The translations under genes were made by a program, and so were the position numbers. Source: a virus (taxonomy: Duplodnaviria > Heunggongvirae > Uroviricota > Caudoviricetes). From it: a DNA stretch of 35,429 nt. Positions 1-35,429 of this stretch are shown piece by piece. The notes beneath the pieces are model-generated. The model saw nothing but the letters and a program-made list of their open reading frames with translations. It ran no database searches and had not been told where the DNA came from. Every line of letters starts with the position of its first letter. Positions within the stretch are counted from its first letter, which is position 1. Location of the stretch: the IMG/VR virus record IMGVR_UViG_2531839330_000011, one strand, 5' to 3'.

Positions 1-1002
1 TTACCCTCTATTGTCAAAAGGGTTCAATTCAACAGCAGCCTCTAAATGACCTGGAGCAAAATGCGCATAACGCATAGTCATTTTTATATCGCTATGCCCC
101 AGTATTTTTTGCAACACAAGAATATTTCCGCCCCGCATCATAAAATGACTGGCAAACGTGTGACGTAGCACATGAGTTAATTGCCCATCAGGAAGCTCGA
201 TCTTCGCTCTCTTAATTGCAGCGTCAAAAGCCTCATAACATGGTGAAAATAGCGCTCCTCGTTTTTTGGGAAGCATAGCCTGCAATTGAGGTGAAATCGG
301 TACAGTGCGGTTCTTCTTTCCTTTAGTTTTAACAAATGTGATTCGACCGGGCAGTACTTGAGATTGCTTTAATCCTTCTGCTTCACTCCACCGAGCACCA
401 GTCGCAAGCCCAATACGGACAACAACCCCCAAATCTTTATTCCGTGACTCATCACACGCAATCAGAAGGCGTTCAATCTCATCTACATACAGAAACGCCA
501 GTTCCTTTTCTTCCTCACGAAACTTGCGAATACCAGTCAGGGGGTTTTCACCAGACCACTCCCCAAGGCGCTTCAGTTCGGCAAAAACAGCATGTAGATA
601 TGACTGCTCGCGATTAACGGTTGCTTCACTAAGTTTTTTCTTCCCCTTGGGATTCCACTCTCCTGATAACCTTCTTTCCCGATAAGTGGCAAACATATTT
701 TTGTCAAACTGAGAAGCAAATGGATCTCCCAGCCTGGAACAAATCGCCTCAAGTTTGACTTTGCGCTCTGCACCAGAGGACAAGGTTTTACCGTACATCT
801 CAAACCAACGAGCAATCAACTCAGAAAGACGAGGACCAGAACCATCTTGAAACTCGTCTCCAACTCTACTATTCATTAAACGGCGCTCATAAGAGAGCGC
901 CTCACTTTTTGTCGCAAACTGTTTACGAATGCGTTTTCCCGATGCCCCGTAGGGATAACATTCGCAAAGCCATTTACCTGATGGAATCTTACGAACCGAC
1001 AT
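1..1002 (-). CDS. int: Phage integrase, tyrosine recombinase (P2 Int-like), 333 aa
   Basis: C-terminal catalytic region with conserved R...HxxR...Y pattern (LRHTFASH...MTMRYAHF) and size match P2-type integrases. Start codon at 1002, stop at window position 1. Confidence 0.93.
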   Translation of the reverse strand: MSVRKIPSGKWLCECYPYGASGKRIRKQFATKSEALSYERRLMNSRVGDEFQDGSGPRLSELIARWFEMYGKTLSSGAERKVKLEAICSRLGDPFASQFDKNMFATYRERRLSGEWNPKGKKKLSEATVNREQSYLHAVFAELKRLGEWSGENPLTGIRKFREEEKELAFLYVDEIERLLIACDESRNKDLGVVVRIGLATGARWSEAEGLKQSQVLPGRITFVKTKGKKNRTVPISPQLQAMLPKKRGALFSPCYEAFDAAIKRAKIELPDGQLTHVLRHTFASHFMMRGGNILVLQKILGHSDIKMTMRYAHFAPGHLEAAVELNPFDNRG

Positions 1003-1007
1003 TTTAG

Positions 1008-1355
1008 TTACTTATCACATAAATCAAATGCAGCCTTAGTGACATCCCCCAGGCTCTTTTTTAACCCTGGGGCGGCATCATTATCTAGCCAAAATGGATT
1101 ATTGTTATCTAACGGTAACGCACCAAATGTTTTACCTTTTATTCGAGCCAAACCTGTAAGTGCATATAACTTATTATCGTCAAAATTCATCACATAAGGA
1201 TTACCATCAAGACACTGTAATTGAACCTCATCAGTATTAAATGGCCATACCCCATTGAAACTCTCACGTTCAATAGTTTTAAAAGGCATTGCGACGGCGG
1301 AAAAAGAAAACATAGATAAAAAAGTAACTAATAGTTGAACCTTTTTTACTTTCAT
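1008..1355 (-). CDS. Small secreted protein (N-terminal signal peptide, two Cys), unknown function; lysogenic-operon cargo
   Basis: 115 aa. N-terminal hydrophobic signal (MKVKKVQLLVTFLSMFSFSAVA). AT-rich codon usage unlike flanking phage genes. RBS-like GAGGT upstream of the ATG at 1355. Tightly packed between int and the upstream gene. Confidence 0.6.
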   Translation of the reverse strand: MKVKKVQLLVTFLSMFSFSAVAMPFKTIERESFNGVWPFNTDEVQLQCLDGNPYVMNFDDNKLYALTGLARIKGKTFGALPLDNNNPFWLDNDAAPGLKKSLGDVTKAAFDLCDK

Positions 1356-1384
1356 ATCATTACCTCAATTTAGCTCAAGTAAGA

Positions 1385-2035
1385 TTACAAATTAAAAAAC
1401 GCCCTAGAAATGACACCGCCTACCAAAACCCCTACGCAGATAAAGAATATTATTTCTTTTGGATAAAGTCGGATTAATTCTGAAGCACGAAGTCGGACTT
1501 CTGGTAAGGTCGAACTCTCTGTGTGGCTTGATGCCGATTGTTGCTCTAACCACGACAATGCAGACTGTAACTGAGAACGAGTAAGATCGTTTAAACGTCC
1601 TGTACCGAAATTGATATGGCAATACCGCAGAAGTTTTTGTCGAAGTCCACAGTCTTCACTGTTACGTAGTAATAAACTTACAAGAGCCTTACAGGCATCA
1701 TGATCTTTACATCGCTCAAGCATTGCATGCAGAAAACTCTCCGCTGTTTTATATTGATTTACTGTCATATCATCAATACCAGCTACACCAATCTCCGCAT
1801 GTACTTTTTGCCAAATAATAAACGCTTCAGTATTGCTAGCTTCTGCAATAGCAGCAACCAAGCTATTTAGCTCCTTACGCTGAGCCTTAAGCAAAGGGCG
1901 ATCGTCATCATCATTATTCGAAGGGATTGCGATATTGACGGTATGAGAACCATCATATCGCTCTATCTGAATATTCTTTTCGTGAAAATCACGCCCAGCA
2001 ACGCGATTGTTTGAACCGTTTGAGTTGACGGCCAT
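1385..2035 (-). CDS. C-terminally membrane-anchored protein of unknown function; lysogenic-operon cargo
   Basis: 216 aa. Strong AGGGAGG RBS 12 nt after the repressor stop. Single C-terminal hydrophobic helix (IIFFICVGVLVGGVISRAFF). N-terminus carries SNNRVAGRDF, a near-copy of the repressor C-terminal motif GNNRIAGRDY. AT-rich. Confidence 0.65.
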   Translation of the reverse strand: MAVNSNGSNNRVAGRDFHEKNIQIERYDGSHTVNIAIPSNNDDDDRPLLKAQRKELNSLVAAIAEASNTEAFIIWQKVHAEIGVAGIDDMTVNQYKTAESFLHAMLERCKDHDACKALVSLLLRNSEDCGLRQKLLRYCHINFGTGRLNDLTRSQLQSALSWLEQQSASSHTESSTLPEVRLRASELIRLYPKEIIFFICVGVLVGGVISRAFFNL

Positions 2036-2047
2036 GTCACCTCCCTA

Positions 2048-2455
2048 CTATCCCCTACCCTTAGTTTCGTTATAGTCACGACCAGCGATACGGTTATTAC
2101 CACCAGAAATATTTAACTCACGTCCTGATGGCTGAGTTTCCTTTTCACTGATCGCACCTTTTAAAGCCCCAATCACCGCGTTTTTCACATCTAACGAAGC
2201 TGCTCGAAAGCGAGTAATCAACTCCTGCTCATCATCGTTATAAGTTTCAGGTGAGTGAATTCCCAACACAACATACTGAACATCAAGGCCAAAACGAGAC
2301 AGCGCTGCCAAATACGCAGCATCAGGAAAGCTATCTCCTTTCTCATATCTAAGCTGAGTTAGCTTTTTGACTCCACCAATGTCGCTCATGGCAACTTGAC
2401 TAAGTCCCAATCTTTCCCTTTCCTCACGCAACCGCTGACCAATATCATTTTTCAT
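2048..2455 (-). CDS. Prophage repressor, XRE/Cro-C1 type helix-turn-helix (CI/C-like immunity repressor)
   Basis: N-terminal HTH (IGQRLREERERLGLSQVAMSDIGGVKKLTQLRYEKG). Divergent from cox-like genes. Start taken at the internal Met (ATG 2455) because the longer ORF would overlap the divergent gene start. Confidence 0.8.
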   Translation of the reverse strand: MKNDIGQRLREERERLGLSQVAMSDIGGVKKLTQLRYEKGDSFPDAAYLAALSRFGLDVQYVVLGIHSPETYNDDEQELITRFRAASLDVKNAVIGALKGAISEKETQPSGRELNISGGNNRIAGRDYNETKGRG

Positions 2456-2465
2456 ACAAAAAACC

Positions 2466-2531
2466 TTGACAGGTATCTTTTTTGATACCAAAATGATTTC
2501 ACGAGCTATTAGATGATCACAATATACCACT
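2466..2531 (+). promoter_or_regulatory. Lysis-lysogeny switch region: TTGACA -35 hexamer (2466..2471) immediately followed by perfect palindrome GGTATC-N6-GATACC (2472..2489), a candidate operator and early rightward promoter
   Basis: Read directly from the sequence. Sits in the 76-bp divergent interval between the repressor and the first rightward gene. Confidence 0.5.
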
Positions 2532-2738
2532 ATGAAACAAGTTCTTCACGATACCAGATCACGCATTCCGCGTAACCCCGCCACAGGTCCAAGACTGGCA
2601 CTTCGGCTGTCCCTCGAGGAGCGAGCCGTCATTGATGAAATGGCAGCTAAAGAACAACGCTCATCCTCTAACATGGCGCGCATGATCTTCCTTCGCGGCC
2701 TAGAGCTAACCCAGAAAGAACAAAACAAATCTTCCTGA
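2532..2738 (+). CDS. Small ribbon-helix-helix-like DNA-binding protein (Cro/Apl-like early regulator candidate)
   Basis: 68 aa. Segment RLALRLSLEERAVIDEMAAKEQRSSSNMARMIF resembles RHH/MobC-type motifs. First gene divergent from the repressor. Confidence 0.5.
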   Translation: MKQVLHDTRSRIPRNPATGPRLALRLSLEERAVIDEMAAKEQRSSSNMARMIFLRGLELTQKEQNKSS

Positions 2739-2754
2739 TCAGGAGGCTAGTGGG

Positions 2755-2958
2755 ATGTCAGGTATAACCATCAATATCAATGTGAATGCCCCCTATGTAT
2801 CCCTGCAGAAATATGCAGAGATAACAGGTATCCCTCTTAATACATGCAAAAAGATGTTGGCTGACGGTCGAATTATTATCCGCCCCAAACGCGCCAAAAT
2901 GGAAAAGCCTGAAGTAAACCTTGTGGCGATGTTAAAAGACGCTTTGGCTAACAGCTAA
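2755..2958 (+). CDS. cox: Cox/excisionase-like HTH protein
   Basis: 67 aa. APYVSLQKYAEITGIPLNTCKKMLADGRIIIRP resembles the P2 Cox HTH region (IPYQEFAKLIGKSTGAVRRMIDKGKLPVI, recalled from memory). Position matches P2 cox. Confidence 0.6.
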   Translation: MSGITININVNAPYVSLQKYAEITGIPLNTCKKMLADGRIIIRPKRAKMEKPEVNLVAMLKDALANS

Positions 2959-2979
2959 AACAATGAACAGAGCACCATC

Positions 2980-3330
2980 ATGAAAAAAAACGCTAATAAT
3001 CCATACTCCAAATTTCGTAATAGCGTAGAACGCCATGTACACCACGTCGCTACCAGTGCATCACGTAGTAACAGTCGCTATAACCTGAACGAGACGCACG
3101 CAACACCGGATGGCCACGCTGTAAAACAAATCGGCGAGCATGCCTGGCTGATTGAGAAAGCTGGAATCGTGGTCCACAAATGCCCACGCAATCCGTTTAC
3201 CGGAAACCGCATTTTTGCATTGAACTGCGGCGACAATCACTTCGGGCAGGATTTCACATTATACGAAGCACTTCGCACGGTTGATCGTCTGCTTCGCGGG
3301 CAAAGTTTTATTAAACAGGCTGATTTATAA
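2980..3330 (+). CDS. Hypothetical early protein
   Basis: 116-aa ORF in the early rightward operon. No recognisable motif. Confidence 0.45.
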   Translation: MKKNANNPYSKFRNSVERHVHHVATSASRSNSRYNLNETHATPDGHAVKQIGEHAWLIEKAGIVVHKCPRNPFTGNRIFALNCGDNHFGQDFTLYEALRTVDRLLRGQSFIKQADL

Positions 3331-3340
3331 CAGGTGCTTT

Positions 3341-3619
3341 ATGACCAAAGAGCATGCACAAGGTGTATTTATCCGTTTTATTGATTTTCGCGGTGAACTG
3401 TTATTACGCGCATCAGCCATTGACGGAGTTGTTCCATCCGAAAAAAACGCAGCTACTTACGTTTATCTGAACGGTACGCGCCTGACTGTGGAGCTTCCGT
3501 ACCAGACCGTACGAGAAATCATTAGCGAAGCTGAAAAGGCACGTCAGGTTAATGGCGATGAACCCTATATCGAAATTATTTGTATGGATTCAGAAGCTGA
3601 AATTCAGAAAGCAGATTAA
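3341..3619 (+). CDS. Hypothetical early protein
   Basis: ORF 3281..3619 trimmed to the internal ATG at 3341 (MTKEHAQ...) to avoid overlapping the upstream gene. 92 aa. Confidence 0.45.
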   Translation: MTKEHAQGVFIRFIDFRGELLLRASAIDGVVPSEKNAATYVYLNGTRLTVELPYQTVREIISEAEKARQVNGDEPYIEIICMDSEAEIQKAD

Positions 3620-3630
3620 AGGGCGTTGCG

Positions 3631-3873
3631 ATGGGCAAAGAATATAAAACTCTCATTAACAAAGCACTTGAACGATTTTATTTTCGCTTAAGTGCATCAG
3701 GCGCTCATGCTGAACATGCAGCCCGTGACTCATTGACCAGGGCAATCCGGAGTTTGTATGACGTTGCTTTTTACGCTGATGATCTGGATGCACTTAACGA
3801 ACTTTCCGAGCTGATCTGTGCCGCAGAATGCGGGGAACACATTGAACCGTATAAGCTGGGGAATATCGCATGA
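3631..3873 (+). CDS. Hypothetical early protein
   Basis: 80-aa ORF with compact spacing to neighbours. Confidence 0.45.
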   Translation: MGKEYKTLINKALERFYFRLSASGAHAEHAARDSLTRAIRSLYDVAFYADDLDALNELSELICAAECGEHIEPYKLGNIA

Positions 3874-3983
3874 GTATATTTATCTCATGGCTTGTTCTGA
3901 TTATTTCGGTGGCCTGCGCCATTGGGATTATGCGAATTATTCATTCAGTAAAAAAGATTGAACGCTTTTTTACTGACAAATAA
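3870..3983 (+). CDS. Small hydrophobic membrane peptide (37 aa), translationally coupled by ATGA overlap
   Basis: ATG at 3870 overlaps the TGA stop of the upstream ORF. Translation MSIFISWLVLIISVACAIGIMRIIHSVKKIERFFTDK has one predicted TM helix and a basic tail. Not in the supplied ORF track because it is under 60 aa. Confidence 0.4.
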   Translation: MSIFISWLVLIISVACAIGIMRIIHSVKKIERFFTDK

Positions 3984-4075
3984 CAGCTTAAACAAAACAC
4001 CAGATTAAACCCGAAAACCTGAAAACTATCCGCATTCGCGGAGGTATTCGCACACGTAAATAACGGAGATATAAA

Positions 4076-4492
4076 ATGAACGCAAAAGAAAAAAATATTA
4101 TCAATACATTAAAAATAGTGTCAGCAGAGCAAGACAAGCTGTCCAGGGCAGCCCAGAAAGATAATCAACATATGGCAGCGCTTTACGCACTGACCATCGC
4201 AATAGCCGCCTCTGAAGCAGCCAAAGTTATTGAGGAACAGAGCAAAGAAATCGACACTCTTAAAACACAGTCAACAGTTGCAGCCATGAATCCGTCCAGC
4301 ATTGGACGCTGCATTTATATTCTTGGTTCAGCAATGATGCTGCAATACACCATTATTGCCGAACTGCACGGCAAATACCTGATAACGCCTTACCACACAA
4401 AAGAGTCAGAGCTTCTGACAAATCTCCGCCTGATAGAACGCTCTCAAGCTGTATTCATTGATGACGCGCAATGTGCCGTATTTAACGCATAG
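4076..4492 (+). CDS. Hypothetical protein, AT-rich (moron-like)
   Basis: 138-aa ORF. Preceded by a 90-bp non-coding gap and GGAG RBS. Visibly more AT-rich than the surrounding phage genes. Confidence 0.5.
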   Translation: MNAKEKNIINTLKIVSAEQDKLSRAAQKDNQHMAALYALTIAIAASEAAKVIEEQSKEIDTLKTQSTVAAMNPSSIGRCIYILGSAMMLQYTIIAELHGKYLITPYHTKESELLTNLRLIERSQAVFIDDAQCAVFNA

Positions 4493-4515
4493 GGTTACTG
4501 GACAAAGGGGGCGCA

Positions 4516-4719
4516 ATGGCAATTAAGCATTTTCCCGTCGTTCGCTTTACCTCCAGAGGGCGCGAATACGAGGTCGACGAACGCCTGATTACCACTATCG
4601 ACAAACATCGTTCGGAAAAGGATGCACACCACATCTACCTCACTGACGGCACTTACTTCTGCGCCACCAACGTGGCGCGGGTGAATCTTATCCGACAGGT
4701 ACAGGAGCCACGCAGATGA
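4516..4719 (+). CDS. Hypothetical early protein
   Basis: 67-aa ORF. Its stop overlaps the next gene's start. Confidence 0.45.
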   Translation: MAIKHFPVVRFTSRGREYEVDERLITTIDKHRSEKDAHHIYLTDGTYFCATNVARVNLIRQVQEPRR

Positions 4720-4982
4720 CCATTCTGGACTACATCGCTACTCATCCGGGGTGTAGCGGCGGAGAGATCGCCGCAGCACTGAATCCCCCAACCACAGCCA
4801 TTAATGCTGAGTTACGCCGACTTTGGCGCGGCGGCTTAGTCATCAGAACAAACCGCAGCACAGGTGGTCGCGCTCGCAAAACAGGAGGCCAGGCTTCTTA
4901 CCACGTAAACCCGATGCTGTTCGGGTGTAGCAATCCACTTACTCACATGTTTAACCAGCTACTGAAGGAAGCCAGAGCATGA
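4716..4982 (+). CDS. Hypothetical small protein, possible winged-helix DNA-binding
   Basis: 88 aa. The segment GCSGGEIAAALNPPTTAINAELRRLWRGGLV looks like an HTH/winged-helix. Overlapping start and stop with neighbours. Confidence 0.45.
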   Translation: MTILDYIATHPGCSGGEIAAALNPPTTAINAELRRLWRGGLVIRTNRSTGGRARKTGGQASYHVNPMLFGCSNPLTHMFNQLLKEARA

Positions 4983-5278
4983 GCACCATCAACCACCAGA
5001 AGCTACGCGAACTGGCATTTGCCCTGCAACGAATGGCAACGCCTCAAAAATTACTGGCATTTCGCGCAATGCTCTCGCCGTCTGCTGTGCTGGCACTGCT
5101 GGATCAGCTGGAGCACGCCAGAACCACGGCTCCTGCCATTCGCCTCACGCTCCATCATGAAATCGCTGATTTCTGCGCAACGCTGGGGGCACCTGGCGAA
5201 CCGGAAACGCCGGAAGCAATGCAGCAAGAGCTGCTGCAACGCATCGATAACGTTTTTGATTTTTTTCTGAACCAGTAA
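4979..5278 (+). CDS. Hypothetical early protein
   Basis: 99-aa ORF, operon-coupled. Confidence 0.45.
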   Translation: MSTINHQKLRELAFALQRMATPQKLLAFRAMLSPSAVLALLDQLEHARTTAPAIRLTLHHEIADFCATLGAPGEPETPEAMQQELLQRIDNVFDFFLNQ

Positions 5279-5289
5279 GAAACCAGAAC

Positions 5290-5600
5290 ATGCACACACA
5301 AAAAAACCGCTTGCCATGCCTCAATCGGTCAGGTTACATTTCCGCTGCAGCTCATAAAACGGGTGCCGGGATTCTCAACCCGATACAGAGCAAAGCGCAT
5401 AACCGCGCAAGCGGTTTTTTTGTGCGTACTGTATTGCCACGTCTTTTTCGCGTCAGAATTATGGCGGGGCGTACGGGGCCGACTTCGGTCGGGCCGGATT
5501 CTTTGCTCTCCGGTGTTGAGAACCCTGTACGTCTCGCCACCCCGAGATTCTCAACTCTGGATGGTGAGTTATTTCTATCACCGAGCAAAGAGGCCACACC
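5290..5600 (+). other. Highly structured non-coding segment (candidate ncRNA or terminator/regulatory element)
   Basis: 15-bp perfect inverted repeat AAAAAAACCGCTTGC (5300..5314) / GCAAGCGGTTTTTTT (5407..5421). Local hairpin CCGC-GCAA-GCGG followed by T7. Hairpin GGCCGAC-TTCG-GTCGGGCC near 5478..5497. Repeated ATTCTCAAC motifs at about 5380 and 5548 with an inverted copy near 5514. ORFs called across this interval lack protein-like composition. Confidence 0.35.
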
Positions 5601-5831
5601 ATGGCAGACCGCAAACAGCACCGCACTATCGCGGAGCGTCGTCACATCCAGACTGAAATCAACCACAGACTTTCCCGCGCATCACGCGTCGCGCAAATCA
5701 TGCACATCAATATGCTGCATGAGCGCAGCCACGCACTATCAAACATTTATTCCGCCTCTGTTTTCAGCTATCTGGCGGATGATCTGCACGAGCTTCAACA
5801 GCTCATCCAGCAGCAAAACAAACTCCATTAA
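5601..5831 (+). CDS. Hypothetical small basic protein
   Basis: 76-aa ORF with AGAGG RBS 8 nt upstream. Confidence 0.5.
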   Translation: MADRKQHRTIAERRHIQTEINHRLSRASRVAQIMHINMLHERSHALSNIYSASVFSYLADDLHELQQLIQQQNKLH

Positions 5832-5903
5832 TTCCTGTTCCGGGCCTTTCCTGCACCTTGCGGCGGGAGGCCTTCGCACATCTGTAACAAGAGGATTGCC
5901 GCA

Positions 5904-6269
5904 ATGATTCTCGCCAACGACTTTCTTGAATACCTGCTCAACACAGAGCGTGATCTTGCCGCTCGCGTACGTGATCGTTATGACATGTATCTGAAATCCC
6001 TGCCTGTACCGCAGCTCGCTGACGGAAAAATTGTTATTGATGGTCGCTACATGATTGACAGCCACGAGGGGAATTACAGGCTTTACCGCATTGAAGCCGG
6101 CACCCCGTCCGTTATTGGCATTTACCAGCGCCCATCCTCTGCGATCGTCGATGTGATTGCCGACAGCATCCGCATCACACACCACCATGCCGACACAGAA
6201 GACACTGTGCTGGAGATTCAGCGGCTGGCTGCCGTTTGCCGTGACACTCTGAACGGAATGACGAAGTAA
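5904..6269 (+). CDS. Hypothetical protein immediately upstream of replication gene A
   Basis: 121-aa ORF. Sits at the position P2 gene B occupies, but no similarity recognised. Confidence 0.5.
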   Translation: MILANDFLEYLLNTERDLAARVRDRYDMYLKSLPVPQLADGKIVIDGRYMIDSHEGNYRLYRIEAGTPSVIGIYQRPSSAIVDVIADSIRITHHHADTEDTVLEIQRLAAVCRDTLNGMTK

Positions 6270-6275
6270 ATCAGT

Positions 6276-9098
6276 ATGACGACAGAGTACATCAGGGACT
6301 GGCAACAACCGCGCCACGCAGTAGGACGTGAAGGAACGGAGATCCCCGCACCTGAATCCGCACTTTCCTCCTGGCTGGATGCCTACCGGGCAGAGAACGA
6401 ACGCCGCCAGGAAATGGCTGATGCGGCGTTCTCCGCCACACCGCTGGGCAACCTGATTAATAAAAGCCTGGACGCACAGGAAAAACAGGACAAAACCATC
6501 ACACTGGCCAGAGAAGCCAGAAAACAGGCACGCGGCGCGGTGGATGAAGCCATGGCCTCGCTGCGCCTGCTGCCATCCTATCTGCGCGATCCGCTTATTC
6601 GCCACCTCTCCTTCCTGCGCAAAAAACAGGAATCTGACCGCCAGAAAGGTAAAAAGAACCAGCAGGCTGAACGCTACGCGCGCGGGACCCTGCGCAAAAT
6701 ATTCGAACGTCTGGACCGCACCGACCACCGCTGGCTGACACCGGGTTATCGCTCCCTTGCCGGACGCGAACGCCTGGATGATTTGCTTTACCTCCCGCAG
6801 CTCAACAAGCACCAGATACAGACGCTGGCCACCATGACGGCGGCGATGTTCAGCAGCACCTTCGAAAAACTCTGCGATGGCTTTGGCGCGACCGATGGCG
6901 AGCTGACCATGGATGTAACGCTGAAGGCGTATCAGATGCTGGCCCGCATGGCGTTACACCTGCACATCATGCCTCCACATTATGACGCACTGACAACAGA
7001 TAAAGACCGGAGGAACGAACCGGACACGGAGCTGCTGCCGGGCGCAATCCTTCGCCTGACCTGTGCGGAATGGTGGAAACGCAAACTGTGGCTGTTACGT
7101 TGCGAGTGGAGAGAAGAACAACTCCGCGCCGCCTGTCTGGTTTCCAGAAAAACATCGCCTTATCTGAGCCAGGACGCGTTAAGCGAGTTTCGCGCACAGC
7201 GCGAGAAAACACGCGATTTCCTGAAAAGTTTCATGCTGGAAAATGAAGACGGGTTCACGATTGATCTCGAGACAGTGTATTACGCGGGAGTAAGTAACCC
7301 GGTTCACCGTAAGGCAGAAATGATGGCCACCATGAAGGGGCTGGAACTTCTGGCCGAAGCCCGTGGCGACAAAGCGGTGTTTCTGACTGTCACCTGCCCG
7401 TCAAAATACCACGCCACAACAGAGAACGGTCATCCGAATCCCAGATGGAACGGGGCCACCATGCGCGACTCCAGCGATTACCTGGTTAACACGTTTTTTG
7501 CGGCGGTCCGCAAAAAACTGAACCGCGACGGTCTTCGCTGGTATGGCATCCGCACGGGGGAGCCTCACCATGACGGCACCGTGCACTGGCATATGATGGT
7601 CTTTGCACATCCGGACGAGATTGAAACCATCGTGTCCCACGTCTGCGATATTGCCATTCAGGAAGACCGCCACGAGCTGGGCGATGACATAACTCCGCGT
7701 TTTAAGGCGGAGTACGTCGACGGCTCAAAAGGCACACCAACCAGCTACATCGCCACCTACATCGGAAAGAACCTGGACAGCCGCGCCGTGGATGGCATCG
7801 ACCCGAAAACGGGCAAGCCACGCGTTGACCACGAAACCGGAAAATTAATGGCCGAGAGCGTGGAACGCGCCATCGGCTGGGCGCGCCTTCACCGGGTCCG
7901 CCAGTTCCAGTTCTTTGGTATCCCCTCCCGTCAGGTGTGGCGTGAACTGCGCCGCCTTGCCAGCCAGATGGCACGCAACCCGGAAGGCCCACAACGGCTG
8001 AAAGATGACGCAATGGACGCGGTACTCGCTGCCGCTGATGCCGGATGTTTTGCCACCTACATTGAAAAACAGGGTGGCGTGCTTGTTCCACGCAAGGACT
8101 ACCTGATTCGCACCGCCTACGACCTCGCAGATGAGCTGAACGATTACGGCGAACAGAGCGTACAGATTTACGGGATCTGGTCACCACTCATCGGGGAATC
8201 CTCCCGTGTGTGCACGCATCCGGATAACTGGAAGCTGGTAAGACGCAAACCGGAAGCGGAAGACAGCGCCCGCGAAAATGGTTTTGACCTTCAGGGCGGC
8301 CCTGCCGCCCCTTGGACTCGTGGCAATAACTGTCCCCGTGTACAGGAAACGAACAACAACGGGACAGAACAGCCGGAAGAACGGCCAGCACCGTGGCCGC
8401 AGCTCCCTGATGGCGTTGAAGTGAACGAATGGATGCGCTCACTGAAACGGCACGAACGCCGGGCGCTGATGCGTTCGCTTCGTGACAAACAGGCAAAAAA
8501 CAGCAGTGATGAAATGCAGAGCTGGACACAGAGCCGCAAACAGCAGCGGCCTTTGCCTGATAACCACGAATTACTCGCTAAAGAATGGCGGGAATCTGCC
8601 GAATCTCTCGGCCTGCATATCGGTGAACAGCAGATGCAGCACCTGTTACGGGGCGGCAGCCTGTACGTTGACGGCAGCATCATTGCACCGCAGGGATTTG
8701 AAATTGTACGCAAACCGGATCCCAGCCCGGACAGCCGAATCACGCAGCTCTGGCAGCGCCTGAGCCGTAATCACGGCGTAAGCAGCACAGAGATCCGCCA
8801 TAACCCGGTCGCCAGCTATCTGGAACAACTGGGGGCATCAGACCCCGAAGCCGCCGCACGTCTGGCATCCACACTTCAGCAGGACCAGAACACCATGAAA
8901 ACCCCCGTTACCGTGCTTTCTGACATGCTGCGCGCCATCCGTGACGCAGAGCACGCACAGAGAATCAGTGAAACCACTGAACGCGCCCACCGCAAAGCAG
9001 ACCTGCTGCGGGGTAGCCTGACCAATGGAAACAAAAAACAGACAGAAACGGGACTCACAAATCCCGTAAATGAGCAAAAAACGCGCCGCGATATATGA
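6276..9098 (+). CDS. A: Rolling-circle replication initiator endonuclease (P2 gpA family), 940 aa
   Basis: HUH motif (GTVHWHMMVF) followed by a paired-tyrosine motif (TSYIATYIGKN), typical of P2 A / phiX174 A superfamily relaxases. Synteny after the early operon. Longer than P2 gpA as I recall it. Confidence 0.88.
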   Translation: MTTEYIRDWQQPRHAVGREGTEIPAPESALSSWLDAYRAENERRQEMADAAFSATPLGNLINKSLDAQEKQDKTITLAREARKQARGAVDEAMASLRLLPSYLRDPLIRHLSFLRKKQESDRQKGKKNQQAERYARGTLRKIFERLDRTDHRWLTPGYRSLAGRERLDDLLYLPQLNKHQIQTLATMTAAMFSSTFEKLCDGFGATDGELTMDVTLKAYQMLARMALHLHIMPPHYDALTTDKDRRNEPDTELLPGAILRLTCAEWWKRKLWLLRCEWREEQLRAACLVSRKTSPYLSQDALSEFRAQREKTRDFLKSFMLENEDGFTIDLETVYYAGVSNPVHRKAEMMATMKGLELLAEARGDKAVFLTVTCPSKYHATTENGHPNPRWNGATMRDSSDYLVNTFFAAVRKKLNRDGLRWYGIRTGEPHHDGTVHWHMMVFAHPDEIETIVSHVCDIAIQEDRHELGDDITPRFKAEYVDGSKGTPTSYIATYIGKNLDSRAVDGIDPKTGKPRVDHETGKLMAESVERAIGWARLHRVRQFQFFGIPSRQVWRELRRLASQMARNPEGPQRLKDDAMDAVLAAADAGCFATYIEKQGGVLVPRKDYLIRTAYDLADELNDYGEQSVQIYGIWSPLIGESSRVCTHPDNWKLVRRKPEAEDSARENGFDLQGGPAAPWTRGNNCPRVQETNNNGTEQPEERPAPWPQLPDGVEVNEWMRSLKRHERRALMRSLRDKQAKNSSDEMQSWTQSRKQQRPLPDNHELLAKEWRESAESLGLHIGEQQMQHLLRGGSLYVDGSIIAPQGFEIVRKPDPSPDSRITQLWQRLSRNHGVSSTEIRHNPVASYLEQLGASDPEAAARLASTLQQDQNTMKTPVTVLSDMLRAIRDAEHAQRISETTERAHRKADLLRGSLTNGNKKQTETGLTNPVNEQKTRRDI

Positions 9099-9140
9099 AG
9101 CGCGCACAAAACAGGCAAAAGCGGGATTTAAAAATCCTGT
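9049..9140 (+). repeat. Two copies of a roughly 20-bp hairpin-containing motif (ACGGGACTCACAAATCCCGT at 9049..9068; GCGGGATTTAAAAATCCTGT at 9121..9140) spanning the A stop and the parM-like upstream region
   Basis: Read directly from the sequence. Each copy has an internal inverted repeat. Spacing is 72 bp. Confidence 0.4.
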
Positions 9141-9174
9141 AACCGATTAATTAATCAACATAAGGAAAAGCTAC

Positions 9175-10134
9175 ATGAAAATTTGTATCGACGACGGCTC
9201 CACCAACATCAAGCTGGCATGGACTGAGAACGGCGAACGCCGCAACGCCATCAGCCCGAACAGCTTCAAGTCGGAATGGTCTGCGCCGTTCGGTGGCACG
9301 CAGCCCGCGAACTACATGCTTGATGGCGTGCGCTATGGTTTTGATCCGGTCAGCGATCGCTTTGTCCAGACGACCGACACGCAATACCAGTACAGCGATG
9401 TGAATGTAATCGCCATTCACCACGCGCTGGTCAAATCAGGCATCACACCACAGGAAGTGGATGTGGTTGTCACCCTGCCACTGAGCGAATATTTCGACAC
9501 AAACGCACAGCCGGACATGGCCAACATCAACCGCAAAAAAGCGAACGTCATGCGCCCGGTGGAGTACCAGAACGGCGAAGCATTCACTATCCGTAACGTA
9601 CGGGTTATGCCTGAATCCATTCCGGCTGGCTTTAAGGCACTGGCTGACATGAGTCCGTTTGAATCCCTGCTGATTGTGGATTTGGGCGGAACCACGCTGG
9701 ATGTGGCAAAGGTTCAGGGGCAACTGGCAGGTATCAGCCAGGTGTTTTGCGATCCACACGTAGGCGTTTCTCTTATGGCAGATGCCGTACTGTCGGTGAT
9801 GGCCACTAACGGTATGCGCACCAGTCACCACATCGCCAATACCATTATCGAACATCGCCATAATGAAGCATGGCTGCGCCAGCACATCCACAATGACGCG
9901 CATTACGCCAGCCTGATGGCGGTTATTCGTGAAAAGGAAGAAACACTGAAACAACGCGTGATCCGCGCGCTGGCGGTTTTTTCGGGTTACGGGCGGGTGA
10001 TGGTTGTCGGTGGCGGGGCGGAGATTGTGGCACCCGCTATCCGCGAAGCCTGCGGAGTTAATGCGACTTTCATCGCGGACGGGGTGCCACAGTTTGCTCT
10101 GGTTAATGGGCTGTACGCAATGGACAAGGAGTAA
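9175..10134 (+). CDS. parM: ParM/StbA-like actin-type ATPase (type II plasmid partition motor homologue), 319 aa
   Basis: Extensive collinear similarity to plasmid R1 ParM as recalled: IDDGSTNIKL, ISPNSFK, QYSDVNV-A-HHAL, NINRKKAN, VMPESIPAG, DLGGTTLD, GGGAE, LVNG. AAGGA RBS before the ATG at 9175. Confidence 0.85.
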   Translation: MKICIDDGSTNIKLAWTENGERRNAISPNSFKSEWSAPFGGTQPANYMLDGVRYGFDPVSDRFVQTTDTQYQYSDVNVIAIHHALVKSGITPQEVDVVVTLPLSEYFDTNAQPDMANINRKKANVMRPVEYQNGEAFTIRNVRVMPESIPAGFKALADMSPFESLLIVDLGGTTLDVAKVQGQLAGISQVFCDPHVGVSLMADAVLSVMATNGMRTSHHIANTIIEHRHNEAWLRQHIHNDAHYASLMAVIREKEETLKQRVIRALAVFSGYGRVMVVGGGAEIVAPAIREACGVNATFIADGVPQFALVNGLYAMDKE

Positions 10135-10138
10135 ACCA

Positions 10139-10450
10139 ATGACGACACCAACCAGACGGATAAGTTTCTATCTGAAGCCCGCCGCCGTCAAGAACGAAGG
10201 AGAAGCATGCGCCTGGCTGGACAGCCTTACACCAGAAGCCCGCAAAAGCGGCCAACGCGTGGCTTTTCTGGCCGGGCTGGCACTTCTGAAGACGAATCCG
10301 GCAGAGGCTTACCGACTGGCCGCATGGGCTGATGATGAGATGTTACCTGTGACACAAATCAGCTCAAAAAAGTTTGAAGCACAGTCTGCACCAGTGGCTA
10401 AGATAACCAGCCAGATGGCTGGGAATATCCGGGCGTTATTTCCTGAGTAA
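10139..10450 (+). CDS. parR: ParR-like small DNA-binding adaptor (candidate partition centromere-binding protein), 103 aa
   Basis: ATG at 10139 is 4 nt after the parM-like stop, with AGGAG RBS. N-terminal region (RRISFYLKPAAV...RVAFLAGLALLK) resembles the R1 ParR N-terminus. Gene order parM then parR matches R1. Longer ORF 10004..10450 trimmed to the internal start. Confidence 0.6.
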   Translation: MTTPTRRISFYLKPAAVKNEGEACAWLDSLTPEARKSGQRVAFLAGLALLKTNPAEAYRLAAWADDEMLPVTQISSKKFEAQSAPVAKITSQMAGNIRALFPE

Positions 10451-10578
10451 AAGCATCTGCGCGAAAAATGCTCACGTTTATAGAGACAGTATCATTCCAT
10501 CTGGCACACTTACTTCAATAATCGATCTGTTAAACAAATAGATTGTCTATTATCTATCGATTAAAACGATCAATTATC

Positions 10579-10606
10579 TTGACAGTAATGTGCCTTTTTG
10601 TAAGAT
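10579..10606 (+). promoter_or_regulatory. Candidate sigma70 promoter (TTGACA-16 nt-TAAGAT) with a GATC overlapping the -10 hexamer; two further GATC sites and an ATAGA-TTG-TCTAT palindrome (10538..10550) just upstream
   Basis: Read directly: TTGACA at 10579..10584, TAAGAT at 10601..10606, GATC at 10524, 10568 and 10604. Confidence 0.4.
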
Positions 10607-10657
10607 CGTTCGCATTGTGAGCGACAAGATAATTGCGCGGCATTGTCCATGCAAAAC

Positions 10658-10800
10658 GCCCCAATAGCAGCAACTATTGGGGCGTAAAACTCGGTCGGAC
10701 TCACTTAACCTGATATGCGTGCCTTCCGAAGTAAATCAAAATGTGCGTCGTATATTTTATTGCTTACACGCACCTCTGTAAAGGCACGCATATTTTTCCT
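10658..10800 (+). other. Structured leader upstream of the 89-aa ORF: hairpin CCCCAATAG/CTATTGGGG (10659..10682) and a 13-bp perfect inverted repeat ATATGCGTGCCTT (10713..10725) / AAGGCACGCATAT (10781..10793) enclosing a nested GTGCGT/ACGCAC hairpin, followed by ATTTTTCC
   Basis: Read directly from the sequence. The second arm ends immediately before the RBS of the downstream ORF, giving an attenuator-like layout. A 22-codon ORF (ATG 10741, MCVVYFIAYTHLCKGTHIFPMR) lies inside the structure. Confidence 0.35.
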
Positions 10801-10814
10801 ATGAGGTAAATAAA

Positions 10815-11084
10815 GTGCGGGCTAAAACAGGTATTTGCAAGAACCCTCATCGTTATAATCCAACATTTCTGTCTCTCCCTGAATATCAAGGACAAGAAGG
10901 TCGGCACAAATGCGCTGCCTGTGCTTTTGAGCTAGGCATAAAAGATGCGCTTGAAGGACGCGCTATGGCTCAGAATGATTTAGTTTTAGCTAACATTCCG
11001 TTTAGCCAGGCTGGAACTGTAAGGCACAGAGATGCCTATGAAGCATATGTTCGTGGTTGGCGATTAATAAACAGCAACAATTGA
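10815..11084 (+). CDS. Hypothetical 89-aa Cys/His-containing protein, stand-alone transcription unit in the A-to-Q accessory locus
   Basis: GTG start at 10815 with GAGG RBS. Own candidate promoter upstream and a strong intrinsic terminator directly downstream. Spaced Cys/His residues (C8, H12, H31, C33, C36, C37) hint at a small metal-binding fold. No family recognised. Confidence 0.55.
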   Translation: MRAKTGICKNPHRYNPTFLSLPEYQGQEGRHKCAACAFELGIKDALEGRAMAQNDLVLANIPFSQAGTVRHRDAYEAYVRGWRLINSNN

Positions 11085-11093
11085 TACTTTTGA

Positions 11094-11117
11094 AGCGCCG
11101 ATAAGGCGCTTTTTTTG
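11094..11117 (+). terminator. Rho-independent terminator (GCGCC-GATAA-GGCGC followed by T7)
   Basis: GC-rich hairpin plus T-run, 10 nt after the stop of the 89-aa ORF. Confidence 0.8.
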
Positions 11118-11119
11118 TT

Positions 11120-11520
11120 TGCACGATAGTGCACAAGTTTGCACAATTTTTTTGAACGACTTTTTGTACTTCCGGCCCGCGTGGTGGCTGGATCCGTCAA
11201 GGATCCGTACGTGCACAAAAAAACGCGTTTTTTCTGCGCGCAGGTGACGGGGGAACAGCCCGCGTTTCAGGGGGTAAATAGCATTCCCTGAACGATGTCG
11301 CAGAGATAGAACAGAATGGCTGTATTTCTCACGCTGAGCGTGAAAAAGACGTGAGGGCTTTTGATTTGATGGGGTGAAAGGTAAGGCCGTCAAAATCGCA
11401 CTGAGACGGCGAGAACATGCAGTCAACGCGGTGGGATTGCGTAAGAGTCTGACTGTCGATGATGGCAATCAGCAGGAAAGCGTCGTGAAATTATCTGACT
11501 GATACAGGAGCTGGAGAGTC
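11120..11520. other. Non-coding interval between the accessory locus and Q; by P2 synteny the expected location of cos and the packaging site
   Basis: About 400 bp without a convincing ORF. Contains repeated GTGCACAA motifs and GGATCC-N5-GGATCC. The P2 cos sequence was not matched with confidence. Confidence 0.3.
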
Positions 11521-11543
11521 GGGGCATAAATTTTTTATGCCCC
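11521..11543. terminator. Perfect palindrome GGGGCATAAA-TTT-TTTATGCCCC downstream of Q; candidate terminator or packaging-region hairpin
   Basis: 10-bp perfect arms read directly. Lies 28 bp beyond the Q stop. No clean U-tract on either strand, so the terminator role is uncertain. Confidence 0.4.
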
Positions 11544-11570
11544 GGCGAAGCAGCAGACAAGCGAAGCGCG

Positions 11571-12617
11571 TCAGGATGTGGGCTGGGTGTCTAACAGTGC
11601 GTAAGGGTTAAAGCGGATCACCTCTTCGCCAAGCCAGTCATTGATGTGCTTCATGGCCTCCATGACGGGCATCAGCTCGTTAATTGCGTAAACCCGCGCG
11701 GCCTTCTCCACATCACCAAACGCACTTTTTTCGCCCGGCATCGCCCCCATCAGTTGCGGCGGAACGCGGTGCGCAGCCAGCACATCATCACGGGATGCCG
11801 CCTTAACATTCATGAACTCATCCTTTGCGGTGATCTGCTGGAACGGCAAAATTTGCACCCCTTCTTTGCCCCCGTTGGGCGCATGAATGAGCACGTTTTT
11901 AAATGCACCACCACCACGCGCACCCTGTAACGTTTCTTTCAGGGAGTCCATGCTTTCGCGGTTTACCTGCGCTGCACCGATGTAGATGATGCACCCGGCG
12001 TGGGATCCGTTGTCGTAGTACAGTTTTCTGAACATGTCCGCCGAATGAGAAAGGCTGGCCGAGAGTAATGCGCCAAGATATTCCGGCATGCCGTAGATTT
12101 CCTGGTTAATATCCGGATTCATCAGGTGGCACACTTTGCCAGGGCGAAACTGGAACGCGTCCTTGCCATCCTGCACATACCACCATGATTCAAGATCGCT
12201 TCCGCGTCGCATGTATTTCGCCAGGGCGTGCCGTAATTTAAGCGGTTCGCCGAGCATATTGCTCCGAAGCTCAAGGAATGCGTTACCGAACACAAACCAG
12301 TCCAGCGCCAGCGCCGAGAAATCCTGCCGGGAAAGCAGCGGGTGCGGGATGTAGCACCCGAGCAATACATTACGCTTAAAGTAAAGCGCAGACTGATGCC
12401 AGGACGTTTGCCGGGCGGCTCTTGCCAGACCGTACCAGTCCACCGGGGTTTCATACCACCGCCCGTTATCAGCACAGTACATATTGTCCAGCAGGTCATG
12501 CCCGGTCAGGCGATAAGGACCATCAAATGTGAATGCACTGAGCGATGATTCTTTCCTGAGCGCATCAGCGAGATCAATGCGTGAACTCATGCGCACTTTT
12601 TTATTTTTTCTGCTCAT
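11571..12617 (-). CDS. Q: Portal protein (P2 gpQ-like), 348 aa
   Basis: Size and position match P2 Q (leftward Q-P operon). Start ATG overlaps the P stop (ATGA). Confidence 0.88.
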   Translation of the reverse strand: MSRKNKKVRMSSRIDLADALRKESSLSAFTFDGPYRLTGHDLLDNMYCADNGRWYETPVDWYGLARAARQTSWHQSALYFKRNVLLGCYIPHPLLSRQDFSALALDWFVFGNAFLELRSNMLGEPLKLRHALAKYMRRGSDLESWWYVQDGKDAFQFRPGKVCHLMNPDINQEIYGMPEYLGALLSASLSHSADMFRKLYYDNGSHAGCIIYIGAAQVNRESMDSLKETLQGARGGGAFKNVLIHAPNGGKEGVQILPFQQITAKDEFMNVKAASRDDVLAAHRVPPQLMGAMPGEKSAFGDVEKAARVYAINELMPVMEAMKHINDWLGEEVIRFNPYALLDTQPTS

Positions 12618-14368
12618 CAGAACTCCATAACCGTAAAACGCTCGTTTTCCCCTTCGCCGCCAATCGGTTCGTTAATGACAGCAAGCATGGTTGCCCACGC
12701 AAGGTCGCCGTGGCTGATCCCCCTCGCACGGTCCGTTTCGTAAGTGATAAAGCCGCCCGGTGTTTTCACCTTACGCACGGCGTTAAAGGCTGCGACCAGC
12801 TCGCGTTCGGCGCGATCATATTCCCACCGCCCGGCACGCATTATTTGCAGCATTTTCAGTACCAGCGACCGTTTTGATGACAGCGTGAAGGTGTACGGAA
12901 TAGCAGCAGGGAAAAACCGTTTCACTATCTGATAAACAGCCTCCCCGTTCCCGCCCGTCACATCAATGCCGATGTGTTCCACGTTGTAGCGACACGTGAA
13001 CTCTTCAATGACTCTGGCCTGTTCTTCAAACTCCAGCCCCTGAACGCGTCGCGTCTCCACCGTTCGAAAACGGCCTCCAGGAACAGCCGGAGGAACCACC
13101 ACGGACACAGCGCCGCTGTCGCCGTTTCCACTGCTGCCGTTTGCGTCATACCCAATCCATACCGGACGATTCCCCATCGGGCGGGGAGCAAAAGGTTTCC
13201 AGTCTTTCCAGTCGTCGTATCCGTCAACACCGCAGCCAATCAGGATATTCAGGTTAAATGCCGATTCCCCTTCGCGGACAAACTCACACATATAGAGATT
13301 GCGGAACTCGTCTTCGGTGTTTTCATCACGAATTTCGTCAATATCGGTGTGTTTCCAGCCGTGATTAACCACATCTTCCAGCGTGACAATTTGCCGCCAC
13401 GTCCGGTCAGGGCAGATAAGCCCGTTATGCAGCGTTTTCCAGTCCACAGAAAAACGCTGGCGTTTATGCGTGGCCTTTTTCTCGTTCCAGCGGTCGCCAT
13501 TCCAGTAGGCGTATGCCTCGTGCGTTTCGGTGGATGGCGTGGAGAAGTAGGTGCGCCGCAGTCCGCTGAGGGTTGCCATAGCGCCAGCCACCTTGCGCAG
13601 TTCAGCAAAGCGACTGACCCAGAAAAATTCATCAAAATAAAAATTGCCCGTGTAGGACTGTGCCGTCGCAGCAGAAGTACCAAGAAAATGCAGCTCTGCG
13701 CCGTTGGAGAGGATGATTTTATCGCCCCCTTTCAGCTCCACATCAACTTCAGCCGCAGCCTTCTGAATAATGCTTTTAAACTGGAACGCCTGACGACGCG
13801 ACGCAGACAAAAAAATCTGGTTACGCTGGTAAGGTTGTGCCACATCGTCACGCAGCGCCATCAGCAGTGCTTCCTGTGCAAAATACCAGGTCGCCCCAAT
13901 CTGTCGGGATTTCAGGATCATCCTGTTACGTATCCCGGCTTCCCTGCAAAGGGTCAGGGAGTCAAACCAGCCCCGCTGATGCCACTCCAGCCTGCTGATG
14001 ATTTTTTCCCGCAGTGCGGCAATCTGTTCCGGCGTGAAATGATTTTTGAGTTTTTTCGCCCGGCCTTTCTTTCCTGCGGCCATCACATCCGGCTGGCCAT
14101 CATGCAGCTTTTTAAGCTGCCGGGTCAGCAGGTCTATTTCCTTGAAGTCACCACCTGTTTTATTCTGTTTTTCAGTAAGCTGGATGAGGCGCGCATCGAT
14201 GGACTGCGTGACACGCTGCACGGGTGGCGTTTCATCCCACTGGTCGCGTTTTTTCCACGCATAAATCGTGTTCGGGTTTATTCCCATCAGACGTGATATT
14301 TCTGCGGGCGGATACCCCTGCCAGTAAAGTTGCCGCGCACGCTGGCGCACAAAAGCGTCCTGAATCAT
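12617..14368 (-). CDS. P: Terminase large subunit, ATPase (P2 gpP-like), 583 aa
   Basis: Size and position match P2 P, divergent from O. A Walker A-like motif is not explicitly resolved; the call rests on synteny and length. Confidence 0.85.
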   Translation of the reverse strand: MIQDAFVRQRARQLYWQGYPPAEISRLMGINPNTIYAWKKRDQWDETPPVQRVTQSIDARLIQLTEKQNKTGGDFKEIDLLTRQLKKLHDGQPDVMAAGKKGRAKKLKNHFTPEQIAALREKIISRLEWHQRGWFDSLTLCREAGIRNRMILKSRQIGATWYFAQEALLMALRDDVAQPYQRNQIFLSASRRQAFQFKSIIQKAAAEVDVELKGGDKIILSNGAELHFLGTSAATAQSYTGNFYFDEFFWVSRFAELRKVAGAMATLSGLRRTYFSTPSTETHEAYAYWNGDRWNEKKATHKRQRFSVDWKTLHNGLICPDRTWRQIVTLEDVVNHGWKHTDIDEIRDENTEDEFRNLYMCEFVREGESAFNLNILIGCGVDGYDDWKDWKPFAPRPMGNRPVWIGYDANGSSGNGDSGAVSVVVPPAVPGGRFRTVETRRVQGLEFEEQARVIEEFTCRYNVEHIGIDVTGGNGEAVYQIVKRFFPAAIPYTFTLSSKRSLVLKMLQIMRAGRWEYDRAERELVAAFNAVRKVKTPGGFITYETDRARGISHGDLAWATMLAVINEPIGGEGENERFTVMEF

Positions 14369-14522
14369 TGCTCCCCCTGAGTAATTACAGGAAGATTACC
14401 CGCGCGCGAAACCGTTCTCCTTAACCCCCTGTTCTGACTGTTTTCTTACAACAAAAGCCCTTTGTATCAGCCTGTTACGCTTTGCCATCATGACTGAAGA
14501 ACCAGTCAGAGGGGCAAAAACT

Positions 14523-15359
14523 ATGACTAATGAAAAAAAGACATCCCGCAAAAAGTTTCGCGTGGCTGTCTCCGGATCAACTGTTGATGGTCGTGAAATC
14601 AGTCCGGTGCATCTGCGTGAAGCCGCCGAGAACTTCAACCCGGATGTTTACGCTGCCCGCGTGAACGTTGAGCACTATCTCTCGCCATGCCCGTCAAGCG
14701 AATTTTCCGCAATGGGCGATGTCCCCGCACTGAGTACGGAAGACATTACGGAAGGTCCGCTGGCCGGACGTACTGCGCTGTATGCAGAAATCGAACCGAC
14801 CGAGCGCATGAAGCAGCTTGTCGCTGACGGCAAGAAAATCTATTCCAGTATCGAACTGCACCCGCAGTTCTCCGTTAACGGGCGCGCCTATCTGGTCGGG
14901 CTGGCGATGACCGACACCCCGGCAAGCCTGGGCACTGAGCGCCTGAAATTCACGGCACAGCAACGTCAGGCGGTGATGACGTTCAATAGTGTCCAGGGTG
15001 AAGCACCGCTTATCTCCGAAGCCATCGAGTCTGAAATCATCGAAATGGCAGAACAACGCCAGGAAGAAGGCACCCAGTGGTTTAACCGCGTAATGGGGAT
15101 TATTGGTCGTGGCCGCAAAGCGGATGACGCCAGTTTCTCCCGTATTCAGGAAGCGGTGGAAGGCGTCGCAACGTCACAGGCCGACATTATCGACCGTTTT
15201 AATGTGCTGGAACCCCGCCATCAGCAGGACCGCCAGAAAATTACGTCACTGACCACAGAGCTGGCAGCACTGAAGGAAAAACTGCGCACGCAGGACGGCG
15301 ATCCGCAGAATCGGTTCACCGCAACGGGCGCAGCCTCCGACCAGCTGGCTGACTTCTGA
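14523..15359 (+). CDS. O: Capsid scaffolding protein (P2 gpO-like)
   Basis: FRVAVSGSTVDGREISPVHLREAAENFNPDVYAARVNVEHY resembles the P2 gpO N-terminus (FRIGVEGDTCDGRVISAQDIQEMAETFDPRVYGCRINLEH, recalled). Start set at ATG 14523, which has a GAGGGG RBS. Confidence 0.85.
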   Translation: MTNEKKTSRKKFRVAVSGSTVDGREISPVHLREAAENFNPDVYAARVNVEHYLSPCPSSEFSAMGDVPALSTEDITEGPLAGRTALYAEIEPTERMKQLVADGKKIYSSIELHPQFSVNGRAYLVGLAMTDTPASLGTERLKFTAQQRQAVMTFNSVQGEAPLISEAIESEIIEMAEQRQEEGTQWFNRVMGIIGRGRKADDASFSRIQEAVEGVATSQADIIDRFNVLEPRHQQDRQKITSLTTELAALKEKLRTQDGDPQNRFTATGAASDQLADF

Positions 15360-15382
15360 TAAGACAAAGGAGCAAATTTTTT

Positions 15383-16435
15383 ATGAATCTGGTGATGTCA
15401 GATATTACCCGCAACAAGCTGGGTTGCTATATGGCGCAGCAGGCGTCGCTTAATAATATCCCGGTTTCCGCACTGGTATCGCGATTTACCGTGGAACCCT
15501 CGGTGCAGCAGCGTTTTGAAAACGCCTCAAAGGAAAGCACCGAATTTACAAAAAGAATTAACGTGATCGGCGTGACCGACCAGAAAGGCGAAAAAATCCT
15601 CCTGGATACCACCGGGCCGATTGCGCGCACGAATACCAGTTATGACGGCACAAAACGCCGTAACCCGAATAACGTGGTTGATCTGAAAAACCGCAAATAC
15701 CAGTGCGAACAGGTGAACTACGACACGTTTATTTCATATCCGCAGCTTGATGCCTGGGCGGCACATCCTGATTTTCAGTCCCGCATCAGCGCACAGATTG
15801 CCCGACAGGTGGCGCTTGACCGCATCATGATCGGTTTCAACGGCAGGTCTCACGCGGATGAGTCCAACTTCAGCACCAACAAGCTGCTTCAGGACGTTAA
15901 CGTGGGCTGGCTGGAGCACATCAGAACCGACGCCAGCGAGCGCGTTATGAATGACGTGACGCTGACCTCCCGCAACATGGACAACACCGTGGCGCACGCG
16001 GGTAAGTATGCGAACGCTGATGCACTGGTACAGGACGCACGCTCATCCCTGCTGGATGAATGGCACAAGGAAGCTGACGACCTCGTGGTGATTATGGGGC
16101 GCAACCTGTTTAACTCGCTGCGTCTGCCCGTGCTGAACAGCATCAGCGGCCAGAATCCCAATGCGGAATTACTTGCCGGGCAGCTCATCCTGTCATCGCG
16201 CACCATTGGCGGGCTGGGCGTGTTCCTTGCGCCGTTCTTCCCGGATGCAACGATGCTGATCACCTCGTTCAACAACCTGTCGATTTACTGGCAGAAAGGT
16301 TCAATGCGTCGCCTGATGAAAGACGAGCCGGAATACAACCGCATCGCCACCTACCAGTCCATCAATGACGCTTATGTCGTTGAAGACTATGGCAAGTGCG
16401 CGATGGTCACTGGCCTGAAGTTCGCCGACAGCTAA
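15383..16435 (+). CDS. N: Major capsid protein (P2 gpN-like), 350 aa
   Basis: Size and position after O. Confidence 0.88.
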   Translation: MNLVMSDITRNKLGCYMAQQASLNNIPVSALVSRFTVEPSVQQRFENASKESTEFTKRINVIGVTDQKGEKILLDTTGPIARTNTSYDGTKRRNPNNVVDLKNRKYQCEQVNYDTFISYPQLDAWAAHPDFQSRISAQIARQVALDRIMIGFNGRSHADESNFSTNKLLQDVNVGWLEHIRTDASERVMNDVTLTSRNMDNTVAHAGKYANADALVQDARSSLLDEWHKEADDLVVIMGRNLFNSLRLPVLNSISGQNPNAELLAGQLILSSRTIGGLGVFLAPFFPDATMLITSFNNLSIYWQKGSMRRLMKDEPEYNRIATYQSINDAYVVEDYGKCAMVTGLKFADS

Positions 16436-16480
16436 TCACCTCACGGCGGGCATCATGCCCGCCAGTAACGGAGAGAACAA

Positions 16481-17281
16481 ATGATTACTCCTGCACAGCA
16501 ACACTGGCAGAACGTGATGGCACAGCGCGCAGGCCGGGCGAATGAAGGCGTGGACCACGCCGCGCGTACCGCGCATGAAGAGGTGCTGTATCGTCTGCGT
16601 CTGGCACAGGCCCGGCTTAAGGGCGTACAGGCCAGAAGCGCGAAAGCCGCCATCAAAAAAGAGTTGTTGCCGGATTTTTCCGGCTGGATTGAGGGAACGC
16701 TGGAGGCTGACGGCGGGCAGCAGGATGAAGTGATTGCCACGCTGATGGTGTGGGCGATTGACTGTGGCGATCTTCCGCTTGCGCTGCGTATCGGCGCGTA
16801 TGTGGTCCGTCACAACCTCATCATGCCGGATAACTTTGGCCGTACTGCTGCCACGGTACTGACCGAAGAAATCTGTAATCCGGTACTGACGCAGGCCGGG
16901 ACGGATGCCGACGCGGATTTGTCCGCCTTTATCGAACCACTGGACACCCTCCGGGAGATTGTCACCGACCAGGACATGCCGGACGAAGTGCGCGCCAAAT
17001 TATGCAAAGCGTGCGCCTTTGCCCGCCGTGGCCTGAGTGATGCGGACAGCATGGCCCTGTCACTGAAGCTGCTGCGCGAAGCAATGCACCTGAACCCGAA
17101 CGCTGGTGTGAAACGCGAGATTGCAACCCTTTCCCGCGCCCTGAAAAAAGCCGATTCCGCAGCCGAACCAGAAGACGCCAGCGCACAGCAGGCGCAGGAC
17201 GAAAGCAGCAAAAGTAAAAAGACAACGCGGAAGCCTGCAACACGAAAAACCACCGCGACGCAGAAGGCGAAGCGCGGTTAA
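16481..17281 (+). CDS. M: Terminase small subunit / endonuclease (P2 gpM-like), 266 aa
   Basis: Position after N. Acidic/basic C-terminal tail. Confidence 0.8.
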   Translation: MITPAQQHWQNVMAQRAGRANEGVDHAARTAHEEVLYRLRLAQARLKGVQARSAKAAIKKELLPDFSGWIEGTLEADGGQQDEVIATLMVWAIDCGDLPLALRIGAYVVRHNLIMPDNFGRTAATVLTEEICNPVLTQAGTDADADLSAFIEPLDTLREIVTDQDMPDEVRAKLCKACAFARRGLSDADSMALSLKLLREAMHLNPNAGVKREIATLSRALKKADSAAEPEDASAQQAQDESSKSKKTTRKPATRKTTATQKAKRG

Positions 17282-17383
17282 CGACTGACCCCGTCAGCGG
17301 GCGGCGTGCGCGGTGTTCCGGTTTGACTCCGTGACCGTTTACACCGCGCACCCACCGCCCGATTTTTTTCAGGAGTGAACCCC

Positions 17384-17878
17384 ATGAGTATGGTTGCCAG
17401 AACTGAACCCAGACCCGCAGAGGACGACATCACCGATACCGATGATGGCGATACCCGCATTTCAGCAGGTGCATTCTGGCCGGATATTGTGTTGCGCGAG
17501 CTGCGTCTGGCGGTACGACTGCCGGGGCGCGTGACCACTTCCCGCCTGCTACATACCGCCACCGGAGCTGTAGCACACGTTACCCGCGAGCTGGAAGCAT
17601 GGCAGCAGGAACAGCAGGCGGCTGGCCATCAGACGCTGGCCGATGTTCCGGCACCCGTAATTAACGGAGAAAGCGTCAATCTCTGGCACTGGCGCAATGC
17701 TGTTTATACCGCCACGCGCGCCCTGATTCTGGAGCGTTATCGTGATGCAGACACAACGGACAAGGGCGACCGCCGGGCGGACGCTCTGGATATACAGACA
17801 TCGGATTTGTGGCGTGATGTGAGCTGGGCCATCTCTGACATTCTGTGCCGCCCGCGAATCTTTGCGGAGTTGTGCTGA
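17384..17878 (+). CDS. L: Head completion/stabilisation protein (P2 gpL-like)
   Basis: Position and size. Start set at ATG 17384, 8 nt after an AGGAG RBS. Confidence 0.78.
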   Translation: MSMVARTEPRPAEDDITDTDDGDTRISAGAFWPDIVLRELRLAVRLPGRVTTSRLLHTATGAVAHVTRELEAWQQEQQAAGHQTLADVPAPVINGESVNLWHWRNAVYTATRALILERYRDADTTDKGDRRADALDIQTSDLWRDVSWAISDILCRPRIFAELC

Positions 17879-18078
17879 TGAAAGTGAAGGCACTGGAAGG
17901 CGACACCGTGGATTCGCTCTGTTTCCGGTACTACGGCACGACGCAGGGCGTCACTGAAAAGGTGCTGGATGCCAACCCCGGACTCTGTCAGCAGGTATTT
18001 CTGGACGCCGGGCAGGACGTGGAGATGCCGGAGCCGGAGAAGAAGAAACGAGAAATGATTCAGTTGTGGGGGGAGTAG
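17878..18078 (+). CDS. X: Tail protein X (P2 gpX-like), 66 aa
   Basis: ATG overlaps the L stop (TGATG). Size matches P2 X. Confidence 0.7.
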   Translation: MKVKALEGDTVDSLCFRYYGTTQGVTEKVLDANPGLCQQVFLDAGQDVEMPEPEKKKREMIQLWGE

Positions 18079-18404
18079 TAGTGAGCACCATTCAAACAGG
18101 GATCACAGAGCAGGTTATTGCGTGGCTCTTTGACCACCTGCCAACGGTGTATGCAGCAGGCGCGGCGGTCAGCATTTCCGCGCTGATGAGTCTTTATGAC
18201 GGACGAACGCTGGTTCAGACCGTAACGGGATCGCTGGCGTGCGGCGTTCTTGCCATGGCCGTGGCCGGGTCGTTGCGCTTCTTCGGAGTTCCTGAAGATG
18301 CCGTGACGTTTTTCGGCGCATCTATCGGTTTTATGGGCGCAGAAAAAGCACGCGACAAGATCATTGCCGCCTTTAACCGCATAACCCAAAAGGGAGATGA
18401 ATAA
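18066..18404 (+). CDS. Putative holin (multiple TM segments)
   Basis: Hydrophobic segments AAGAAVSISALMSLY, GSLACGVLAMAVAGSL and VTFFGASIGFMG. Immediately upstream of the endolysin. The start may be GTG 18066 or GTG 18081. Confidence 0.6.
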   Translation: MGGVVVSTIQTGITEQVIAWLFDHLPTVYAAGAAVSISALMSLYDGRTLVQTVTGSLACGVLAMAVAGSLRFFGVPEDAVTFFGASIGFMGAEKARDKIIAAFNRITQKGDE

Positions 18405-18458
18405 ATCGCAGGCTTAAAGCCGGTAATCACCATAAAAATCATTCACAGAGGTGACGAA

Positions 18459-19004
18459 ATGAAATCGAAAGACGAAATTTTTGATGCCGTTCTTGGCAAA
18501 GAAGGCGGCTACGTCAATCACCCGGATGACAGAGGCGGTCCGACAAAATGGGGCATCACTGAAAAGGTGGCACGGGCGCACGGATACCGTGGCGATATGC
18601 GTGATTTAACGCGCGGACAGGCACTGGAAATCCTTGAAGCTGATTACTGGTACGGACCGCGTTTTGATCAGATAGCGAAGCTGTCCCCGGATATTGCCGC
18701 AGAACTGTGTGACACCGGAGTAAATATGGGACCGTCTGTGGCAACCAGAATGCTTCAGCGCTGGCTGAACGCATTCAATCAGGGCGGGAAACTGTATCCC
18801 GATATGGACACGGACGGACGCACTGGCCCACGCACGATTAACGCATTGCGTGCATATCTGGAAAAACGCGGTCGGGACGGCGAGATGGTGATGTTAACAG
18901 CACTGAACTGTACACAGGGTGAACGCTATCTGGAGCTGGCGGAAAAACGCGAAGCCAACGAATCGTTTGTCTACGGCTGGATAAAGGAACGCGTGGCAGC
19001 ATGA
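18459..19004 (+). CDS. Endolysin, GH108-type lysozyme with peptidoglycan-binding domain
   Basis: N-terminal GGYVNHPDDRGGPTKWGIT is the GH108 signature. 181 aa. Follows the holin. Confidence 0.8.
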   Translation: MKSKDEIFDAVLGKEGGYVNHPDDRGGPTKWGITEKVARAHGYRGDMRDLTRGQALEILEADYWYGPRFDQIAKLSPDIAAELCDTGVNMGPSVATRMLQRWLNAFNQGGKLYPDMDTDGRTGPRTINALRAYLEKRGRDGEMVMLTALNCTQGERYLELAEKREANESFVYGWIKERVAA

Positions 19005-19408
19005 AGTTATGGACTTCTCTGGGCGTCGCTTTTCTTCTGATTGCCGCATGGGGAACATCCATGCGTCTGTCGTGGTCGCTGGGCCGGGAGAACGCCAGAA
19101 ACGAAGCGCAGGCCAGCACCCTGAAAAGTACCGTCGACACCCTGAATATCATCAGCGCCGGGGTACAGGATATGCAGCAGGTGCTGGCACAACTCCGCGC
19201 GGAAAATCAGCAACGCAATCAGGACGGAGAGGCCAGACGTGAACAGCTACGCAACGATATTGCAAAAGATGAATGCGCCCACGCTTTACCTGACGCTCGT
19301 TTTACTGACAGGCTGCGCAGGCACGCAGAACGCGCCACTGCCAGCGCCGTCAGTCCGGCTTATACCGCAGACGCTGACCATACCGGTAACGCCTCCCCGC
19401 TTCCCTGA
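19001..19408 (+). CDS. i-spanin (Rz/LysB-like), N-terminal TM anchor
   Basis: N-terminal TM (LWTSLGVAFLLIAAWG) then a charged coiled-coil-like region. Overlaps the downstream lipoprotein ORF in another frame. Confidence 0.65.
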   Translation: MKLWTSLGVAFLLIAAWGTSMRLSWSLGRENARNEAQASTLKSTVDTLNIISAGVQDMQQVLAQLRAENQQRNQDGEARREQLRNDIAKDECAHALPDARFTDRLRRHAERATASAVSPAYTADADHTGNASPLP

Positions 19409-19559
19409 TACTCCCACATGGGGAAATCTCGGTATATGGGGCGACCGCCTTCTGGATGCACTGGAAACCTGTAACGCGGATAAACGGGCCATTGAATTAC
19501 TGGAACAGCGCAGGCTGCAACGACTGAACAACGAGGATAACAACCATGCTGAAAACTGA
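19269..19559 (+). CDS. o-spanin (Rz1/LysC-like) outer-membrane lipoprotein
   Basis: Lipobox LLTGC after a short signal (MNAPTLYLTLVLLTGCAG). Pro-rich mature region. Overlaps the i-spanin gene out of frame. Confidence 0.65.
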   Translation: MNAPTLYLTLVLLTGCAGTQNAPLPAPSVRLIPQTLTIPVTPPRFPDTPTWGNLGIWGDRLLDALETCNADKRAIELLEQRRLQRLNNEDNNHAEN

Positions 19560-20013
19560 TTCCCTGCGTGAAGCCATGACCCGTTCATGCCGATGGTGTC
19601 AGGCCAACCCGGAAAAATTCACCATTTTCGTGGAGAGCGGCAACATTGAAACGACAGGAGAAACCCCATCGTTTGTTTACCGCTATCAGATGGTGATGTT
19701 TGTCATGGATTACGCCGGGGAGCTGGACGACCTCACGCTGCCGCTGCTGGCGTGGTTATCCGAAAATCAGCCACAGTTGTTGCTCAACCCTGAGCGTAAT
19801 CAGGACATCAAATTCTCCGCCGTTATCAATGACGATGACAGCGCCGATCTCCTGTTTACGCTCCCCCTGCGGGAACGCGTTCGCATCACGCGCAGCAGTC
19901 AGGGCACACCGCAGGCAGAACCCCTGCCGGAGCCAAAACCCCGCCTGCCATCTTCCGAAGGCGACTGGTCGCATGTATTCCAGGATGTGACGTGGGGTGA
20001 AAACGATGGATAA
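19546..20013 (+). CDS. R: Tail completion protein (P2 gpR-like), 155 aa
   Basis: Size identical to P2 R as recalled. Position before S and V. Confidence 0.78.
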   Translation: MLKTDSLREAMTRSCRWCQANPEKFTIFVESGNIETTGETPSFVYRYQMVMFVMDYAGELDDLTLPLLAWLSENQPQLLLNPERNQDIKFSAVINDDDSADLLFTLPLRERVRITRSSQGTPQAEPLPEPKPRLPSSEGDWSHVFQDVTWGENDG

Positions 20014-20641
20014 GGCATTCACCCGCGTGGATGAAACCTTTGAGGCCATCCGCGACAGCCTGAATCAGCAGGCCATCAATAACATCGCCAGAAAGCTGGC
20101 ACAGGATTTACGCCGCGCCCAGCAGGCGCGTATCCGGTCACAGAAAGCGCCGGACGGGACCGCGTGGACACCACGCAGACGCCGCGTAACCCGGATACAG
20201 GAACGCATTCGCTTTATCTGGAATAACGAAGCACGCACGCTGAAAAACTGGCATCACGACACGGGGAAATACGGGCGAACCATTACCGGGTGGGATGAGG
20301 ATAAAAACAATATCCGCACGTTTTACCGGGATGACATCGACCGCTTTCTGGAAATACGCACCCGGCGCATCAACCAGGACAGCACAAAGCGCGTCCCCAT
20401 GTTCGTAAAACTGCGCACCGCCCGCTACCTGAAAGCACGTGCAGATGCTTCCGGTGTGACGGTGGGTTACAGCGGCGTGGCCGCACGTATTGCCCGCGTT
20501 CATCAGTTCGGTGAGCGCGATCAGGTTGCGCCGGGCATTTTCACCGATTACCCGGTACGTGAGCTGCTGGGTATCAGCCAGGCAGATGAGCGCCTGATTT
20601 ATAACACGGTGCTGGGCCGGATTGCGGAGGCTGTACGGTGA
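20006..20641 (+). CDS. S: Tail completion protein (P2 gpS-like)
   Basis: Synteny. Start set at ATG 20006, overlapping the R stop. Confidence 0.7.
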   Translation: MDKAFTRVDETFEAIRDSLNQQAINNIARKLAQDLRRAQQARIRSQKAPDGTAWTPRRRRVTRIQERIRFIWNNEARTLKNWHHDTGKYGRTITGWDEDKNNIRTFYRDDIDRFLEIRTRRINQDSTKRVPMFVKLRTARYLKARADASGVTVGYSGVAARIARVHQFGERDQVAPGIFTDYPVRELLGISQADERLIYNTVLGRIAEAVR

Positions 20642-21219
20642 GCGCAGAACTCATGCGACTGCTGAGCAATATCATCCGCACCGGGATCATCTCTGAAGTT
20701 GATGAGAAGTCCTGGCGCGTGCGCGTTCGCAGCGGCGAACTGGAAACAGGCTGGCTGCGCTGGAACACCACGCGCGCGGGAGCCTTCAATGTGTGGCTGC
20801 CGCCATCACCCGGCGAACAGGTGGTAATTGCCTGCATTGGCGGCAACCCGGAAACCGCCATGATAATTGGCAGCCTGTGGAGTGATGCCAGTCCGGCACC
20901 CGGCAAAAGCCTGAAAGAAATCGTGATCAGCGCGCCGGACGGCGCGGTGTTCCGCTACGACGCGGACGCTGGCGCACTGAGCGCCAGCGGCATGAAAACG
21001 GCCACTTTACAGGCATCCGTCAGTGTGACACTGGACACACCTGTCGTGGAATGCACAGACCTTCTGAGAACAGCGACGATTGACGTCACAAAAGGAGGAA
21101 AGATGAGCGGCAATATCACGCACAGCGGCGGCAACTTCACCTCAAACGGCATTACCGTGCATACGCATAAACACGGTGGCGTGAAAGGCGGCAGCGATTC
21201 GACAGGAGGCCCGCAGTGA
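20638..21219 (+). CDS. V: Baseplate spike/hub protein (P2 gpV-like), 193 aa
   Basis: LLSNIIRTGIISEVD...ETGWLRW...PGEQVVIACIGG...VHTHKHGGV is recognisably P2 gpV-like. Confidence 0.85.
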   Translation: MSAELMRLLSNIIRTGIISEVDEKSWRVRVRSGELETGWLRWNTTRAGAFNVWLPPSPGEQVVIACIGGNPETAMIIGSLWSDASPAPGKSLKEIVISAPDGAVFRYDADAGALSASGMKTATLQASVSVTLDTPVVECTDLLRTATIDVTKGGKMSGNITHSGGNFTSNGITVHTHKHGGVKGGSDSTGGPQ

Positions 21220-21566
21220 CAACCCGCTACACAGGAATGAATCCGGACGGGACGGGAAACCTGAACGATATGGAGCACCTGAAACAGTCAGTCAGGGATA
21301 TCCTGACCACCCCGCTGGCAAGCCGGGTTATGCGACGGGAATATGGCAGCCTTGTGCCTGATTTGATTGACGAACCCATGAATAACACCACGCGTCTGCA
21401 ATGCATGAGTGCTGCCGTGATTGCGCTGACACGATGGGAACCCCGCATTGCCCTGGATGCCATCGACGTTGTCTGGAAAGCGGGAGGCCGCGCCGGGGTG
21501 ACGTTGTCGGGCACTGTCATGCAGACCATGCAGAATGTTGAATTAACCATCACGCTGAGGGAGTAA
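21216..21566 (+). CDS. W: Baseplate wedge protein (P2 gpW, gp25-like), 116 aa
   Basis: Size and position. Overlapping start and stop with V. Confidence 0.8.
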   Translation: MTTRYTGMNPDGTGNLNDMEHLKQSVRDILTTPLASRVMRREYGSLVPDLIDEPMNNTTRLQCMSAAVIALTRWEPRIALDAIDVVWKAGGRAGVTLSGTVMQTMQNVELTITLRE

Positions 21567-21569
21567 ATC

Positions 21570-22466
21570 ATGCCCGCCGTTGACCTTTCACAGTTACCGG
21601 ACCCCGCCATCATCGCGGAGCCTGACTTTGAGGCAATTCTGGCTGACACAAAGGCCATGATGATTGCGGCTTATCCCGCCGAACAGCGTGAAGCCGTTTC
21701 CGCCGCGCTGGAGCTGGAATCGGAACCCCTTAACGTTATCGCTCAAACCATGTCGTTTCGTGAAATGCTGTTACGCCAGCGGGTTAACGAGGGGGCACGC
21801 GCCTGCATGTTAAGCCACAGCGCCGGGACAGACCTGGACAACCTTGCGGGCAATATGAACACAAAGCGCCTGGTTATCACTCCGGCAACGGATACCACCG
21901 ACGCGGTGATGGAGAGCGACACCTCGCTGAGACTGCGGGCGCAGCGGGCGTATGACGGTCTGAGTGTTGCTGGCCCGTCAGGCGCATACGAGTATTTTGC
22001 CCGCAGCGCCAGCGGTCTGGTACGCGACGCGCGAGCCATCAGCCCGTCTCCGGCCAACGTGACGGTTTCCATCCTGTCCACTGAAGGCGACGGCACAGCA
22101 ACGGAGGCGTTGCTTAATACCGTTCGCGCCGTTCTGAATGCAGAGGATACCCGCCCGGTGGCCGACCGCCTGACCGTACAGAGCGCCAGAATCGTGACAT
22201 GGCGGCTGAATGCAAAACTGTACTTTTACCCCGGCCCGGAATCCGAACCTATTCTGGCCGCGGCTGAATCGTCGTTCAGGAAGTGGCTGGCTGAGCAGGG
22301 GCTTATCGGTCAGGACGTGGCGTTGTCCGCCATTGCTGCCGCACTGCATGTGCACGGTGTGCAACGCGTGGAGATAATCGAACCCACACAGAATATGGCC
22401 ATCAGCGACATACAGGCGGCGCGCTGTGAGTCATTCACCATCAGCGAAGGTGGACGCAATGAGTAA
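21570..22466 (+). CDS. J: Baseplate protein J (P2 gpJ-like), 298 aa
   Basis: Size and position. Confidence 0.82.
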   Translation: MPAVDLSQLPDPAIIAEPDFEAILADTKAMMIAAYPAEQREAVSAALELESEPLNVIAQTMSFREMLLRQRVNEGARACMLSHSAGTDLDNLAGNMNTKRLVITPATDTTDAVMESDTSLRLRAQRAYDGLSVAGPSGAYEYFARSASGLVRDARAISPSPANVTVSILSTEGDGTATEALLNTVRAVLNAEDTRPVADRLTVQSARIVTWRLNAKLYFYPGPESEPILAAAESSFRKWLAEQGLIGQDVALSAIAAALHVHGVQRVEIIEPTQNMAISDIQAARCESFTISEGGRNE

Positions 22467-22989
22467 TTCGTTGTTACCACCATCAGCCAGCAATTTCATG
22501 CGTTGTGCCGAAGCCGTCGGAACACGCATTACAGACATTCCGGTAGACCTCAACACGCTGTGGTCGCCGGACACCTGCCCGGTGCATCTGCTGCCTTATC
22601 TCGCCTGGGCGTTTTCCGTTGACCGCTGGGATCGCAACTGGCCGGAAGAGACAAAGCGACAGGTGATTCGTGATGCATGGCTGATACACCGACACAAAGG
22701 GACCATCAGCGCACTGCGCAGGGCCATTGAGCCGCTGGGATACCTCATTCGCGTGTCTGAGTGGTGGGAGTTCGGCGGAGAACCGGGAACATTTACCGTT
22801 GAAGTCGGCACGCTGGACAGTGGCGTGACGGAGGAAATGTATCTGGAAATGGAGCGGTTGATTGCTGATGCCCGCCCGGTCAGCCGCCACATGACAGGGC
22901 TGAATATCATTCAGGAAATTCCGGGGGATATTTTCGCGGCGGCAGCAACTTACGACGGTGAAGTCATTACCATTTATCCGGACGATTAA
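22459..22989 (+). CDS. I: Baseplate protein I (P2 gpI-like), 176 aa
   Basis: Start at ATG 22459 gives 176 aa, as for P2 I as recalled. Precedes the tail fibre gene. Confidence 0.8.
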   Translation: MSNSLLPPSASNFMRCAEAVGTRITDIPVDLNTLWSPDTCPVHLLPYLAWAFSVDRWDRNWPEETKRQVIRDAWLIHRHKGTISALRRAIEPLGYLIRVSEWWEFGGEPGTFTVEVGTLDSGVTEEMYLEMERLIADARPVSRHMTGLNIIQEIPGDIFAAAATYDGEVITIYPDD

Positions 22990-22991
22990 GC

Positions 22992-25319
22992 ATGAGTACC
23001 ACAACACGAAAATTTAAAACCGTTATCACCGATACGGGTGAAAAAAAATTAGCGCAGGCAGCCACACCAGATGGTAAACCGGTCCGCCTGACTCACATGG
23101 CCGTGGGCGACGGTGGCGGCACGTTGCCCACCCCAGACAGTAAGCAGACCCGTCTGGTGCATGAGGTGTGGCGACACACTGTTAATCGCGTCATCCTGGA
23201 CGCAACACATCAGAACCGCATTATTGCGGAGCTGGTTATTCCTCCTGAAACGGGCGGATTCTGGATCCGGGAAATTGGTGTATTTGATGAGCACGGCGAT
23301 TTAATCGCGGTGGGCAATACTGCCGAAAGTTACAAACCAACCGTTGCCGAGGGGTCTGGACGTGCACAAACATTTCGCACCATTCTGACCGTATCCAGCA
23401 CTGCCACCGTGGCGCTTACCGTGGATAACACCATGGTGATGGCCACAGTGGATTACGTGAATGACAAACTGAAAGAGCATGAACAGTCACGACGTCACCC
23501 GGACGCCTCACTGACCGCAAGAGGCTTTGTTCAACTCAGTAGCGCCACCAATAGCACGTCTGAAACGCTTGCGGCAACACCAAAGGCTGTTAAGGCAGCA
23601 TATGACCTGGCTAACGCAAAATATACCGCTCAGGACGCCACGACGGCACGAAAAGGGATAGTCCAGCTCAGTAGTACCACCAACAGCACGTCTGAAACGC
23701 TCGCTGCAACACCAAAAGCGGTAAAAGCAGCATATGACCTTGCTAACGGGAAATATACCGCACAGGACGCTACCACAGCGCGAAAAGGCCTTGTCCAGCT
23801 CAGTAGCGCCACCAACAGCGACTCTGAAACGCTTGCGGCAACGCCAAAGGCGGTTAAGACAGCGTATGACCTTGCTAACGGGAAATACACTGCACAGGAT
23901 GCCACCACGGCGCGAAAAGGGCTTGTCCAGCTCAGTAGTGCCATCAACAGCGATTCTGAAACGCTGGCTGCAACGCCAAAAGCGGTGAAGTCTGCCTATG
24001 ATAATGCTGAAAAACGTCTTCAGAAAGATAAGAACGGTGCGGATATTCCGGGAAAGGATACTTTCACGAAAAATATTGGTGCCTGTCGTGCTTATAGCGG
24101 CGCTTTGAGCACCGAAGGTGGAGACTGGACTACAGCCCAGTTTATTGAGTGGCTTGATTCGGTAGGTGCTTTTAATCACCCATACTGGATGTGTAAAGGC
24201 TCCTGGTCATATGCCAATAATAAACTTATTACCGATACTGGCTGTGGCAATATTCATCTTGCTGGCGCTGTTATTGAGGTAATGGGCATAAAGTCTGCAA
24301 TGACTATTCGTATTACCACACCAACAACATCAAGCGGTGGGGGCGCTACAAGCGCGCAATTTACTTATATTAACCACGGGGACAACTATGCTCCTGGCTG
24401 GCGGCGTGACTGGAACCGTTACGGCGATTCTATGTCTGGAACTATTAATCAGGATAGTGGAAGCCAGAATGCCTATATGTCTACGGCCTTATGTTCAGGC
24501 ACCAGAGGCGGCAAAAAATATCTCAGAAAGTTTCGTGGTGGAGAAGGAGACACTATCTGGCATGAAACAGTACAAGGCGGGGTAATTCGCTGGGCGACAG
24601 GAAACTATGACGCTCAGGAAGAATTATCACTCAGCTCCGCTTATGGTCTCCGTTCAAGAGGTGAGATTACATCACTCAGTGCTAATGGTCTGCGCATTGC
24701 TTATGGCAATTATGGATTCTTTATCAGGAATGATGGCGGCAGCACATATTTAATGCTGACGGCCTCTGGCGATAAATTTGGGGCATGGAACGGCTTAAGA
24801 CCGCTGACTATCAATAACGCCAATGGCGGAGGGTCAATGGGGCATGGCCTGAGTGTTACAGGTGATATTGTCTCAAGTACCAAAGTACGTGCCGGTAGCG
24901 GGAAAAAGTTCACGGTCAGCAGCAGCAATACATCCACGAAGGAAGCCGCATTCAATTTGTGGGGAAACGCAAGTCGTCCGGTGGTGGCTGAATTAGGTGA
25001 TGATGCAGGCTGGCATTTTTACAGTCAGAGAAATACAGATAACAGCATCACTTTTGCTGTTAACGGGCAGGTATCACCATCTAACTATGGCAACTTTGAT
25101 TCACGCTATGTCCGGGATATTAGACTTGGTGGTGCGTCATCCTATAAACCAGCAAATAACGGTACAACATGGACGCATCAGGCTCCATCTGGTTGCGCAT
25201 ATACCGGGATTATCGTTCAGGATACAGGCTCAAACTCTGCCGATAATATTGGTGGTGTTTATTACAGACCAATTCAAAAAAATATTAATGGTACATGGTA
25301 TAACGTATCGAGTGTTTGA
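22992..25319 (+). CDS. H: Tail fibre protein (P2 gpH-like), 775 aa, with internal tandem repeats and a distinct C-terminal receptor-binding region
   Basis: Conserved P2-H-like N-terminus. Four tandem 44-aa repeats (LSSxxNSxSETLAATPKAVKxAYDLAN). C-terminal 430 aa are lower in GC and Gly/Ser/Asn-rich. Confidence 0.9.
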   Translation: MSTTTRKFKTVITDTGEKKLAQAATPDGKPVRLTHMAVGDGGGTLPTPDSKQTRLVHEVWRHTVNRVILDATHQNRIIAELVIPPETGGFWIREIGVFDEHGDLIAVGNTAESYKPTVAEGSGRAQTFRTILTVSSTATVALTVDNTMVMATVDYVNDKLKEHEQSRRHPDASLTARGFVQLSSATNSTSETLAATPKAVKAAYDLANAKYTAQDATTARKGIVQLSSTTNSTSETLAATPKAVKAAYDLANGKYTAQDATTARKGLVQLSSATNSDSETLAATPKAVKTAYDLANGKYTAQDATTARKGLVQLSSAINSDSETLAATPKAVKSAYDNAEKRLQKDKNGADIPGKDTFTKNIGACRAYSGALSTEGGDWTTAQFIEWLDSVGAFNHPYWMCKGSWSYANNKLITDTGCGNIHLAGAVIEVMGIKSAMTIRITTPTTSSGGGATSAQFTYINHGDNYAPGWRRDWNRYGDSMSGTINQDSGSQNAYMSTALCSGTRGGKKYLRKFRGGEGDTIWHETVQGGVIRWATGNYDAQEELSLSSAYGLRSRGEITSLSANGLRIAYGNYGFFIRNDGGSTYLMLTASGDKFGAWNGLRPLTINNANGGGSMGHGLSVTGDIVSSTKVRAGSGKKFTVSSSNTSTKEAAFNLWGNASRPVVAELGDDAGWHFYSQRNTDNSITFAVNGQVSPSNYGNFDSRYVRDIRLGGASSYKPANNGTTWTHQAPSGCAYTGIIVQDTGSNSADNIGGVYYRPIQKNINGTWYNVSSV
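23505..24035 (+). repeat. Four tandem direct repeats of 132 bp inside the tail fibre gene (phage tail-fibre repeat units)
   Basis: GTCCAGCTCAGTAG recurs at 23661, 23793 and 23925, with a diverged first unit at 23529. The encoded peptide repeats are near-identical. Confidence 0.85.
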
Positions 25320-25321
25320 TT

Positions 25322-25855
25322 ATGATGCATTTAAAAAATATAAAACCGGGCAATCCAAAAACAAAAGAACAGTACCTGTTAACTAAAAACTCCGGCGTTG
25401 TCTGGTTATTCGCTGAAGATGGTAAAAACTGGTATGAGGAACAAAAGAACTTTCAGCCAGACACCATAAAGATTGCATATGATGAAAATAATGTCATATG
25501 CGACGTGCAAACGGATGTAACTGCAATTTGCCCGGAAGGAAAAAGTGTTGCCGAGTTGCCTAATATTACAGCAAACCGACGCGCTGATATTTCAGGTAAC
25601 TGGATGTTTAAAGATGGCTCAGTCATTAAACGTGTGTATACCGAAGAAGAGCAACGCTTGCAGGCTGAAAACCAGAAACAAAGGTTATTACAGCAGGCCA
25701 GAGAAAAAACGCAGTTCTGGCAGACCCAGCTTGCATTAGGGATTATCAGTGATTCAGATAAGCAACAACTGATGCGCTGGATGCGGTACGTGCAACAAGT
25801 TGAGACCACTGATACCACTGAATTACCCGTTACGTTCCCTGATCAACCAGAATAA
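25322..25855 (+). CDS. G: Tail fibre assembly chaperone (P2 gpG-like)
   Basis: Near collinear identity to P2 gpG as recalled (MMHLKNI..GNPKTKEQY..LTK...DGKNWYEEQKNFQPDT...ITANRRADISG.WMFKDG.VIKR.YTEEEQR.QAEN.KQ...LPVTFP.QPE). Confidence 0.88.
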   Translation: MMHLKNIKPGNPKTKEQYLLTKNSGVVWLFAEDGKNWYEEQKNFQPDTIKIAYDENNVICDVQTDVTAICPEGKSVAELPNITANRRADISGNWMFKDGSVIKRVYTEEEQRLQAENQKQRLLQQAREKTQFWQTQLALGIISDSDKQQLMRWMRYVQQVETTDTTELPVTFPDQPE

Positions 25856-25857
25856 AC

Positions 25858-25885
25858 GAAAGGCCCGAATATCGGGCCTTATCGT
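25858..25885. terminator. Bidirectional intrinsic terminator between convergent G and U (GGCCCGA-ATA-TCGGGCC, T-rich flank)
   Basis: Perfect 7-bp GC-rich stem read directly. Sits between the two convergent stop codons. Confidence 0.7.
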
Positions 25886-25923
25886 TATTTCTGTTTATCT
25901 AACTATTTGTGATTTGCGTTAAA

Positions 25924-26418
25924 TCAGAACAGTCCCTTAACAGAACTGACCGCACTGTTAAGGGATGACGCCACCTTATCTTTGAAGCCGGACAGCATAT
26001 CGCTGAACGATGAGGATTGCAGGCGCTCCCGCAAATCCTCATCACAGCGTTCAAGGGTCAGTGAAAATTCTATCTTTTTCGCCTTACCGTAGCGATCAAA
26101 CTCGGAACGGGTCGTATTCGTTTCAGTCAGTACATACATTCCGTAAATCTGCCCGACGCCATCAATCAAAGGCCAGGGTCGTCCTGTATACGCCTGCGTG
26201 GTCAGCAGCGACAGCGACACTTCGCCACCTGTAATTTCAGGATAAAGCACACCAGAAAGAACGATGCGATCATCCCCTGCACCGATATACTGCCAGCTTG
26301 CTGAACGGTTAACGCGTTCATTTTTCACATGCCGCCAGCTTTTGTTTTGCTGTAACTGCTGATGCGGCAGCGTGCGCAGCTCAAAAACAAACATGCCGTA
26401 GATCATCATCATGGCCAT
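25924..26418 (-). CDS. U: Tail protein U (P2 gpU-like), 164 aa
   Basis: Similarity to P2 gpU as recalled (FVF.LRT.P.Q.LQ...W.....RVNR.....GVLYPEITGG). Downstream of T. Confidence 0.82.
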   Translation of the reverse strand: MAMMMIYGMFVFELRTLPHQQLQQNKSWRHVKNERVNRSASWQYIGAGDDRIVLSGVLYPEITGGEVSLSLLTTQAYTGRPWPLIDGVGQIYGMYVLTETNTTRSEFDRYGKAKKIEFSLTLERCDEDLRERLQSSSFSDMLSGFKDKVASSLNSAVSSVKGLF

Positions 26419-26424
26419 GACTCC

Positions 26425-29247
26425 TCAATCTTTATCGTAAAAACTGCCACGCCCGGCACGGGCGCGCCGTTCCATTTCTGCCCTGACCATTTCACCGACC
26501 AGTTTCGCCAGTTCGCGGGGATTCTGCGTAACAACGTTATGCAGATGAACATGAATTTCACCGCCAAATCCGGAGGCAACAGGCTCCCGGTTACGGGAAG
26601 TTGCAGGAACTGATGCCACTGGCGATCGTATGGCCTCTGCCACCGGGCGGGAGCTGGCCGCAACAACAGGGACCAGCGCCGGAGGCAGCGGAGCCGGAAC
26701 CACAGGTGTGATATTAATTGCGGGGGCAGGCTTACTGCCCTGCGCAATCTTCCGCTCCTGCCACTCCCCACGAACAGCAAGTGCGCGGGGCAGGTTCTTA
26801 AAGACAATATCGCCGGGGCCAATGCGTTTTTTCGTCTCATCAACCAGCTTACCTGTGTTATCAGCAATTTTGCTGAGTCTGCGTAGCGTCCCGGTATTGC
26901 TGTCTGTGAGCGGTTTATTGTCTTTGGGTTTATCGCCTTTTTTGTCGTCGACCTTATCTGACGGGGCCGGGCCGGGAGTCCATGGTTTCTGAACCATTTT
27001 CTTGAGAACCGGATCCCATTCCCACATTACAGGAGCCTTTGAAGCGTTCTCTATTTTCTTTCTCGCCCGTTCCGCTTCATCCGGAAGCACTCCGAGCTTT
27101 TCAAGTATCCACGCCAGTGAATCCATCAATGCTTTTGTTGGCGTCAGGACAAGCTCTATCGCTCCACCGAGTACCCTGCCGAATACCTCGCCAGCACTGG
27201 TACATTTATCCAGCGTTTCCTTGCTGGACTCCATCGGTGACAGCAGCGATTTAAACCAGTTAAAGACCTGAATGATCCCATCGCGCACGACATCAAAAAC
27301 AGGACCGAACCGTTCAAAGGTTTCGCGCAACGGAGCCAGCCGTTCCATAATCCCACTGAACACCCCTGCATAAAACGCCTTGATGGGTTCCCAGTATTTC
27401 CAGATGAGAACCGCCGCAGCCACAAACGCAGCAGCAATCAATCCGACCGGGCTGAACAGCGCCCCGATAGCGCCCCCCAGTAACGAAACGGAACCTGTCA
27501 CCATTCCCCATAGCGCTGGCAGGAGCCTGACAGCATTCATTGATCCGGTCAGGAGGGAAAAACCAAGACGCAGTTTTGCCAGTGGGCCAGCAAGCACACC
27601 AATAGCCAGCGACAACGAGCCTATGGTTGCAGTCATTGCCAGCAGAGCACCGCCTGCAACCAGTAGCTGGCGCGTCAGTGCCGGATGGGCCTGCGCCAGC
27701 GCCGTCACCTTCGATACCACCCGCGTGAGCCACTGCGTGACAGAACGCAGCGGACCGTCAATCAGATCTGCAATGCGGATGCGCAACCCTTCCCATGCAC
27801 TGCCGAGTGATTTCAGATCGCCGTCAAGGTTGTTGGCCATAACCTTTGCTGTGCGTTCAGCCTCACCGCGCGCGCCTTCAAGTTCTTTTCTCAGTTTGGG
27901 TAAGGAACCGTCCCCCGCTGCATCAACGAGGGCCATAAATGATGTGAAAGCCTCTTCTCCGGCAATGTCCTTAAAGAACGATACCCGGTCAACTTCCCCG
28001 TATTTGCGGGTAGCTTTATAAAGGTCAGCCAGCACATCCTCCATCGGGCGCATTTTGCCCCCGGCATCCGAGACGGACACGCCCAGCTCTTTCAGAGCTT
28101 CTGCCGCCGCCTTTGGCGGTGATGCCAGACGAGCCAGGCTGGCACGCATTGCCGTACCGGCATCACTCCCCCTGATGCCCATATTCGCCAGCACGCCCGC
28201 CATAGCTGCGGCCTGCTCCAGCGATATTCCCAGCTTACCCGCCACCGGACCTGCATATTTCATGGTTTCGCCCAGTGCGCGAAGGTCAGTGTTGGTACGG
28301 GTAAACGCTGCGGTGAGCGTGTCACCGACCCGGTCCATCTGGTCAGCAGAAAGGCCGAACTGCGTCAGGATATTTGAGCCAATATCCGCCGTCTCGCCGA
28401 GATCCATACCGCCAGCCGTTGCCATGCTCAGCACGCCGGGAAGCGCAGCCTGAATGGCCTGCGGAGTGAAGCCAGCCATTGCAAGAAATGCCTGCCCACT
28501 GGCGGCATCGCCTGCGGTGAACTGCGTTTCAGAGCCAAGTTTTAACGCCTGCTCACGCAGCGCCTTAAACTGCGGGCTGTTTTTGTCGATTCGCGTCAGT
28601 GCCTGAACGCGGGACATCTCTTTCCCGAACCCGATCGCGGGCTGCAAAAAACGCCCGGCAGCATAGCCGCCCGCCGCTGCCGCACCAATTGCCAGCGCAC
28701 CACCTGTTTTCAGTTTTCCCGCGGTTTCCTGCGCGCGCGAATACCGCTCACGCGCACGTGTTACACGCGCAAGCGCCTGCCGTTCGCGTTCAAGCTGGTT
28801 GTTGTACTGTTCGGCGCGTCTGATGGCCTGCTGGATGGTGTTATCGCTGCCTGTCAGGGAAATGCCGTGGCGTTTCAGCTCTCCGCCAAGCTCCCGCATT
28901 TTCTGAATTTCCCGTGTGCGCGATTCATTCAGGCGTTCAAGCCGGGTGCTTAACTGCTGCATCAGCTTTTGTTGCTTTTCGCTGAGCACTGTACCCGTGC
29001 GTTGTAACTGATTAAGGGCGTTAAGCTGGCGTCGTGCTTTCACGATACCCGCATCCGCTTTACTGACAGCGTCGCGGGCGCGCTCAAATGAACGCGCCTG
29101 ACGCTCGAGATTTTTGATCGCCCCCTGCGTTCGCTGGATGGAGTCACCAAACTGCCCCATCAGGCGGCGGGCGTTTTCGGCAGGCCGGGTCAGCCTGTCA
29201 ACGGCGCTGAAAGCGACCCGGATATCAAGAGTCTTCATTATCTGCAT
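26425..29247 (-). CDS. T: Tail tape measure protein (P2 gpT-like), 940 aa
   Basis: Long coiled-coil N-terminal half, central hydrophobic Gly/Ala-rich segment, large size. Sits between E/E' and U. Confidence 0.9.
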   Translation of the reverse strand: MQIMKTLDIRVAFSAVDRLTRPAENARRLMGQFGDSIQRTQGAIKNLERQARSFERARDAVSKADAGIVKARRQLNALNQLQRTGTVLSEKQQKLMQQLSTRLERLNESRTREIQKMRELGGELKRHGISLTGSDNTIQQAIRRAEQYNNQLERERQALARVTRARERYSRAQETAGKLKTGGALAIGAAAAGGYAAGRFLQPAIGFGKEMSRVQALTRIDKNSPQFKALREQALKLGSETQFTAGDAASGQAFLAMAGFTPQAIQAALPGVLSMATAGGMDLGETADIGSNILTQFGLSADQMDRVGDTLTAAFTRTNTDLRALGETMKYAGPVAGKLGISLEQAAAMAGVLANMGIRGSDAGTAMRASLARLASPPKAAAEALKELGVSVSDAGGKMRPMEDVLADLYKATRKYGEVDRVSFFKDIAGEEAFTSFMALVDAAGDGSLPKLRKELEGARGEAERTAKVMANNLDGDLKSLGSAWEGLRIRIADLIDGPLRSVTQWLTRVVSKVTALAQAHPALTRQLLVAGGALLAMTATIGSLSLAIGVLAGPLAKLRLGFSLLTGSMNAVRLLPALWGMVTGSVSLLGGAIGALFSPVGLIAAAFVAAAVLIWKYWEPIKAFYAGVFSGIMERLAPLRETFERFGPVFDVVRDGIIQVFNWFKSLLSPMESSKETLDKCTSAGEVFGRVLGGAIELVLTPTKALMDSLAWILEKLGVLPDEAERARKKIENASKAPVMWEWDPVLKKMVQKPWTPGPAPSDKVDDKKGDKPKDNKPLTDSNTGTLRRLSKIADNTGKLVDETKKRIGPGDIVFKNLPRALAVRGEWQERKIAQGSKPAPAINITPVVPAPLPPALVPVVAASSRPVAEAIRSPVASVPATSRNREPVASGFGGEIHVHLHNVVTQNPRELAKLVGEMVRAEMERRARAGRGSFYDKD

Positions 29248-29763
29248 TCCCGCTGCGAAGTGCCGCCCGCTCGCGCCAGCTAACCACTTCGCCGGGCGTC
29301 ATCATGAAGATTTCGGCGGGCGACCAGTTAAAAATGGCGGCAATATCCGCCACCAGATCTTCGATGTGCTCAAAGCACACCAGGGTGATTACGCTGCCGT
29401 CTCCTGTACGCTCTTCGCGCCAGAGTCTGGCTCGCTCATAAAATTTACAGCCACAGCGCACAACTGAATAAAATCGCGTGACGACATTTTTTTAATCATC
29501 ACTTCATCCAGTCGTGGCGAGGTCACGCGAGGCAACAGCGTAAACATGGTATCCGCTTTCAGATTCAGCACATCAGACAGCGACAGACCACGCAGGGATC
29601 CAGCCTGCTCAATAGCCCCGGTGATCTCCACATACGTGATTTTTTCGCCACCACGCTCAATTGGTCGGGTCAGTTTTACGCCCCGTTCGACAGCCATATC
29701 CTCACCTGCCGTCACATCATCCGCCACGGTGTTATTCCGGGTTTCAGTATCGATGTCTTTCAT
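29225..29763 (-). CDS. E': Tail assembly chaperone E+E' produced by programmed -1 frameshift
   Basis: The -1 frame ORF 29225..29461 continues in protein-like sequence from the slippery heptamer A_AAT_TTT (minus strand, plus coordinates 29440..29446). Predicted junction is ...AVAVNF then YERARLW.... The end overlaps the T start as in P2. Confidence 0.65.
29389..29763 (-). CDS. E: Tail assembly chaperone E (P2 gpE-like), 124 aa
   Basis: Position between the tail tube and tape measure genes. Contains the slippery site for E'. Confidence 0.8.
   Translation of the reverse strand: MKDIDTETRNNTVADDVTAGEDMAVERGVKLTRPIERGGEKITYVEITGAIEQAGSLRGLSLSDVLNLKADTMFTLLPRVTSPRLDEVMIKKMSSRDFIQLCAVAVNFMSEPDSGAKSVQETAA
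29440..29446 (-). other. Candidate -1 ribosomal frameshift heptamer AAATTTT (X_XXY_YYZ) for E/E'
   Basis: Read directly. Phase is correct relative to the E reading frame (GTA AAT TTT). Confidence 0.55.
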
Positions 29764-29818
29764 CAGTTGTCTCCTTTTCAGTCAGAGGCGACGCACTGCG
29801 CCGCCTGCATATTACTTA

Positions 29819-30331
29819 TCAGCCAAGCCCAAGCGCGGAACGGATACGGTCAGGCACGATGTCCTTGCCGTCCTTCCGGTAAATGAAGTTCAGCAGGTCA
29901 ATCTCCCACAACGGGCGATCGTTAACACTCAGCTTGTAGTAGGTGTTTTTAATGGCGTAAGTGTGTGATGTGGCTTCGCCCTGTTTGGCTTCCCCCATAT
30001 CAATTTCCGTCACACGTCCGCGCATTTCGACTTCATACAGGTCGCTTTCTGCATCGGTGTAGTATTCACCCGCAAAACGCAGCAGCGTGCCGTCAATCGT
30101 GCCGCCATACTTAAGGAACAGCTCACGAACTGCGCCCCCCATGACAAAGCTCGCATCAAGCGCGGAGTCGTCCAGACCGAGATCAATACTTACCGCACCC
30201 ATCATGCCACCACCCCGGTAGCTGTCGGTTTTGCGCGTCAGCTTAGGCAGAGTGACGGACGTCACCTTACCCACTTCGTTTTCACCATCCACAAACAGCG
30301 TAAAAAAGCGAAGATGTTTTGGTACAGCCAT
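29819..30331 (-). CDS. FII: Tail tube protein (P2 gpFII-like), 170 aa
   Basis: Size and position. Start overlaps the FI stop. Confidence 0.88.
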   Translation of the reverse strand: MAVPKHLRFFTLFVDGENEVGKVTSVTLPKLTRKTDSYRGGGMMGAVSIDLGLDDSALDASFVMGGAVRELFLKYGGTIDGTLLRFAGEYYTDAESDLYEVEMRGRVTEIDMGEAKQGEATSHTYAIKNTYYKLSVNDRPLWEIDLLNFIYRKDGKDIVPDRIRSALGLG

Positions 30332-31515
30332 CAGGCACCTCCCAGCACCGCAAATGCGGGACCAAAGAATTCATCAGTAAACGACTGGTAAAGCTCCATG
30401 TCTTCCAGCGGGGGAACAGGCGTATATTTGTAGCGAATACGCACACGCCCCTGACGTAAATCCGTGGTGCTGTTATCCACCACGTCATACCAGCACTCCG
30501 CGCCAATCAGTTTCCCGGCAGTAACCAGTGAGTCCAGTTTTGCCCTGATGGCACTGATAACATCCTTCACGTTCGCAGGCGTCAGTGGACTGTCGATGGT
30601 TTCAAACTGCGCTTCCGCAATTGAATCAGCCAGCACCTGTGCGGTTCGGGTATACACCTCAAAGATGTAGGCGTTCGTTTCCGGTGTGCGGTTGCCCCAG
30701 AAGCGGAACCCGTTGCGACGAATAATGGTCGTGATTTCTTTGTTGTTGAGGCTGTTGGCATCGCTGTCTTCGGCCTGCAACGACCAGAACACATGCCTCG
30801 ACATCCCCAGCACATTTTTAACCGGAACGTTGGACAGTGATTTGTGCCAGCCCTGCTCATGGTCAATGTACGCACGAAGGCCGCACGCATAGGCAGGCGC
30901 GGGGAACGTTTCGTTTTTGCCACTTTTCGGGTTGTAGGCAATGAAGTCAGGCCATAAGAGCATCACCTCACGTTCGTTGAATTTCTGGCGGTAGGTAATC
31001 GCCTCAGCCATCGTGTTACAGCCGTGACATGAGGCATACACAAACGCGCGCAATTTACCCGCAATCACGCACAGGGATTTTGTCACCGCCTCCGTATCCA
31101 GCTCCGGCGCGGCCAGAATACGCGGACGGTATCCGATGCTTTCATCCTGCTCTGCAACAAGCAGCGCATACATCCCCGTATAGCTGCCGTCATCCTCAGA
31201 ACCACCGATAACCAGTTGATCCTGCGTCTTTCCGTCTTCTTCTTTGTGTTCAGCCACGCGAACGACGATCACCTTTGTGCTCACCTGGTCTGCGATGGCC
31301 TTAAGCGCACGATAAAGCGTCCCCGTTGTTCCGCATTTTCCCAGCACGTCATTGACGCGGGTCAGCAGTGTGGGCTTGTTCAGCGGGAACAGCTTCGCGT
31401 CCGCATCATCCGCCGTTGCCACGATACCGATAACGCTGGAATCAACATCGTTAATCGCTGTTACCAGGTCGGTATTTTCCGTAACACGGGCACCATGAAA
31501 ACGAGTTTCACTCAT
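30331..31515 (-). CDS. FI: Contractile tail sheath protein (P2 gpFI-like), 394 aa
   Basis: Collinear similarity to P2 gpFI as recalled (FPLNKP, KLRAF.Y, YRQ.F..RE.M..WPDF, IDHEQGWHK.LSNV, RRNGFRFWGNRT, YTRTAQV.AD, YTPVPPLE). Confidence 0.93.
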   Translation of the reverse strand: MSETRFHGARVTENTDLVTAINDVDSSVIGIVATADDADAKLFPLNKPTLLTRVNDVLGKCGTTGTLYRALKAIADQVSTKVIVVRVAEHKEEDGKTQDQLVIGGSEDDGSYTGMYALLVAEQDESIGYRPRILAAPELDTEAVTKSLCVIAGKLRAFVYASCHGCNTMAEAITYRQKFNEREVMLLWPDFIAYNPKSGKNETFPAPAYACGLRAYIDHEQGWHKSLSNVPVKNVLGMSRHVFWSLQAEDSDANSLNNKEITTIIRRNGFRFWGNRTPETNAYIFEVYTRTAQVLADSIAEAQFETIDSPLTPANVKDVISAIRAKLDSLVTAGKLIGAECWYDVVDNSTTDLRQGRVRIRYKYTPVPPLEDMELYQSFTDEFFGPAFAVLGGA

Positions 31516-31672
31516 AGCTTCAGCCCCTTGTATCCGTTAAATGATTCAGCAACAATCATCACCCACCACGCGCGTAATCTCACCCCTGCGCTATTCTCCC
31601 GCCATGGCGACAACAAAAAGCAGTAACCCACTCCGCACGCACATGCGACCATGCCGCACAGGGAGGGAACAG

Positions 31673-32782
31673 ATGACCGACACCACCATGCAATTGCTCA
31701 GTCAGGGCACAGACCCCGTGAAAATGCCGGATTTTGATATTCTCGCGGAGGGTAAAACGCTGTCCGGCGTGGCAGAGCGCCTGATGAGCCTGTCGCTGAC
31801 CGACAACCGGGGATTTGAGGCGGACCAGCTCACCATCACGCTGGATGATGCCGATGGCCAGTTGCAGCTACCGCCACGGGGCGCGCGTCTGACGGTTCTC
31901 ATTGGCTGGAAGGGAGAACCGCTGACAGAAAAAGGCACTTACATTGTTGATGAAATCGCTCACGAAGGACCGCCGGACAGGCTGACTGTTTCAGCCAGAA
32001 GCGCAGATTTTCGGGATGAATTTAACGTTAAACGTGAGGTGTCCTGGCATGATGTGACCGTTGAGCGTGTGGTATCCGCCATCGCTCATCGGTACGGTCT
32101 GAAACCGCAAATCAGCGAAATGCTGATGGATATCGAAATCGACCACGCCGACCAGACCGAAGAAAGCGACATGTCCTTTCTTACGCGCATGGCGGAAATG
32201 CTGGGCGCAATCACCACGGTAAAAAGCGGTAATCTGTTATTCATTATGCCAGGCGGTGGCGTGAACGCACAGGGCCAGCCGTTGCCATCGTTCGCCATCA
32301 CGCGCAGCAGTGGCGATCGCCATCAGTTCCGCATTGCTGACCGCGAAGCGTATACGGGGGTACGCGCTTACTGGCTTGATCTTAATTACGGGAAAAAGAA
32401 AAAAGTCAGCGTGAAACGCCGCAAACCGCCAAAACCCAAAAAGGAGAAAAGCAGCAGCCGTGAAGGTGATTATATGGAAGGTGCGGAAGGCAATGTGTTT
32501 GTGTTACGCAAGACTTATCAGAACGAGCAGGCAGCAAGACGCGCAGCGGCGGCAAAGTGGCAACAACTACAACGCGGAGCCGCATCATTCTCCATCACGC
32601 TGGCACGTGGACGAGCAGAACTCTACCCCGAAATGCATGGCACGGTAACAGGATTTAAAAGCGAGATTGATAATCAGGACTGGATTATTGCAAAAGCCGA
32701 GCACACCATTGATAACAGCGGCTTTACCACGCAGCTTGAGCTTGAGGCAAAAATCCCGGAATGGATAGCGGAAACAGAGTGA
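31673..32782 (+). CDS. D: Late control / tail protein D (P2 gpD-like)
   Basis: SLTDNRGFEADQL, SARSADFR and WHD motifs typical of the phage gpD family. Start set at ATG 31673 with GGGAGGG RBS. Confidence 0.88.
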   Translation: MTDTTMQLLSQGTDPVKMPDFDILAEGKTLSGVAERLMSLSLTDNRGFEADQLTITLDDADGQLQLPPRGARLTVLIGWKGEPLTEKGTYIVDEIAHEGPPDRLTVSARSADFRDEFNVKREVSWHDVTVERVVSAIAHRYGLKPQISEMLMDIEIDHADQTEESDMSFLTRMAEMLGAITTVKSGNLLFIMPGGGVNAQGQPLPSFAITRSSGDRHQFRIADREAYTGVRAYWLDLNYGKKKKVSVKRRKPPKPKKEKSSSREGDYMEGAEGNVFVLRKTYQNEQAARRAAAAKWQQLQRGAASFSITLARGRAELYPEMHGTVTGFKSEIDNQDWIIAKAEHTIDNSGFTTQLELEAKIPEWIAETE

Positions 32783-32824
32783 GCAACTTAGAATAGCGGC
32801 AGCACCACGTTAAAGGAGGTCGCT

Positions 32825-33085
32825 ATGTTCCGTTGTCCGCTTTGTGGCGCATCTGCCCGTATCCGCACCAGTCGTCCGGAAAATGATTCAAACACCGTGC
32901 GGCAAAAGTATTACCAGTGTAACAACCTGGAATGCGGCGTATGCTTCTCAACACTGGAAGCTTTCCATAAATTCACATCGAAACACGCCTCCGGCGTTCA
33001 CTCATCAGAAGGTATCCCGTGGCATGAGCTGCCAGCTTCACACAGGGGAAACAATCAGATGAGTTTGCCTTTACCTCAGAATTAA
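32825..33085 (+). CDS. ogr: Ogr/Delta-type zinc-finger late transcription activator
   Basis: MFRCPLCGASARIRTSRP...YYQCNNLECGVCF is a Cys4 zinc finger of the P2 Ogr family. Terminal position in the prophage, as in P2. Confidence 0.85.
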   Translation: MFRCPLCGASARIRTSRPENDSNTVRQKYYQCNNLECGVCFSTLEAFHKFTSKHASGVHSSEGIPWHELPASHRGNNQMSLPLPQN

Positions 33086-33108
33086 CAGGCAGAATTGCCG
33101 GAGTAACA

Positions 33109-33228
33109 AAAAAGCGATAGATTACGTGCGGGTGCCTTTCGGCTGATGGTCGGAGGGAATACCCGAAGGCCGGATGTGGAAAGGCCCCGGAAAACATTTC
33201 TGTTTAACCGAGGCCCTAACCCGTCAAC
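33109..33228 (+). repeat. Copy A of a roughly 100-120 bp element (imperfect direct repeat of 34121..34228), immediately upstream of the hok-like gene
   Basis: By-eye alignment of the two copies, about 70-75% identity, with shared core GTTTAACC-AGGCCCTA (33202..33218 versus 34205..34221). Confidence 0.5.
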
Positions 33229-33274
33229 CTAGCAAGTGATAGGTTAGCGCCTCTCCAACAAAGGAGCAAGCGCT

Positions 33275-33415
33275 ATGTCGCAAAAATCGCTTACGGCCAT
33301 CACGTTCTGCGTGACGGTAATCCTCATCATCTGGATGCTGCACGGTTCGCTGTGTGAAATACGGATGAGCTTCTGGGGAGCGGAGTTTGCGGCGTTCTTA
33401 CAGTGTAAGCAGTAA
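33275..33415 (+). CDS. Hok/Gef-family type I toxin (small membrane peptide), 46 aa
   Basis: MSQKSLTAITFCVTVILIIWMLHGSLCEIRMSFWGAEFAAFLQCKQ has one TM helix followed by the Hok signature SLCEIR and ...AAF.... AAGGAG RBS 9 nt upstream. Not in the supplied ORF track because it is under 60 aa. Confidence 0.7.
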   Translation: MSQKSLTAITFCVTVILIIWMLHGSLCEIRMSFWGAEFAAFLQCKQ

Positions 33416-33503
33416 GGAAACCGCGACGGGGAGGCAACTCCCCGTCAATCGGTTGCCGGGGTAAGGCCGATAAGGCACCCTATCTCATAGGCATGAATAA
33501 CAA

Positions 33504-33536
33504 CCCCGCAGCGTAAAAACTGCGGGGTTTCTTTTT
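33504..33536 (+). terminator. Rho-independent terminator (CCCCGCAG-loop-CTGCGGGG plus T-run)
   Basis: 8-bp GC stem and TTTCTTTTT tract downstream of the hok-like gene. Confidence 0.75.
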
Positions 33537-33604
33537 GGAACTCTCACTAGCTAGTGAGCCGTTAACTGCACATAATGCTCGCACAACAAATCAGTTAAAA
33601 GAGA

Positions 33605-33886
33605 TTACTCAGCATTCTCCTGCTTCCATTGCCGGATCATTTCATCGGTAACATCACTTTCATAACATACCACGTCATCCCCTCCAGTACGGCTATATGC
33701 ACTGCGTCCACCACATCTACTACCATTCCTTGCATGATTATACGGACACGCACAATTGCCTGGATAAGATTCAATGGATTCTTTAATTATTTCTTTCTTG
33801 ATCTGAGCATCTGACTTTCCTGTTGCTGCATACCCACTAAAAGATACCAAACAAAGGCAGATTGCCATTAATAAACCACATCGCAT
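33605..33886 (-). CDS. Small secreted Cys-rich protein of unknown function
   Basis: Start trimmed to the internal Met that opens a signal peptide (MRCGLLMAICLCLVSFSGYAA). Mature part has four Cys (CACPY...RCGG...VCY). Strongly AT-rich. Confidence 0.45.
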   Translation of the reverse strand: MRCGLLMAICLCLVSFSGYAATGKSDAQIKKEIIKESIESYPGNCACPYNHARNGSRCGGRSAYSRTGGDDVVCYESDVTDEMIRQWKQENAE

Positions 33887-34120
33887 ACCGATACACTCTA
33901 TTACTAACCAATCATAGCCCACATCATAAAATCGAGATGAGGAGTACAACACCTTTAACAAGAAGGTGCCATCACGATAATATGCCGTGCAATTCATCAA
34001 AAAAAAGATCTATATCAAAGAGATAGAGTTATTATCAGTGCTGCAGACATCAGCATTCGAGGCAGCAGAAAGACAGTAAATCTAACGAATTTGTCTTTTT
34101 CTCAGGATGTTGTCAGATTA

Positions 34121-34228
34121 AAAAAGATAGAGTAGCGCAGACACCTTTTGGTGGATGGTAGGAGGAAAAATGAAGTTGAGTGGGAAGATCCCAGAAAAAA
34201 CCTTGGTTTAACCAAGGCCCTAGTTCAA
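34121..34228 (+). repeat. Copy B of the roughly 100-120 bp element (see 33109..33228)
   Basis: Same by-eye alignment as copy A. No hok-like ORF follows copy B. Confidence 0.5.
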
Positions 34229-34359
34229 TATGCGAAATGCAGATGAGTTGCAGGAGAGTTTTGCTTCACCCTTAGAGTTTAAACAGACGTGTACTATCAT
34301 TATTTCTGCATATCGCCACACCATCGCCACTTTACCGCCATTTAACAAAATACAAATAC

Positions 34360-34383
34360 AAAAAAACCACCCGAAGGTGGTTT
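34360..34383 (-). terminator. Rho-independent terminator of the tRNA operon (minus-strand hairpin CCACC-TTCG-GGTGG plus T7)
   Basis: Plus strand reads AAAAAAACCACCCGAAGGTGGTTT, about 45 nt beyond the tRNA-Leu 3' end. Confidence 0.8.
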
Positions 34384-34426
34384 CACGACACTGCTTATTG
34401 CTTTGATTTTATTCTTATCTTTCCCA

Positions 34427-34513
34427 TGGTACCCGGAGCGGGACTTGAACCCGCACAGCGCGAACGCCGAGGGATTTTAAATCCCTTGTGTCTACCGATT
34501 CCACCATCCGGGC
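34427..34513 (-). tRNA. leuZ: tRNA-Leu (anticodon UAA)
   Basis: Reverse complement GCCCGGATGGTGGAATCGGTAGACACAAGGGATTTAAAATCCCTCGGCG...GGGTACCA matches E. coli leuZ as recalled, with long variable arm and encoded CCA. Confidence 0.93.
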
Positions 34514-34525
34514 TCGGGAAGAAAG

Positions 34526-34599
34526 TGGAGGCGCGTTCCGGAGTCGAACCGGACTAGACGGATTTGCAATCCGCTACATAACCGCTTTGTTAACGCGCC
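34526..34599 (-). tRNA. cysT: tRNA-Cys (anticodon GCA)
   Basis: Reverse complement GGCGCGTTAACAAAGCGGTTATGTAGCGGATTGCAAATCCGTCTAGTCCGGTTCGACTCCGGAACGCGCCTCCA matches E. coli cysT as recalled. Confidence 0.93.
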
Positions 34600-34653
34600 A
34601 AATTCTTCAGGCCTTTCAGCCAGACATCCGCTTGAGGCCGATGTCTTTTAAAC

Positions 34654-34729
<76 letters not shown>

Positions 34730-34880
34730 ATTCATCAAGCAATCAGTTAATCACTTGATTTTATTATCGTCTGGCAATCAGTGCCGCCGTTCGATGCGTT
34801 GCATTCTACTTACCTGGCGCGATGAGTCAACGATATTTTTCACCACTTTTGATCGTTTGCTGAAAATTACGCCGAAACGA

Positions 34881-35429
34881 TCACTGATCAAGCAAATCTG
34901 CACGCGCAGCGCTCAAATATTGCAACATTGACCACAGAGTCAGTACCGCAGCCACAAAGAAAAGTGCAATACCGGCGTACTCAACCCAAATGTTCGGACG
35001 CCACAGCAGCCAGGCCAACGCCACCATCTGGGCAGTGGTTTTCACTTTCCCAATCCAGGAGACAGCCACGCTACTGCGTTTACCCAACTCCGCCATCCAT
35101 TCGCGTAGCGCAGAAATAATAATTTCACGGGCGATCATCGTTGCCGCCGGTAAGGTCACCCACCAGCTGTGATAATGCTCGGTTACCAGCACCATGGCGA
35201 TAGCCACGAGAACTTTATCTGCGACAGGGTCAAGGAAAGCACCAAACCGGGTACTCTGGTTCCAGCGGCGTGCCAGAAAACCATCGAACCAGTCAGTCAC
35301 CGCCGCGACGCAGAAAATGAGCGCGGCGGCAAACGGCGACCAGGTGACAGGCAGATAAAAGACCAATACAAAGAATGGGATAAGGATGACACGGAACAGT
35401 GTAAGCAACGTAGGGATATTAAATTGCAT
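34881..35429 (-). CDS. pgsA: CDP-diacylglycerol--glycerol-3-phosphate 3-phosphatidyltransferase (host housekeeping gene)
   Basis: 182-aa multi-TM protein with the CDP-alcohol phosphotransferase motif ([10 protein letters not shown]...[10 protein letters not shown]). Gene order pgsA-glyW-cysT-leuZ is the E. coli arrangement. Start codon at the last bases of the window. Confidence 0.9.

What the first reader, a model, noticed from the sequence alone, without database searches (positions are those of the whole stretch)
1008..2035. Two-gene cargo inserted in the lysogenic operon between the repressor and int
In P2 the immunity repressor and int are adjacent and co-transcribed in the lysogen. Here two AT-rich genes sit between them on the same strand with tight spacing and strong RBSs: a 216-aa protein with a single C-terminal membrane anchor and a 115-aa signal-peptide protein. 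Genes expressed with the repressor in the lysogen are classically superinfection-exclusion, abortive-infection or lysogenic-conversion functions (lambda rexAB and P22 sieB are precedents). A cytoplasmic sensor tethered to the membrane plus a periplasmic partner fits that pattern. I recognise neither protein family, so this is a candidate for an undescribed prophage-encoded defence or exclusion module.
Basis: partly seen in the sequence, partly recalled or inferred. Interest (0 to 1): 0.7.

Follow-up and report, generated by a model that had tools for sequence, protein, structure and literature searches.

The report
Prophage repressor with matched membrane partner
The two genes between the repressor and the integrase are real, but they are not a pair: the first encodes a membrane-anchored protein whose start copies the repressor's tail, an uncharacterised repressor-partner cassette found in many prophages, and the second is a swappable periplasmic passenger gene.

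Summary
Two AT-poor-GC, tightly spaced minus-strand genes lie between the HTH repressor (2048-2455) and int (1-1002) of a P88-like (P2 family) E. coli prophage. The closest sequenced relatives have the repressor directly next to int.

The 115-aa protein is a DUF2511/YebY periplasmic protein. The 216-aa protein is an Flk_N-domain, tail-anchored protein.

They are not a co-functional pair. In every related locus examined, the Flk_N gene follows the repressor. The slot before int is variable: DUF2511, BRCT proteins, K139-orf2 homologues, DUF8087, membrane proteins, or nothing.

The main finding is a matched motif. The repressor's C-terminal tail (NISGGNNRIAGRDYNE) and the partner's N-terminus (NSNGSNNRVAGRDFHE) share a ~16-aa motif. 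In 120 IMG/VR loci this motif occurs almost only as such tail/head pairs. The heads sit on three or more unrelated classes of membrane proteins. Other motif versions match within each locus in Mu-like prophages, and a tail-less repressor has no such partner.

Most likely this is a repressor/membrane-partner cassette coupled through motif-motif contact, with DUF2511 as a separate passenger gene. Function is untested. I found no description of it.

The parts
2048..2455 (-). XRE-type HTH immunity repressor, 135 aa: HTH domain (residues 1-65), two helices (74-106), then a tail predicted to be disordered
   Evidence: Pfam HTH_31/HTH_3 and PHROG repressor families. AlphaFold2 gives pLDDT above 80 for residues 1-100 and 45-49 for 105-135. 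232 homologues found in Enterobacterales, Gilliamella and Pseudomonas.
2066..2113 (-). Repressor C-terminal 'tail' motif NISGGNNRIAGRDYNE (residues 115-130)
   Evidence: Conserved in 49 of the 120 listed repressor homologues, even though their HTH halves have diverged. 74 tail occurrences in IMG/VR loci, and 72 of them have a head partner downstream.
1385..2035 (-). 216-aa tail-anchored membrane partner of the repressor (head motif, Flk_N domain and C-terminal TM helix)
   Evidence: phrog_5825 E 4e-103. NCBIfam Flk E 8.6e-16 over residues 37-166. PF27202 Flk_N is recorded for its homologues. It lies directly downstream of the repressor in every related locus examined; Erwinia has DUF2511 in between.
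1979..2026 (-). N-terminal 'head' motif NSNGSNNRVAGRDFHE (residues 4-19), matching the repressor tail
   Evidence: Local BLOSUM62 score tail versus head is 62, against a shuffle mean of 20.7 (sd 4.3, 0 of 5000 shuffles reach it). The next best of the window's 153 ORFs scores 33. These are the only two motif copies in the window. Of 10 identical residues only 4 use identical codons.
1511..1897 (-). Flk_N helical bundle (residues 47-175)
1391..1462 (-). C-terminal transmembrane anchor (residues 192-215)
   Evidence: Kyte-Doolittle 19-mer mean 2.36 at residues 195-213. AlphaFold2 helix 192-215.
1008..1355 (-). 115-aa DUF2511/YebY-family periplasmic protein, occupying a variable cargo slot
   Evidence: Pfam PF10709 at 28.4 bits (cut-off 21) and phrog_2950 E 9e-40. 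PDB 7n0j YebY E 0.003, with Cys48 and Cys113 aligned. Other prophages carry different cargo in this slot.
1290..1355 (-). Signal peptide of the DUF2511 protein (residues 1-22, predicted cleavage AVA|MP)
   Evidence: Hydrophobic h-region at residues 6-24. YebY is experimentally periplasmic and carries a Cys48-Cys113 disulfide (PMC8689200).
1..1002 (-). Tyrosine integrase, last gene of the putative lysogenic operon
   Evidence: Pfam Int_N plus Phage_integrase. 67-95% identical integrases close the cassette in all related P2-like loci.
2532..2958 (+). Divergent early genes: an Arc-like 68-aa ORF (2532-2738) and a Cox-like 67-aa DNA-binding protein (2755-2958)
   Evidence: Annotation of phage 520873 and of RefSeq E. 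coli genomes. A promoter-like site lies at 2466-2494 on the plus strand.

Best explanation
The region holds two separate things.

(1) The 216-aa gene is the membrane-anchored partner in a two-gene immunity cassette. The cassette is an HTH repressor with a conserved C-terminal tail motif, followed by a membrane protein that begins with the same motif. I propose that the two disordered motifs contact each other directly, by beta-strand pairing or co-assembly. A fraction of the repressor would then be tethered to, or controlled from, the inner membrane. That would tune how much active repressor is available for immunity, for the stability of lysogeny, or for induction in response to a membrane-side signal. 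The Flk_N bundle would be the exchangeable input or scaffold domain. Other cassettes use a zinc ribbon plus two TM helices in its place.

(2) The 115-aa gene is an independent passenger gene in a variable slot between the cassette and int. It encodes a disulfide-bonded periplasmic YebY-fold protein. Its likely role is lysogenic conversion or exclusion at the envelope, for example binding a small ligand or peptide as proposed for MlbQ.

Shown: gene order, family assignments, motif pairing, its positional rule, its distribution, matching of motif versions within loci, and slot variability.

Inferred: physical contact between the motifs, membrane tethering of the repressor, and any phenotype.
For: Linkage. 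The repressor is followed by the Flk_N protein, with int further downstream, in every related locus examined: Klebsiella, E. coli, Serratia, Citrobacter, Rosenbergiella, Mixta, Izhakiella, Enterobacter, Kosakonia, Buttiauxella, Yersinia and Hafnia. Erwinia is the one variant, with the DUF2511 gene between the repressor and the Flk_N gene.

Motif match in the window. The score is 62 against a shuffle mean of 20.7 (0 of 5000 shuffles reach it), with protein-level rather than DNA-level conservation.

Positional rule. An IMG/VR scan for NR[VIM]AGRD[FY]xE returned 120 loci. 72 of 74 tail hits have a head partner within 400 nt downstream, and 84 of 88 head hits have a tail partner upstream.

Independence from Flk_N. 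Among 57 unique head proteins, 37 are Flk_N class, 16 are zinc-ribbon class and 4 are other. All 57 have a hydrophobic TM-like segment. A Pinirhizobacter locus pairs a tailed HTH protein with a zinc-ribbon, two-TM protein.

Co-variation of motif versions. Mu-like prophages of Pectobacterium, Gilliamella and Pseudomonas, and a Ralstonia P2-like phage, carry different motif versions. In each, the tail matches its own head. The tail-versus-head score matrix is highest on or near the diagonal.

Presence and absence. A tail-less repressor in a related P2-like prophage has no head-motif partner. P88 and PhiR44_2 have neither.

Structure. Both motifs are predicted to be disordered in the monomer, at pLDDT 45-60. 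This fits a motif that folds on binding.

Cargo slot. The contents are DUF2511, BRCT, a K139-orf2 homologue (33% identity, E 3e-51), DUF8087, membrane or XhlA-like proteins, or nothing.
Against: - No interaction was tested.
- Within the canonical motif version, within-locus identity barely exceeds shuffled pairs (0.549 against 0.527), and shared ancestry could explain that difference. The near-invariance of G..NRxAGRD[YF]xE would equally fit a common third-party binding site.
- The Gilliamella diagonal score is weak (31 against up to 30 off the diagonal).
- In Ralstonia phage YO077_2 the two genes are convergent and the Flk_N-like ORF lacks a TM helix.
- The prophage also carries an epsilon-like derepression gene preceded by isrK and C4 RNA matches. 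Its O157 relative Sp13 is mitomycin-inducible. Induction therefore does not obviously need the membrane partner.
- Every DUF2511 copy of this subfamily that I checked (six other loci) sits beside an Flk_N gene, so a functional link cannot be fully excluded.
Confidence: 0.5

Rival explanations
1. The 216-aa and 115-aa proteins act together as one prophage defence or superinfection-exclusion module, with a membrane-tethered cytoplasmic sensor and a periplasmic partner.
For: - Both genes lie in the putative lysogenic operon.
- All checked members of this DUF2511 subfamily (six other loci) lie next to an Flk_N gene.
- K139 has cI-orf2-glo-int, with Glo annotated as a periplasmic exclusion protein.
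Against: - Among the 18 distinct P2-like loci compared, only 6 carry DUF2511. The rest carry unrelated cargo or none.
- The order is reversed in Erwinia.
- The constant partner of the 216-aa protein is the repressor, through a shared motif.
- PADLOC finds nothing for either protein.
- Neither protein shows sequence similarity to K139 Orf2 or Glo.
Confidence: 0.1
2. The matched motifs are an amyloid-like, prion-type signalling device, as in HET-s/NWD2, bacterial Bell/NLR pairs and E. coli Bab/Agp. Assembly of the membrane protein's head templates the repressor tail. This either inactivates the repressor (induction) or, in the reverse direction, activates the membrane protein as an abortive-infection effector.
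For: - The genomic signature is the same one used to discover BASS motifs: a motif at the C-terminus of one product and the N-terminus of the adjacent, collinear gene's product, with tiny intergenic gaps.
- E. coli Bab/Agp is a prophage-borne example.
- The motif versions are rich in G, N and Q with alternating V, I or F, and they match within loci.
- The motifs are predicted to be disordered in monomers.
Against: - The conserved core is only about 16-17 residues and carries invariant R, D and E.
- Neither partner is a Bell/HeLo or NLR-type protein.
- Amyloid propensity and foci formation were not tested.
- A repressor that aggregates heritably would be risky for a lysogen.
Confidence: 0.17
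3. The motif is a docking site for a third factor, such as a host protease or adaptor, or an anti-repressor like the epsilon-like derepression protein. The membrane protein would be a co-expressed decoy or competitor that buffers the repressor against that factor, comparable to lambda CIII protecting CII from FtsH.
For: - The core residues G..NRxAGRD[YF]xE are almost invariant across very different phages and hosts, with little locus-specific co-variation within that motif version.
- An epsilon-like derepression gene is present in this prophage lineage.
- Regulation of a repressor through its tail has a precedent in Mu repressor and ClpXP (my own knowledge, not checked here).
Against: - Distinct motif versions exist in related hosts, and each tail tracks its own head. 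That is unexpected for one conserved host target.
- Mu-like carriers of the cassette showed no annotated epsilon-like gene in the flanks examined.
Confidence: 0.15
4. The 216-aa protein works like chromosomal Flk. It binds the flagellar export gate (FlhA) and alters type III secretion or motility in the lysogen, as a form of lysogenic conversion unrelated to the repressor.
For: - The Flk_N domain shows homology to Flk.
- Flk is a tail-anchored protein that interacts with the cytoplasmic domain of FlhA in two-hybrid assays (PMC13344023).
Against: - The NCBIfam score is 58, far below the Flk equivalog cut-off of 353.
- The protein lacks Flk's C-terminal two-thirds.
- The cassette is abundant in Klebsiella pneumoniae (one protein cluster on 754 contigs), which is non-flagellate (my own knowledge).
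- The Flk_N domain is replaced by a zinc ribbon in other cassettes that keep the head motif.
Confidence: 0.06

Closest known systems
Vibrio phage K139 lysogenic operon (cI-orf2-glo-int)
   Same: K139 is a P2-family phage with two extra genes between the repressor and int, transcribed from PL. One of them, Glo, is annotated as a periplasmic protein involved in phage exclusion. A full-length homologue of K139 Orf2 (33% identity, E 3e-51) occupies the same variable slot in Enterobacter and Kosakonia cassettes.
   Different: The window's two proteins show no sequence similarity to Orf2 or Glo. K139 cI is a 215-aa protein without the tail motif, and K139 has no head-motif partner.
Flk (Fluke/RflH), flagellar secretion-switch inhibitor of Salmonella and E. 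coli
   Same: It shares a homologous N-terminal helical domain (Flk_N) and the same topology: a cytoplasmic domain with a single C-terminal membrane anchor.
   Different: The window protein is 216 aa rather than 333 aa. Its NCBIfam score is 58 against a cut-off of 353. It is prophage-borne, and it carries an N-terminal head motif that chromosomal Flk proteins lack (they begin MQP.SG..). It is always paired with a repressor.
YebY (E. coli AZY operon; PDB 7n0j) and MlbQ (DUF2511)
   Same: Same Pfam family, a signal peptide, and two conserved cysteines that form a disulfide in YebY. The YebY paper already notes family members encoded between a XerD-like recombinase and a phage CI-type HTH protein in Enterobacteriaceae.
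   Different: It is not in a yobA-yebZ-yebY copper operon. Similarity to YebY is low (E 0.003). It belongs to a small prophage-specific subfamily of 18 clusters. Its function is unknown.
Amyloid signalling gene pairs (HET-s/NWD2; Bell-BASS/NLR; E. coli Bab/Agp)
   Same: A short motif is shared by the C-terminus of one protein and the N-terminus of the product of the adjacent collinear gene. Intergenic gaps are very short, several motif families exist, and they match within pairs.
   Different: The partners here are an HTH repressor and small membrane proteins, not a pore-forming Bell/HeLo domain and an NLR or large sensor. The conserved core is shorter and charged. Amyloid behaviour is untested.
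Genes co-expressed with repressors: lambda rexAB, P22 sieB, and D3112 Tip or DMS3 Aqs1 in Mu-like Pseudomonas phages
   Same: All sit in the repressor operon of a prophage and include a membrane component. The Mu-like cassettes found here lie at the same place, next to the repressor. The precedents themselves are from my own knowledge and were not checked here.
   Different: No homology was detected (PADLOC). None of those systems is known to share a terminal motif with its repressor.

Membership tests
DUF2511 / YebY (PF10709) | Match to the family profile above the curated threshold | tested here: met
   28.4 bits against a cut-off of 21, covering residues 28-113 and the full profile. RefSeq annotates the gene as a DUF2511 domain-containing protein.
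DUF2511 / YebY (PF10709) | Extracytoplasmic location with two conserved disulfide-forming cysteines | tested here: met
   Signal-like N-terminus. Cys48 and Cys113 align with the YebY cysteines in 7n0j, which form the Cys48-Cys113 disulfide according to PMC8689200.
DUF2511 / YebY (PF10709) | yobA-yebZ-yebY (copper) operon context | tested here: not met
   The gene is flanked by the Flk_N gene and a phage integrase. This context defines only the AZY subgroup, not the Pfam family.
Flk (NCBIfam PRK10715 equivalog) | Full-length match above the equivalog cut-off | tested here: not met
   58.1 bits against a cut-off of 353. Only profile positions 20-149 of 339 are matched.
Flk_N domain proteins (PF27202) | Flk_N domain followed by a C-terminal membrane anchor | tested here: met
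   PF27202 is recorded for homologues at 60-98% identity. The TM helix spans residues 192-215. The local Pfam copy lacks this model, so the window protein itself was matched only through NCBIfam and PHROGs.
Flk (functional) | Controls FlgM/late-substrate secretion; binds the cytoplasmic domain of FlhA | not testable with these tools
   This needs genetics or two-hybrid assays. The cassette's abundance in Klebsiella pneumoniae argues against a flagellar role.
Amyloid signalling motif pairs (BASS/HRAM type) | Same motif at the C-terminus of one protein and the N-terminus of the adjacent gene's product, collinear and closely spaced | tested here: met
   72 of 74 tails and 84 of 88 heads are paired. 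Gaps between the two genes range from 2 to 18 nt in most loci, and 9 nt is the most common. Motif versions match within loci.
Amyloid signalling motif pairs (BASS/HRAM type) | Partners are a Bell/HeLo-type executioner and an NLR-like or large sensor protein | tested here: not met
   The partners are an XRE-type HTH repressor and membrane proteins of 115-256 aa.
Amyloid signalling motif pairs (BASS/HRAM type) | The motif forms amyloid or transmissible aggregates | not testable with these tools
   The only available data are monomer AlphaFold2 models, which show low-confidence, unstructured motifs.
Known anti-phage defence systems (PADLOC-DB 2.0) | Profile match to a component of a described or candidate system | tested here: not met
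   No hit for either protein at E up to 1. The repressor gives only weak HTH-level hits.
K139 orf2/glo exclusion cassette | Position between the repressor and int in a P2-like lysogenic operon | tested here: met
K139 orf2/glo exclusion cassette | Sequence homology to Orf2 or Glo | tested here: not met
   BLASTP E values of 0.24 and 7.5.

The most novel reading that the evidence does not exclude
The matched tail and head motifs are a self-templating, prion-like or beta-zipper signalling link between a membrane-anchored sensor and a prophage repressor. Events at the inner membrane, such as incoming phage DNA, envelope damage or the state of a secretion machine, would switch the repressor off. 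In the reverse direction, a disturbed repressor would trigger a membrane effector. This would be a new way of controlling lysogeny or abortive infection. It is carried by about 9% of complete E. coli genomes, including O157:H7, and by P2-like and Mu-like prophages across Gammaproteobacteria.
Probability: 0.2. Interest if true: 0.9.

Novelty: new variant of a known kind. Interest (0 to 1): 0.62.

Why it matters
How non-SOS repressors of P2-like and Mu-like prophages are regulated is poorly understood. One example is the unexplained mitomycin induction of Sp13 in E. coli O157, whose repressor lacks a peptidase motif (PMC2669165).

A repressor hard-wired to a membrane protein through a shared terminal motif gives a concrete, testable handle on this question. 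It would link the lysis-lysogeny switch to the cell envelope.

The cassette is common. The 216-aa gene is present in 525 of 5426 complete E. coli genomes, and one Klebsiella protein cluster is found on 754 contigs. It is nearly absent from about 50,000 deposited phage genomes, so it has escaped study.

The same analysis shows that the slot just upstream of int is a passenger-gene hotspot shared with Vibrio phage K139. That makes it a place to look for exclusion or conversion genes. The method itself, comparing C-termini of regulators with N-termini of downstream products, could be applied genome-wide.

Tried and rejected
- **PADLOC on both proteins:** nothing found.
- **PDB profile search with the Flk_N alignment:** nothing below E 0.1.
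- **Homology to K139 Orf2 and Glo:** rejected.
- **Stop-codon read-through giving a repressor-membrane fusion:** the two ORFs are in the same frame in the window. The gaps elsewhere are 8, 11, 13 and 17 nt, so this was rejected.
- **A DNA-level repeat or recombination artefact as the cause of the motif match:** rejected. Only 29 of 48 nt are identical, and 4 of the 10 conserved residues share a codon.
- **The search for related loci with the divergent alignment A1:** failed, with no conserved stretch to search on. The closer alignment A2 gave only 15 loci.
- **tblastn of the Pseudomonas Flk_N-type partner and a zinc-ribbon partner against deposited phages:** no match.
- **Locus-specific co-variation within the canonical motif version:** the excess was tiny (0.549 against 0.527) and probably reflects shared ancestry, so I did not rely on it.
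- **Literature searches for a described repressor/membrane-partner system or for an amyloid motif on a repressor:** nothing relevant.
Full report
**1. Observation**

The window is a complete P2-family prophage of E. coli, of the P88-like genus Xuanwuvirus. It runs from int at the left end to host tRNA genes and pgsA at the right end. On the minus strand lie four genes:
- int, 1-1002;
- a 115-aa ORF, 1008-1355;
- a 216-aa ORF, 1385-2035;
- an XRE-type HTH repressor, 2048-2455.

The gaps between them are 5, 29 and 12 nt. GGGAGG and GAGG Shine-Dalgarno sequences precede the two middle genes. GC content is 0.356 and 0.413, against 0.525 for the whole window. No terminator-like site lies on the minus strand in 1-3000.

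P88 and PhiR44_2 are about 96% identical to the window from position 3028 onward, and both have the C repressor directly next to int. One qualification: the whole int-repressor-cox block is a different allele here, not a simple two-gene insertion.

**2. What the two proteins are**

The 115-aa protein is a member of DUF2511/YebY:
- Pfam gives 28.4 bits against a cut-off of 21, and phrog_2950 gives E 9e-40.
- It aligns to the YebY crystal structure 7n0j with both disulfide cysteines conserved.
- It has a signal peptide.

YebY is periplasmic and structurally resembles the lantibiotic-binding protein MlbQ. The YebY paper already remarks that some family members are encoded between a XerD-like recombinase and a phage CI-type HTH protein in Enterobacteriaceae (PMC8689200).

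The 216-aa protein has three parts:
- an N-terminal segment of about 45 residues modelled with low confidence;
- a confidently modelled helical bundle, residues 47-175, pLDDT 94-98;
- a C-terminal TM helix.

**3. Comparative genomics splits the 'pair'**

I examined homologues of the 216-aa protein in these genera: Klebsiella, other E. coli, Serratia, Citrobacter, Erwinia, Rosenbergiella, Mixta, Izhakiella, Enterobacter, Kosakonia, Buttiauxella, Yersinia and Hafnia. In every locus the gene sits just downstream of a homologous repressor, with int further downstream.

The stretch between it and int varies. The cargoes seen were:
- DUF2511 (6 of the 18 distinct loci compared);
- a 288-aa BRCT protein;
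- a 291-aa full-length homologue of K139 Orf2 (33% identity, E 3e-51);
- DUF8087 acidic proteins;
- membrane proteins of about 243 aa;
- signal-peptide proteins;
- XhlA-like proteins;
- nothing at all.

Erwinia places DUF2511 before the Flk_N gene and adds another gene. So the 216-aa gene is a fixed part of this immunity module, and the 115-aa gene is one of many alternative passengers.

In E. coli, the DUF2511 gene is in 507 and the 216-aa gene in 525 of 5426 complete genomes. These include O157:H7, where the module heads the truncated P2-like prophage next to yecA. That placement fits Sp13.

**4. The matched terminal motif**

The repressor ends ...ELNISGGNNRIAGRDYNETKGRG. The 216-aa protein begins MAVNSNGSNNRVAGRDFHEKN....
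- The local alignment score is 62, against 20.7 +/- 4.3 for shuffles (0 of 5000 reach it).
- No other ORF product in the window scores above 33.
- The motif occurs only twice in the six-frame translation.
- Of the 10 identical residues, only 4 share a codon. Conservation is therefore at the protein level.

The same tail and head are conserved in all related loci, although the HTH halves have diverged to 35-60% identity.

I scanned IMG/VR for DNA encoding NR[VIM]AGRD[FY]xE.
- 74 hits lie within 12 residues of a C-terminus, and 72 of these have a head-type motif within 400 nt downstream.
- 88 hits lie about 7-12 residues from an N-terminus, and 84 of these have a tail-type motif upstream. The exceptions include hits at locus ends.
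- Among the 57 unique head proteins, 37 are Flk_N class, 16 have a CxxC...CxxC zinc ribbon followed by two TM helices, and 4 are other.
- All 57 have a TM-like hydrophobic segment.

A Pinirhizobacter locus pairs a 215-aa HTH protein ending ...GDGNRVAGRDFHEGSGDKKK with a zinc-ribbon, two-TM protein starting MNIHSNGDNNRFAGRDYHEH. The constant features are therefore: repressor tail, the same motif at the head of the next protein, and a membrane anchor.

**5. Motif versions co-vary**

Some repressor homologues lack the canonical tail and carry other G/N/Q-rich tails. In their loci the next gene is again an Flk_N, tail-anchored protein, and its head matches the local tail:

| Locus | Repressor tail | Partner head |
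|---|---|---|
| Pectobacterium (Mu-like prophage) | QIFNGDISGQFAGNQIIN | QEFNGTAQGQFSSRDIIN |
| Gilliamella (Mu-like prophage) | GQIAGGNIY | QIAGRDIY |
| Pseudomonas aeruginosa (Mu-like prophage) | QQFNGPVGTVTSGDVVN | QQFHDRVHQVAAGDIKN |
| Ralstonia P2-like phage | GGSNNVQIGSV | GNGNVQIGKV |

In the Ralstonia phage the genes are convergent and the Flk_N-like ORF has no TM helix.

In a tail-by-head score matrix, canonical pairs score 52-67 with each other and 13-30 with the other versions. The Pectobacterium tail scores 50 with its own head and at most 25 elsewhere. The Pseudomonas tail scores 39 with its own head and 38 with the related Pectobacterium head. The Gilliamella diagonal is weak, at 31.

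As a control, a tail-less repressor in a related P2-like prophage is followed by genes without a head motif.

Within the canonical version alone, locus-specific co-variation is negligible.

**6. Structure predictions**

AlphaFold2 models both motif regions with low confidence and no secondary structure: partner residues 1-45 at pLDDT 51-60, and repressor residues 105-135 at pLDDT 45-49. This is what one expects of short motifs that fold only on binding or assembly. It does not discriminate between the models. A paired model could not be run.

**7. Mechanism**

The best-supported reading is a two-component immunity cassette. The repressor tail and the partner's head contact each other, which ties part of the repressor pool to the inner membrane or places it under control from there. 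The cytoplasmic domain (Flk_N, a zinc ribbon or another fold) would be an exchangeable input or scaffold.

The following steps are shown: linkage, the positional rule, membrane anchoring, matching of motif versions, and correlated presence and absence. The following are inferred: the contact itself and its consequences.

The rivals are:
- an amyloid-like templating device, because the genomic signature is the same as for BASS pairs and E. coli Bab/Agp;
- a shared docking site for a protease or anti-repressor, with the membrane protein as a decoy, which is favoured by the near-invariant core and the epsilon-like derepression gene;
- an Flk-like effect on flagellar secretion, which is disfavoured by the cassette's abundance in Klebsiella pneumoniae and by domain replacement;

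The DUF2511 protein most likely acts alone in the periplasm, in conversion or exclusion. K139 Glo is its positional analogue.

**8. Novelty**

The family memberships are known, and the prophage context of DUF2511 has been noted before. Genes between the repressor and int in a P2-like phage also have a precedent in K139.

I could not find any description of the repressor/membrane-partner cassette with matched terminal motifs, of its spread across P2-like and Mu-like prophages, or of its motif versions. Among about 50,000 deposited phage genomes, only the prophage-derived record 520873 carries it, apart from weak Ralstonia hits.

I rate it a new variant of a known kind, namely motif-coupled adjacent gene pairs or repressor regulators. 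There is a minority chance that it represents something categorically new.

Noticed in passing
window 5347-5832 (+): Rfam gathering-level matches to isrK (5347-5421) and C4 antisense RNA (5457-5544) lie just upstream of a 76-aa ORF (5602-5832). RefSeq names this ORF 'derepression protein' in O157:H7, and it resembles P4 epsilon. This looks like an RNA-controlled anti-repressor unit of the P1 immI type inside a P2-like phage. It may explain the mitomycin inducibility reported for Sp13.
   Followed up: partly
window 33605-34000 (-): A 131-aa ORF with a hydrophobic, signal-like or lipoprotein-like N-terminal region lies between the ogr-like zinc-finger gene (32825-33085) and the host tRNA genes. 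It could be a second passenger-gene slot at the other prophage end.
   Followed up: no
window 34430-35429 (-): Three tRNA genes and pgsA mark the host flank. With yecA next to int in E. coli genomes, the window spans the whole prophage. In Klebsiella and other genera, the related int lies next to pgsA-uvrC instead.
   Followed up: partly
L028 5663-6538; L005 5647-6513; L022 (K139) 2194-3099: The variable slot before int holds a full-length homologue of K139 Orf2 (33% identity, E 3e-51) in Enterobacter and Kosakonia, and a BRCT-domain protein in Klebsiella. The L028 protein also partly matches the candidate defence protein PDC-S48 (E 1e-8). The slot appears to be a hotspot shared between Vibrio and enterobacterial P2-like phages.
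   Followed up: partly
L168 (Ralstonia phage YO077_2) 1399-2935: The repressor tail and the head of an Flk_N-like ORF share a fifth motif version (G..NVQIG.V). Here the genes are convergent, the Flk_N-like ORF lacks a TM helix, and a zinc-ribbon-TM ORF without the head motif follows the repressor.
   Followed up: partly
L001 (phage 520873, NC_049344) 1039-3065: In the only deposited phage record with this module, int is annotated as two fragments. Each of the two middle genes appears as three tblastn pieces. These are frameshifts, caused either by decay or by sequencing errors.
   Followed up: no
window 2036-2050 (-): The repressor and the 216-aa ORF are in the same reading frame, separated by two stop codons and three codons. 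The phase is not conserved in other loci, so read-through fusion is unlikely.
   Followed up: yes
window 9175-10134 (+): A ParM-like plasmid segregation gene follows the replication endonuclease gene, as annotated in P88-like relatives. This is unusual for an integrating P2-like phage.
   Followed up: no

Follow-up and report, generated by a model that had tools for sequence, protein, structure and literature searches.

A conserved 37-codon gene for a predicted membrane peptide overlaps the DUF4754 gene in P88-like prophages of Escherichia coli

Results and discussion

The analysed DNA, a stretch of 35,429 nucleotides referred to as the window, carries at positions 3870..3983 (+ strand, stop codon included) a 37-codon ORF that overlaps the end of the preceding DUF4754 gene by 4 nt. 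This ORF is a protein-coding gene under purifying selection, and within the P2 family it is a fixed component of the P88-like (Xuanwuvirus) branch. It starts with ATG, and its deduced translation is MSIFISWLVLIISVACAIGIMRIIHSVKKIERFFTDK. We are highly confident that it represents a real translated membrane peptide. As an overall explanation, it is proposed that the ORF encodes a translationally coupled early membrane peptide acting together with DUF4754, for which an even chance is assumed.

Public annotation

The earlier note had described the peptide as unannotated. This is correct for the ORF track with a 60-aa cutoff that its reader was given, but not for public records. In phage P88, gp07 (YP_009113050.1, 'membrane protein') is the same ORF with the same 4-nt overlap, and tblastn showed an identity of 94.6% to it over residues 1-37. 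The counterpart in vB_EcoM-569R5 (URC09552.1) is labelled 'putative membrane protein', RefSeq/PGAP lists WP_000021655.1 (identical to the window peptide) and WP_000021647.1 as 'hypothetical protein', and in UniRef, where the name is 'Prophage membrane protein', the exact peptide sequence is found on at least 1000 contigs. P88 gp07 and its RefSeq and UniRef equivalents are the same gene, with an identity of 94.6-100%, a length of 37 aa, the same overlap and the same place in the genome; they are known from annotation alone, with no family model assigned. A profile search of the peptide against PHROGs, NCBIfam, PADLOC and PDB gave no family match, and the sole match in Pfam was PET117 at a sub-threshold E of 0.19. 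A literature search for DUF4754, DUF4761, the peptide accessions and the peptide sequence returned no mention. The gene is not discussed in the papers on P88 and phiSM, and the peptide is not listed in one EHEC translatome supplement. Altogether, public annotation already includes this product, either as a hypothetical protein or under the name of a 'prophage membrane' protein, and the peptide is an uncharacterised small phage-encoded membrane protein.

Overlap with the DUF4754 gene and signals for translational coupling

The upstream DUF4754 gene (3631..3873, +) encodes a helical protein of 80 aa (Pfam PF15946, E 8.7e-54; phrog_2549) and ends with a TGA at 3871-3873. This stop codon and the ATG of the peptide are both contained in the four nucleotides ATGA (3870..3873, +), a start/stop overlap that can be read directly from the sequence and is regarded as a translational coupling signal. 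A comparison with 129 DUF4754-carrying loci, gathered from IMG/VR, genomes and phages, showed that the ATGA is retained in 128 of them. The overlap is present in four lineages, the upstream proteins of which are only 31-50% identical to one another. Furthermore, the 3' end of the DUF4754 gene contains an SD-like GGGGA (3858..3862, +) that precedes the ATG by 7 nt. Its duplex with the anti-SD amounts to -5.5 kcal/mol, which is similar to the range of the neighbouring genes. In the diverged lineages the corresponding purine run reads GAGGAG, GAGGTGG or AGGAGGAAG, although the encoded C-terminal residues of DUF4754 differ. The proposal of the earlier note that the ATGA overlap couples the 37-codon ORF to the preceding gene is thus supported by the conservation of both the overlap and the SD-like element.

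Two kinds of fusion between the peptide and DUF4754 were considered and rejected. A programmed -1 frameshift would meet a TAA (3852-3854) in the peptide frame five codons before the ATG, and the sequence between this TAA and the ATG differs among lineages, while the ATG is invariant. The second kind comprises 'DUF4754' proteins of 103-128 aa, which could pass for natural fusions with the peptide. These are read-throughs caused by indels, mostly from Logan assemblies, and are assembly artefacts (P0002, P0004, P0005, P0011, P0016, P0017, P0022, P0032, P0034, P0038 and P0052); the frame that they enter is either the non-coding +2 frame or that of the peptide.

Conservation and selection at the protein level

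Most of the 129 loci encode the 37-aa form. In about nine, the tail is frameshifted after residue 33, which results in a 45-aa form, and another three loci are truncated. Among 104 unique peptides, M1, S6, W7, I23, I24 and K28 are invariant and L10, I11, A17, G19, I20, R22, I30 and E31 are nearly invariant. The small-residue positions S13, A17 and G19 of the helix are conserved, the replacements observed are largely conservative (I/M/L, V/I/A, H/N), and the tail motif K-x-I-E-x-[FL]-F-T-G is kept in the 37-aa form as well as in a 41-aa form.

For the determination of the selective constraint, pairwise Nei-Gojobori values were calculated with 87 unique intact sequences. The peptide frame showed a dN/dS of 0.26, with 0.20 for codons 1-33 and a relaxed value of 0.55 for the last four codons, compared to 1.43 and 0.99 in the other two + frames. 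For DUF4754, a dN/dS of 0.094 was obtained. The sole other low value, 0.31, was found in the antisense frame and can be explained by the wobble positions that this frame shares with the peptide ORF, so that a mirror effect is expected. Competing ORFs on the DNA of the peptide, one of 42 aa in antisense and one of 47 aa in the +2 frame, are intact in only 64 and 69 of 97 unique sequences, respectively. A Fitch reconstruction on an NJ tree resulted in 74 synonymous and 71 non-synonymous changes in the peptide frame, at an expected synonymous fraction of 0.23 (binomial p = 6.7e-14), and in no synonymous excess in the alternative frames (p > 0.8); these counts ignore recombination and homoplasy inflates the totals, but the contrast between the frames is unaffected, since the same substitutions are used in every frame. 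Conservation at the protein level in homologous regions, which had been suggested as a check on the ORF, is therefore observed, the dN/dS of 0.26 standing against 1.0-1.4 in the other + frames.

More distant relatives of the peptide were sought by a HMMER scan of 1.84 billion protein representatives. Nine relatives were found, all belonging to one family and 41-59 aa in length, including 41-aa forms with identities of 64% and 57% and a 59-aa form with 47%. Their contigs are E. coli P2-like prophages, and each of the distant peptide genes is located 3' of an 80-aa DUF4754 or DUF4754-like gene with an ATGA overlap. Compared to the window peptide gene, the distant relatives differ least at second codon positions (3-7 of 33) and most at third positions (16-20). 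The distant peptides are 46-65% identical to the window peptide, whereas their 80-aa upstream partners reach only 31-40%. Across these lineages the peptide is better conserved than DUF4754, a pattern that fits a conserved host target at least as well as a mutual interaction of the two proteins.

These data also bear on the possibility that the ORF serves coupling in a sequence-independent manner, so that translation itself matters, for example against Rho-dependent polarity before the following spacer of 92 nt, and the peptide is functionless. The location as the last gene of a block, with a long variable spacer following it, the relaxed last four codons and the tolerance of frameshifted 45-aa tails would agree with such a role. 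It is hardly reconcilable with the dN/dS of 0.20 in codons 1-33, with the invariance of S6, W7, I23, I24 and K28, and with a cross-lineage identity that exceeds that of the neighbouring protein. This explanation is considered very improbable.

Predicted membrane helix and cytoplasmic tail

The Kyte-Doolittle 19-residue mean (KD19) of the peptide reaches a maximum of 2.68. The six frames of the window contain 171 ORFs with an ATG start and a length of 25-60 aa. Just two of these reach a KD19 of at least 2.2, and the peptide at 3870..3983 ranks highest. AlphaFold2 returned a single helix comprising residues 2-35 (pLDDT 89.9). Based on the KD19, the AlphaFold2 helix and the conservative hydrophobic replacements, codons 3-24 (3876..3941, +) are predicted to form a transmembrane helix, IFISWLVLIISVACAIGIMRII. 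The following codons 25-37 (3942..3980, +) comprise the predicted cytoplasmic tail, RIIHSVKKIERFFTDK, which has a net charge of +3 and is marked by conserved residues in the motif K-x-I-E-x-[FL]-F-T-G/D. The description given in the earlier note, one hydrophobic helix followed by a basic tail, agrees with all three of these determinations, namely the KD19, the tail charge and the single helix of AlphaFold2.

Most likely, the peptide is a bitopic inner-membrane protein with an N-out/C-in orientation, as predicted by the positive-inside rule, the charge bias being modest in some variants. In this orientation the N-terminus of two residues is predicted to be periplasmic, Trp7 and Arg22 are placed at the outer and the inner interface, respectively, and the motif-bearing tail is predicted to comprise 13-17 residues in the cytoplasm.

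The hydrophobicity is also of relevance for the question whether the ORF is a gene at all. A chance origin would be compatible with its small size, as T-rich frames can produce short hydrophobic ORFs at random. On the other hand, all results on conservation and selection are contrary to a chance ORF, the hydrophobicity is the highest of the 171 small ORFs of the window, and both the start codon and the SD-like run are retained. A chance ORF is strongly disfavoured, its probability being close to negligible.

Three other types of membrane-associated product were rejected. Neither a lipoprotein nor a cleaved signal peptide fits the replacement of Cys16 by Met in 12 of the 104 variants, the variable position 15 and an N-terminus that comprises no basic residue. 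A holin does not fit the location of the gene, which belongs to the rightward early block, with the Cox-like gene before it and gpA after it, and is not found beside an endolysin in a late lysis cassette.

Genomic context

The window represents a P2-family (P88-like) E. coli prophage. The integrase gene (1..1002, -) and an HTH repressor gene (about 2051..2455, -) are encoded on the minus strand. The genes of the rightward block are tightly packed and include the Cox-like gene (2755..2958), the DUF4761 gene (2980..3330), the phrog_3800 gene (3341..3619), DUF4754 and the peptide gene and, after further genes, the gene for the gpA-type replication endonuclease (6276..9098). A candidate early promoter, TTGACA-17-CAAAAT (2466..2494, +), was identified by a consensus match of 10/12 in the stretch that separates the repressor gene from the rightward operon. 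Its position would correspond to that of Pe in P2 and pR in 186 in the annotated records, where the early operons are given as Pe: cox ... A and pR: apl, cII, fil, dhr ... A. By synteny with these records, we infer that the rightward block with the peptide gene is an early lytic operon.

Downstream of the peptide gene, an intergenic spacer of 92 nt (3984..4075) was found to vary more than any other stretch (83 of 92 columns) and to contain a mosaic junction. The homology of P88-type phages to the window ends at about 4056. A search for a terminator or a structured RNA on the + strand of this spacer gave no candidate (z = -0.76). The spacer is followed by the phrog_9338 gene (4076..4492, +), an accessory gene at the mosaic junction, which is intact in the window with 138 aa. 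In an otherwise identical E. coli O6:H16 genome the same gene is annotated as frameshifted.

Distribution and linkage to DUF4754

The region of the window shows 84-92% DNA identity to P88-like phages (Peduoviridae, Xuanwuvirus). The peptide was found in all 14 phage records with a gpA at least 79% identical to that of the window; the records of this Xuanwuvirus clade include P88, P884B11, 520873, 503458, phiSM, 569R5, 705R2, Chuche, PhiR44_2 and Entero_P88. In the next relatives by gpA (about 43% identical; Fels-2-like and Klebsiella phages), no homologue of the peptide was detectable. Among complete E. coli genomes, the stretch of DUF4754, peptide and spacer is present in 1386 of 5426, about a quarter, with O157:H7 strains among the carriers at an identity of 98.9%. 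The region also occurs in Salmonella, Shigella, Citrobacter and E. albertii.

In the 121 loci with enough flanking sequence, the peptide accompanies DUF4754 in 120. Of the flanking genes, phrog_3800 on the upstream side occurs in 115 of these loci and phrog_9338 on the downstream side in just 61. Since the pair stays linked while the flanking genes vary and the spacer acts as a mosaic breakpoint, DUF4754 and the peptide can be regarded as a fixed unit.

The single DUF4754 locus lacking the peptide originates from E. coli O111:H2 08-3342 (L005, NZ_CP077551.1, 1743-2743). Here, an IS3 transposase replaces the sequence from the peptide gene through to a truncated gpA in a degraded prophage. A scan of genome contigs for DUF4754 loci resulted in two loci, one of which is labelled Vagococcus. 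On this contig (L006, NZ_JBQPOM010000071.1, Vagococcus sp. WN89Y), the DUF4754 gene at 3001-3240 is 99% identical to that of an E. coli prophage, and the assignment to the Gram-positive Vagococcus is probably due to contamination or a mislabelled assembly.

Proposed mechanism and alternative explanations

Altogether, the following course of events is proposed. After derepression, a rightward early transcript would comprise the Cox-like gene, DUF4761 and DUF4754 and continue towards gpA. Ribosomes terminating DUF4754 translation would re-initiate at the overlapping ATG, aided by the SD-like purine run, and as a consequence of this re-initiation DUF4754 and the peptide would be made together. 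Both may then work as a two-protein unit at the inner membrane. One option would be that the tail of the peptide docks the soluble helical DUF4754 protein at the membrane; another would be that the two proteins both engage a conserved host membrane component. For DUF4754, AlphaFold2 predicted helices at residues 4-48 and 52-66 (pLDDT 88.5), and a search of this fold against PDB and BFVD gave generic helical bundles alone, none of them at E <= 0.001.

Joint action with DUF4754 is favoured, as the two genes always stay together even though the DNA around them is reshuffled. Based on the invariant linkage and the coupling, the chance that the peptide works jointly with DUF4754 is estimated as nearly even, or at best even.

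Another explanation, along the lines of the earlier note, would be that the peptide is an autonomous host-takeover inhibitor or toxin, which alone blocks the divisome, a transporter or a protease, or depolarises the membrane, and that DUF4754 is merely a neighbour supplying ribosomes. A small single-helix peptide in an early operon would suit this role, and the conserved S13, A17 and G19 are compatible with helix-helix packing. Some room for this idea is left by the higher conservation of the peptide compared to its partner, which would be expected across lineages if the peptide had a conserved host membrane target. There is moreover a precedent in phage 186, the early region of which carries, according to the record annotation, the cell-division inhibitor fil and the host replication inhibitor dhr. 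As in the case of the peptide gene, these are small accessory early lytic genes of a P2-family phage located between a Cox/Apl-type regulator and the replication gene. The reading frames of fil and dhr overlap, and an intergenic region comes after them, a layout comparable to that found here. In 186 the pair is then followed by the annotated terminator tR1, in contrast to the peptide gene, downstream of which no terminator-like structure was found on the + strand.

The likeness to 186 does not extend to the proteins. Judged by sequence, neither Fil (75 aa) nor Dhr (66 aa) has the form of a membrane peptide with a single helix. A BLASTP comparison of the peptide with Fil gave no alignment at E <= 100, and the resemblance of the Fil tail IIRIVHFVIKGVK to IMRIIHSVKKIER in the peptide was, in view of this missing alignment, dismissed as chance. 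Dhr, which was judged from its translated sequence without BLASTP, shows neither a hydrophobic helix nor an evident resemblance to the peptide. Furthermore, searches of Pfam, NCBIfam, PHROGs, PADLOC and PDB showed no match of the peptide to families of toxins or inhibitors.

A comparison with type I toxins leads to a divided picture. These toxins (Hok, Ldr, TisB, Ibs and others) are about 20-50 aa long, combine a single hydrophobic helix with a charged end and are often prophage-borne (PMC12648545). The peptide is likewise small and hydrophobic, with a single helix and a KD19 of 2.68. In contrast to the toxin genes, that of the peptide lacks its own promoter and leader and is part of a long phage operon, in which it is translationally coupled. 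The models for Hok/Gef, Ldr, TisB, Ibs, ShoB and other toxins in Pfam and NCBIfam did not match the peptide. With regard to an antisense RNA antitoxin, a consensus-only scan, which makes this a weak negative, gave no promoter-like site on the minus strand overlapping 3870-3983, and Rfam showed no RNA there. The linkage to DUF4754 in 120 of 121 loci, maintained through extensive mosaicism, would be needless for an autonomous factor, and this strict linkage suggests a two-protein unit rather than an autonomous toxin. Altogether, an autonomous inhibitor is regarded as possible but doubtful.

Small inner-membrane proteins of other phages, such as T4 Imm and HK97 gp15, block the entry of DNA. As a lead, this precedent raises the possibility that the peptide is a superinfection-exclusion or injection-blocking factor, made early in the lytic cycle or at a low level from the prophage, which bars the DNA of secondary phages from entry. 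The wide distribution of the gene in E. coli prophages, with the region present in 1386 of 5426 complete genomes, would agree with such a function. Its position is different from what would be expected, since the gene is part of a repressor-controlled rightward operon and not in the P2-type positions for lysogenic conversion (old/tin region). A search for an internal promoter gave none above chance level, and there was no match in PADLOC. An exclusion function is considered unlikely.

Another class of proteins for comparison comprises the small bacterial inner-membrane regulatory proteins that bind larger partners (PMC12648545). The peptide resembles them in size, in its single transmembrane helix, in the conserved small-residue positions and in the short conserved cytoplasmic tail, and these common features suggest, by analogy, protein-protein contact rather than catalysis. 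Contrary to those regulators, the peptide is phage-encoded and early-lytic, and no homology to them was found.

In a more specific version, which is regarded as rather improbable, the two genes would form a dedicated two-component early module of Xuanwuvirus phages, in which the transmembrane peptide binds a conserved host inner-membrane protein and recruits, or is regulated by, the fast-evolving soluble DUF4754. The host target of this module could be, for example, a component of the divisome, of transport, of quality control or of defence. If this were true, the module would be a new phage device for host takeover or anti-defence, found in roughly one in four E. coli genomes, O157:H7 among them.

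The peptide is among the most widespread uncharacterised small membrane proteins of E. coli prophages. With 37 aa for the peptide and 80 aa for its partner, both encoded by inducible phages (P88, phiSM), the pair offers a clean and cheap target for functional studies. Identifying its target could reveal a new interaction between phage and host that takes place early and at the inner membrane, and two or three DUF families, namely DUF4754 and perhaps DUF4761, would thereby be assigned functions. No current concept is challenged by these findings.

Further observations in the window

A number of observations concern other parts of the window. Between the promoter candidate and the Cox-like gene, an Arc-like ORF of 68 aa (2532..2738, +) was assigned to the PHROG Arc-like repressor family with E = 1.6e-27. 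In the RefSeq annotation of an identical genome this ORF is absent, and a hypothetical protein of 45 aa, WP_001673482.1, is given on the opposite strand (2546-2683, -) instead, which is likely a strand mis-call in the public annotation.

The interval between integrase and repressor (1008-2035, -) comprises two cargo-like genes with no match in PADLOC, one encoding a DUF2511 protein of 115 aa with a signal-peptide-like N-terminus and the other a protein of 216 aa with a C-terminal hydrophobic segment. This interval may be a position for lysogenic conversion.

On the minus strand, across the start of the gene at 4076, the stretch 4124-4029 contains a promoter-like site, CTGACA-16-GATAAT, and a GC hairpin followed by TAGTTTTCAG. 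A short antisense RNA at this place was rejected, the matches being at chance level and the fold showing a z of 0.11.

Further downstream, but still within the early region, Rfam identified an isrK Hfq-binding RNA (5347-5421, +; 59.5 bits) and, next to it, a C4 antisense RNA (5457-5544, +; 78.5 bits). Since both are located inside the 205-aa ORF at 5290..5907, this ORF is probably no gene. The combination of isrK and C4 suggests an RNA-based immunity or antirepressor control of the P1/P7 type in a P2-family prophage. Finally, a cluster of three tRNA genes (34430-34729, -) is located close to where the window ends on the right and probably belongs to the host flank or to the attachment-site region of the prophage.

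Follow-up and report, generated by a model that had tools for sequence, protein, structure and literature searches.

The window analysed here, a 35,429-nucleotide stretch of viral DNA, comes from a P88-like (Xuanwuvirus, P2-family) E. coli prophage, and a segment of about 300 bp in the middle of its early operon (positions 5290-5600) raises the question of whether it encodes a protein, acts as a regulatory RNA, or is a small inserted element. The original prediction, made from the sequence alone, favoured a structured non-coding segment and placed it between early genes, upstream of a small basic protein and the replication gene. That context is correct: early genes lie on both sides, and a 76-aa basic protein, a 121-aa protein and a 940-aa gpA-type replication endonuclease follow downstream, in that order. 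We conclude, with a probability of roughly 0.85, that the segment consists of an IsrK-like leader and a C4/CI-like antisense RNA, together forming an RNA immunity cassette of the P4/P1/N15 type. Cassettes of this kind are already well known in phages, and an ‘IsrK-C4 immunity system’ has been named in P4, P1, P7, N15 and lambdoid prophages (PMC3632133); the RNA at 5290-5600 is a previously unannotated member, which most likely holds the anti-repressor gene and the replication genes of a P2-like prophage off. The features of the locus are as follows.

5294..5314, + strand: left arm of an inverted repeat (ACACACAAAAAAACCGCTTGC), from the repeat search and conservation
5311..5340, + strand: predicted sigma-70 promoter (-35 TTGCCA at 5311-5316, 18-nt spacer, -10 TACATT at 5335-5340)
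5347..5421, + strand: IsrK-like leader / small RNA (the ‘seqA’ region of P4), from Rfam RF01394, the fold and a terminator scan
5407..5427, + strand: right arm of the inverted repeat (terminator loop and 3' half of the hairpin, U7 tract, GUGCGU), from the repeat search and the fold
5457..5544, + strand: C4/CI-like antisense RNA, from Rfam RF01695, the minimum free energy (MFE) fold and covariation
5544..5561, + strand: downstream target a2 (like ‘seqC’ of P4), complementary to a' and the adjacent stem strand (5509-5522), with covariation
5583-5592, + strand (5583..5593 with the Shine-Dalgarno sequence): downstream target b2, from complementarity, b'-b2 covariation and the cis fold
5601..5831, + strand: epsilon-like gene, 76 aa, homologue of the P4 epsilon helper-derepression (anti-repressor) protein, from Pfam and BLASTP
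5904-6269, + strand: orf121 (phrog_3237, function unknown)
6276-9098, + strand: gpA replication endonuclease, downstream in the same operon

Two Rfam covariance models match the segment above their curated cut-offs and over their full lengths: isrK (RF01394) scores 59.5 bits against a cut-off of 50 at 5347-5421 (model 1-77 of 77), and C4 (RF01695) scores 78.5 bits against a cut-off of 45 at 5457-5544 on the + strand (model 1-87 of 87). Folding z-scores of -4.9 for the C4 RNA, -2.5 for the IsrK part and -5.0 for 5285-5430 likewise bear out the structured, non-coding character claimed for the segment. The MFE fold of the C4 RNA is the fold of the model, with an outer stem (5462-5478 / 5523-5539), a UUCG hairpin (5479-5492) and a second hairpin (5493-5514). 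The UUCG hairpin had been noticed from the sequence, and with its loop at 5484-5487 and stem at 5479-5483 / 5488-5492 it corresponds to the first of the inner hairpins in the C4 model. Across 41 distinct sequences, 100% of alignment cells are paired in the outer stem, 100% in the UUCG hairpin and 89% in the second hairpin, and the three helices contain five compensatory pairs with double changes. Two segments of this RNA are exposed: b', in the loop of the second hairpin (about 5499-5509), and a', single-stranded at 5515-5522 and extending to 5525. The acceptor-like outer stem is followed by A-CC(C) at 5539-5542, which resembles the 3' end of a tRNA.

The leader folds into two 5' hairpins, a linker and an intrinsic terminator. 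Its terminator is the GCAA-loop hairpin and U7 tract that had also been noticed from the sequence (AACCGC-GCAA-GCGGTT at 5401-5416, with the T-run at 5415-5421), and here a terminator scan agrees with the isrK model; the IsrK-like RNA would carry a U-rich 3' tail, the one feature seen here that bears on Hfq binding. The start predicted for the promoter lies near G5347, the first base of the isrK model. This promoter matches 9 of 12 consensus positions, both of its hexamers are invariant in the alignment of relatives, and a comparable promoter can be read at the same relative place in P4, N15 and VT2phi_272. A second promoter-like site (5434-5462) was rejected as a chance match: its -35 hexamer varies (TTGCCA/TCGCCA), and transcripts begun from it would have a truncated C4 stem. 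A scan for LexA boxes around the cassette returned matches at chance level, with none near 5290-5600, so an SOS-controlled promoter is not supported. The Rfam model of the leader targets of C4 (RF03163, c4-a1b1) scores 11.6 bits here, below its gathering score of 46.7; P4 itself reaches 44.1. Despite this sub-threshold score, both targets are present in the leader, a1 (5369-5379) in or beside the loop of hairpin 2 and b1 (5387-5395) in the linker.

The exposed a' and b' segments of the C4 RNA are complementary both to this leader pair, a1/b1, and to the downstream pair, a2/b2. Part of this arrangement had been predicted as a repeated motif in both orientations: ATTCTCAAC indeed occurs twice on the + strand (5371-5379 and 5547-5555, with 0.32 occurrences expected in the whole window), but its inverted copy (GTTGAGAA, 5515-5522) agrees at 8 of 9 bases, and both orientations hold for the 8-mer only. 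A second triple had been missed, with GAGCAAAG at 5388-5395 and 5583-5590 and its complement at 5501-5508. When homologous regions are aligned, almost all variation in 44 distinct relatives falls within six patches (a1, b1, b', a', a2 and b2), and the changes are compensatory. The a1-a'/b1-b' helices are 91.8% paired, with a covariation score of 0.571 against at most 0.146 for slid controls, 10 double-change pairs and a b helix paired at 100%; the a'-a2/b'-b2 helices are 90.5% paired, with a score of 0.475 against at most 0.140 and nine double-change pairs, and the b'-b2 helix taken singly is 97.8% paired with five compensatory pairs. Overall, the b helices are 98-100% paired, the double-change pairs total 19, and the cis folds of the cassette are 95% paired across relatives. 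When the read-through RNA is folded, its MFE structure joins b' to b2 and a' to a2 in cis, burying the Shine-Dalgarno sequence of the epsilon-like gene (AAGAGG, 5588-5593), which b2 overlaps and which lies 8 nt before the ATG at 5601. Energies of pairing in trans say less: duplex energies, which are inflated by flanking stems and lend weak support only, average -33 kcal/mol for cognate and -22 kcal/mol for non-cognate pairs, and standard co-folding, a method blind to loop-loop kissing, predicts hardly any gain in energy or none.

The a and b types reassort among relatives, a natural non-cognate type being, for example, b' GTTCTTGTGTAG with a' ACTGCG, and the RNA types are independent of the family of the protein repressor. 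Since the a and b sequences set specificity, the cassette would add to the protein repressor a second determinant of immunity, based on RNA and independent of it.

We propose the following working for the cassette. The predicted promoter would be constitutive and initiate transcription near 5347, and most transcripts would end at the terminator (5401-5421), yielding an IsrK-like RNA of about 75 nt, as homology to Gifsy-1, P4 and N15 suggests. Transcripts that read through would carry the C4/CI-like element, from which RNase P and 3' trimming may release a stable RNA of about 80 nt, an excision step proposed by homology to P1 c4 and P4 CI. As complementarity and covariation indicate, b' and a' would then pair with a1/b1 in the leader and with a2/b2 downstream. 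With b2 lying on the Shine-Dalgarno sequence, translation of the epsilon-like gene should be blocked whether the pairing is in cis or in trans, by analogy with P1 icd/ant and P4; on the same analogy, lost translation, enforced termination, or both would turn orf121 and gene A off as well, and these two genes (5904..9098) are probably subject to polarity from the cassette. For this prophage, the promoter, the efficiency of the terminator, the processing and the repression are all inferred. It counts against the cassette model that the cassette lies inside the operon, where lytic transcripts from the early promoter would have to escape it, and that the short IsrK RNA of Gifsy-1 is an activator, not part of a repressor circuit (PMC4825925). 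Given that Gifsy-1 IsrK activates, the leader's contribution here could have either sign.

The first gene under this proposed control encodes a 76-aa protein that matches Pfam PF25738 above its cut-off (E = 2.2e-8) and P4 epsilon by BLASTP (30% identity over 66 aa, E = 2e-10), and its reading frame has a pN/pS of 0.27. In P4, epsilon acts as an anti-repressor against the P2 C protein. The epsilon-like protein retains at least 88% identity among hosts with repressors of unrelated families, and it shows no covariation with repressor type. This near-constancy makes it uncertain that the protein is an anti-repressor of the phage's own repressor.

A long open reading frame also crosses the locus, and it is very improbable that the region encodes a protein, whether a 205-aa product (5290-5907) or its 148-codon part from AUG 5461, as an ‘Ash family’ protein or transcriptional regulator. 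The original prediction had found this ORF unconvincing, and recognisable protein homology would have counted for it. Such matches do exist, to PHROG ‘transcriptional regulator’ families (E down to 1.5e-14) and to Pfam Phage_ASH (PF10554, E = 0.0017), and in 78 of 80 relatives no stop interrupts the frame from AUG 5461, which overlaps the following gene at an ATGA and begins about 115 nt from the predicted start, close to the roughly 107 nt from the isrK start site at which the translated orf45 of Gifsy-1 begins (PMC4825925). The PF10554 match scores 19.2 bits against a cut-off of 26, however, and the same model equally matches the translated isrK-CI region of P4, which argues that these protein models describe translations of a conserved RNA locus. 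Over 5347-5598 the frame has a pN/pS of 0.98, with variable sites spread evenly over the codon positions (28/31/31), and where it overlaps the epsilon-like gene its pN/pS is 1.63. The ATG at 5290 is replaced in several lineages, and the patch changes that are compensatory in the RNA are radical in the protein. The open frame is itself not significant, since any one substitution would introduce a stop with a probability of just 3-5% and many of the variable sites are linked. With pN/pS about 1, ORF 5290-5907 is largely refuted as a constrained protein, and the weak ‘Ash’ and ‘transcriptional regulator’ matches stem from protein models built on translations of the RNA locus. PF10554 has served as an epsilon marker (PMC8628076); it and several of the PHROG ‘regulator’ families seem to represent translated forms of the RNA locus, a point that matters for marker pipelines.

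Within the RNA reading, the leader could act in the opposite direction. Under positive control of the Gifsy-1 kind, a short IsrK-like RNA bearing a1/b1 would titrate the C4 RNA or refold the read-through mRNA, switching the epsilon-like gene on and leading to induction. We regard this as possible, if not the expected outcome, and it is compatible with the cassette model as an added layer. In Gifsy-1 the isrK-orf45-anrP read-through mRNA is silent until the short IsrK activates it and induces the prophage (PMC4825925); the read-through RNA here is likewise predicted to be self-sequestered, a1 and b1 are perfect decoys for the C4 loops and covary with a' and b', and P88 is inducible by mitomycin C (PMC5285337). 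Against this, the equivalent leader in P4 and N15 serves termination and immunity (PMC3632133, PMC4825925), and the surroundings of the promoter hold neither a LexA box nor another signal input. The C4 RNA might instead be aimed outward, at incoming P4-like satellites or C4 phages, as decoy immunity protecting a helper from hijack, an idea raised by Barquist et al. for lambdoid prophages (PMC3632133). The helpers of P4 are P2-family phages, and a'/a2 of the window equal those of N15 over 17-19 nt. For cross-immunity with P4-like satellites, though, the comparison of types found none in common: 80 P4-like loci yielded 13 a'/b' combinations, and every one differs from all P88-like types. The targets that the cassette carries in cis moreover covary perfectly with it and suffice to explain its conservation, and we consider outward-directed decoy immunity improbable.

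A further element of the locus is an inverted repeat, which the original prediction had given as a perfect 15-bp pair (5300-5314 / 5407-5421). That pair is perfect but was under-called: a repeat search returns 21-nt arms (5294-5314 / 5407-5427), 95% complementary and 92 nt apart, with 18 bp perfect here (5297-5314 / 5407-5424) and 15 bp in all relatives. The repeat had prompted the suggestion of a small inserted element with terminal inverted repeats; for an element of this sort, or a mobile one, spanning 5294-5427, a perfect 18-bp inverted repeat does flank a 92-bp segment. What lies between the arms, however, is the conserved IsrK element and its promoter, which every relative examined possesses; no empty site occurs among the 85 relatives located, the IsrK element also stands without the left arm in P4, N15 and Stx phages, and the window holds no other copy (ATTCTCAAC is confined to the cassette, and GAGCAAAG occurs once more at 4240). 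An insertion therefore seems barely credible, and a MITE-like element was rejected, the inverted repeat being present with neither presence/absence polymorphism nor extra copies in the window.

The inverted repeat is nevertheless real and invariant, with a functional role that is putative and unproven. The left arm lies upstream of the predicted start and would thus be transcribed only in RNAs from the upstream early promoter. In such transcripts the repeat, over 15-21 bp, could form an RNA helix that blocks the IsrK terminator, allowing read-through to gene A, or that serves as an RNase III site; we hold this reading tentatively and think it rather doubtful. It accounts for the absence of the left arm from RNA initiated at the cassette promoter and for the folding: in the MFE fold of 5285-5430 (-51.3 kcal/mol) the arms pair and replace the terminator hairpin, whereas 5347-5421 folded alone forms it. 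The left arm is invariant from 5297 on in 44 distinct relatives, conserved exactly up to a mosaic joint at about 5297 even in those whose upstream DNA is unrelated, and one relative (L018) has both the A-run and the T-run one base shorter. The same invariance of both arms means that covariation does not speak for a helix, and the changes that do occur fit it poorly: at position 5409, where most relatives have C or T in place of the A found here, the change is uncompensated at 5312, as are the homopolymer-length variants of two other relatives (L053 and L077). The A7 tract, at about -47 to -41 from the predicted start, and TTGC at the 3' end of the arm, which overlaps the -35 hexamer, are also explained as an UP-like element and the -35 hexamer itself, and T7 belongs to the terminator as its tail; on kinetic grounds, moreover, the local 6-bp hairpin should be the first to form. 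A search of other carriers found the arm absent from P4 and VT2phi_272 and only an 8-nt partial match in N15. A species-level genome scan queried with an alignment of the epsilon-like proteins returned three loci only (in E. albertii, Salmonella and a contig labelled Vagococcus), all with the same arms, and so added no diversity for testing the repeat.

Among the closest known counterparts of the cassette is the P4 immunity region (PLE promoter, seqA, CI RNA/seqB, seqC) with epsilon, which shares the order isrK, C4/CI, epsilon on one strand. As is predicted for the window, P4 has a promoter directly upstream of the leader; it also shares with the window a leader terminator with a similar ...TTTTTTTGTG tail, a2 just after the RNA, b2 on the Shine-Dalgarno sequence of the first downstream ORF, and combinatorial a'/b' specificity types in natural populations. 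The two differ in that the host here is a full P2-family phage, whereas P4 is a satellite; in that the cassette here is mid-operon, whereas P4's stands at the operon start; and in that the first regulated ORF here is epsilon itself, without an intervening kil/eta. The leader-to-RNA spacer is 35 nt here and about 107 nt in P4, the a' loop has the opposite sense (GUUGAGAA here, AUUCUCAC in P4), P4 lacks the upstream arm complementary to the terminator, and the epsilon proteins are only 30% identical. Orf121 has no similarity to P4 ORF151, so synteny with P4 stops after epsilon.

N15 immA, a small processed RNA controlling antA-icd-antB, resembles the window in having isrK and C4 in tandem above the Rfam cut-offs and in its a' and a2 sequences, but has downstream genes unrelated to epsilon, another b specificity and a linear plasmid prophage. 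Its control of the anti-repressor by a small processed RNA (cited in PMC4488713) forms a secondary immunity layer beside the protein repressor (PMC4488713). In Gifsy-1, where IsrK is a structural homologue of P4 seqA and STnc1160 is a processed CI-like RNA, the isrK - orf45/STnc1160 - anrP locus has the layout proposed for the window: an IsrK-family leader, there transcribed from a promoter of its own and closed by a leaky terminator, then in the read-through part an RNA of the C4-like kind that is processed, a long transcript that inhibits itself, and an anti-repressor downstream (PMC4825925). Gifsy-1 is, however, a lambdoid prophage with another anti-repressor family, and its short translated orf45 is coupled to anrP, whereas the corresponding frame of the window has 148 codons and is putative. 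Compared with P1/P7, the window lacks an icd homologue, has another anti-repressor family, and has a leader that matches isrK rather than c4-a1b1. The immI loci of P1 and P7 (c4 - icd - ant) are founding members of the Rfam C4 family; in them a'/b' face a1/b1 and a2/b2, b2 lies on the ribosome-binding site of the first downstream gene, an anti-repressor is controlled, and heteroimmunity between P1 and P7 is set by the loop sequences.

As these comparisons show, satellites are not the only elements to carry the P4 epsilon family and its RNA control. A stronger version, which we think unlikely as a whole, is that a helper-type P2-family phage natively holds the full P4-style cassette (promoter, seqA/IsrK, CI/C4, seqC and an epsilon homologue) together with two added features not previously described for P4, P1 or N15. 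The former would be the upstream arm, letting early-promoter transcripts override or process the IsrK terminator; the latter would be a long translated leader frame from AUG 5461, whose ATGA overlap with orf121 couples or protects expression of the replication genes. If such a cassette is native, the RNA immunity and epsilon of P4 would share ancestry with, or have been captured from, a helper-lineage module.

By this analysis, superinfection immunity and induction in this P2-family genus appear to rest on an RNA layer that has many natural specificities and is independent of the protein repressor. The segment occurs in 1,280 of 5,426 complete E. coli genomes (about a quarter), and the IsrK element is shared by all 85 relatives located and by P4, with another six records having it at the Rfam threshold. 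The isrK-C4 tandem reaches the Rfam threshold in P88, Citrobacter PhiSM, E. albertii and Salmonella prophages, N15 and one Stx phage. No RNA gene is annotated under the segment in the records of E. coli strain E8 (RefSeq), P88 and Citrobacter PhiSM, and the papers on P88 and PhiSM mention neither the RNA nor the epsilon homologue. A correct name for the RNA locus does away with false proteins and points out a second determinant of immunity in P88-like prophages: the P88 record carries a probably spurious CDS on the opposite strand at the cassette, and further phage records annotate the equivalent region as a CDS, for example as a ‘transcriptional regulator’.

A regulatory RNA cassette of a type already well described occupies the 5290-5600 interval; it is real and looks functional. 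The original prediction had proposed a structured, non-coding candidate RNA here and suggested a covariance-model scan, and an Rfam scan of the whole window at curated thresholds identifies two full-length matches: isrK (RF01394) at 5347-5421 (59.5 bits against a cut-off of 50) and C4 antisense RNA (RF01695) at 5457-5544 (78.5 bits against 45). The same tandem occurs at threshold in phage P88, Citrobacter PhiSM, prophages of E. albertii and Salmonella, the phage-plasmid N15 and an Stx phage, and is likewise carried by the satellite phage P4. Barquist et al. named the pair the 'IsrK-C4 immunity system', equating IsrK with P4 seqA and C4 with P4 CI RNA, and reported it from P1, P7, N15 and lambdoid prophages (PMC3632133); a Gifsy-1 version was described by Hershko-Shalev et al. 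(PMC4825925), and work cited in PMC4488713 places N15 immA under the control of a small processed RNA. The papers on P88 and PhiSM neither annotate nor discuss the RNA for the host phage genus.

Two antisense segments exposed in the C4 fold, a' and b', each have complements in the leader and downstream of C4.

Elements of the cassette
5311-5340, predicted consensus sigma-70 promoter (TTGCCA, 18-nt spacer, TACATT)
5369-5379, a1, GGAUUCUCAAC, loop of leader hairpin 2, complementary to a'
5387-5395, b1, AGAGCAAAG, in the leader, complementary to b'
about 5499-5509, b', loop of the second C4 hairpin
5515-5525, a', exposed strand of C4
5548-5561, a2, UUCUCAACUCUGGA, complementary to a'
5583-5592, b2, GAGCAAAGA(G), complementary to b'

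The predicted transcription start, at about G5347, is the first base of the isrK model; both promoter hexamers are unchanged across relatives, and a promoter is similarly placed in P4, N15 and VT2phi_272. b2 overlaps the Shine-Dalgarno sequence AAGAGG (5588-5593) of the gene starting at 5601, and P4 follows the same plan, with a2 directly after CI and b2 falling on the AGGAGG that precedes the first ORF downstream. In N15 (about 1655-1720 of its locus, L087), a' and a2 are identical to window 5512-5530 and 5544-5561 over 17-19 nt, whereas the b specificity differs; partial cross-talk between the two elements is conceivable. A second promoter-like site just upstream of C4 (5434-5462 (+); TTGCCA, 17-nt spacer, AATTAT) is probably a chance match: many relatives have TCGCCA as its -35, and RNA initiated from it would have a shortened C4 stem.

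Among 80 IMG/VR loci, P88 and one RefSeq strain, the 330-nt region exists in 44 distinct versions at 82-100% identity, and almost all of the variation is confined to six patches matching a1, b1, b', a', a2 and b2. We count at least five a-types and at least eight b-types, which reassort. Base pairs were counted on an alignment of these relatives (A1), with slid pairings as controls.

Pairing and covariation in alignment A1
a1-a' and b1-b': 91.8% of cells paired (b1-b' helix 100%); covariation score 0.571, best slid control 0.146; 10 pairs changed on both sides
a'-a2 and b'-b2: 90.5% of cells paired (b'-b2 helix 97.8%); score 0.475, best slid control 0.140; 9 pairs changed on both sides
cis folds of C4 and IsrK: 95.0% of cells paired; score 0.085, best slid control 0.048; 5 pairs changed on both sides

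The compensatory changes that such an alignment had been proposed to test for are therefore present, with paired sites varying on both sides. As direct evolutionary evidence, this covariation points to the antisense-target pairings as the selected function. RNA types also assort independently of the protein repressor, which in relatives is either of P2 C-type (more than 20 distinct sequences) or, as in the window, an unrelated HTH protein, which would make the cassette an immunity determinant in its own right. Loop types reassort combinatorially in P4-like satellites too, making this a family trait, and none of the 13 a'/b' combinations in 80 P4-like loci is shared with the P88-like phages.

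The gene at 5601-5831 encodes a 76-aa protein that matches PF25738 (Derepression family) above the Pfam cut-off and P4 epsilon at 30% identity (E = 2e-10). It is under purifying selection (pN/pS 0.27), and its product is at least 88% identical in 80 of 80 loci, regardless of repressor type. P4 likewise has epsilon behind CI within one operon, so the order isrK - C4 - epsilon is syntenic between satellite and helper-family phage; the next gene, orf121 (5904-6269), is unrelated to P4 ORF151, and synteny with P4 ends after epsilon.

By analogy with the described systems, we propose that the 5311-5340 promoter would be transcribed constitutively, that partial termination at 5401-5421 would release an IsrK-like small RNA, and that RNase P and 3' trimming would excise an RNA of about 80 nt. 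Translation of the epsilon-like gene would be blocked in cis and in trans, and expression of orf121 and gpA consequently lost through polarity or enforced termination. Read-through RNA is predicted to sequester itself, b' pairing with b2 and a' with a2 in cis. The short leader RNA might also, in the manner of Gifsy-1, act as an activator by serving as a C4 decoy, which would be compatible with this arrangement.

A protein reading of the long ORF at 5290-5907, which the original prediction had doubted, draws on unexpected matches to PHROG 'transcriptional regulator' families (lowest E 1.5e-14) and a match below cut-off to Pfam Phage_ASH (PF10554). PF10554, however, fits an in silico translation of the P4 isrK-CI region equally well (L083 8365-8692 (-)), and there the product is an RNA. 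In the non-overlapped part (5347-5598), pN/pS is 0.98, 0.90 and 0.85 in the three frames, variable sites fall 28/31/31 by codon position, and ATG 5290 is replaced in several lineages. We therefore consider the protein reading very unlikely and attribute the apparent homology to conserved RNA sequence translated by gene callers. The models phrog_995, 6928, 821, 29966 and 3960, like PF10554, match translations of the RNA locus in both the window and P4, and probably represent an RNA gene so translated; in PMC8628076, PF10554 served as a marker for P4 'epsilon', whose true family is PF25738. The RefSeq and phage records examined leave the stretch from the end of the 99-aa gene (5278) to the 'derepression protein' gene (5601-5831) empty or fill it with a doubtful CDS. 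Hypothetical or 'transcriptional regulator' CDSs drawn over isrK-C4 in public phage records (for example P88, L002 5033-5221 (-)) are probably spurious. AUG 5461 belongs to a conserved AUGG at the C4 5' end and opens 148 codons in 78 of 80 relatives, crossing C4, the whole epsilon-like gene (in another frame) and the spacer, with its TGA overlapping the orf121 ATG (ATGA, 5904-5907; the same end in 78 of 80). Because a change at any one site has only a low chance of creating a stop, and because the variation is linked, this open frame is statistically not compelling. It does recall Gifsy-1 orf45, which starts at a comparable distance from the leader start site and is translated (PMC4825925).

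The structural features first reported for the interval are all found in the sequence, some with altered extents. The GCAA hairpin and U7 tract lie at 5401-5421 and the UUCG hairpin at 5479-5492. Motif ATTCTCAAC, described as repeated in both orientations, has two direct copies and an inverted copy that is an 8-mer; a second motif, GAGCAAAG, with two direct copies and one inverted, had been overlooked. Folding energies lie well outside shuffled controls (z = -4.9, -2.5 and -5.0). The 15-bp inverted repeat is present and longer than called (5294-5314 / 5407-5427, 18 bp perfect). Its right arm comprises the terminator loop, 3' half and U-tract; its left arm precedes the predicted start site and extends into the -35 hexamer, with an A7 tract presumably at the position of a proximal UP element. 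In predicted folds, RNA starting upstream pairs the arms and loses the terminator hairpin, while RNA starting at 5347 keeps it. This modelling suggests a promoter-dependent read-through device or an RNase III site, but no relative shows variation in the arms beyond a single position, which lacks a compensating change, and P4 and VT2phi_272 have no left arm; such a role is an unproven, secondary hypothesis. We reject an inserted element bounded by the repeats, the segment being present in each of the 85 relatives located. Several lineages carry unrelated DNA with different genes upstream of about 5297, a mosaic joint (about 5280-5297) at which homology restarts exactly at the left end of the repeat arm.

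The window has the layout of a P2-like prophage.

Genome setting
left end of the window, integrase
in the window, divergent repressor/early-operon junction
6276-9098, gpA-type replication endonuclease (Pfam Phage_GPA, E = 3e-129)
in the window, P2-type head and tail genes
34427-34729 (-), tRNA-Leu(taa), tRNA-Cys(gca) and tRNA-Gly(gcc) cluster, at the end opposite the integrase, probably host DNA flanking the prophage

Over segment 5200-5900, identity to Escherichia phage P88 and other Xuanwuvirus (Peduoviridae, P2-like) phages is 91-92%, and 1,280 of 5,426 complete E. coli genomes contain this segment. Close relatives have exchanged the immunity repressor module: at 1385-2530 (-) the window carries genes for an HTH protein (160 aa in the ORF call) and for a 216-aa protein that matches the Flk model partially and below threshold, as well as a DUF2511 gene, whereas P88 (L002 1170-1469 (-)) and many others have diverse P2 C-type repressors with a common C-terminal motif, GQ(I/V)xPxLxxxG. 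For the gene at 9175-10134 (+), the annotation of the P88 counterpart reads plasmid segregation protein ParM, and a 'partition protein' comes next; P2-like prophages do not usually carry such cargo. A contig labelled Vagococcus sp. WN89Y, a Gram-positive, contains a P88-like prophage segment with the full cassette, probably through assembly contamination or mislabelling.

Follow-up and report, generated by a model that had tools for sequence, protein, structure and literature searches.

The DNA analysed here, a stretch of 35,429 nucleotides referred to below as the window, belongs to an integrating P2-like prophage of the P88/Xuanwuvirus type. A gene A-like replication gene (Rep) is followed directly by a parM-parR cassette and the features of this region are collected in Table 1. 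ParM matches the structure of R1 ParM (1MWK) with an E value of 4e-92, and the family profile of the small adaptor ParR matches pB171 ParR (2JD3) with an E value of 1.7e-14. ParR starts with the N-terminal strand TRRISFYL and carries the C-terminal tail NIRALFPE, within which the pattern N..LFP is conserved in the alignment and which, by analogy with the family, is likely to contact ParM.

The initial annotation drew attention to two related motifs of about 20 bp, each with an internal inverted repeat, and both are present as the palindromes M1 and M2. They do flank the stop codon of gene A (TGA, 9096-9098), as was stated, with a start-to-start distance of 73 bp in place of the 72 bp originally given. 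Each palindrome forms part of a repeat that is longer than first noted, blocks 1 and 2, which are direct repeats of 79% identity with the same spacing of 73. A degenerate 34-nt consensus of both copies yields two matches in the 35-kb window, namely these two, where shuffled sequences are expected to yield none, and CGGGA-N7-ATCC has exact matches in the window at M1 and M2 only. A third copy of the form CGGGA-N8-TCCCG is located at 28610-28627. M2 of the window is a degenerate allele. Its consensus in relatives is ACGGGATTTCAGAATCCCGT, and the window carries CCT for CCC, an allele present in about 30 of the 166 loci; most relatives show two cleaner palindromes of the form ACGGGATT-N4-AATCCCGT.

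Table 1. Features of the region extending from the replication gene to parR (positions in the window; a dot denotes no strand).
Feature	Position	Strand	Properties
Rep (gene A-like, 940 aa)	6276..9098	+	Phage_GPA, E 3.3e-129
Candidate parC region	9025..9164	+	46% A; A-tracts phased at 10.5 bp
Repeat block 1, 38 nt	9032..9069	+	A-rich lead-in, then M1; within the last codons of the Rep ORF
M1 palindrome ACGGGACTCACAAATCCCGT	9048..9067	.	Arms ACGGGA/TCCCGT; conserved core GGG-N10-CCC at 9050-9065
Central GC inverted repeat	9082..9104	.	CGCGC 9082-9086 / GCGCG 9100-9104; surrounds the gene A stop
Repeat block 2, 38 nt	9105..9142	+	A-rich lead-in, then M2; intergenic
M2 palindrome GCGGGATTTAAAAATCCTGT	9121..9140	.	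Arms GGGATTT/AAATCC(T); degenerate allele
ATTAAT(T)AATCAA element	9146..9158	+	ATTAAT invariant in five aligned sequences of the TRR-type lineages
parM, actin-like partition ATPase, R1-type	9175..10134	+	Pfam StbA_N, E 1.8e-82; ParM C-terminal domain, E 3e-68
parR, 103-aa RHH-family adaptor	10139..10450	+	Pfam Plasmid_stab_B (PF10784), E 9.8e-24

Type II partition systems are defined by a single cis-acting locus located directly upstream of a parM-parR operon (PMC5016525). The repeats at 9032-9142 occupy this position, ending 33 bp short of the parM ATG with parR next in line, and the cassette provides the corresponding actin-like ParM and an RHH-type ParR with a C-terminal tail. The region 9025-9164 also shows an AA periodicity, with a power of 1.96 at period 10.5, that places it in the top 0.06% of the 140-bp segments of the window and that was equalled in 0.2% of shuffles; an R1-type parC yields a power of 2.27 at period 10.6. 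This A-tract phasing is absent from the Plesiomonas lineage and from the second Hafnia lineage described below.

Conservation of the motifs in related prophages had been proposed as a check, and the pair is indeed retained across genera. A GGG-N10-CCC pair occurs in three deeply diverged prophage lineages, from E. coli/Hafnia, Plesiomonas and a second Hafnia type, with a spacing of 72-73 bp in all three and lying 51-59 bp before the parM start codon. Strict matches occur at -125/-52 relative to the parM ATG in most loci of E. coli-type relatives, at -124/-51 in Hafnia L097, at -131/-59 in Plesiomonas L098 and at -128/-55 in L101, of the second Hafnia type, while the window fits the strict pattern at M1 only. 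The DNA around the pair is largely unalignable between the lineages, all 27 distinct motif variants of the three lineages share the GGG and CCC trinucleotides without exception, and a pair of this kind arose by chance in at most 6 of 300,000 shuffles per upstream region. Of 5426 complete E. coli genomes, 1304 (about 24%) contain the segment 8950-9350, which extends from the Rep tail into the first part of parM; it lies almost always on the chromosome, and its carriers include prophage Sp13 of O157 Sakai, a prophage that responds to mitomycin C (PMC2669165). Searches further afield gave little: scans of viral contigs with the Plesiomonas and Hafnia ParR sequences yielded no matches, a genome-contig scan for more distant relatives yielded 3 loci only, and a tblastn search of plasmids with ParR detected P88-like prophage sequences only.

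The overlap of block 1 with the 3' end of Rep is incidental and the element is independent of coding, since in Hafnia L097 the Rep stop codon falls within the loop of M1 and in L101 a different ORF overlaps both motifs. Moreover, in L183, where a gene is inserted before parM, the motifs remain at the head of the operon and the ATTAAT element stays beside parM. The latter may constitute a -10-like sequence or part of a leader and is a weak promoter candidate.

A GC palindrome had also been noted at about 9081..9106. It is present as a 5-bp inverted repeat, but it shows no significant fold, the folding energies (z -0.7 and -0.4) lying within those of shuffles, and it is limited to the closest lineage, being conserved neither in Plesiomonas nor in the second Hafnia type. 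It was dropped as a functional part on these two grounds and is probably a lineage-specific sequence serving only as a spacer. Judging by eye alone, a single change between E. coli and Hafnia1 may be compensatory. In one natural deletion variant the boundary lies at 9103 and block 2 is lost along with parMR. Such a variant, and likewise the direct-repeat nature of the 38-nt blocks, would fit a pair that has no function and merely remains from a local duplication, travelling with parMR. We consider this highly improbable, because the pair, its spacing and its position persist where the flanks have diverged and ParM is only 62% identical.

The motifs were initially labelled hairpins, which is overstated: the GGG/CCC trinucleotides and the spacing are conserved and the stem is not. 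Plus-strand RNA hairpins at the A-parM junction of an early-operon transcript could contribute to mRNA stability, processing or translational coupling, and the plus-strand folds of M1 (z -3.5) and M2 (z -2.1), the two M2 substitutions of the window, both of which produce G-U pairs on that strand, and a few double changes at outer stem pairs are in keeping with this. However, stem pairs 6-8 are broken without compensation in 4-7 of the 27 variants, a T-to-C change in M1 favours the opposite strand and, all that is left in the Plesiomonas and second Hafnia lineages is GGG/CCC around a 10-nt interior, giving a stem that is too weak. Moreover, Rfam 15 covariance models run over 8800-9400 with E values up to 1 gave no relevant match. 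A role as RNA hairpins is therefore very unlikely.

Intrinsic termination was considered for both strands. On the plus strand there is no T-run at the motifs. On the minus strand a T-rich run follows each hairpin, and terminator-like sites were called at M1 in the window and at both motifs in Hafnia L097 of the E. coli/Hafnia1 lineage, such that the motifs might shield the early operon from antisense transcripts emerging from the variable cargo region. Against this, the minus-strand fold of M2 in the window (z +0.4) does not exceed shuffles, a terminator placed within the Rep ORF after two antisense genes would be an odd arrangement, and both the hairpin and the T-run (an A-run on the plus strand) are missing in L098 and L101, where no terminator-like site was found. 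The terminator-like appearance is restricted to one lineage and we judge a shielding function to be quite improbable. Hairpin and terminator were rejected together on the basis of folding of both strands, by terminator scans of the window and three relatives, and of the pair counts in the 27 variants.

Every carrier of the motif encodes a ParR with the N-terminal strand TRR(I/V)SFYL, whereas cassettes with an NRK-type ParR (L099, L100, L126 and L144) lack the motif and carry a different inverted repeat of about 19 bp which resembles IncL/M iterons. The Rep proteins do not follow this division: L101, whose Rep is 33% identical to that of the window, carries the motif, and L099, with a Rep of 46% identity, does not. 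Judged from these sequences, the motif tracks the ParR/ParM type and not the Rep lineage, a comparison founded on three deep motif-bearing lineages versus one NRK clade. ParR alleles that are only 55-83% identical overall retain unchanged their N-terminal 17 residues and the palindromes. Specificity of the site for its own ParR, and variation together with it, are thus features that this locus shares with type II systems.

This distribution bears on two further explanations, of which the first is that the motifs are elements of the phage replication origin. They are located near the 3' end of gene A or overlap it, and the P2 origin is located within the 3' part of A, so that accessory sites bound by the A protein could be envisaged. 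However, the P2 nick region has a homologue at 8296-8333, about 750 bp upstream of the motifs, which agrees with P2 29874-29911 at 25 of 30 bases. Between both A genes there are only two colinear matches at the DNA level (E <0.001), of which this is one, and it is conserved in the Rep genes of L098, L099 and L101. Nothing resembling the A-protein nick sequence of P2/186-type origins occurs at 9032-9142, and in Hafnia the motif lies outside Rep. The nick homologue at 8296-8333 and the lack of co-variation with Rep led us to reject this proposal of the initial annotation, and even an accessory origin role is scarcely credible.

The second is that the palindromes are operators for another dimeric regulator, of phage or host, which controls read-through or initiation into parMR, and that they are not ParR sites. 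Many repressor sites are typically palindromes of this kind, 20 bp long, in which the arms are conserved and the centre is free, and M2 is located just upstream of parM. It is nevertheless unlikely, because the motif follows the N-terminal type of ParR and not the phage backbone, and because no other conserved gene accompanies it, the cargo 3' of parR and the upstream genes varying between lineages. A regulatory site for parMR, as had been suggested initially, is by contrast compatible with a ParR-bound centromere, since the parC of R1 doubles as an operator (PMC2241845). A scan for sigma-70-like promoters gave none in the A-parM interval of the window, L097, L098 or L101, which leaves an operator role unanchored; the result carries little weight because the same scan misses the known promoter region of an R1-type parC, although it did find a core promoter in an IncL/M-type parC.

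Of the three readings put forward in the initial annotation, the one in which the motifs are centromere-like sites for ParR is best supported by the comparative evidence, on account of the parC-like position, the conservation of the pair together with its spacing and parM distance, and the tracking of the ParR N-terminal type. We conclude that 9025-9164 is probably a compact, split and palindromic parC, a cis-acting centromere and operator which would be bound by ParR as part of a phage-borne type II ParMRC system. On the opposite side, there are only two clear units, each an inverted repeat, where type II centromeres consist of 4-10 direct iterons in tandem, each about 10-20 bp long. No repeat family corresponding to the tandem 11-bp iterons of R1 was detected, only the phased A-tracts, whose 10.5-bp phasing hints at further degenerate units.

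A mechanism for this putative centromere can be proposed in terms of ParR binding, stoichiometry, bending and biological role. RHH dimers of ParR would recognise the CGGGA and TCCCG half-sites by insertion of the N-terminal strand into the major groove, and each 16-20-bp palindrome would hold a pair of dimers. The 73 bp between M1 and M2 correspond to about seven helical turns and the phased A-tracts in the lineage of the window suggest intrinsic curvature; given both, we propose that two ParR assemblies could be brought onto the same face of the DNA in a small, bent segrosome comparable to the one at the split R1 parC. ParM filaments would in turn be captured at their ends by the C-terminal tails (N..LFP), and the filaments could move or separate copies of the circular phage genome after infection or excision. 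Autoregulation of parMR is also possible, through ParR bound at M2 immediately before parM.

More tentatively, it is possible that these cassettes represent a phage-specific ParMRC clade on integrating P2-like prophages of several Enterobacterales genera, in which a minimal centromere of two palindromes moves or segregates the excised or newly injected circular genome, thereby giving an otherwise integrating phage, for a time, a replicative state that is plasmid-like or spatially organised. If so, a working centromere would sit silent in the host chromosome. If ParR does bind, the centromere of a partition system would be riding on an integrating phage and not on a plasmid, and this very small and well-defined parC would lend itself well to structural and single-molecule studies of how segrosomes assemble. 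We found no account in the literature searched of a parC, or of any role of parMR, in P2-like phages, and the use of an actin-like segregation machine to an integrating phage becomes a testable question. Assignment of the element to the parMR cassette, and of the origin to 8296-8333, corrects the annotation of this region in P88-like phages.

Sites of this general form are well known outside partition systems. The RHH repressors Arc, Mnt and CopG bind two-fold symmetric sites of about 20 bp, each with two RHH dimers; these operators share the palindromic design and size of M1 and M2 and differ in being purely transcriptional, with no partition role. The ParR proteins of pSK41 and pB171 are RHH adaptors like the one encoded here. 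At the pSK41 centromere ParR contacts 10-bp repeats with one dimer per parC iteron (PMC5016525), an arrangement which fits one dimer pair per 20-bp palindrome at the present locus, but the pSK41 iterons form a continuous tandem array (PMC5016525) whereas here the half-sites are inverted and confined to two separated sites.

Among prophages, a close parallel is AlpAC/alpS of the Corynebacterium prophage CGP3, an integrated element that encodes an actin-like filament protein and a DNA-binding adaptor, the latter binding repeats upstream of the operon. Induction of the genes follows early upon excision, and the target of the system is phage DNA in circular form (PMC4446434). At the sequence level the proteins of the two systems belong to unrelated families, the gene order is opposite and alpS comprises 24 short repeats (TTAAnnG). 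Moreover, the function of AlpAC/alpS has been demonstrated experimentally, whereas that of the P2-like cassette is deduced from comparison.

The parC (stbA/stbB) of R1/NR1 differs in its length of 159 bp and in its build, a 39-bp promoter core with a set of five direct iterons of 11 bp on either side. The present locus has two palindromes of 16-20 bp at a distance of 73 bp, spans about 111 bp and lacks a recognisable central promoter; its left block is overlapped by the Rep ORF and its host element is an integrating phage in place of a plasmid. The two have in common homologous ParM and ParR proteins, a location directly upstream of parM-parR and two repeat blocks placed around a central spacer. 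Both also show an A-rich coding strand with A-tracts phased at about 10.5 bp, and R1 parC has been described as strongly curved (PMC2241845). In our reading, the right half-sites of the palindromes (AAATCCC) also resemble the A-tract-plus-CCC form of the R1 iterons.

The window, an integrating P2-like prophage of the P88/Xuanwuvirus type, is 95-97% identical across positions 8600-10600 to phages P88, 520873, P884B11 and Citrobacter phiSM. Its ParM matches the R1 ParM structures (E 4e-92) and the family profile of its ParR matches pB171 ParR (2JD3; E 1.7e-14). The C-terminal ~250 residues of the replication protein Rep (~690-940; window 8340-9095) yielded tblastn matches in 14 P88-like phage records only, and in the phage collection ParR matched only the same 14. 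The slot between parR and ogr/portal (window 10451-11570; also loci L099, L100, L183 and L006) carries cargo differing by lineage, including HicAB, KAP NTPase, SocA_Panacea and ead/Ea22; in the window the occupant is an 89-aa ORF assigned to no family (10815-11084), with a promoter-like site ahead of it (10579-10606) and a terminator-like hairpin behind it (11092-11112).

Features of the prophage and of the palindrome pair preceding parM
Feature	Position	Strand	Sequence or domain match
Tyrosine integrase, at start of window	1-1002	minus	
Rep, gene A-type replication endonuclease, 940 aa	6276-9098		Phage_GPA, E 3.3e-129
M1 palindrome	9048-9067		ACGGGACTCACAAATCCCGT
M2 palindrome	9121-9140		GCGGGATTTAAAAATCCTGT
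ParM	9175-10134		StbA_N, E 1.8e-82; ParM C-terminal domain, E 3e-68
ParR, 103 aa, StbB/ParR family	10139-10450		Plasmid_stab_B, E 9.8e-24

The paired motifs that the initial annotation described on either side of the gene A stop codon are present, with the stop codon (9096-9098) lying between M1 and M2; their separation, given as 72 bp, is 73 bp from start to start. They constitute the 3' parts of a 38-nt direct repeat (copies 9032-9069 and 9105-9142, 79% identical), the consensus of which has no match elsewhere in the window and none in shuffles. The accompanying GC palindrome amounts to no more than a 5-bp inverted repeat, CGCGC/GCGCG, of unremarkable folding energy. A third exact CGGGA-N8-TCCCG, CGGGACATCTCTTTCCCG, occurs at 28610-28627 inside a 940-aa ORF on the minus strand (26425-29247); it lacks an AT-rich interior and may match by chance.

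Conservation across related prophages had been proposed as a check, and the motif pair proved to be kept in both close and distant relatives with a TRR-type ParR, the class defined by the N-terminal strand TRR(I/V)SFYL. The close relatives were surveyed in 166 related loci carrying parM. Most E. coli-type loci have cleaner palindromes, ACGGGATT-N4-AATCCCGT, at both M1 and M2, with constant arms and four variable central bases (CACA, CACG, TACG, TAAA, TCAG, TGAA), and the window M2 allele (CCT) is a minority among the 166. Where ParR alleles share just 55-83% overall identity, their first 17 residues, among them the strand RRISFYL, are still kept, and so are the palindromes. A natural deletion variant (L182, 2640-2670; NZ_CP115358.1), in which homology ends at window position 9103 within the central GC repeat, is devoid of M2, parM and parR and has Rep, with M1, joined to an ead/Ea22-like gene.

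P2-like prophages of other genera carry parMR cassettes between gene A and the portal gene, and their ParM proteins are 94% identical to that of the window in Hafnia type 1 (L097; measured on L096 of the same lineage), 62% in Plesiomonas (L098) and in Hafnia type 2 (L101, L183 and L184; measured on L101), 58% in Serratia (L099) and 54% in Enterobacter (L100). Every lineage with a TRR(I/V)SFYL ParR has a pair of GGG-N10-CCC motifs with a spacing of 72-73 bp, of which the second is located 51-59 bp 5' of the parM ATG; when each upstream region was shuffled, a comparable pair arose in at most 6 of 300,000 cases. The motif interiors vary between lineages (ATTCACAAAT, ACAACAAAAA, ATTGAGGAAA, TTCATTAAAT) and the surrounding sequence is mostly unalignable, except for ATTAAT ~20 nt 5' of the start codon. 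Cassettes with an NRKISFYL-type ParR lack the motif; its place is taken by a ~19-bp inverted repeat, GGGAACrAAAyAGAAAAAT, reminiscent of IncL/M iterons. In L099 (3380-3470) and L100 (3380-3450) the candidate centromere is formed by this repeat, which flanks a short GC palindrome, with GCCGTTTAAACGGC after it.

The motif goes with the lineage of ParR/ParM rather than with that of the replication protein: it is present in L101, with a Rep 33% identical to that of the window, and absent from L099, where the identity is 46%. Nor does the element depend on coding sequence: Hafnia L097 has its Rep stop codon within M1, in L101 a different 167-aa ORF covers M1 and half of M2, and in L183 an extra gene sits between M2 and parM with the motifs still at the operon head. 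The inserted L183 ORF (region 1145-1545) encodes 93 aa, and a TATTAA..AGG leader precedes both it and parM.

It had also been suggested that the motifs belong to the phage replication origin, that of P2 lying within the 3' part of A. The P2 nick site (29892) falls within A codons aligned with window Rep residues 672-690, and window 8304-8333, GCCGCCCCTTGGACTCGTGGCAATAACTGT, shares 25 of 30 bases with the P2 nick region. Just two colinear DNA matches between the window and P2 A genes reach E < 0.001; one of them is the segment 8296-8333, and the string is kept in the Rep genes of L098, L099 and L101. The predicted origin therefore lies ~750 bp upstream of M1/M2, and an origin role for the motifs is rejected.

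A transcript hairpin was considered as well. M1 is terminator-like on the minus strand; folding of the window M2 does not exceed that of shuffles, the T-run and long arms are absent in Plesiomonas and Hafnia type 2, where a terminator scan detected no terminator-like site, and this candidate was discarded. On the plus strand no U-run was found 3' of either hairpin, and an Rfam search matched no family. GGG/CCC is invariant in all 27 distinct motif variants, while stem pairs 6-8 are broken without compensation in 4-7 of them. The constant distance between conserved half-sites, the free centre and the constant inter-copy spacing point to a putative protein-binding site.

Among the readings initially offered, a centromere or regulatory element of parMR is the best supported on comparative grounds, given that the motif pair is conserved and follows ParR type, and we consider it more probable than not. 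Each palindrome would be bound by pairs of ribbon-helix-helix ParR dimers, and the two sites, separated by seven helical turns on DNA that would be bent, would assemble a compact segrosome whose ParR tails, with a conserved N..LFP, would engage ParM filaments. The element would then quite plausibly constitute a new, compact, palindromic candidate parC in a phage setting; the searchable literature yielded no account of it.

The reference parC of plasmid R1 extends over 159 bp (PMC2241845). Promoter scans for a promoter of parMR's own were negative, and the same scan also misses the R1-type parC promoter region. Adenine makes up 46% of region 9025-9164, in which AA steps recur with 10.5-bp phasing and a periodicity power of 1.96 (top 0.06% of window segments, matched by 0.2% of shuffles), compared with 2.27 and a period of 10.6 for an R1-type parC. 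This A-tract phasing is common to the window and Hafnia type 1 and absent in Plesiomonas and Hafnia type 2, and it is therefore a lineage feature rather than a defining one.

The segment from the Rep end to the parM start (8950-9350) was found in 1304 of 5426 complete E. coli genomes, with 1441 of 1443 placements chromosomal and 2 on plasmids. A 34,461-bp circular sequence deposited as a non-mobilizable E. coli plasmid (L093; NZ_CP148288.1) resembles a P88-like phage genome, with Rep, parM, parR and terminase, and may be an excised or episomal phage form or an assembly by-product. As the segment is nearly always chromosomal and the parMR cassette sits 3' of the early operon, the circular phage genome present after infection or excision is the likely substrate. 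Carriers of the segment include the O157 Sakai prophage Sp13; on mitomycin C treatment its early genes are induced, and the prophage excises, circularises and amplifies ~30-fold (PMC2669165). AlpAC/alpS of CGP3 offers an experimental precedent, being a prophage actin-like system that acts on excised phage DNA (PMC4446434).

Follow-up and report, generated by a model that had tools for sequence, protein, structure and literature searches.

We somewhat favor the view that the adjoining parM and parR genes (parMR) within the DNA stretch analyzed here (35,429 nucleotides, hereafter referred to as the window) form a functional type II (ParMRC-type) segregation cassette, which would belong to the replication/early module of P88-type phages and act on the extrachromosomal circular form of the phage genome. 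The 35-kb window represents a P2-type prophage, assigned by nucleotide identity to the P88 group (Xuanwuvirus, Peduoviridae) of Escherichia coli, with P88 itself being an inducible, plaque-forming phage (PMC5285337). The description of this element in the earlier note on this DNA as an integrative P2-like prophage located in the chromosome is upheld. It encodes a tyrosine integrase (positions 1 to 1002, minus strand), and the presence of host tRNAs (34430 to 34729) and host pgsA (34881 to 35429) at the right end of the window indicates that it is integrated in the chromosome. All genes from approximately position 2980 to position 11084 are located on the plus strand, and the rightward early gene block ends in a homolog of P2 gene A (6276 to 9098, plus strand), whose 940-amino-acid product, gpA, is a rolling-circle replication endonuclease (Phage_GPA; E value, 3.3e-129). 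The portal and terminase genes (11571 to 14368) are found on the minus strand, followed by the remainder of the P2-like virion module.

The product of parM (9175 to 10134, plus strand) is an actin-like segregation ATPase of 319 amino acids. Its earlier recognition as a ParM/StbA homolog is borne out by matches to the Pfam StbA_N domain (residues 1 to 157; E value, 1.8e-82) and the ParM C-terminal domain (residues 159 to 316; E value, 3e-68), as well as by the end-to-end alignment of the R1 ParM structure (PDB 1mwk) with the phage protein (E value, 4e-92). Plasmid-encoded ParMs, including that of R1, share approximately 52% identity with phage ParM (tblastn). Residue D169 of the phage protein corresponds to D170 of R1 ParM. 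The ATPase motifs DDGSTNIK, MPESIPAG, DLGGTTLD, and GGGAE are all retained and are invariant over 13 diverse homologs, the phage protein thereby displaying the phosphate-1, connect, phosphate-2, and adenosine motifs by which the actin-fold ATPase of a type II partition system is defined. The parM open reading frame was intact in all 87 sampled copies, with pairwise dN/dS values of 0.01 to 0.17, and the gene is under strong purifying selection. These observations run counter to the suggestion, raised in the earlier note as grounds for rejecting a segregation module, that the ParM-like protein might lack catalytic activity or be conserved in fragmentary form only.

The stop codon of parM (TAA, 10132 to 10134) is separated by a 4-nucleotide spacer, ACCA, from the ATG start codon (10139) of parR (10139 to 10450, plus strand), the AAGGAG ribosome-binding site of which overlaps the end of parM. 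The arrangement thus corresponds to the R1 parMR gene order, as had been pointed out previously. The 103-amino-acid ParR is a ribbon-helix-helix adaptor of the StbB family, matching PF10784 (Plasmid_stab_B, StbB/ParR; E value, 9.8e-24) and, over its full length, PHROG 2515 (“partition protein”), while the best PDB match for its profile was ParR/StbB of pB171 (2jd3; residues 9 to 74; E value, 0.004). The second protein by which type II partition systems are recognized, a ribbon-helix-helix adaptor encoded downstream of the ATPase, is therefore likewise present.

Three parts can be distinguished in ParR, these being an N-terminal DNA-binding domain (approximately residues 1 to 66), a hypervariable linker (approximately residues 67 to 90), and a conserved C-terminal NI(R/Q)xLFPE motif. 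All phage ParRs share a C-terminal (K/R)xN(A/I)xxLFPx sequence, which can be aligned with the ParR C termini of the IncK plasmid pB15 and the phage-plasmid D6, the motif +xNAxxLF being common to the phage, pB15, and D6 proteins. In the R1 ParM-ParR peptide structure, the C-terminal region of ParR is reportedly the part which binds ParM. Alignment with longer phage and plasmid ParRs ruled out that the protein is a truncated version lacking the ParM-binding helix, as the C-terminal motif is retained and only the linker is shorter. Among 81 loci, 37 distinct ParR sequences were identified, whose differences are concentrated in the linker (of which many unrelated versions exist), and parR evolves faster than parM (dN/dS of 0.32 to 0.52). 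Residues 1 to 13 are nearly invariant, with one sequence differing at residues 2 to 3 and another at residue 2. Such a pattern of conservation would be expected of a DNA-binding domain joined by a floppy tether to a partner-binding peptide. An AlphaFold model of the ParR monomer (based on a 20-sequence alignment) was of low confidence, with a mean pLDDT of 55, and is informative for the helix pattern only. Two types of ParR N-terminal domain coexist in the population. E. coli phages with the second type possess the same palindromic sites (see below) and the same 15 to 16 residues at the N terminus, a stretch in which the beta-strand that reads the DNA would lie in a ribbon-helix-helix protein. 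A tblastn search with ParR among 72,556 plasmids did not retrieve any plasmid ParR; because only P88-like prophage copies were returned, no close plasmid donor can be named.

The region upstream of parM (9032 to 9142) contains two units of a 38-nucleotide direct repeat (9032 to 9069 and 9105 to 9142; 79% identity), and the repeats that had been proposed between positions 9049 and 9140 as candidates for ParR binding are thus real. Each unit contains a 20-bp palindrome, site 1 (9048 to 9067; ACGGGACTCACAAATCCCGT) falling within the 3′-terminal part of gene A and site 2 (9121 to 9140; GCGGGATTTAAAAATCCTGT) being positioned 73 bp away when measured between centers. Besides these two sites, the 35-kb window contains no further occurrence of the motif CGGGAYT-N4-AATCCYG. 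At sibling loci, the sites are located at −125 and −52 relative to the parM ATG and are 73 bp apart in 54 of 57 cases, while the motif was absent from the other 960 kb of sequence examined. The form most commonly encountered among siblings is a perfect palindrome, ACGGGATT-N4-AATCCCGT, in which the arms are invariant and the 4-bp center is variable. A two-site layout is also evident in the Plesiomonas phage, whose ParM is 62% identical, where a repeat finder reported a spacing of 72 bp and a lineage-specific sequence. The Hafnia phage has an apparent two-site layout (approximately 72 bp by eye), which was not reported by the repeat finder, and a long inverted repeat occupies the place of the paired sites in the Serratia and Enterobacter phages.

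The region from 9032 to 9142 is thus a promising candidate for binding by ParR and a putative parC (centromere/operator). It may, however, represent an autoregulatory operator only, since two sites are far fewer than are found in characterized parC regions. The parC region of R1 contains ten iterons, and more repeat copies than in the two-site phage region are also present in the plasmid relatives, i.e., those of pB15 and D6. A second candidate region had been put forward in the AT-rich repeats at positions 10520 to 10610. An inverted repeat does exist there (10518 to 10577), but it is situated outside the conserved module, in a variable segment which is absent from many siblings, and is not retained together with parMR; it was consequently ruled out as a second centromere.

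With regard to expression, a consensus/terminator scan did not detect a sigma-70 consensus promoter or a plus-strand terminator between the gene A stop codon (9098) and parM (9175), the promoter scan being a crude consensus match by which a weak promoter, regulated by ParR and with activity in lysogens, might be overlooked. The first strong terminator-like hairpin downstream of gene A is located at positions 11092 to 11112 (plus strand; 8-bp stem with five GC pairs and a T-run) and may mark where a rightward (early) transcription unit, with parMR presumably a part of it, comes to an end. As neither a terminator nor a promoter was apparent between the gpA-encoding gene and parM, parMR is probably read together with the early operon, i.e., expressed on infection or induction.

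The earlier note had placed the module in the accessory position of P2, as cargo comparable to tin and old. The comparative data argue against this placement. The similarity shared with many sibling phages ends exactly at the parR stop codon (10450), and variation starts at position 10451. The genes which follow parR in the siblings are variable and include IetAS, an AbiL-like pair, toxin-antitoxin pairs, and many genes of unknown function, matching the published description of the gpA-gpQ interval as a defense hotspot (harboring tin, old, retrons, PARIS, etc.; PMC9122126). Hotspot cargo of this kind turns over, whereas the gene content of parMR is invariant and its position after gpA is constant. 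Moreover, when ParM homologs with 54 to 62% identity were looked up in their contigs (n = 5, with two from Hafnia and one each from Plesiomonas, Serratia, and Enterobacter), all five were found in P2-like prophages with the order gpA, parM, PF10784-type parR, variable genes, and portal. The gpA and parM genes are directly adjoining in E. coli, Plesiomonas, and Serratia, while one extra open reading frame is located between them in Hafnia and two are present in Enterobacter. Across these genera, ParM is the best conserved of the proteins compared, with identities of 54 to 62% as against 29 to 55% for gpA, 31 to 47% for the portal protein, and 36 to 44% for the large terminase subunit. Furthermore, the prophage of Escherichia albertii L003 encodes a gpA with 97% and a ParM with 100% identity, but its head module is unrelated, the portal and terminase proteins sharing only 30 to 36% identity (30% for the portal protein), and gpA and ParM thus travel together in this mosaic phage. 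Because the order of gpA, parM, parR, cargo, and portal is the same across genera, the cassette is, as judged from gene order, part of the conserved replication module, and the variable defense hotspot begins only after parR.

Beyond this lineage, ParM homologs with 52% identity or less reside in plasmid or ICE-like contexts, and, apart from the P88 group and D6, no phage record yielded a ParM match, with P2 and 186 being devoid of ParM. The comparison of phage and plasmid ParMs that had been recommended in the earlier note was performed by means of a neighbor-joining tree, in which two phage groups (E. coli/Plesiomonas/Hafnia and Serratia/Enterobacter) were indeed recovered, located beside an IncK-type plasmid group. 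The joint clade was obtained in 134 of 200 bootstraps, but a clean phage-only ParM clade was not. Given the position of both phage groups next to the IncK-type plasmid group, a single acquisition of parM is not established.

Because the phage is normally integrated and parMR is located behind gene A without an intervening terminator or obvious promoter, the cassette most likely acts on the extrachromosomal circle only. In the proposed mechanism, ParR dimers would bind the two palindromes upstream of parM (9048 to 9067 and 9121 to 9140), and ParM filaments, formed in an ATP-dependent manner, would have their ends held by the conserved peptide at the ParR C terminus and would in turn push or position the DNA bearing the palindromic sites. 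Such activity would be confined to the circular phage genome outside the chromosome, either after infection or following excision and induction. In P2, replication driven by gpA yields monomeric circles, which constitute the packaging substrate. Monomeric circles generated by gpA-mediated rolling-circle replication could accordingly be separated or positioned by ParM and ParR in P88-type phages, and an excised or not-yet-integrated copy could be kept from loss at cell division. Several considerations weigh against this model. The cassette is missing from P2, 186, and the majority of other P2-like phages and is thus not essential to the P2 life cycle, and it is not obvious why a lytic phage, given the many genome copies it makes, would have to segregate them actively. 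In addition, the candidate parC, with only two sites, could serve purely in autoregulation. Possible, though falling somewhat short of what we would term probable, is the broader proposal that ParMRC belongs to the core of the replication module in a lineage of integrative P2-like phages spanning several genera, where it would serve as a “spindle” by which phage circles are spaced or moved or genomes are rescued at division. If this is correct, removal of the cassette should measurably lower burst size, lysogenization, or prophage stability, and these phages would offer a genetically tractable E. coli model for the cytoskeleton-driven positioning of a small temperate phage genome.

The foremost alternative is that P88-type phages are facultative phage-plasmids, which persist for many generations as low-copy circles and owe their stable inheritance to ParMRC. 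This hypothesis has already been published by Rousset et al. (2022; PMC9122126), who noted a putative partition system, with the potential to permit maintenance as a plasmid, in approximately one in four of the P2-like phages of E. coli, and stable episomal persistence was likewise entertained in the earlier note. The cassette is a close homolog of a bona fide plasmid stabilizer; nonetheless, its distribution renders such a lifestyle unlikely. Among 5,426 complete E. coli genomes, parM was detected in 1,303 (with at least 80% of the gene present in 1,279), and 1,441 of the 1,443 copies were chromosomal, the other 2 being on plasmids. Matches within the plasmid collection corresponded to prophages inside replicons of 228 kb to 1.4 Mb or to fragments, with one exception, a circular record of 34,461 bp from an E. 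coli isolate (NZ_CP148288.1). This record, deposited as a “plasmid,” comprises a whole P88-like genome including the integrase and would speak for episomal maintenance, yet a single circular contig is explained equally well by spontaneous induction during culture. The records “Escherichia phage 520873/503458” were also considered as potential episomes and were rejected, as at least one of them (520873, the one inspected) has been cut from a prophage and still includes a flanking gene of the host. The element furthermore encodes an integrase, while a theta-type plasmid replicon was not seen in the window, where the rolling-circle initiator gpA is the sole recognizable replication gene, implying that a permanent plasmid state is not the norm. 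The extrachromosomal upkeep, plasmid replication functions, and independence from integration that characterize a phage-plasmid are, therefore, not features of this prophage, and episomal persistence may instead represent a transient or facultative state.

We regard as improbable that the cassette has been co-opted for a role other than segregation, be it an antiphage function or interference, through incompatibility or exclusion, with the partition of related plasmids and phage-plasmids that carry ParMRC. Such a role would accord with the location of parMR beside the gpA-gpQ defense hotspot (PMC9122126) and the IetAS and AbiL-like cargo of siblings, with the hypervariable ParR linker and the two coexisting N-terminal domain types, and with the fact that the closest plasmid ParMs are encoded by IncK/I-type plasmids of the same E. 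coli host. However, a PADLOC scan of ParM, ParR, and the product of an 89-amino-acid downstream open reading frame produced no matches, whereas sibling cargo does match IetAS and AbiL, and the identification of parMR as a known defense system is thus not supported. The cassette also remains invariant while the true hotspot cargo turns over, and it retains every element expected of a segregation machine, including candidate cis sites on its own DNA. The failure of tblastn to retrieve any true-plasmid ParR suggests a separate specificity, and the variability of the linker fits an unconstrained, disordered tether. Least probable by a wide margin is that parMR is a functionless plasmid fragment, gained by recombination and carried passively. 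The lack of the cassette in P2 and 186 (and the absence of ParM from phage records other than those of the P88 group and D6), together with its occurrence in no more than roughly one in four of the P2-like phages of E. coli (PMC9122126), might be taken to favor such a scenario. It is, however, rendered unlikely by the low parM dN/dS values and universally intact open reading frames described above, by a position which is conserved across genera whose core proteins share 30 to 50% identity, and by the conservation of cis sites with invariant arms.

Both the cassette and its main hypothesis are already in print. PGAP annotates the two products as “plasmid segregation protein ParM” and “plasmid partitioning/stability family protein,” PHROGs names both “partition protein,” and a ParR-like gene was listed as a “fitness” factor in the phiSM paper. 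A functional study of ParM in P2-like phages was not encountered in the literature searched, which contained annotation-level mentions and the statement of Rousset et al. only. The present analysis adds the gpA-linked position of the cassette in the phage backbone across genera, the strong selection acting on it, the paired-palindrome candidate site, and a distribution which argues against a stable plasmid lifestyle. The actin-type cassette, within a chromosomally integrated phage, is present in approximately one in four complete E. coli genomes. “ParM/ParR” at these loci should not be counted as evidence for a plasmid, be it by annotation pipelines or by classifiers of plasmids and phage-plasmids, and surveys of the gpA-gpQ defense hotspot should treat parMR as backbone rather than cargo.

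Among the closest known counterparts of the phage cassette are the ParMRC (StbA/StbB/parC) systems of R1/NR1 and pB171, in which the cis site, parM, and parR occur in the order seen here for the candidate site and the two genes. The resemblance to R1 extends over the full length of ParM, at approximately 52% identity and with all nucleotide-binding motifs, while phage ParR likewise belongs to PF10784, has its best structural relative in pB171 ParR (2jd3), and retains a putative ParM-binding motif at its C terminus. The plasmid systems are, however, carried by low-copy theta plasmids as opposed to an integrative rolling-circle phage, and the phage ParR has diverged too far for tblastn to reach any plasmid ParR. 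Furthermore, the arrays of direct iterons present in the plasmids contrast with the two palindromes, 73 bp apart, of the phage candidate centromere, inside which no consensus promoter is visible. The StbA/StbB system of the P1-like phage-plasmid D6 is similar in that a ParM with 47.5% identity is followed by a PF10784-type ParR. D6 differs in being a true plasmid prophage with plasmid replication functions, for which a partition system is expected. The GenBank entry for D6 contains the note “similar to phage P88 StbA protein.”

The premise of the earlier note that type II partition systems are limited to plasmids and phage-plasmids is contradicted by two integrated elements, namely, the SXT/R391 ICEs, which encode SrpMRC (PMC4489591), and prophage CGP3 of Corynebacterium glutamicum, which encodes AlpAC (PMC4446434). 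SrpMRC is an actin-type partition system which stabilizes the transient, rolling-circle-replicating excised form of the ICE and is expressed only with the excision/replication program (PMC4489591). As in the P88-type phages, the elements that conserve the partition system make up an entire family and are, as a rule, integrated. Unlike the phage proteins, SrpM is distant from R1 ParM and SrpR has no recognizable ParR domain; moreover, the carrier is an ICE and not a phage, and the function of SrpMRC has been demonstrated experimentally, whereas phage parMR is known here from its sequence. The AlpAC/alpS system of CGP3 is induced early on excision (PMC4446434, PMC5539076). Through it, circular phage DNA becomes attached to actin-like filaments, and the phage DNA is not replicated efficiently without it (PMC4446434). 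CGP3 is an unrelated phage of a Gram-positive host, AlpC is distant and not an R1-type ParM, and the adaptor gene is the first of the operon; in both cases, nevertheless, an integrated prophage encodes an actin-like filament protein and a DNA-binding adaptor, with sites upstream of the operon to which the adaptor binds in CGP3 and would bind in the P88-type phages. Should parMR act on the excised or incoming circle, the principle exemplified by SXT/R391 and CGP3, whereby integrative elements need plasmid-like partition in their brief extrachromosomal phase, would be extended to a common group of enterobacterial phages.

The linker of the adaptor protein ParR (residues 67 to 90, approximately; encoded in the window at positions 10139 to 10450) was found to be hypervariable across loci L017 to L096, which are sibling loci, and 37 distinct ParR sequences were represented among 81 loci. 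At least six unrelated linker versions were apparent among the sibling loci, in which the ParR N-domain occurs as two types sharing approximately 55% identity with each other. Despite such linker variation, ParM remains 97 to 100% identical across loci, and the palindromes located 5′ of parM (positions 9048 to 9067 and 9121 to 9140) are unchanged where the linker varies. The hypervariability of this linker is, in our assessment, probably a function of an unconstrained tether coupled with recombination, with diversifying selection as a possible alternative.

The slot 3′ of parR is occupied by defense cargo in L020, L030, and other siblings. This sibling cargo includes an IetA/IetS pair (PADLOC E values of 3.6e-89 and 6.6e-41), an AbiL-like ATPase paired with a Toprim protein, and Phd/Doc-like and HigBA-like pairs, while several membrane or uncharacterized proteins encoded in the same position returned no PADLOC match. 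The corresponding region of the window, positions 10451 to 11112, represents the variable cargo carried by the window phage. It harbors an AT-rich inverted repeat (10518 to 10577), a promoter-like site (TTGACA-16-TAAGAT; 10579 to 10606), a 13-bp perfect inverted repeat (10713 to 10725 and 10781 to 10793), and an 89-amino-acid open reading frame (ORF) assigned to PHROG 3941 (10815 to 11084). On the minus strand, a promoter-like site (10782 to 10754) is followed by a perfect 12-bp hairpin (10656 to 10685) resembling a terminator, and together these elements could specify a small RNA of roughly 90 nt.

L003 is a mosaic P2-like prophage of Escherichia albertii NBRC 107761 (NZ_BBMY01000003.1), whose gpA and ParM are 97% and 100% identical, respectively, to those of the window, with only 30% identity for the portal and 36% for the terminase. 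In L003, recombination has joined the early/replication module, including parMR, to a different structural module. The only phage-sized circular record found, L001 (NZ_CP148288.1; 34,461 bp), comprises a whole P88-like phage genome, including the integrase, and was deposited as plasmid pZ1323PEC0009-2 of an E. coli isolate from a cat; its assembly quality is doubtful, as several genes appear to be frameshifted, and the portal alignment spans only 185 amino acids. L004, a 226-kb contig (NZ_JBQPOM010000071.1) labeled as the Gram-positive Vagococcus sp. WN89Y, carries a P88-like prophage whose ParM and portal are 98% and 100% identical to those of the E. coli phage, and its label is most likely the result of assembly contamination or mislabeling.

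The rightmost part of the window is host DNA containing three tRNA genes (34430 to 34729) and pgsA, encoding a CDP-alcohol phosphatidyltransferase (34881 to 35429), all on the minus strand. Because yecA forms the opposite flank in the related record NC_049344, integration is placed within the yecA/tRNA/pgsA region.

Within or adjoining an early ORF (5290 to 5907; 205 amino acids), for which a Pfam search returned no match, gathering-level Rfam matches to isrK (5347 to 5421; 59.5 bits) and C4 antisense RNA (5457 to 5544; 78.5 bits) were identified on the plus strand. The region from 5347 to 5544 represents, by Rfam assignment, an antisense-RNA control element of the P1/P7 type inside a P2-like early operon; the usual partner of such elements is an antirepressor.

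What the first reader, a model, noticed from the sequence alone, without database searches (positions are those of the whole stretch)
10451..11120. Stand-alone 89-aa Cys/His protein with a long structured, GATC-rich leader in the A-to-Q accessory locus
This unit has its own candidate promoter (TTGACA-16-TAAGAT) with a GATC overlapping the -10 and two more GATC sites within 85 bp, suggesting Dam-methylation or SeqA-sensitive control. A roughly 200-nt leader follows, containing a hairpin and a 13-bp perfect inverted repeat whose 3' arm abuts the RBS and is followed by a U-rich tract, giving an attenuator-like geometry; a 22-codon ORF lies inside it. The small protein has spaced Cys/His residues (C8, H12, H31, C33, C36). 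A strong terminator follows. The unit sits exactly where P2 carries its anti-phage genes tin and old, a position known to hold varied accessory cargo in P2-like prophages. This is my top candidate for an undescribed regulatory or defence element in the window.
Basis: partly seen in the sequence, partly recalled or inferred. Interest (0 to 1): 0.7.

Follow-up and report, generated by a model that had tools for sequence, protein, structure and literature searches.

The report
Antisense-RNA-controlled small zinc protein moron
This stretch of a P2-like prophage is a self-contained cargo gene for an uncharacterised small zinc-type protein; its "structured leader" actually hides a conserved small antisense RNA gene on the opposite strand, and its distant relatives sit inside GATC-specific restriction-modification systems.

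Summary
Region 10568-11118 is an autonomous cassette with a sense promoter, a 202-nt leader, an 89-aa ORF and a terminator. It lies in the gpA-gpQ hotspot of a P88-like (Xuanwuvirus) prophage, next to parMR.

Comparison of 18 diverged cassette types from P2-like, P22-like and lambdoid prophages, plus three chromosomal islets, shows what is conserved. It is not a sense-strand attenuator. It is a convergent minus-strand sigma-70 promoter (TTTACA-17-TAnnnT, invariant at T1, A2 and T6) plus a covarying minus-strand terminator hairpin. Together they predict a cis-antisense sRNA of about 70-100 nt (window about 10747 to 10651) opposite the mid-leader.

The 13-bp inverted repeat and the 22-codon ORF occur only in the window's lineage and look like a duplication of the SD/start region.

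A GATC 6-8 nt upstream of the sense -35 is kept in 18 of 18 types, which supports but does not prove Dam/SeqA input.

The protein (phrog_3941) has no Pfam, NCBIfam, PADLOC or PDB match. It is a tandem repeat with conserved C8, H12, C33 and C36. In 8 of 9 non-enterobacterial contexts sampled it lies beside a Dam-family methylase, usually with DpnII.

Its function and any regulation are inferred, not shown.

The parts
10518..10577 (.). Imperfect palindrome (26-nt arms, 73% complementary) holding two GATC and two ATCGAT motifs. Present only in the P2-like/parMR cassette types. Candidate ParR centromere or operator; not part of the core cassette.
   Evidence: inverted repeat I1. Conserved in L008 and L070 but absent from the P22-like and lambdoid types. 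No repeats upstream of parM.
10568..10571 (.). GATC site 1, 7 nt upstream of the sense -35.
   Evidence: A GATC 6-8 nt upstream of the -35 in 17 of 18 cassette types and displaced further upstream in L058, while the flanking bases vary.
10579..10607 (+). Sense sigma-70 promoter TTGACA-16-TAAGAT, with GATC (10604-10607) overlapping the 3' end of the -10. Predicted TSS about 10613.
   Evidence: TTGAnn-16/18-TAnnAT is conserved in 17 of 18 types. A GATC overlaps the -10 in 7 of 18 types, and 2 more have one just after it.
10613..10814 (+). 5' leader of the 89-aa mRNA (about 202 nt; about 170 nt in most other types).
10651..10747 (-). Predicted cis-antisense sRNA of about 97 nt. It has a 5' single-stranded region, a weak stem-loop, a 13-bp GC-rich terminator hairpin (10685..10656) and a UUUUG tail.
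   Evidence: The equivalent RNA of about 70 nt is predicted in all 18 types and in L103, L108 and L109. Model R1 finds it on the minus strand only. The terminator helix covaries.
10754..10782 (-). Antisense promoter: -35 TTTACA (10782..10777), 17-nt spacer, -10 TAAAAT (10759..10754). TSS about 10746-10748.
   Evidence: 10 of 12 matches. In 18 of 18 types: TTTAC(A/T), exactly 17 nt, TAnnnT. The -35 and -10 positions T1, A2 and T6 are invariant, the middle -10 positions match in 8-12 of 18, and the spacer in a mean of 9.9 of 18.
10713..10793 (+). 13-bp perfect inverted repeat (10713-10725 / 10781-10793) enclosing a second small hairpin. Specific to the window lineage. The 5' arm lies inside the antisense-covered region; the 3' arm overlaps the antisense -35.
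   Evidence: inverted repeat I3. Absent from the 17 other cassette types.
10741..10809 (+). 22-codon leader ORF, specific to the window lineage. Its RBS/start (GAAGTAAATCAAAATGTGCG, 10728-10747) resembles the main SD/start (GAGGTAAATAAAGTGCGG, 10803-10820), suggesting a duplication. Its stop codon TAA follows the main SD directly.
   Evidence: (direct repeat D5). No polymorphism inside it in 32 near-identical loci.
10815..11084 (+). 89-aa basic protein, GTG start, SD GAGG at 10803-10806. A tandem repeat of a roughly 40-aa knuckle-plus-helix unit; C8, H12, C33 and C36 are a putative zinc site. Member of phrog_3941.
11092..11118 (+). Intrinsic terminator of the sense transcript (8-bp stem, 5 GC pairs, T7 run).
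   Evidence: Equivalent terminators follow the gene in L006 and L007.

Best explanation
Region 10568-11118 is an autonomous moron cassette that moves as one unit between temperate phages and chromosomal islets of Enterobacterales.

A sigma-70 promoter flanked by Dam (GATC) sites transcribes a mRNA with a leader of about 200 nt for a small, basic, probably zinc-binding protein. A convergent promoter inside the leader makes a cis-antisense sRNA of about 97 nt that is fully complementary to the middle of the leader (about -170 to -68 relative to the start codon).

The most likely mechanism is that the antisense RNA keeps the protein low in the lysogen. It could do so by duplex formation with the leader (RNase III cleavage, blocking of an upstream ribosome-loading region, or refolding that hides the SD) and/or by transcriptional interference between the two promoters, whose start sites are about 100-135 bp apart. 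GATC methylation state then probably tunes the balance of the two promoters.

From its genomic company elsewhere, the protein is most likely a nucleic-acid-binding accessory factor tied to GATC/Dam-type methylation and restriction. Enterobacterial phages would carry it for restriction-related or epigenetic manipulation of the host.

Shown here:
- Cassette anatomy.
- Conservation of both promoters.
- Terminator covariation.
- Family-wide Cys/His conservation.
- Linkage to Dam/DpnII restriction-modification (R-M) loci.

Inferred, not shown:
- That the sRNA is made.
- That it represses.
- That Dam matters.
- What the protein does.

Sub-confidences: autonomous cassette 0.85; antisense sRNA exists 0.8; it is a negative regulator 0.6; Dam/SeqA input 0.4; protein function linked to GATC methylation or restriction 0.35.
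For: 1. The same cassette sits in three different classical moron slots.
- gpA-parMR-[cassette]-cos-Q in P2-like phages.
- Between cI and N in a P22-like phage.
- Between Q and the lysis genes, on the opposite strand, in a Providencia lambdoid phage.
- Chromosomal islets.

2. The antisense promoter is conserved.
- TTTAC(A/T)-17-TAnnnT occurs in 18 of 18 types at a fixed 35-44 nt from the start codon. Invariance is confined to the -35 and to -10 positions 1, 2 and 6.
- Three loci outside that set have TTTACA-18-TACAAT at the same place, followed by a minus-strand terminator.

3. The hairpin is a minus-strand terminator.
- Every type has a perfect 10-13-bp stem of different sequence.
- 8 of 9 pairs show compensatory changes. 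The covariation score is 0.474 against 0.220 in shuffles (0 of 500 reach it) and 0.07-0.20 for slid controls.
- The tail is T-rich only on the minus strand.

4. The sense promoter and GATC site 1 are conserved. Further GATCs recur at the sRNA 5' end (15 of 18 types) and in the antisense promoter spacer (12 of 18 types).

5. The protein family is real and has no assigned function.
- 173 representatives in the 50%-identity library and at least 910 clusters.
- C8 (nearly invariant in A2), H12, R30, G41, Q65, R70, H71 and G81 are invariant.
- AF2 mean pLDDT 83.

6. Genomic context outside enterobacteria.
- In 8 of 9 contexts sampled, the gene is adjacent to a Dam-family D12 methylase (TIGR00571, 323 bits). 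The methylase comes with DpnII or with a DUF6996/6997/7226 protein.
- The domain is also found fused to NOV_C/DUF3883, DndB-like and WYL domains.
Against: - No expression data exist. Both promoters and the sRNA are predictions.
- The sRNA terminator tails are short (UUUCC in most types, UUUUG here) and poor in L052, L053, L065 and L068.
- The antisense RNA does not cover the SD or start codon. Modelling SD accessibility with the duplexed region blocked gave only a modest decrease in 13 of 18 types, so the repression mechanism is open.
- The window lineage lacks the two downstream GATC sites, and the Serratia islet has no GATC at all. Dam control is therefore not universal.
- R-M-linked homologues have no GATC clusters in their promoters.
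- The context sample is small (9 non-enteric contexts), and the DUF6996/6997/7226 partner is itself uncharacterised.
- No structural or profile match gives a biochemical function.
Confidence: 0.6

Rival explanations
1. Type I toxin-antitoxin-like module. The 89-aa protein is harmful when overproduced, for example as a nuclease-associated or nucleic-acid-binding toxin in the manner of RalR/RalA or SymE/SymR. The cis-antisense sRNA is its antitoxin. The cassette would then stabilise the prophage or act by abortive infection.
For: - The gene keeps its own antisense RNA across more than 20 diverged enterobacterial cassettes and islets. Strict coupling of this kind is typical of type I systems.
- The sRNA pairs far upstream of the RBS, as in tisB/istR-1 or zorO/orzO (established knowledge).
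- Disrupted copies exist: a split tblastn match in phage 503458 and an IS1 insertion in strain CH4793.
Against: - The protein is hydrophilic, basic and 89 aa, not a short membrane peptide.
- Outside enterobacteria the gene sits in R-M operons with no antisense RNA, which argues against intrinsic toxicity.
- Toxicity was not tested.
Confidence: 0.25
2. One reading: sense-strand control by the 13-bp inverted repeat plus U-tract (premature termination or SD masking) and by translation of the 22-codon leader ORF. The leader ORF's stop abuts the SD of the 89-aa ORF, giving R1 tap/repA-like translational coupling. The antisense RNA would act by blocking the leader ORF's RBS.
For: - The geometry is real.
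- The leader ORF has an SD-like GAAG 9 nt upstream of its ATG.
- Its RBS and ATG (10728-10743) lie inside the region covered by the predicted antisense RNA, and its stop codon TAA (10807-10809) is 5 nt before the GTG start.
- The minimum-free-energy fold of the leader forms the 13-bp stem.
Against: - The repeat and the leader ORF are absent from all 17 other cassette types.
- They look like a duplicated copy of the SD/start region (direct repeat D5).
- There is no polymorphism with which to test coding constraint.
- The stem encloses 55 nt, which makes it a poor intrinsic terminator.
Confidence: 0.15
3. The minus-strand RNA is mainly a trans-acting sRNA or a superinfection-exclusion RNA, in the manner of STnc6030 of phage BTP1. 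Alternatively, the GATC-rich palindrome and the promoter belong to the parMR partition system (parC/ParR control), and the 89-aa gene is a passenger.
For: - Prophage antisense RNAs can exclude phages (PMC7067206).
- The palindrome 10518-10577 is found only with parMR, and no parC-like repeats lie upstream of parM.
Against: - The sRNA body differs completely between cassette types while its promoter and terminator are kept. That fits a cis target, not a conserved trans seed.
- The cassette, with GATC site 1, occurs without parMR in P22-like and lambdoid phages and in islets.
Confidence: 0.1
4. The promoter-like and terminator-like motifs on the minus strand are non-functional by-products of a conserved sense-strand RNA structure.
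For: - The hairpin would also form in the sense leader.
- Within the window alone, promoter-like matches are at chance level.
Against: - Invariance falls on exactly the sigma-70 key positions (the -35, and T1, A2 and T6 of the -10) at a fixed 17-nt spacing, while the spacer and the middle of the -10 drift.
- The T-rich tail is always on the minus strand.
Confidence: 0.05

Closest known systems
IS10 pIN / RNA-OUT control of transposase
   Same: - The sense promoter has a GATC in or next to its -10.
- A short, stable antisense RNA from a convergent promoter pairs with the 5' part of the mRNA.
- The overall logic is to keep a potentially harmful product very low and link bursts of expression to DNA methylation state.
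   Different: - RNA-OUT covers the RBS and start codon; this sRNA covers about -170 to -68 only.
- There is no sequence or Rfam relationship.
- Dam dependence is untested here.
P22 sar RNA / ant, and FinP / traJ
   Same: A small antisense RNA with two stem-loops, transcribed from inside the leader of an accessory or regulatory gene of a mobile element. The finP promoter is Dam-sensitive (established knowledge).
   Different: - The Rfam sar and ctRNA_pGA1 matches are only the terminator hairpin, at 22 bits against gathering scores of 43-45.
- The target protein is unrelated.
Type I toxin-antitoxin systems with non-membrane toxins (RalR/RalA of the Rac prophage; SymE/SymR)
   Same: A prophage-borne small protein paired with an antisense sRNA. 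RalR (Lar) is also linked to restriction alleviation.
   Different: - No homology to the Lar/RalR family; there is no Pfam hit at all.
- Toxicity is unknown.
- Homologues inside R-M operons lack the sRNA.
Controller (C) proteins and other small accessory genes of type II restriction-modification systems
   Same: Outside enterobacteria, a small gene embedded in or next to Dam-type methylase/DpnII operons.
   Different: - It is not a helix-turn-helix protein. It is a tandem Cys/His knuckle-helix repeat with no known fold match.
- It usually lies downstream of the endonuclease gene rather than upstream.
- No operator-like GATC clusters are found in those loci.
Ribosome modulation factor (RMF, PF04957)
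   Same: - The helix of each repeat carries an RMF-like A-x-x-x-G-Y-x-x-G motif.
- 9 of 34 family members give sub-threshold Pfam RMF hits.
   Different: - Scores are far below threshold (at most 16 bits against 27.9).
- Profile-profile probability is 4.6-11.9% over 15-23 columns.
- RMF has no Cys/His knuckle and no repeat.

Membership tests
Cis-encoded antisense sRNA regulator (general class) | A promoter on the strand opposite the target, inside the target's transcription unit. | tested here: met
   TTTACA-17-TAAAAT at 10782..10754. Conserved with a sigma-70 signature in 18 of 18 types and 3 further loci. This is prediction only; no RNA data.
Cis-encoded antisense sRNA regulator (general class) | A defined 3' end, i.e. 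an intrinsic terminator on the antisense strand. | tested here: met
   GC-rich hairpin 10685..10656 plus UUUUG. It covaries. The tail is T-rich only on the minus strand. Tails are weak in 4 types.
Cis-encoded antisense sRNA regulator (general class) | The RNA is made and changes expression of the target. | not testable with these tools
   Needs Northern blot, dRNA-seq and promoter mutants.
   The 13-bp repeat, U-tract and 22-codon ORF are present only in the window lineage and absent from 17 other types.
Dam-regulated promoter (IS10 pIN type) | A GATC within or next to the core promoter elements, conserved in relatives. | tested here: met
   GATC at 10604 overlaps the -10, and GATC at 10568 lies 7 nt upstream of the -35. 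Site 1 is kept in 18 of 18 types. A GATC overlaps the -10 in 7 of 18 types, and 2 more have one just after it.
Dam-regulated promoter (IS10 pIN type) | Promoter activity depends on methylation state. | not testable with these tools
   Needs reporter fusions in dam+, dam- and seqA- hosts.
Type I toxin-antitoxin system | An antisense RNA paired with the mRNA of a small protein. | tested here: met
   See the antisense sRNA rows above (prediction level only).
Type I toxin-antitoxin system | A toxic product, usually a hydrophobic peptide shorter than 60 aa. | tested here: not met
   The product is 89 aa, hydrophilic and carries a net positive charge. Toxicity itself was not tested.
Known anti-phage defence systems (PADLOC-DB) | A profile match to a catalogued defence protein. 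| tested here: not met
   No hit for the 89-aa protein, ParM or ParR at E up to 10.
Ribosome modulation factor (PF04957) | A Pfam score above the gathering threshold, or a significant profile-profile match. | tested here: not met
   [not shown]
Accessory gene of GATC-specific (Dam/DpnII-type) restriction-modification systems | Recurrent adjacency to a Dam-family methylase and a cognate endonuclease. | tested here: met
   Met for the family in 8 of 9 non-enteric contexts. Not met for the window copy itself, which has no methylase or endonuclease neighbour.
   Found in 166-173 of 5,426 E. coli genomes. tblastn finds 8 phage records, none of them a P2 record. The same gene occurs in P22-like and lambdoid phages.

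The most novel reading that the evidence does not exclude
The 89-aa protein belongs to a previously unrecognised accessory component of GATC-specific (Dam/DpnII-type) restriction-modification systems: a tandem zinc-knuckle reader or modulator of GATC methylation or restriction. Temperate phages of Dam-positive enterobacteria have captured it as a stand-alone moron. They keep it under an unusually tight double control: Dam-sensitive convergent promoters plus a new family of cis-antisense sRNA. In the lysogen it would alter host GATC epigenetics or restriction outcomes, either as restriction alleviation or as a new defence.
Probability: 0.3. Interest if true: 0.8.

Novelty: new variant of a known kind. 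Interest (0 to 1): 0.6.

Why it matters
If the antisense RNA is real, it adds a widespread, unannotated sRNA family to Enterobacterales prophages. It has no Rfam match and is found in P2-like, P22-like and lambdoid prophages and in chromosomal islets. It would also be a clean natural example of a moron regulated by convergent promoters that carry Dam sites.

The protein family has at least 910 clusters, no name and no domain assignment. Its repeated placement inside Dam/DpnII operons suggests an unrecognised player in one of the best-studied restriction-modification families.

The result also corrects the reading of about a quarter of P2 hotspot loci that are listed simply as "partition system + hypothetical" (PMC9122126).

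Tried and rejected
**Family and RNA searches with no match**
- Pfam, NCBIfam and PADLOC searches of the 89-aa protein found no family. PHROGs gives only phrog_3941, of unknown function.
- Rfam on the region, the whole window and six homologous loci found nothing for the leader or sRNA. The only hits were sub-threshold terminator matches to sar, ctRNA_pGA1 and Spot 42.

**Structure searches with no significant match**
- PDB sequence profile: no hit.
- Foldseek against BFVD: nothing with E below 0.9.
- The afdb50 library was not available.

**RMF homology rejected**
- Pfam hits are sub-threshold.
- hhalign gives 4.6% against one RMF sequence and 11.9% against an RMF profile.

**Other ideas tested and not supported**
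- Blocking the antisense-covered region and measuring SD accessibility gave small, inconsistent shifts that are not decisive.
- The idea that the protein binds GATC operators in its own promoter is not supported: R-M-linked loci have no GATC clusters upstream.
- Polymorphism in the 22-codon ORF could not be used as a test of coding, because there is no variation in it.
- The plasmid collection holds no copy of the unit, so it is not plasmid-derived despite the neighbouring parMR.

**Literature and tool failures**
- Literature searches for the motif, phrog_3941, DUF6996/6997/7226, Xuanwuvirus/P88, and Dam plus antisense plus moron found nothing on this unit.
- The DUF6996/6997/7226 neighbour has no informative PDB or NCBIfam match.
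- The search for related loci with the family alignment failed because no conserved 7-10-column stretch exists. Single-protein queries were used instead.
Full report
**Context**

The window is a P2-like prophage of the Xuanwuvirus (P88-like) group. It is about 99% identical over the finding to Escherichia phage 520873.
- Around the finding lie the replication gene A (6276-9098, PF05840), a ParM/StbA gene (9175-10134) and a ParR/StbB gene (10139-10450).
- Next come the 89-aa ORF (10815-11084), a terminator and the cos-proximal spacer.
- The portal (Q) and terminase (P) genes follow on the minus strand.
- This gpA-gpQ interval is the documented P2 hotspot. About a quarter of its occupants are partition systems, listed as "StbA + Plasmid_stab_B + hypothetical" (PMC9122126).
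- The 670-bp unit is found in 166 of 5,426 complete E. coli genomes, always on the chromosome, and never in the plasmid collection.

**Observation**

- Taken alone, these features are not above chance. There are 2 promoter-like matches against 1.9 expected in shuffles.
- GATC occurs 89 times in 35,429 nt.
- Both strands of the leader fold better than shuffles, z about -3.8.
- The "hairpin" at 10656-10685 is followed by TAAAAC on the plus strand but by TTTTG on the minus strand. It therefore reads as a minus-strand terminator.

**Comparative test**

Relatives of the protein were collected from genome and viral collections and from diverged E. coli prophages.
- Taking the 340 nt upstream of the ORF in 91 loci gave 21 distinct types, 18 of them enterobacterial.
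- These 18 come from P2-like phages with parMR (window type, L008, L070), from P22-like phages where the gene sits between cI and N, and from Providencia/Proteus lambdoid phages where it sits between Q and the lysis genes on the opposite strand.
- All three positions are classical moron slots, so the unit moves as a cassette.

The alignment and anchored tables show what is conserved.
- Sense promoter: TTGAnn-16/18-TAnnAT, with the predicted start at about -170 (-202 in the window type).
- GATC site 1: 6-8 nt upstream of the -35 in 17 of 18 types, and displaced further upstream in L058.
- A GATC overlapping the -10: 7 of 18 types, including the window; 2 more have one just after the -10.
- Hairpin: a GC-rich hairpin whose stem sequence differs between types.
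- Minus-strand promoter: TTTAC(A/T), exactly 17 nt, TAnnnT in 18 of 18 types, starting 35-44 nt upstream of the start codon.

The conservation pattern of the minus-strand promoter is the expected mark of a sigma-70 promoter under selection, not of an RNA structure.
- Five positions of the -35 and -10 positions 1, 2 and 6 are identical in 18 of 18 types.
- The three middle -10 positions agree in only 8-12 of 18.
- The spacer agrees in a mean of 9.9 of 18.

Three loci outside the set of 18 carry TTTACA-18-TACAAT at the same distance, followed by a minus-strand hairpin plus T-run. They are an islet between nupC and a focA-like gene, and Serratia islets downstream of cysB.

The hairpin helix shows compensatory changes.
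- 8 of 9 pairs have compensatory changes.
- The covariation score is 0.474, against 0.220 in shuffles (0 of 500 reach it) and 0.07-0.20 when the partner is slid.
- Its flanks are A-rich on the plus strand and T-rich on the minus strand in all types.

A covariance model built from 17 types finds the element on the minus strand in all 18 types, including L056, which was not used for training. It finds nothing in the R-M-linked loci.

The predicted product is a cis-antisense sRNA of about 70 nt (97 nt in the window, about 10747 to 10651). It has a 5' single-stranded stretch, an A/U-rich stem-loop and the terminator stem-loop.

**What is not conserved**

The 13-bp inverted repeat, its U-tract and the 22-codon ORF are confined to the window lineage.
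- The other 17 types lack them.
- The segment GAAGTAAATCAAAATGTGCG (10728-10747) closely resembles the real SD/start GAGGTAAATAAAGTGCGG (10803-10820) and the SD/start of the L008 type.
- The extra roughly 30 nt and the small ORF are therefore best read as a duplication.
- In 32 near-identical loci there is no variation inside the small ORF, so coding constraint cannot be judged.
- An R1 tap/repA-like coupling remains possible in this lineage. It is kept as a rival.

**Mechanism**

The two predicted start sites face each other about 100 bp apart (about 135 bp in the window). The sRNA is complementary to about -170 to -68 of the leader and does not cover the SD or start codon.
- Folding each leader with the duplexed region blocked lowered SD/start accessibility in 13 of 18 types, but only modestly. 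The route of repression is therefore left open among duplex cleavage, loss of an upstream ribosome-loading region, refolding, and promoter interference.
- GATC sites recur at four fixed places: upstream of the sense -35; at the sense -10; at sRNA positions +3 to +8, inside GAGATCTC or GTGATCAC (15 of 18 types); and in the spacer of the antisense promoter (12 of 18 types).
- Only the GATC core is kept at these places. This fits a reader of GATC itself (Dam, SeqA) rather than a longer operator.
- The window lineage has the first two sites only, plus one more in a palindrome specific to parMR phages.
- The Serratia islet has no GATC at all, so this layer of control is not universal.

**The protein**

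- Family membership: phrog_3941, function unknown. No Pfam, NCBIfam or PADLOC family matches.
- An exhaustive search finds 173 representatives, most of them 80-95 aa. A profile search finds at least 910 clusters, all unnamed.
- It is a tandem repeat of a unit of about 40 aa: C-x3-H ... LPxxQxGxGRHKCxxCA(Y/F)ExG, then LPxSQAGxxRHKxxxxA(Y/F)xxGY.
- C8, H12, R30, G41, Q65, R70, H71 and G81 are invariant (C8 only nearly so in the second alignment, A2). C33 and C36 are nearly so.
- The AlphaFold model is confident (pLDDT 83). Each repeat is a short beta element followed by a helix.
- Sub-threshold RMF hits in 9 of 34 members cover only one helix motif. Profile-profile comparison gives 4.6-11.9%, so it is not filed as RMF.
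- The domain is found fused to NOV_C/DUF3883 (as two N-terminal copies), to DndB-like proteins and to a WYL regulator.

**Genomic company outside enterobacteria**

- In 8 of 9 contexts the gene lies beside a Dam-family D12 methylase (TIGR00571, 323 bits).
- With DpnII and a second N4/N6 methylase: L003/L004, where Dam is fused to DpnII and the family domain carries an extra C-terminal domain, and L005 and L115. L114 has the same partners and also a DndB-like gene.
- With a DUF6996/6997/7226 protein: L094, L100 and L111.
- With the methylase alone: L106, from Fusobacterium.
- Only L112 lacks any such partner.
- These loci have no antisense promoter and no GATC clusters upstream.

In enterobacteria the host itself supplies Dam. 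The constant partner of the family is therefore GATC methylation rather than any one endonuclease. This is the basis for the inferred functional link. It is context evidence only.

**Verdict**

- The unit is real and autonomous.
- The Dam idea gains support from conservation but is untested.
- The Cys/His residues are a family signature.
- A defence role remains a guess.
- The regulatory design is a new variant of a known kind, comparable to IS10 RNA-OUT, sar or FinP. It is attached to an unnamed protein family whose link to Dam/DpnII systems appears undescribed in the literature searched.

Noticed in passing
window 5347-5421 (+) and 5457-5544 (+): Rfam gathering-level matches to isrK (RF01394, 59.5 bits) and C4 antisense RNA (RF01695, 78.5 bits) lie side by side in the early region just upstream of gene A. 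They fall inside the mechanical ORF 5290-5907. This is a P1/P7-type immunity RNA pair in a P2-like phage.
   Followed up: no
window 34430-34729 (-): Three tRNA genes in a row near the right end of the window, possibly the chromosomal flank or attachment region of the prophage.
   Followed up: no
window 10518-10577: An imperfect 26-nt-arm palindrome with ATCGAT and GATC motifs. It is conserved only in the parMR-carrying P2-like types. The 77 nt upstream of parM hold no repeats, so this may be the ParR centromere or operator, placed downstream of parR.
   Followed up: partly
window 6276-9098 versus NC_049344 6055-8875: Gene A is one 940-aa ORF in the window. In the reference phage 520873 it is annotated as three separate CDS, which suggests frameshifts or fragmentary annotation in the reference.
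   Followed up: no
L008 3781-4059 (E. coli ECL27829) and L009 3769-4047: A diverged homologue of the 89-aa gene (alignable to the window only at 60-80% DNA identity, in the upstream part of the unit) is present but unannotated in RefSeq. It is followed by an annotated 95-aa hypothetical gene, so this cassette type carries a second cargo gene.
   Followed up: partly
NC_049341 (phage 503458) 24996-25169; NZ_CM166350 1996361-1997807: Damaged copies of the unit. In phage 503458 the tblastn match to the ORF is split into two places. In strain CH4793 an IS1 element sits inside the 670-bp unit.
   Followed up: no
window 11186-11208: A direct repeat GGATCCGT ... GGATCCGT, each copy with a GATC, and long A/T-run inverted repeats (11095-11116 / 11218-11239) in the cos-proximal spacer between the terminator and gene Q.
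   Followed up: no
L003 135-2084: In a Bacteroidales MAG, the Dam-DpnII fusion operon that holds the family gene is preceded by a WYL-WCX regulator gene (Pfam match) and by two ORFs with no family assignment, an arrangement that resembles a defence island.
   Followed up: no

Follow-up and report, generated by a model that had tools for sequence, protein, structure and literature searches.

The window analyzed here, a 35,429-nucleotide stretch of caudoviral DNA (IMG/VR record IMGVR_UViG_2531839330_000011), carries a P2-like tail gene block on the strand opposite to its neighbors, which raises the question of whether this order is a genuine property of a phage lineage or an artifact of assembly, and of how the adjacent gene D would be transcribed. 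We observe that the inverted order is the normal, fixed arrangement of a deep Enterobacterales P2-like clade, and it is shared by a large group of P2-like phages sequenced before (P88 and its relatives). The explanation that we hold with good confidence is that the window is a P88-like prophage in which one ancient inversion turned FI through U together with their promoter, so that the FI/D interval would act as a bidirectional Ogr-dependent promoter.

Gene order of the tail region

The window has a cluster of genes homologous to FI, FII, E, T, U and D and to the gene of an Ogr/Delta activator, all but E passing the Pfam curated cut-offs:

22992-25319, plus strand, H, tail fibre (open reading frame list and Pfam)
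25316-25855, plus strand, G, tail fibre assembly (open reading frame list; Pfam Caudo_TAP, 5.8e-33)
25856-25923, G/U convergent interval, 68 bp
25924-26418, minus strand, U, tail protein (Phage_P2_GpU, 5.6e-39)
26425-29247, minus strand, T, tape measure protein (PhageMin_Tail, 3.6e-58)
29389-29763, minus strand, E (Phage_TAC_7, 4.7e-4, a weak match scoring 20.6 bits where the cut-off is 25)
29763 to 29225, minus strand, predicted E+E' product of a -1 frameshift, 179 aa (frame analysis)
29819-30331, minus strand, FII, tail tube (Phage_tube, 7.5e-47)
30331-31515, minus strand, FI, tail sheath (Phage_sheath_1, Gp18_domIII_N, Phage_sheath_1C)
31516-31672, FI/D divergent interval, 157 bp, predicted bidirectional late promoter region (sequence, five-genus alignment, profile of 57 distinct intervals)
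31673-32782, plus strand, D, baseplate hub/late control D protein (Phage_GPD, 4.2e-17)
32825-33085, plus strand, ogr-like zinc-finger late activator gene (Ogr_Delta, 5.1e-14)

The first-pass annotation had given the P2 order as FI to U and D running in the same direction as V to G, with U abutting D, and this matches the P2 record (NC_001895), where V-W-J-I-H-G, fun(Z) and FI-FII-E/E'-T-U-D-ogr follow each other on a single strand and the end of U coincides with the start of D. Since that order is one-stranded, the FI-to-U block of the window is inverted relative to P2. Open reading frames and Pfam assignments agree that U converges on G, that FI diverges from D and that D and ogr keep their orientation, and their comparison with NC_001895 bears out the reading that the block was flipped as a unit; the canonical arrangement, with U abutting D in one F operon, is replaced by a minus-strand run of U to FI and a plus-strand D. 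FI is thus the first and U the last gene of the inverted block, G is the final gene of the rightward O-to-G late unit, and D heads a separate rightward D-ogr unit.

The genes of the P2 F operon (FI-FII-E-E'-T-U-D, promoter pF) and their internal order are the same in the window, an Ogr-family gene lies downstream of D in both, and a putative E/E' frameshift signal is kept. Within E, at 29446-29440, a slippery heptamer (A_AAT_TTT) is correctly framed, the -1 frame stays open to 29225, and we infer an E/E+E' -1 frameshift like the one annotated in NC_001895. What differs is that a single promoter serves FI through D in P2, whereas in the window FI to U is inverted and D-ogr forms a divergent unit. 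The longest open reading frame of D begins at 31541, but the ATG at 31673 has AGGGAGGG upstream and D of P88 is annotated from the equivalent position, so that 31673 is the likely start and the FI/D interval measures 157 bp, the length given at first pass. Upstream in the late region, where the labels R, S and V follow the P88 annotation, S and V overlap, and a search for a separate V promoter found no dyad in the 137 bp (19409-19545) that precede R.

The G/U junction of the window holds a terminator alone, free of cargo genes:

25860-25880, bidirectional intrinsic terminator hairpin with a 9-bp G+C-rich stem and T-runs on both strands (terminator scan matches on both strands)

Its RNA folds at -22.4 kcal/mol on the plus and -26.8 kcal/mol on the minus strand (z = -5.7 and -6.1), and 0 of 200 shuffles were as stable. 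The suggestion that the slot of Z/fun between G and FI had been reduced to a terminator holds to the extent that a terminator is all that lies at this junction; the G-to-FI slot itself disappeared with the inversion, and relatives carry cargo between G and U.

Predicted promoters of the FI/D interval

With FI and D divergent, the first-pass annotation reasoned that D must have a promoter of its own within the 157 bp. A conserved activator-type dyad and an extended -10 facing D are consistent with that prediction. Features of this interval and of the divergent P/O interval, our internal comparator, are as follows:

31595-31612, TCT-N12-ACA dyad (TCTCCCGCCATGGCGACA, then ACAAAAAGC), center 31603.5, its position constant among the 58 of 65 FI/D intervals that have it
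31555-31560, minus strand, predicted pFI -10 hexamer GATGAT, predicted start ~31548, A2 and T6 conserved at a fixed offset
31644-31652, plus strand, predicted pD extended -10, TGcGACCAT, predicted start ~31659, A2 and T6 at the mirror offset
14433-14450, matching TCT-N12-ACA (ACAAAAGC) dyad of the P/O interval, center 14441.5
14398 to 14393, TAATCT on the pP side of the P/O dyad, predicted start ~14386 (minus strand)
14483-14491, TGcCATCAT on the pO side of the P/O dyad, predicted start ~14498 (plus strand)

The consensus of P2 late promoters is TGT-N12-ACA (PMC3931495). Exact copies of it occur three times in the window, below chance expectation and never in late intergenic regions, and the dyad in the FI/D interval departs from it by one mismatch, TCT for TGT in the left half-site. 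The use of TCT at this half-site in the lineage was recognized through the alignment of relatives. Counting exact matches, the dyad is found in 58 of 65 intervals and is missing from 7, and no second dyad is conserved in the interval; a motif-anchored profile was built from the 57 distinct intervals, which are related by descent, so that conservation among them is partly inherited, though spacers (42 distinct ones) and flanks have diverged. The left half-site reads TGT in 36 of the 57. The hexamer on the FI side keeps A2 and T6 in 96% of the intervals at offset 0 (at most 19% at other offsets within ±12), and that on the D side keeps them in 89% at the exact mirror offset, preceded by TGn in 34 of 57. 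Both -10 elements lie 43.5 to 48.5 bp from the dyad center, and the predicted starts of pFI and pD are at 55.5 bp on either side, with a pD leader of just ~13 nt in the window, a point against the model. A sigma-70 scan of 25000-33600 yielded no consensus promoter in the interval and one weak match inside D; conserved nAnnAT hexamers on both sides of the dyad, combined with the lack of a sigma-70 match in the interval, make up the pattern of a -10 without a -35 that is expected of P2-type late promoters. These observations suggest that the dyad is an Ogr-type activator site common to pFI and pD.

The P/O interval of the window has the same motif, TCT-N12-ACAACAAAAGC, and the 35-kb window has just two copies of ACAACAAAA, one in P/O and one in FI/D. 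Moreover, the half-site variant covaries between the two dyads within all five genomes compared (TCT/TCT in three, TGT/TGT in two); P88 and phiT5282H belong to the TCT type, 3LV2017 and SEN5 to the TGT type. P2 itself offers the mapped counterpart: its pP and pO are annotated to start at 3016 and 3127, 111 bp apart and each 55.5 bp from the center of TGT-N12-CCA at 3063-3080, so that two divergent late units are arranged around one central dyad with the geometry predicted for FI/D. The P2 pair was mapped experimentally and drives head genes, whereas the FI/D architecture is a prediction and would drive tail genes; the P2 half-sites are TGT and, departing from the consensus ACA, CCA, while the left half-site of the window is TCT. 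A further candidate motif common to the P/O and FI/D intervals, CGCGCG followed by TAATCT, was rejected, as G+C-rich runs that lie upstream of the -10 elements account for part of it and TAATCT in FI/D lies at a position incompatible with a promoter.

The sequence of events that we propose is a single inversion that would have flipped FI-FII-E/E'-T-U together with its upstream late promoter, with one breakpoint between the terminator of the V operon and the F promoter and the other between U and D. Because the activator site is a symmetric dyad, moving the F promoter beside D would have given D an activator site in one step, after which D may have needed just a -10 element and a ribosome-binding site. 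The 157-bp interval would then be an Ogr-dependent late promoter with the layout of P2 pP/pO, in which one T(G/C)T-N12-ACA dyad (31595-31612) activates both directions: FI to U would be transcribed leftward from ~31548, stopping at the terminator at 25860-25880, and D-ogr rightward from ~31659. Somewhat less securely, though still with the balance in its favor, this would add a fifth type to the late promoters of the P2 family, one in which a single Ogr-type dyad drives sheath and hub in opposite directions and which would have arisen in one step, with TCT or TGT tracking the Ogr specificity of the lineage. No description of a bidirectional pFI/pD promoter was found in the literature searched.

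The most serious competitor accepts the inversion as real and fixed and holds that the promoter model is wrong, with separate activator sites, an Ogr-independent promoter for D (for example, a constitutive or early one) or a dyad acting in one direction. The P2 ogr gene has its own sigma-70 promoter, so activator-independent expression does exist in that region of P2, the TCT half-site departs from the consensus, and further conserved blocks of the interval (tCAcGc and CGCGCG runs) are unaccounted for by the bidirectional model. Against it, a single dyad is conserved in the interval, the two -10-like hexamers hold exact mirror spacing to it in 57 sequences, and the interval has no sigma-70 consensus match; the geometry is also identical to that of mapped P2 pP/pO and of P/O in the window. 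We regard this competitor as unlikely.

Distribution and age of the inversion

The inverted order is annotated in P88, SEN5, 3LV2017 and phiT5282H, phages of four ICTV genera (Xuanwuvirus, Novemvirus, Reginaelenavirus and Senquatrovirus), and a species-level scan with local tblastn found it at a further 60 prophage loci spread over some 28 genera of Enterobacterales. The loci separate by sequence with zero exceptions: the 64 inverted ones have D identities of at least 61% and FI identities of at least 53.6%, versus at most 53.7% and 50.6% at the 16 loci with P2-type order. The P2 order is kept in the outgroups (Pseudomonas Citexvirus, Mannheimia Baylorvirus and Vibrio Vhmlvirus), and in the Burkholderia phages KS5, KS14 and KL3, D-U-T-E-FII are numbered consecutively, which is the P2 order (PMC3091744). 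This clean split, together with outgroups of P2 order, points to a single ancient and fixed inversion, on the basis of identity classes and a few outgroups in an unrooted comparison.

The opposite polarity, with the divergent FI/D arrangement ancestral and the single F operon of P2 derived, could appeal to the pP/pO-like symmetry, which could in principle be old. With the co-directional order so widespread, in P2, at each of the 16 more distantly related Enterobacterales loci, in Citexvirus, Baylorvirus and Vhmlvirus and in the Burkholderia phages, parsimony would then need many independent reversions, which makes this polarity very improbable.

A programmed invertible segment, in which a site-specific invertase switches the block, is less probable still. 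According to the annotations, the stretch between G and U of P88 does encode a DNA invertase along with alternative tail fibres, and tail-fibre segments of the P1/P7 type do invert. However, the P88 invertase adjoins alternative tail-fibre and fibre-assembly genes outside the tail block, and its position and the P1/P7 analogy indicate that it probably acts on a fibre segment rather than on FI to U. At the G/U junction of the window, the open reading frame list contains no invertase, and the block has no flanking inverted repeats: none pair 25856-25923 with 31516-31672, contrary to the idea that such repeats mediated the event, and a search over 25300-32000 returned, apart from the palindrome of the terminator, nothing but short chance pairs, none linking both junctions. 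The absence of junction repeats is expected of an old, fixed event. All 64 clade loci are in one orientation, and the flipped state would part FI from its promoter interval and leave D without a promoter.

As between the two origins considered at first pass, a genuine lineage rearrangement stands and an assembly inversion is excluded: beyond its difference from P2 nothing speaks for a misassembly, to which we give practically no weight, since 1109 of 5426 complete Escherichia coli genomes contain an unbroken FI/D junction (identity of 95% or more), the exact G/terminator/U junction occurs in 28 complete genomes, the same order recurs in phages that were sequenced independently and belong to four genera and at the 60 loci of other species, and no junction repeats could have confused an assembler. 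At least 11 phage records have the inverted order, among them P88 and PhiSM, which are viable isolated phages (PMC5285337, PMC6456863). Papers on P88, PhiSM, SEN4/5, Serratia PP4 and a Xenorhabdus tailocin do not mention the inversion, and the survey of P2-like prophages by Casjens and Grose (2016) was outside the scope of this search.

Relatives and late transcription in the lineage

Genus-level identity in the ICTV scheme is about 70% over the genome. Positions 25913-33200 of the window are 95 to 96.5% identical in nucleotides to P88, P884B11, PhiSM and others, Xuanwuvirus phages cover 76 to 88% of positions 1-25000 at 95.6 to 96.0%, and the D protein is 97 to 99.7% identical to D of P88 and P884B11; by sequence, the window is a P88-like prophage of the genus Xuanwuvirus, Peduoviridae. 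Phages of this genus (Escherichia phages P88, P884B11, 520873 and PhiR44_2 and Citrobacter phage PhiSM) have FI on the minus and D on the plus strand as in the window, and the 157-bp interval, dyad and hexamers of P88 are all the same. The window differs from P88 in lacking the invertase and alternative-fibre cassette between G and U, and its distal tail fibre and G are unlike those of Xuanwuvirus phages and similar to Yersinia phage fibres. The same inverted block and one-dyad FI/D interval are found in Novemvirus (phiT5282H), Reginaelenavirus (3LV2017), Senquatrovirus (SEN4/SEN5) and Serratia phage KSP20, which have other hosts, other G/U cargo and protein identities to the window of 55 to 75% for FI and 63 to 77% for D. 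A published precedent for reshuffled late operons is the P2-like Stenotrophomonas phage Smp131, in which each operon still has a TGT-N12-ACA-like site upstream (PMC3931495), but there the V and F operons swapped genes, whereas here FI to U was inverted.

The inversion is a shared derived trait that cleanly distinguishes Xuanwuvirus, Novemvirus, Reginaelenavirus and Senquatrovirus, at the least, from P2 and 186 as well as from relatives farther away. Little follows from it in practice, the feature being ordinary for its lineage; the inverted order could be used as a quick taxonomic or annotation marker and should not be taken as a flag of misassembly. P88-type phages occur in about one-fifth of complete E. 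coli genomes, and the model predicts their late transcription. If it is true, a dyad-symmetric activator site would let an operon split and flip with coregulation kept.

An inverted FI-to-U block in a P2-type prophage

An ORF map combined with Pfam scans reveals a P2-type prophage layout in the window, with the following genes:

1-1002, minus strand: int
6276-9098, plus strand: replication gene A, with the early genes
minus strand: Q and P
plus strand: O to G
25316-25855, plus strand: G, tail fibre assembly
25924-26418, minus strand: U, tail protein
26425-29247, minus strand: T, tape measure
29389-29763, minus strand: E, of the predicted frameshift pair E/E'
29819-30331, minus strand: FII, tail tube
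30331-31515, minus strand: FI, tail sheath
31673 (ATG), plus strand: D, baseplate hub/late control D protein
32825-33085, plus strand: ogr, zinc-finger late activator

The longest ORF of D begins at 31541, and the ATG at 31673, which has a strong AGGGAGGG ribosome-binding site, is the counterpart of the annotated start in Escherichia phage P88; the divergent FI/D interval is therefore 157 bp long (31516-31672), bearing out the length proposed in the first-pass annotation. The P2 gene order given there is also correct. In the P2 reference (NC_001895), V-W-J-I-H-G are followed by a terminator, by fun(Z) in reverse orientation and by the F-operon promoter pF, downstream of which FI-FII-E/E'-T-U-D-ogr lie on the same strand as V to G, with D beginning at the last base of U. 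Set against this reference, the ORF map and Pfam assignments confirm that FI to U were flipped as one unit while D and ogr kept their orientation. The P88 RefSeq annotation shows the same order as the window, with U, T, E', E, FII and FI on one strand and D on the other.

We observe 95 to 96.5% identity between 25913-33200 of the window and Escherichia phages P88, P884B11, 520873 and PhiR44_2 and Citrobacter phage PhiSM, which also cover 76 to 88% of its first 25 kb at about 96%, making it a Xuanwuvirus-type prophage. The right end (34427-35429, minus strand), with tRNA-Leu(taa), tRNA-Cys(gca) and tRNA-Gly(gcc) genes and a pgsA-like CDP-alcohol phosphatidyltransferase gene, is probably host flank, which suggests an integrated prophage, apparently sitting beside the tRNA-Leu gene.

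Within the 68-bp gap between G and U lies a hairpin with a perfect, G+C-rich stem of 9 bp and T-runs on each strand (folding at -22.4 and -26.8 kcal/mol, z about -6), a predicted terminator that suits both convergent units. P88 (1272-3976) and others differ from the window in carrying a DNA invertase and alternative fibre/chaperone cassette between G and U and, given its presence there and absence here, the new convergent junction acts as a hot spot for cargo. The window's distal tail fibre and its G (24800-25912) are closer to Yersinia phage fibres (78 to 95% identity over short stretches) than to those of P88.

E contains, close to its end, an in-frame canonical -1 slippery heptamer, A_AAT_TTT (29440-29446); the -1 frame is open to 29225, with a 23-nt overlap with the start of T, and the predicted E+E' product has 179 aa, whereas P88 has the E' part annotated as a separate 51-aa ORF. 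In the early region, Rfam places an isrK Hfq-binding RNA (5347-5421, 59.5 bits) and, directly after it, a C4 antisense RNA (5457-5544, 78.5 bits), a pair known from P1/P7-type antirepressor control; P88 has a "derepression protein" annotated in the same region, between the lipoprotein gene and gene A. Just after A lies a ParM/StbA-type actin-like plasmid segregation gene (9175-10134), cargo that is unusual in an integrative P2-like phage, and P88 has ParM and a partition protein annotated at the corresponding place.

Recurrence and distribution of the inverted order

The first-pass annotation had offered either a genuine lineage rearrangement or an assembly inversion. The latter is excluded, since the FI/D junction (31000-32200) is contiguous at at least 95% identity in 1,109 of 5,426 complete E. 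coli genomes, the exact G/terminator/U junction recurs in 28 complete genomes, and the order is kept in active phages: P88 was recovered by induction and can lyse E. coli strains, and PhiSM shows spontaneous activity (PMC5285337, PMC6456863). The viability of both phages indicates that the arrangement is functional. Inverted repeats able to mediate the inversion had been suggested as a check, and none remain at either end of the FI-to-U block in the window. Two close relatives, Escherichia phages 520873 (NC_049344.1) and 503458 (NC_049341.1), have IS100 (IS21-family) insertions in the region matching T to FI and are probably defective copies recorded as phages.

Searches with FI and D (tblastn) and annotated records place the inverted block in Salmonella phage SEN5 (Senquatrovirus), Klebsiella phage 3LV2017 (Reginaelenavirus) and Enterobacter phage phiT5282H (Novemvirus), and tblastn finds it in Serratia phage KSP20 as well. 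A wider scan, with one genome per bacterial species, D-protein alignment and then local tblastn with the window's tail proteins, yielded 64 inverted and 16 P2-type loci, with 60 of the inverted ones from genomes of about 28 Enterobacterales genera; genera with inverted loci include Salmonella, Serratia, Erwinia, Pantoea, Klebsiella, Xenorhabdus, Photorhabdus, Providencia, Yersinia and Morganella. Identity to the window separates the two classes completely (D at least 61% and FI at least 53.6% in inverted loci; at most 53.7% and 50.6% in P2-type loci). Five further loci, some at a contig end, gave no FI hit; in these, U immediately precedes D and shares its strand. Among more distant phages, FI to U are co-directional with D and baseplate genes in Pseudomonas Citexvirus, Mannheimia Baylorvirus and Vibrio Vhmlvirus, and D, U, T, E and FII are numbered consecutively in Burkholderia phages KS5, KS14 and KL3 (PMC3091744). 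These comparisons are most simply read as a single ancient inversion in the clade's ancestor, the P2 order being the ancestral one. One 226-kb contig under a Gram-positive label (NZ_JBQPOM010000071.1, "Vagococcus sp. WN89Y") has a locus matching this E. coli-type prophage, with several tail proteins and ogr 96 to 100% identical; that assembly is probably contaminated or mislabelled.

A predicted bidirectional promoter between FI and D

Aligned across five phages belonging to four genera, the FI/D interval shows conserved islands amid diverged sequence (mean column identity, 61%). One island is a dyad, T(G/C)T-N12-ACA, found in the window at 31595-31612 (TCTCCCGCCATGGCGACA); TGT-N12-ACA is given as the consensus of four Ogr-dependent P2 late promoters (PMC3931495, citing Christie and Calendar 1985 and Julien and Calendar 1995). 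Of 65 FI/D intervals, 58 have the dyad at a nearly invariant position and seven lack its exact form. Among 57 distinct sequences, the left half-site is TGT in 36 and TCT in 21, the window having TCT, which departs from the canonical form, and the spacer takes 42 different sequences. Fixed half-sites around a free spacer are the pattern expected of a protein-binding dyad, which we predict here.

Gap-free anchoring of these 57 sequences on the dyad brought out two -10-like hexamers in exact mirror image, each 43.5 to 48.5 bp from its centre. Position 2 is A and position 6 is T in 96% on the FI side (minus strand; GATGAT, 31560 to 31555 in the window) and in 89% on the D side (GACCAT, 31647-31652, with TGc before it as in an extended -10), and in at most 19% at every other offset within ±12 bp; because of shared ancestry, these figures are not independent samples. 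Transcript starts set 7 nt downstream of each hexamer would fall at about 31548 (minus) and 31659 (plus), a separation of 111 bp with the dyad centre 55.5 bp from each. In P2, the annotated starts of the pP/pO pair (3016 and 3127) are likewise 111 bp apart, 55.5 bp each side of the centre of TGT-N12-CCA (3063-3080). The predicted D-facing transcript has a leader of about 13 nt in the window and a longer one in other genera. The conserved dyad, -10 element and ribosome-binding site thus support, through a specific predicted architecture, the earlier proposal that D has its own promoter in this interval. In each of the two late divergent intervals, a conserved tCAcGc block (31581-31586) and CGCGCG runs separate the dyad from the -10 elements (31570-31591 in the FI/D interval); a simple promoter model does not explain them.

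The second such interval, between P and O, carries TCT-N12-ACAACAAAAGC at 14433-14450, flanked by TAATCT on the P side at the FI/D spacing and TGcCATCAT on the O side one base further out; the 9-mer ACAACAAAA occurs twice in the whole window, once per divergent late interval. P88, phiT5282H, 3LV2017 and SEN5 have one P/O dyad each, and in five of five genomes its left half-site variant equals that of the FI/D dyad (TCT in the window, P88 and phiT5282H; TGT in 3LV2017 and SEN5). Such a match would be expected of two sites read by a single activator encoded in the genome, and Pfam identifies an Ogr_Delta protein encoded just downstream of D. The longest ORF of O (scaffold) begins at 14490, and a second ATG at 14523, preceded by GAGGGG, agrees with the start annotated in P88 and comes after the predicted pO transcript start (about 14498); it is probably the real one. 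Within 19409-21219, S and V overlap, and upstream of V the window has no dyad and no intergenic promoter region, unlike P2 (pV) and SEN5, where a TGT-N12-ACA dyad and a GATACT hexamer lie at the standard spacing. R to G in Xuanwuvirus would be transcribed either within one long O-to-G unit or from a promoter within coding sequence.

Origin of the divergent arrangement

At the data level the inversion is already known, from public classified phage genomes deposited over the past decade and about one-fifth of complete E. coli genomes, and the first-pass finding, though correct and well reasoned, is ordinary for the lineage. Neither the inversion nor a bidirectional FI/D promoter is discussed in the searchable literature, which does not cover the most relevant survey. 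If its breakpoints lay upstream of pF and between U and D, the inversion would have put the activator site of the F promoter beside D and, because that site is a dyad, it could serve both directions. D would then require just a ribosome-binding site and a correctly spaced -10 element; a D-facing -10-like element and a ribosome-binding site are both present and conserved.
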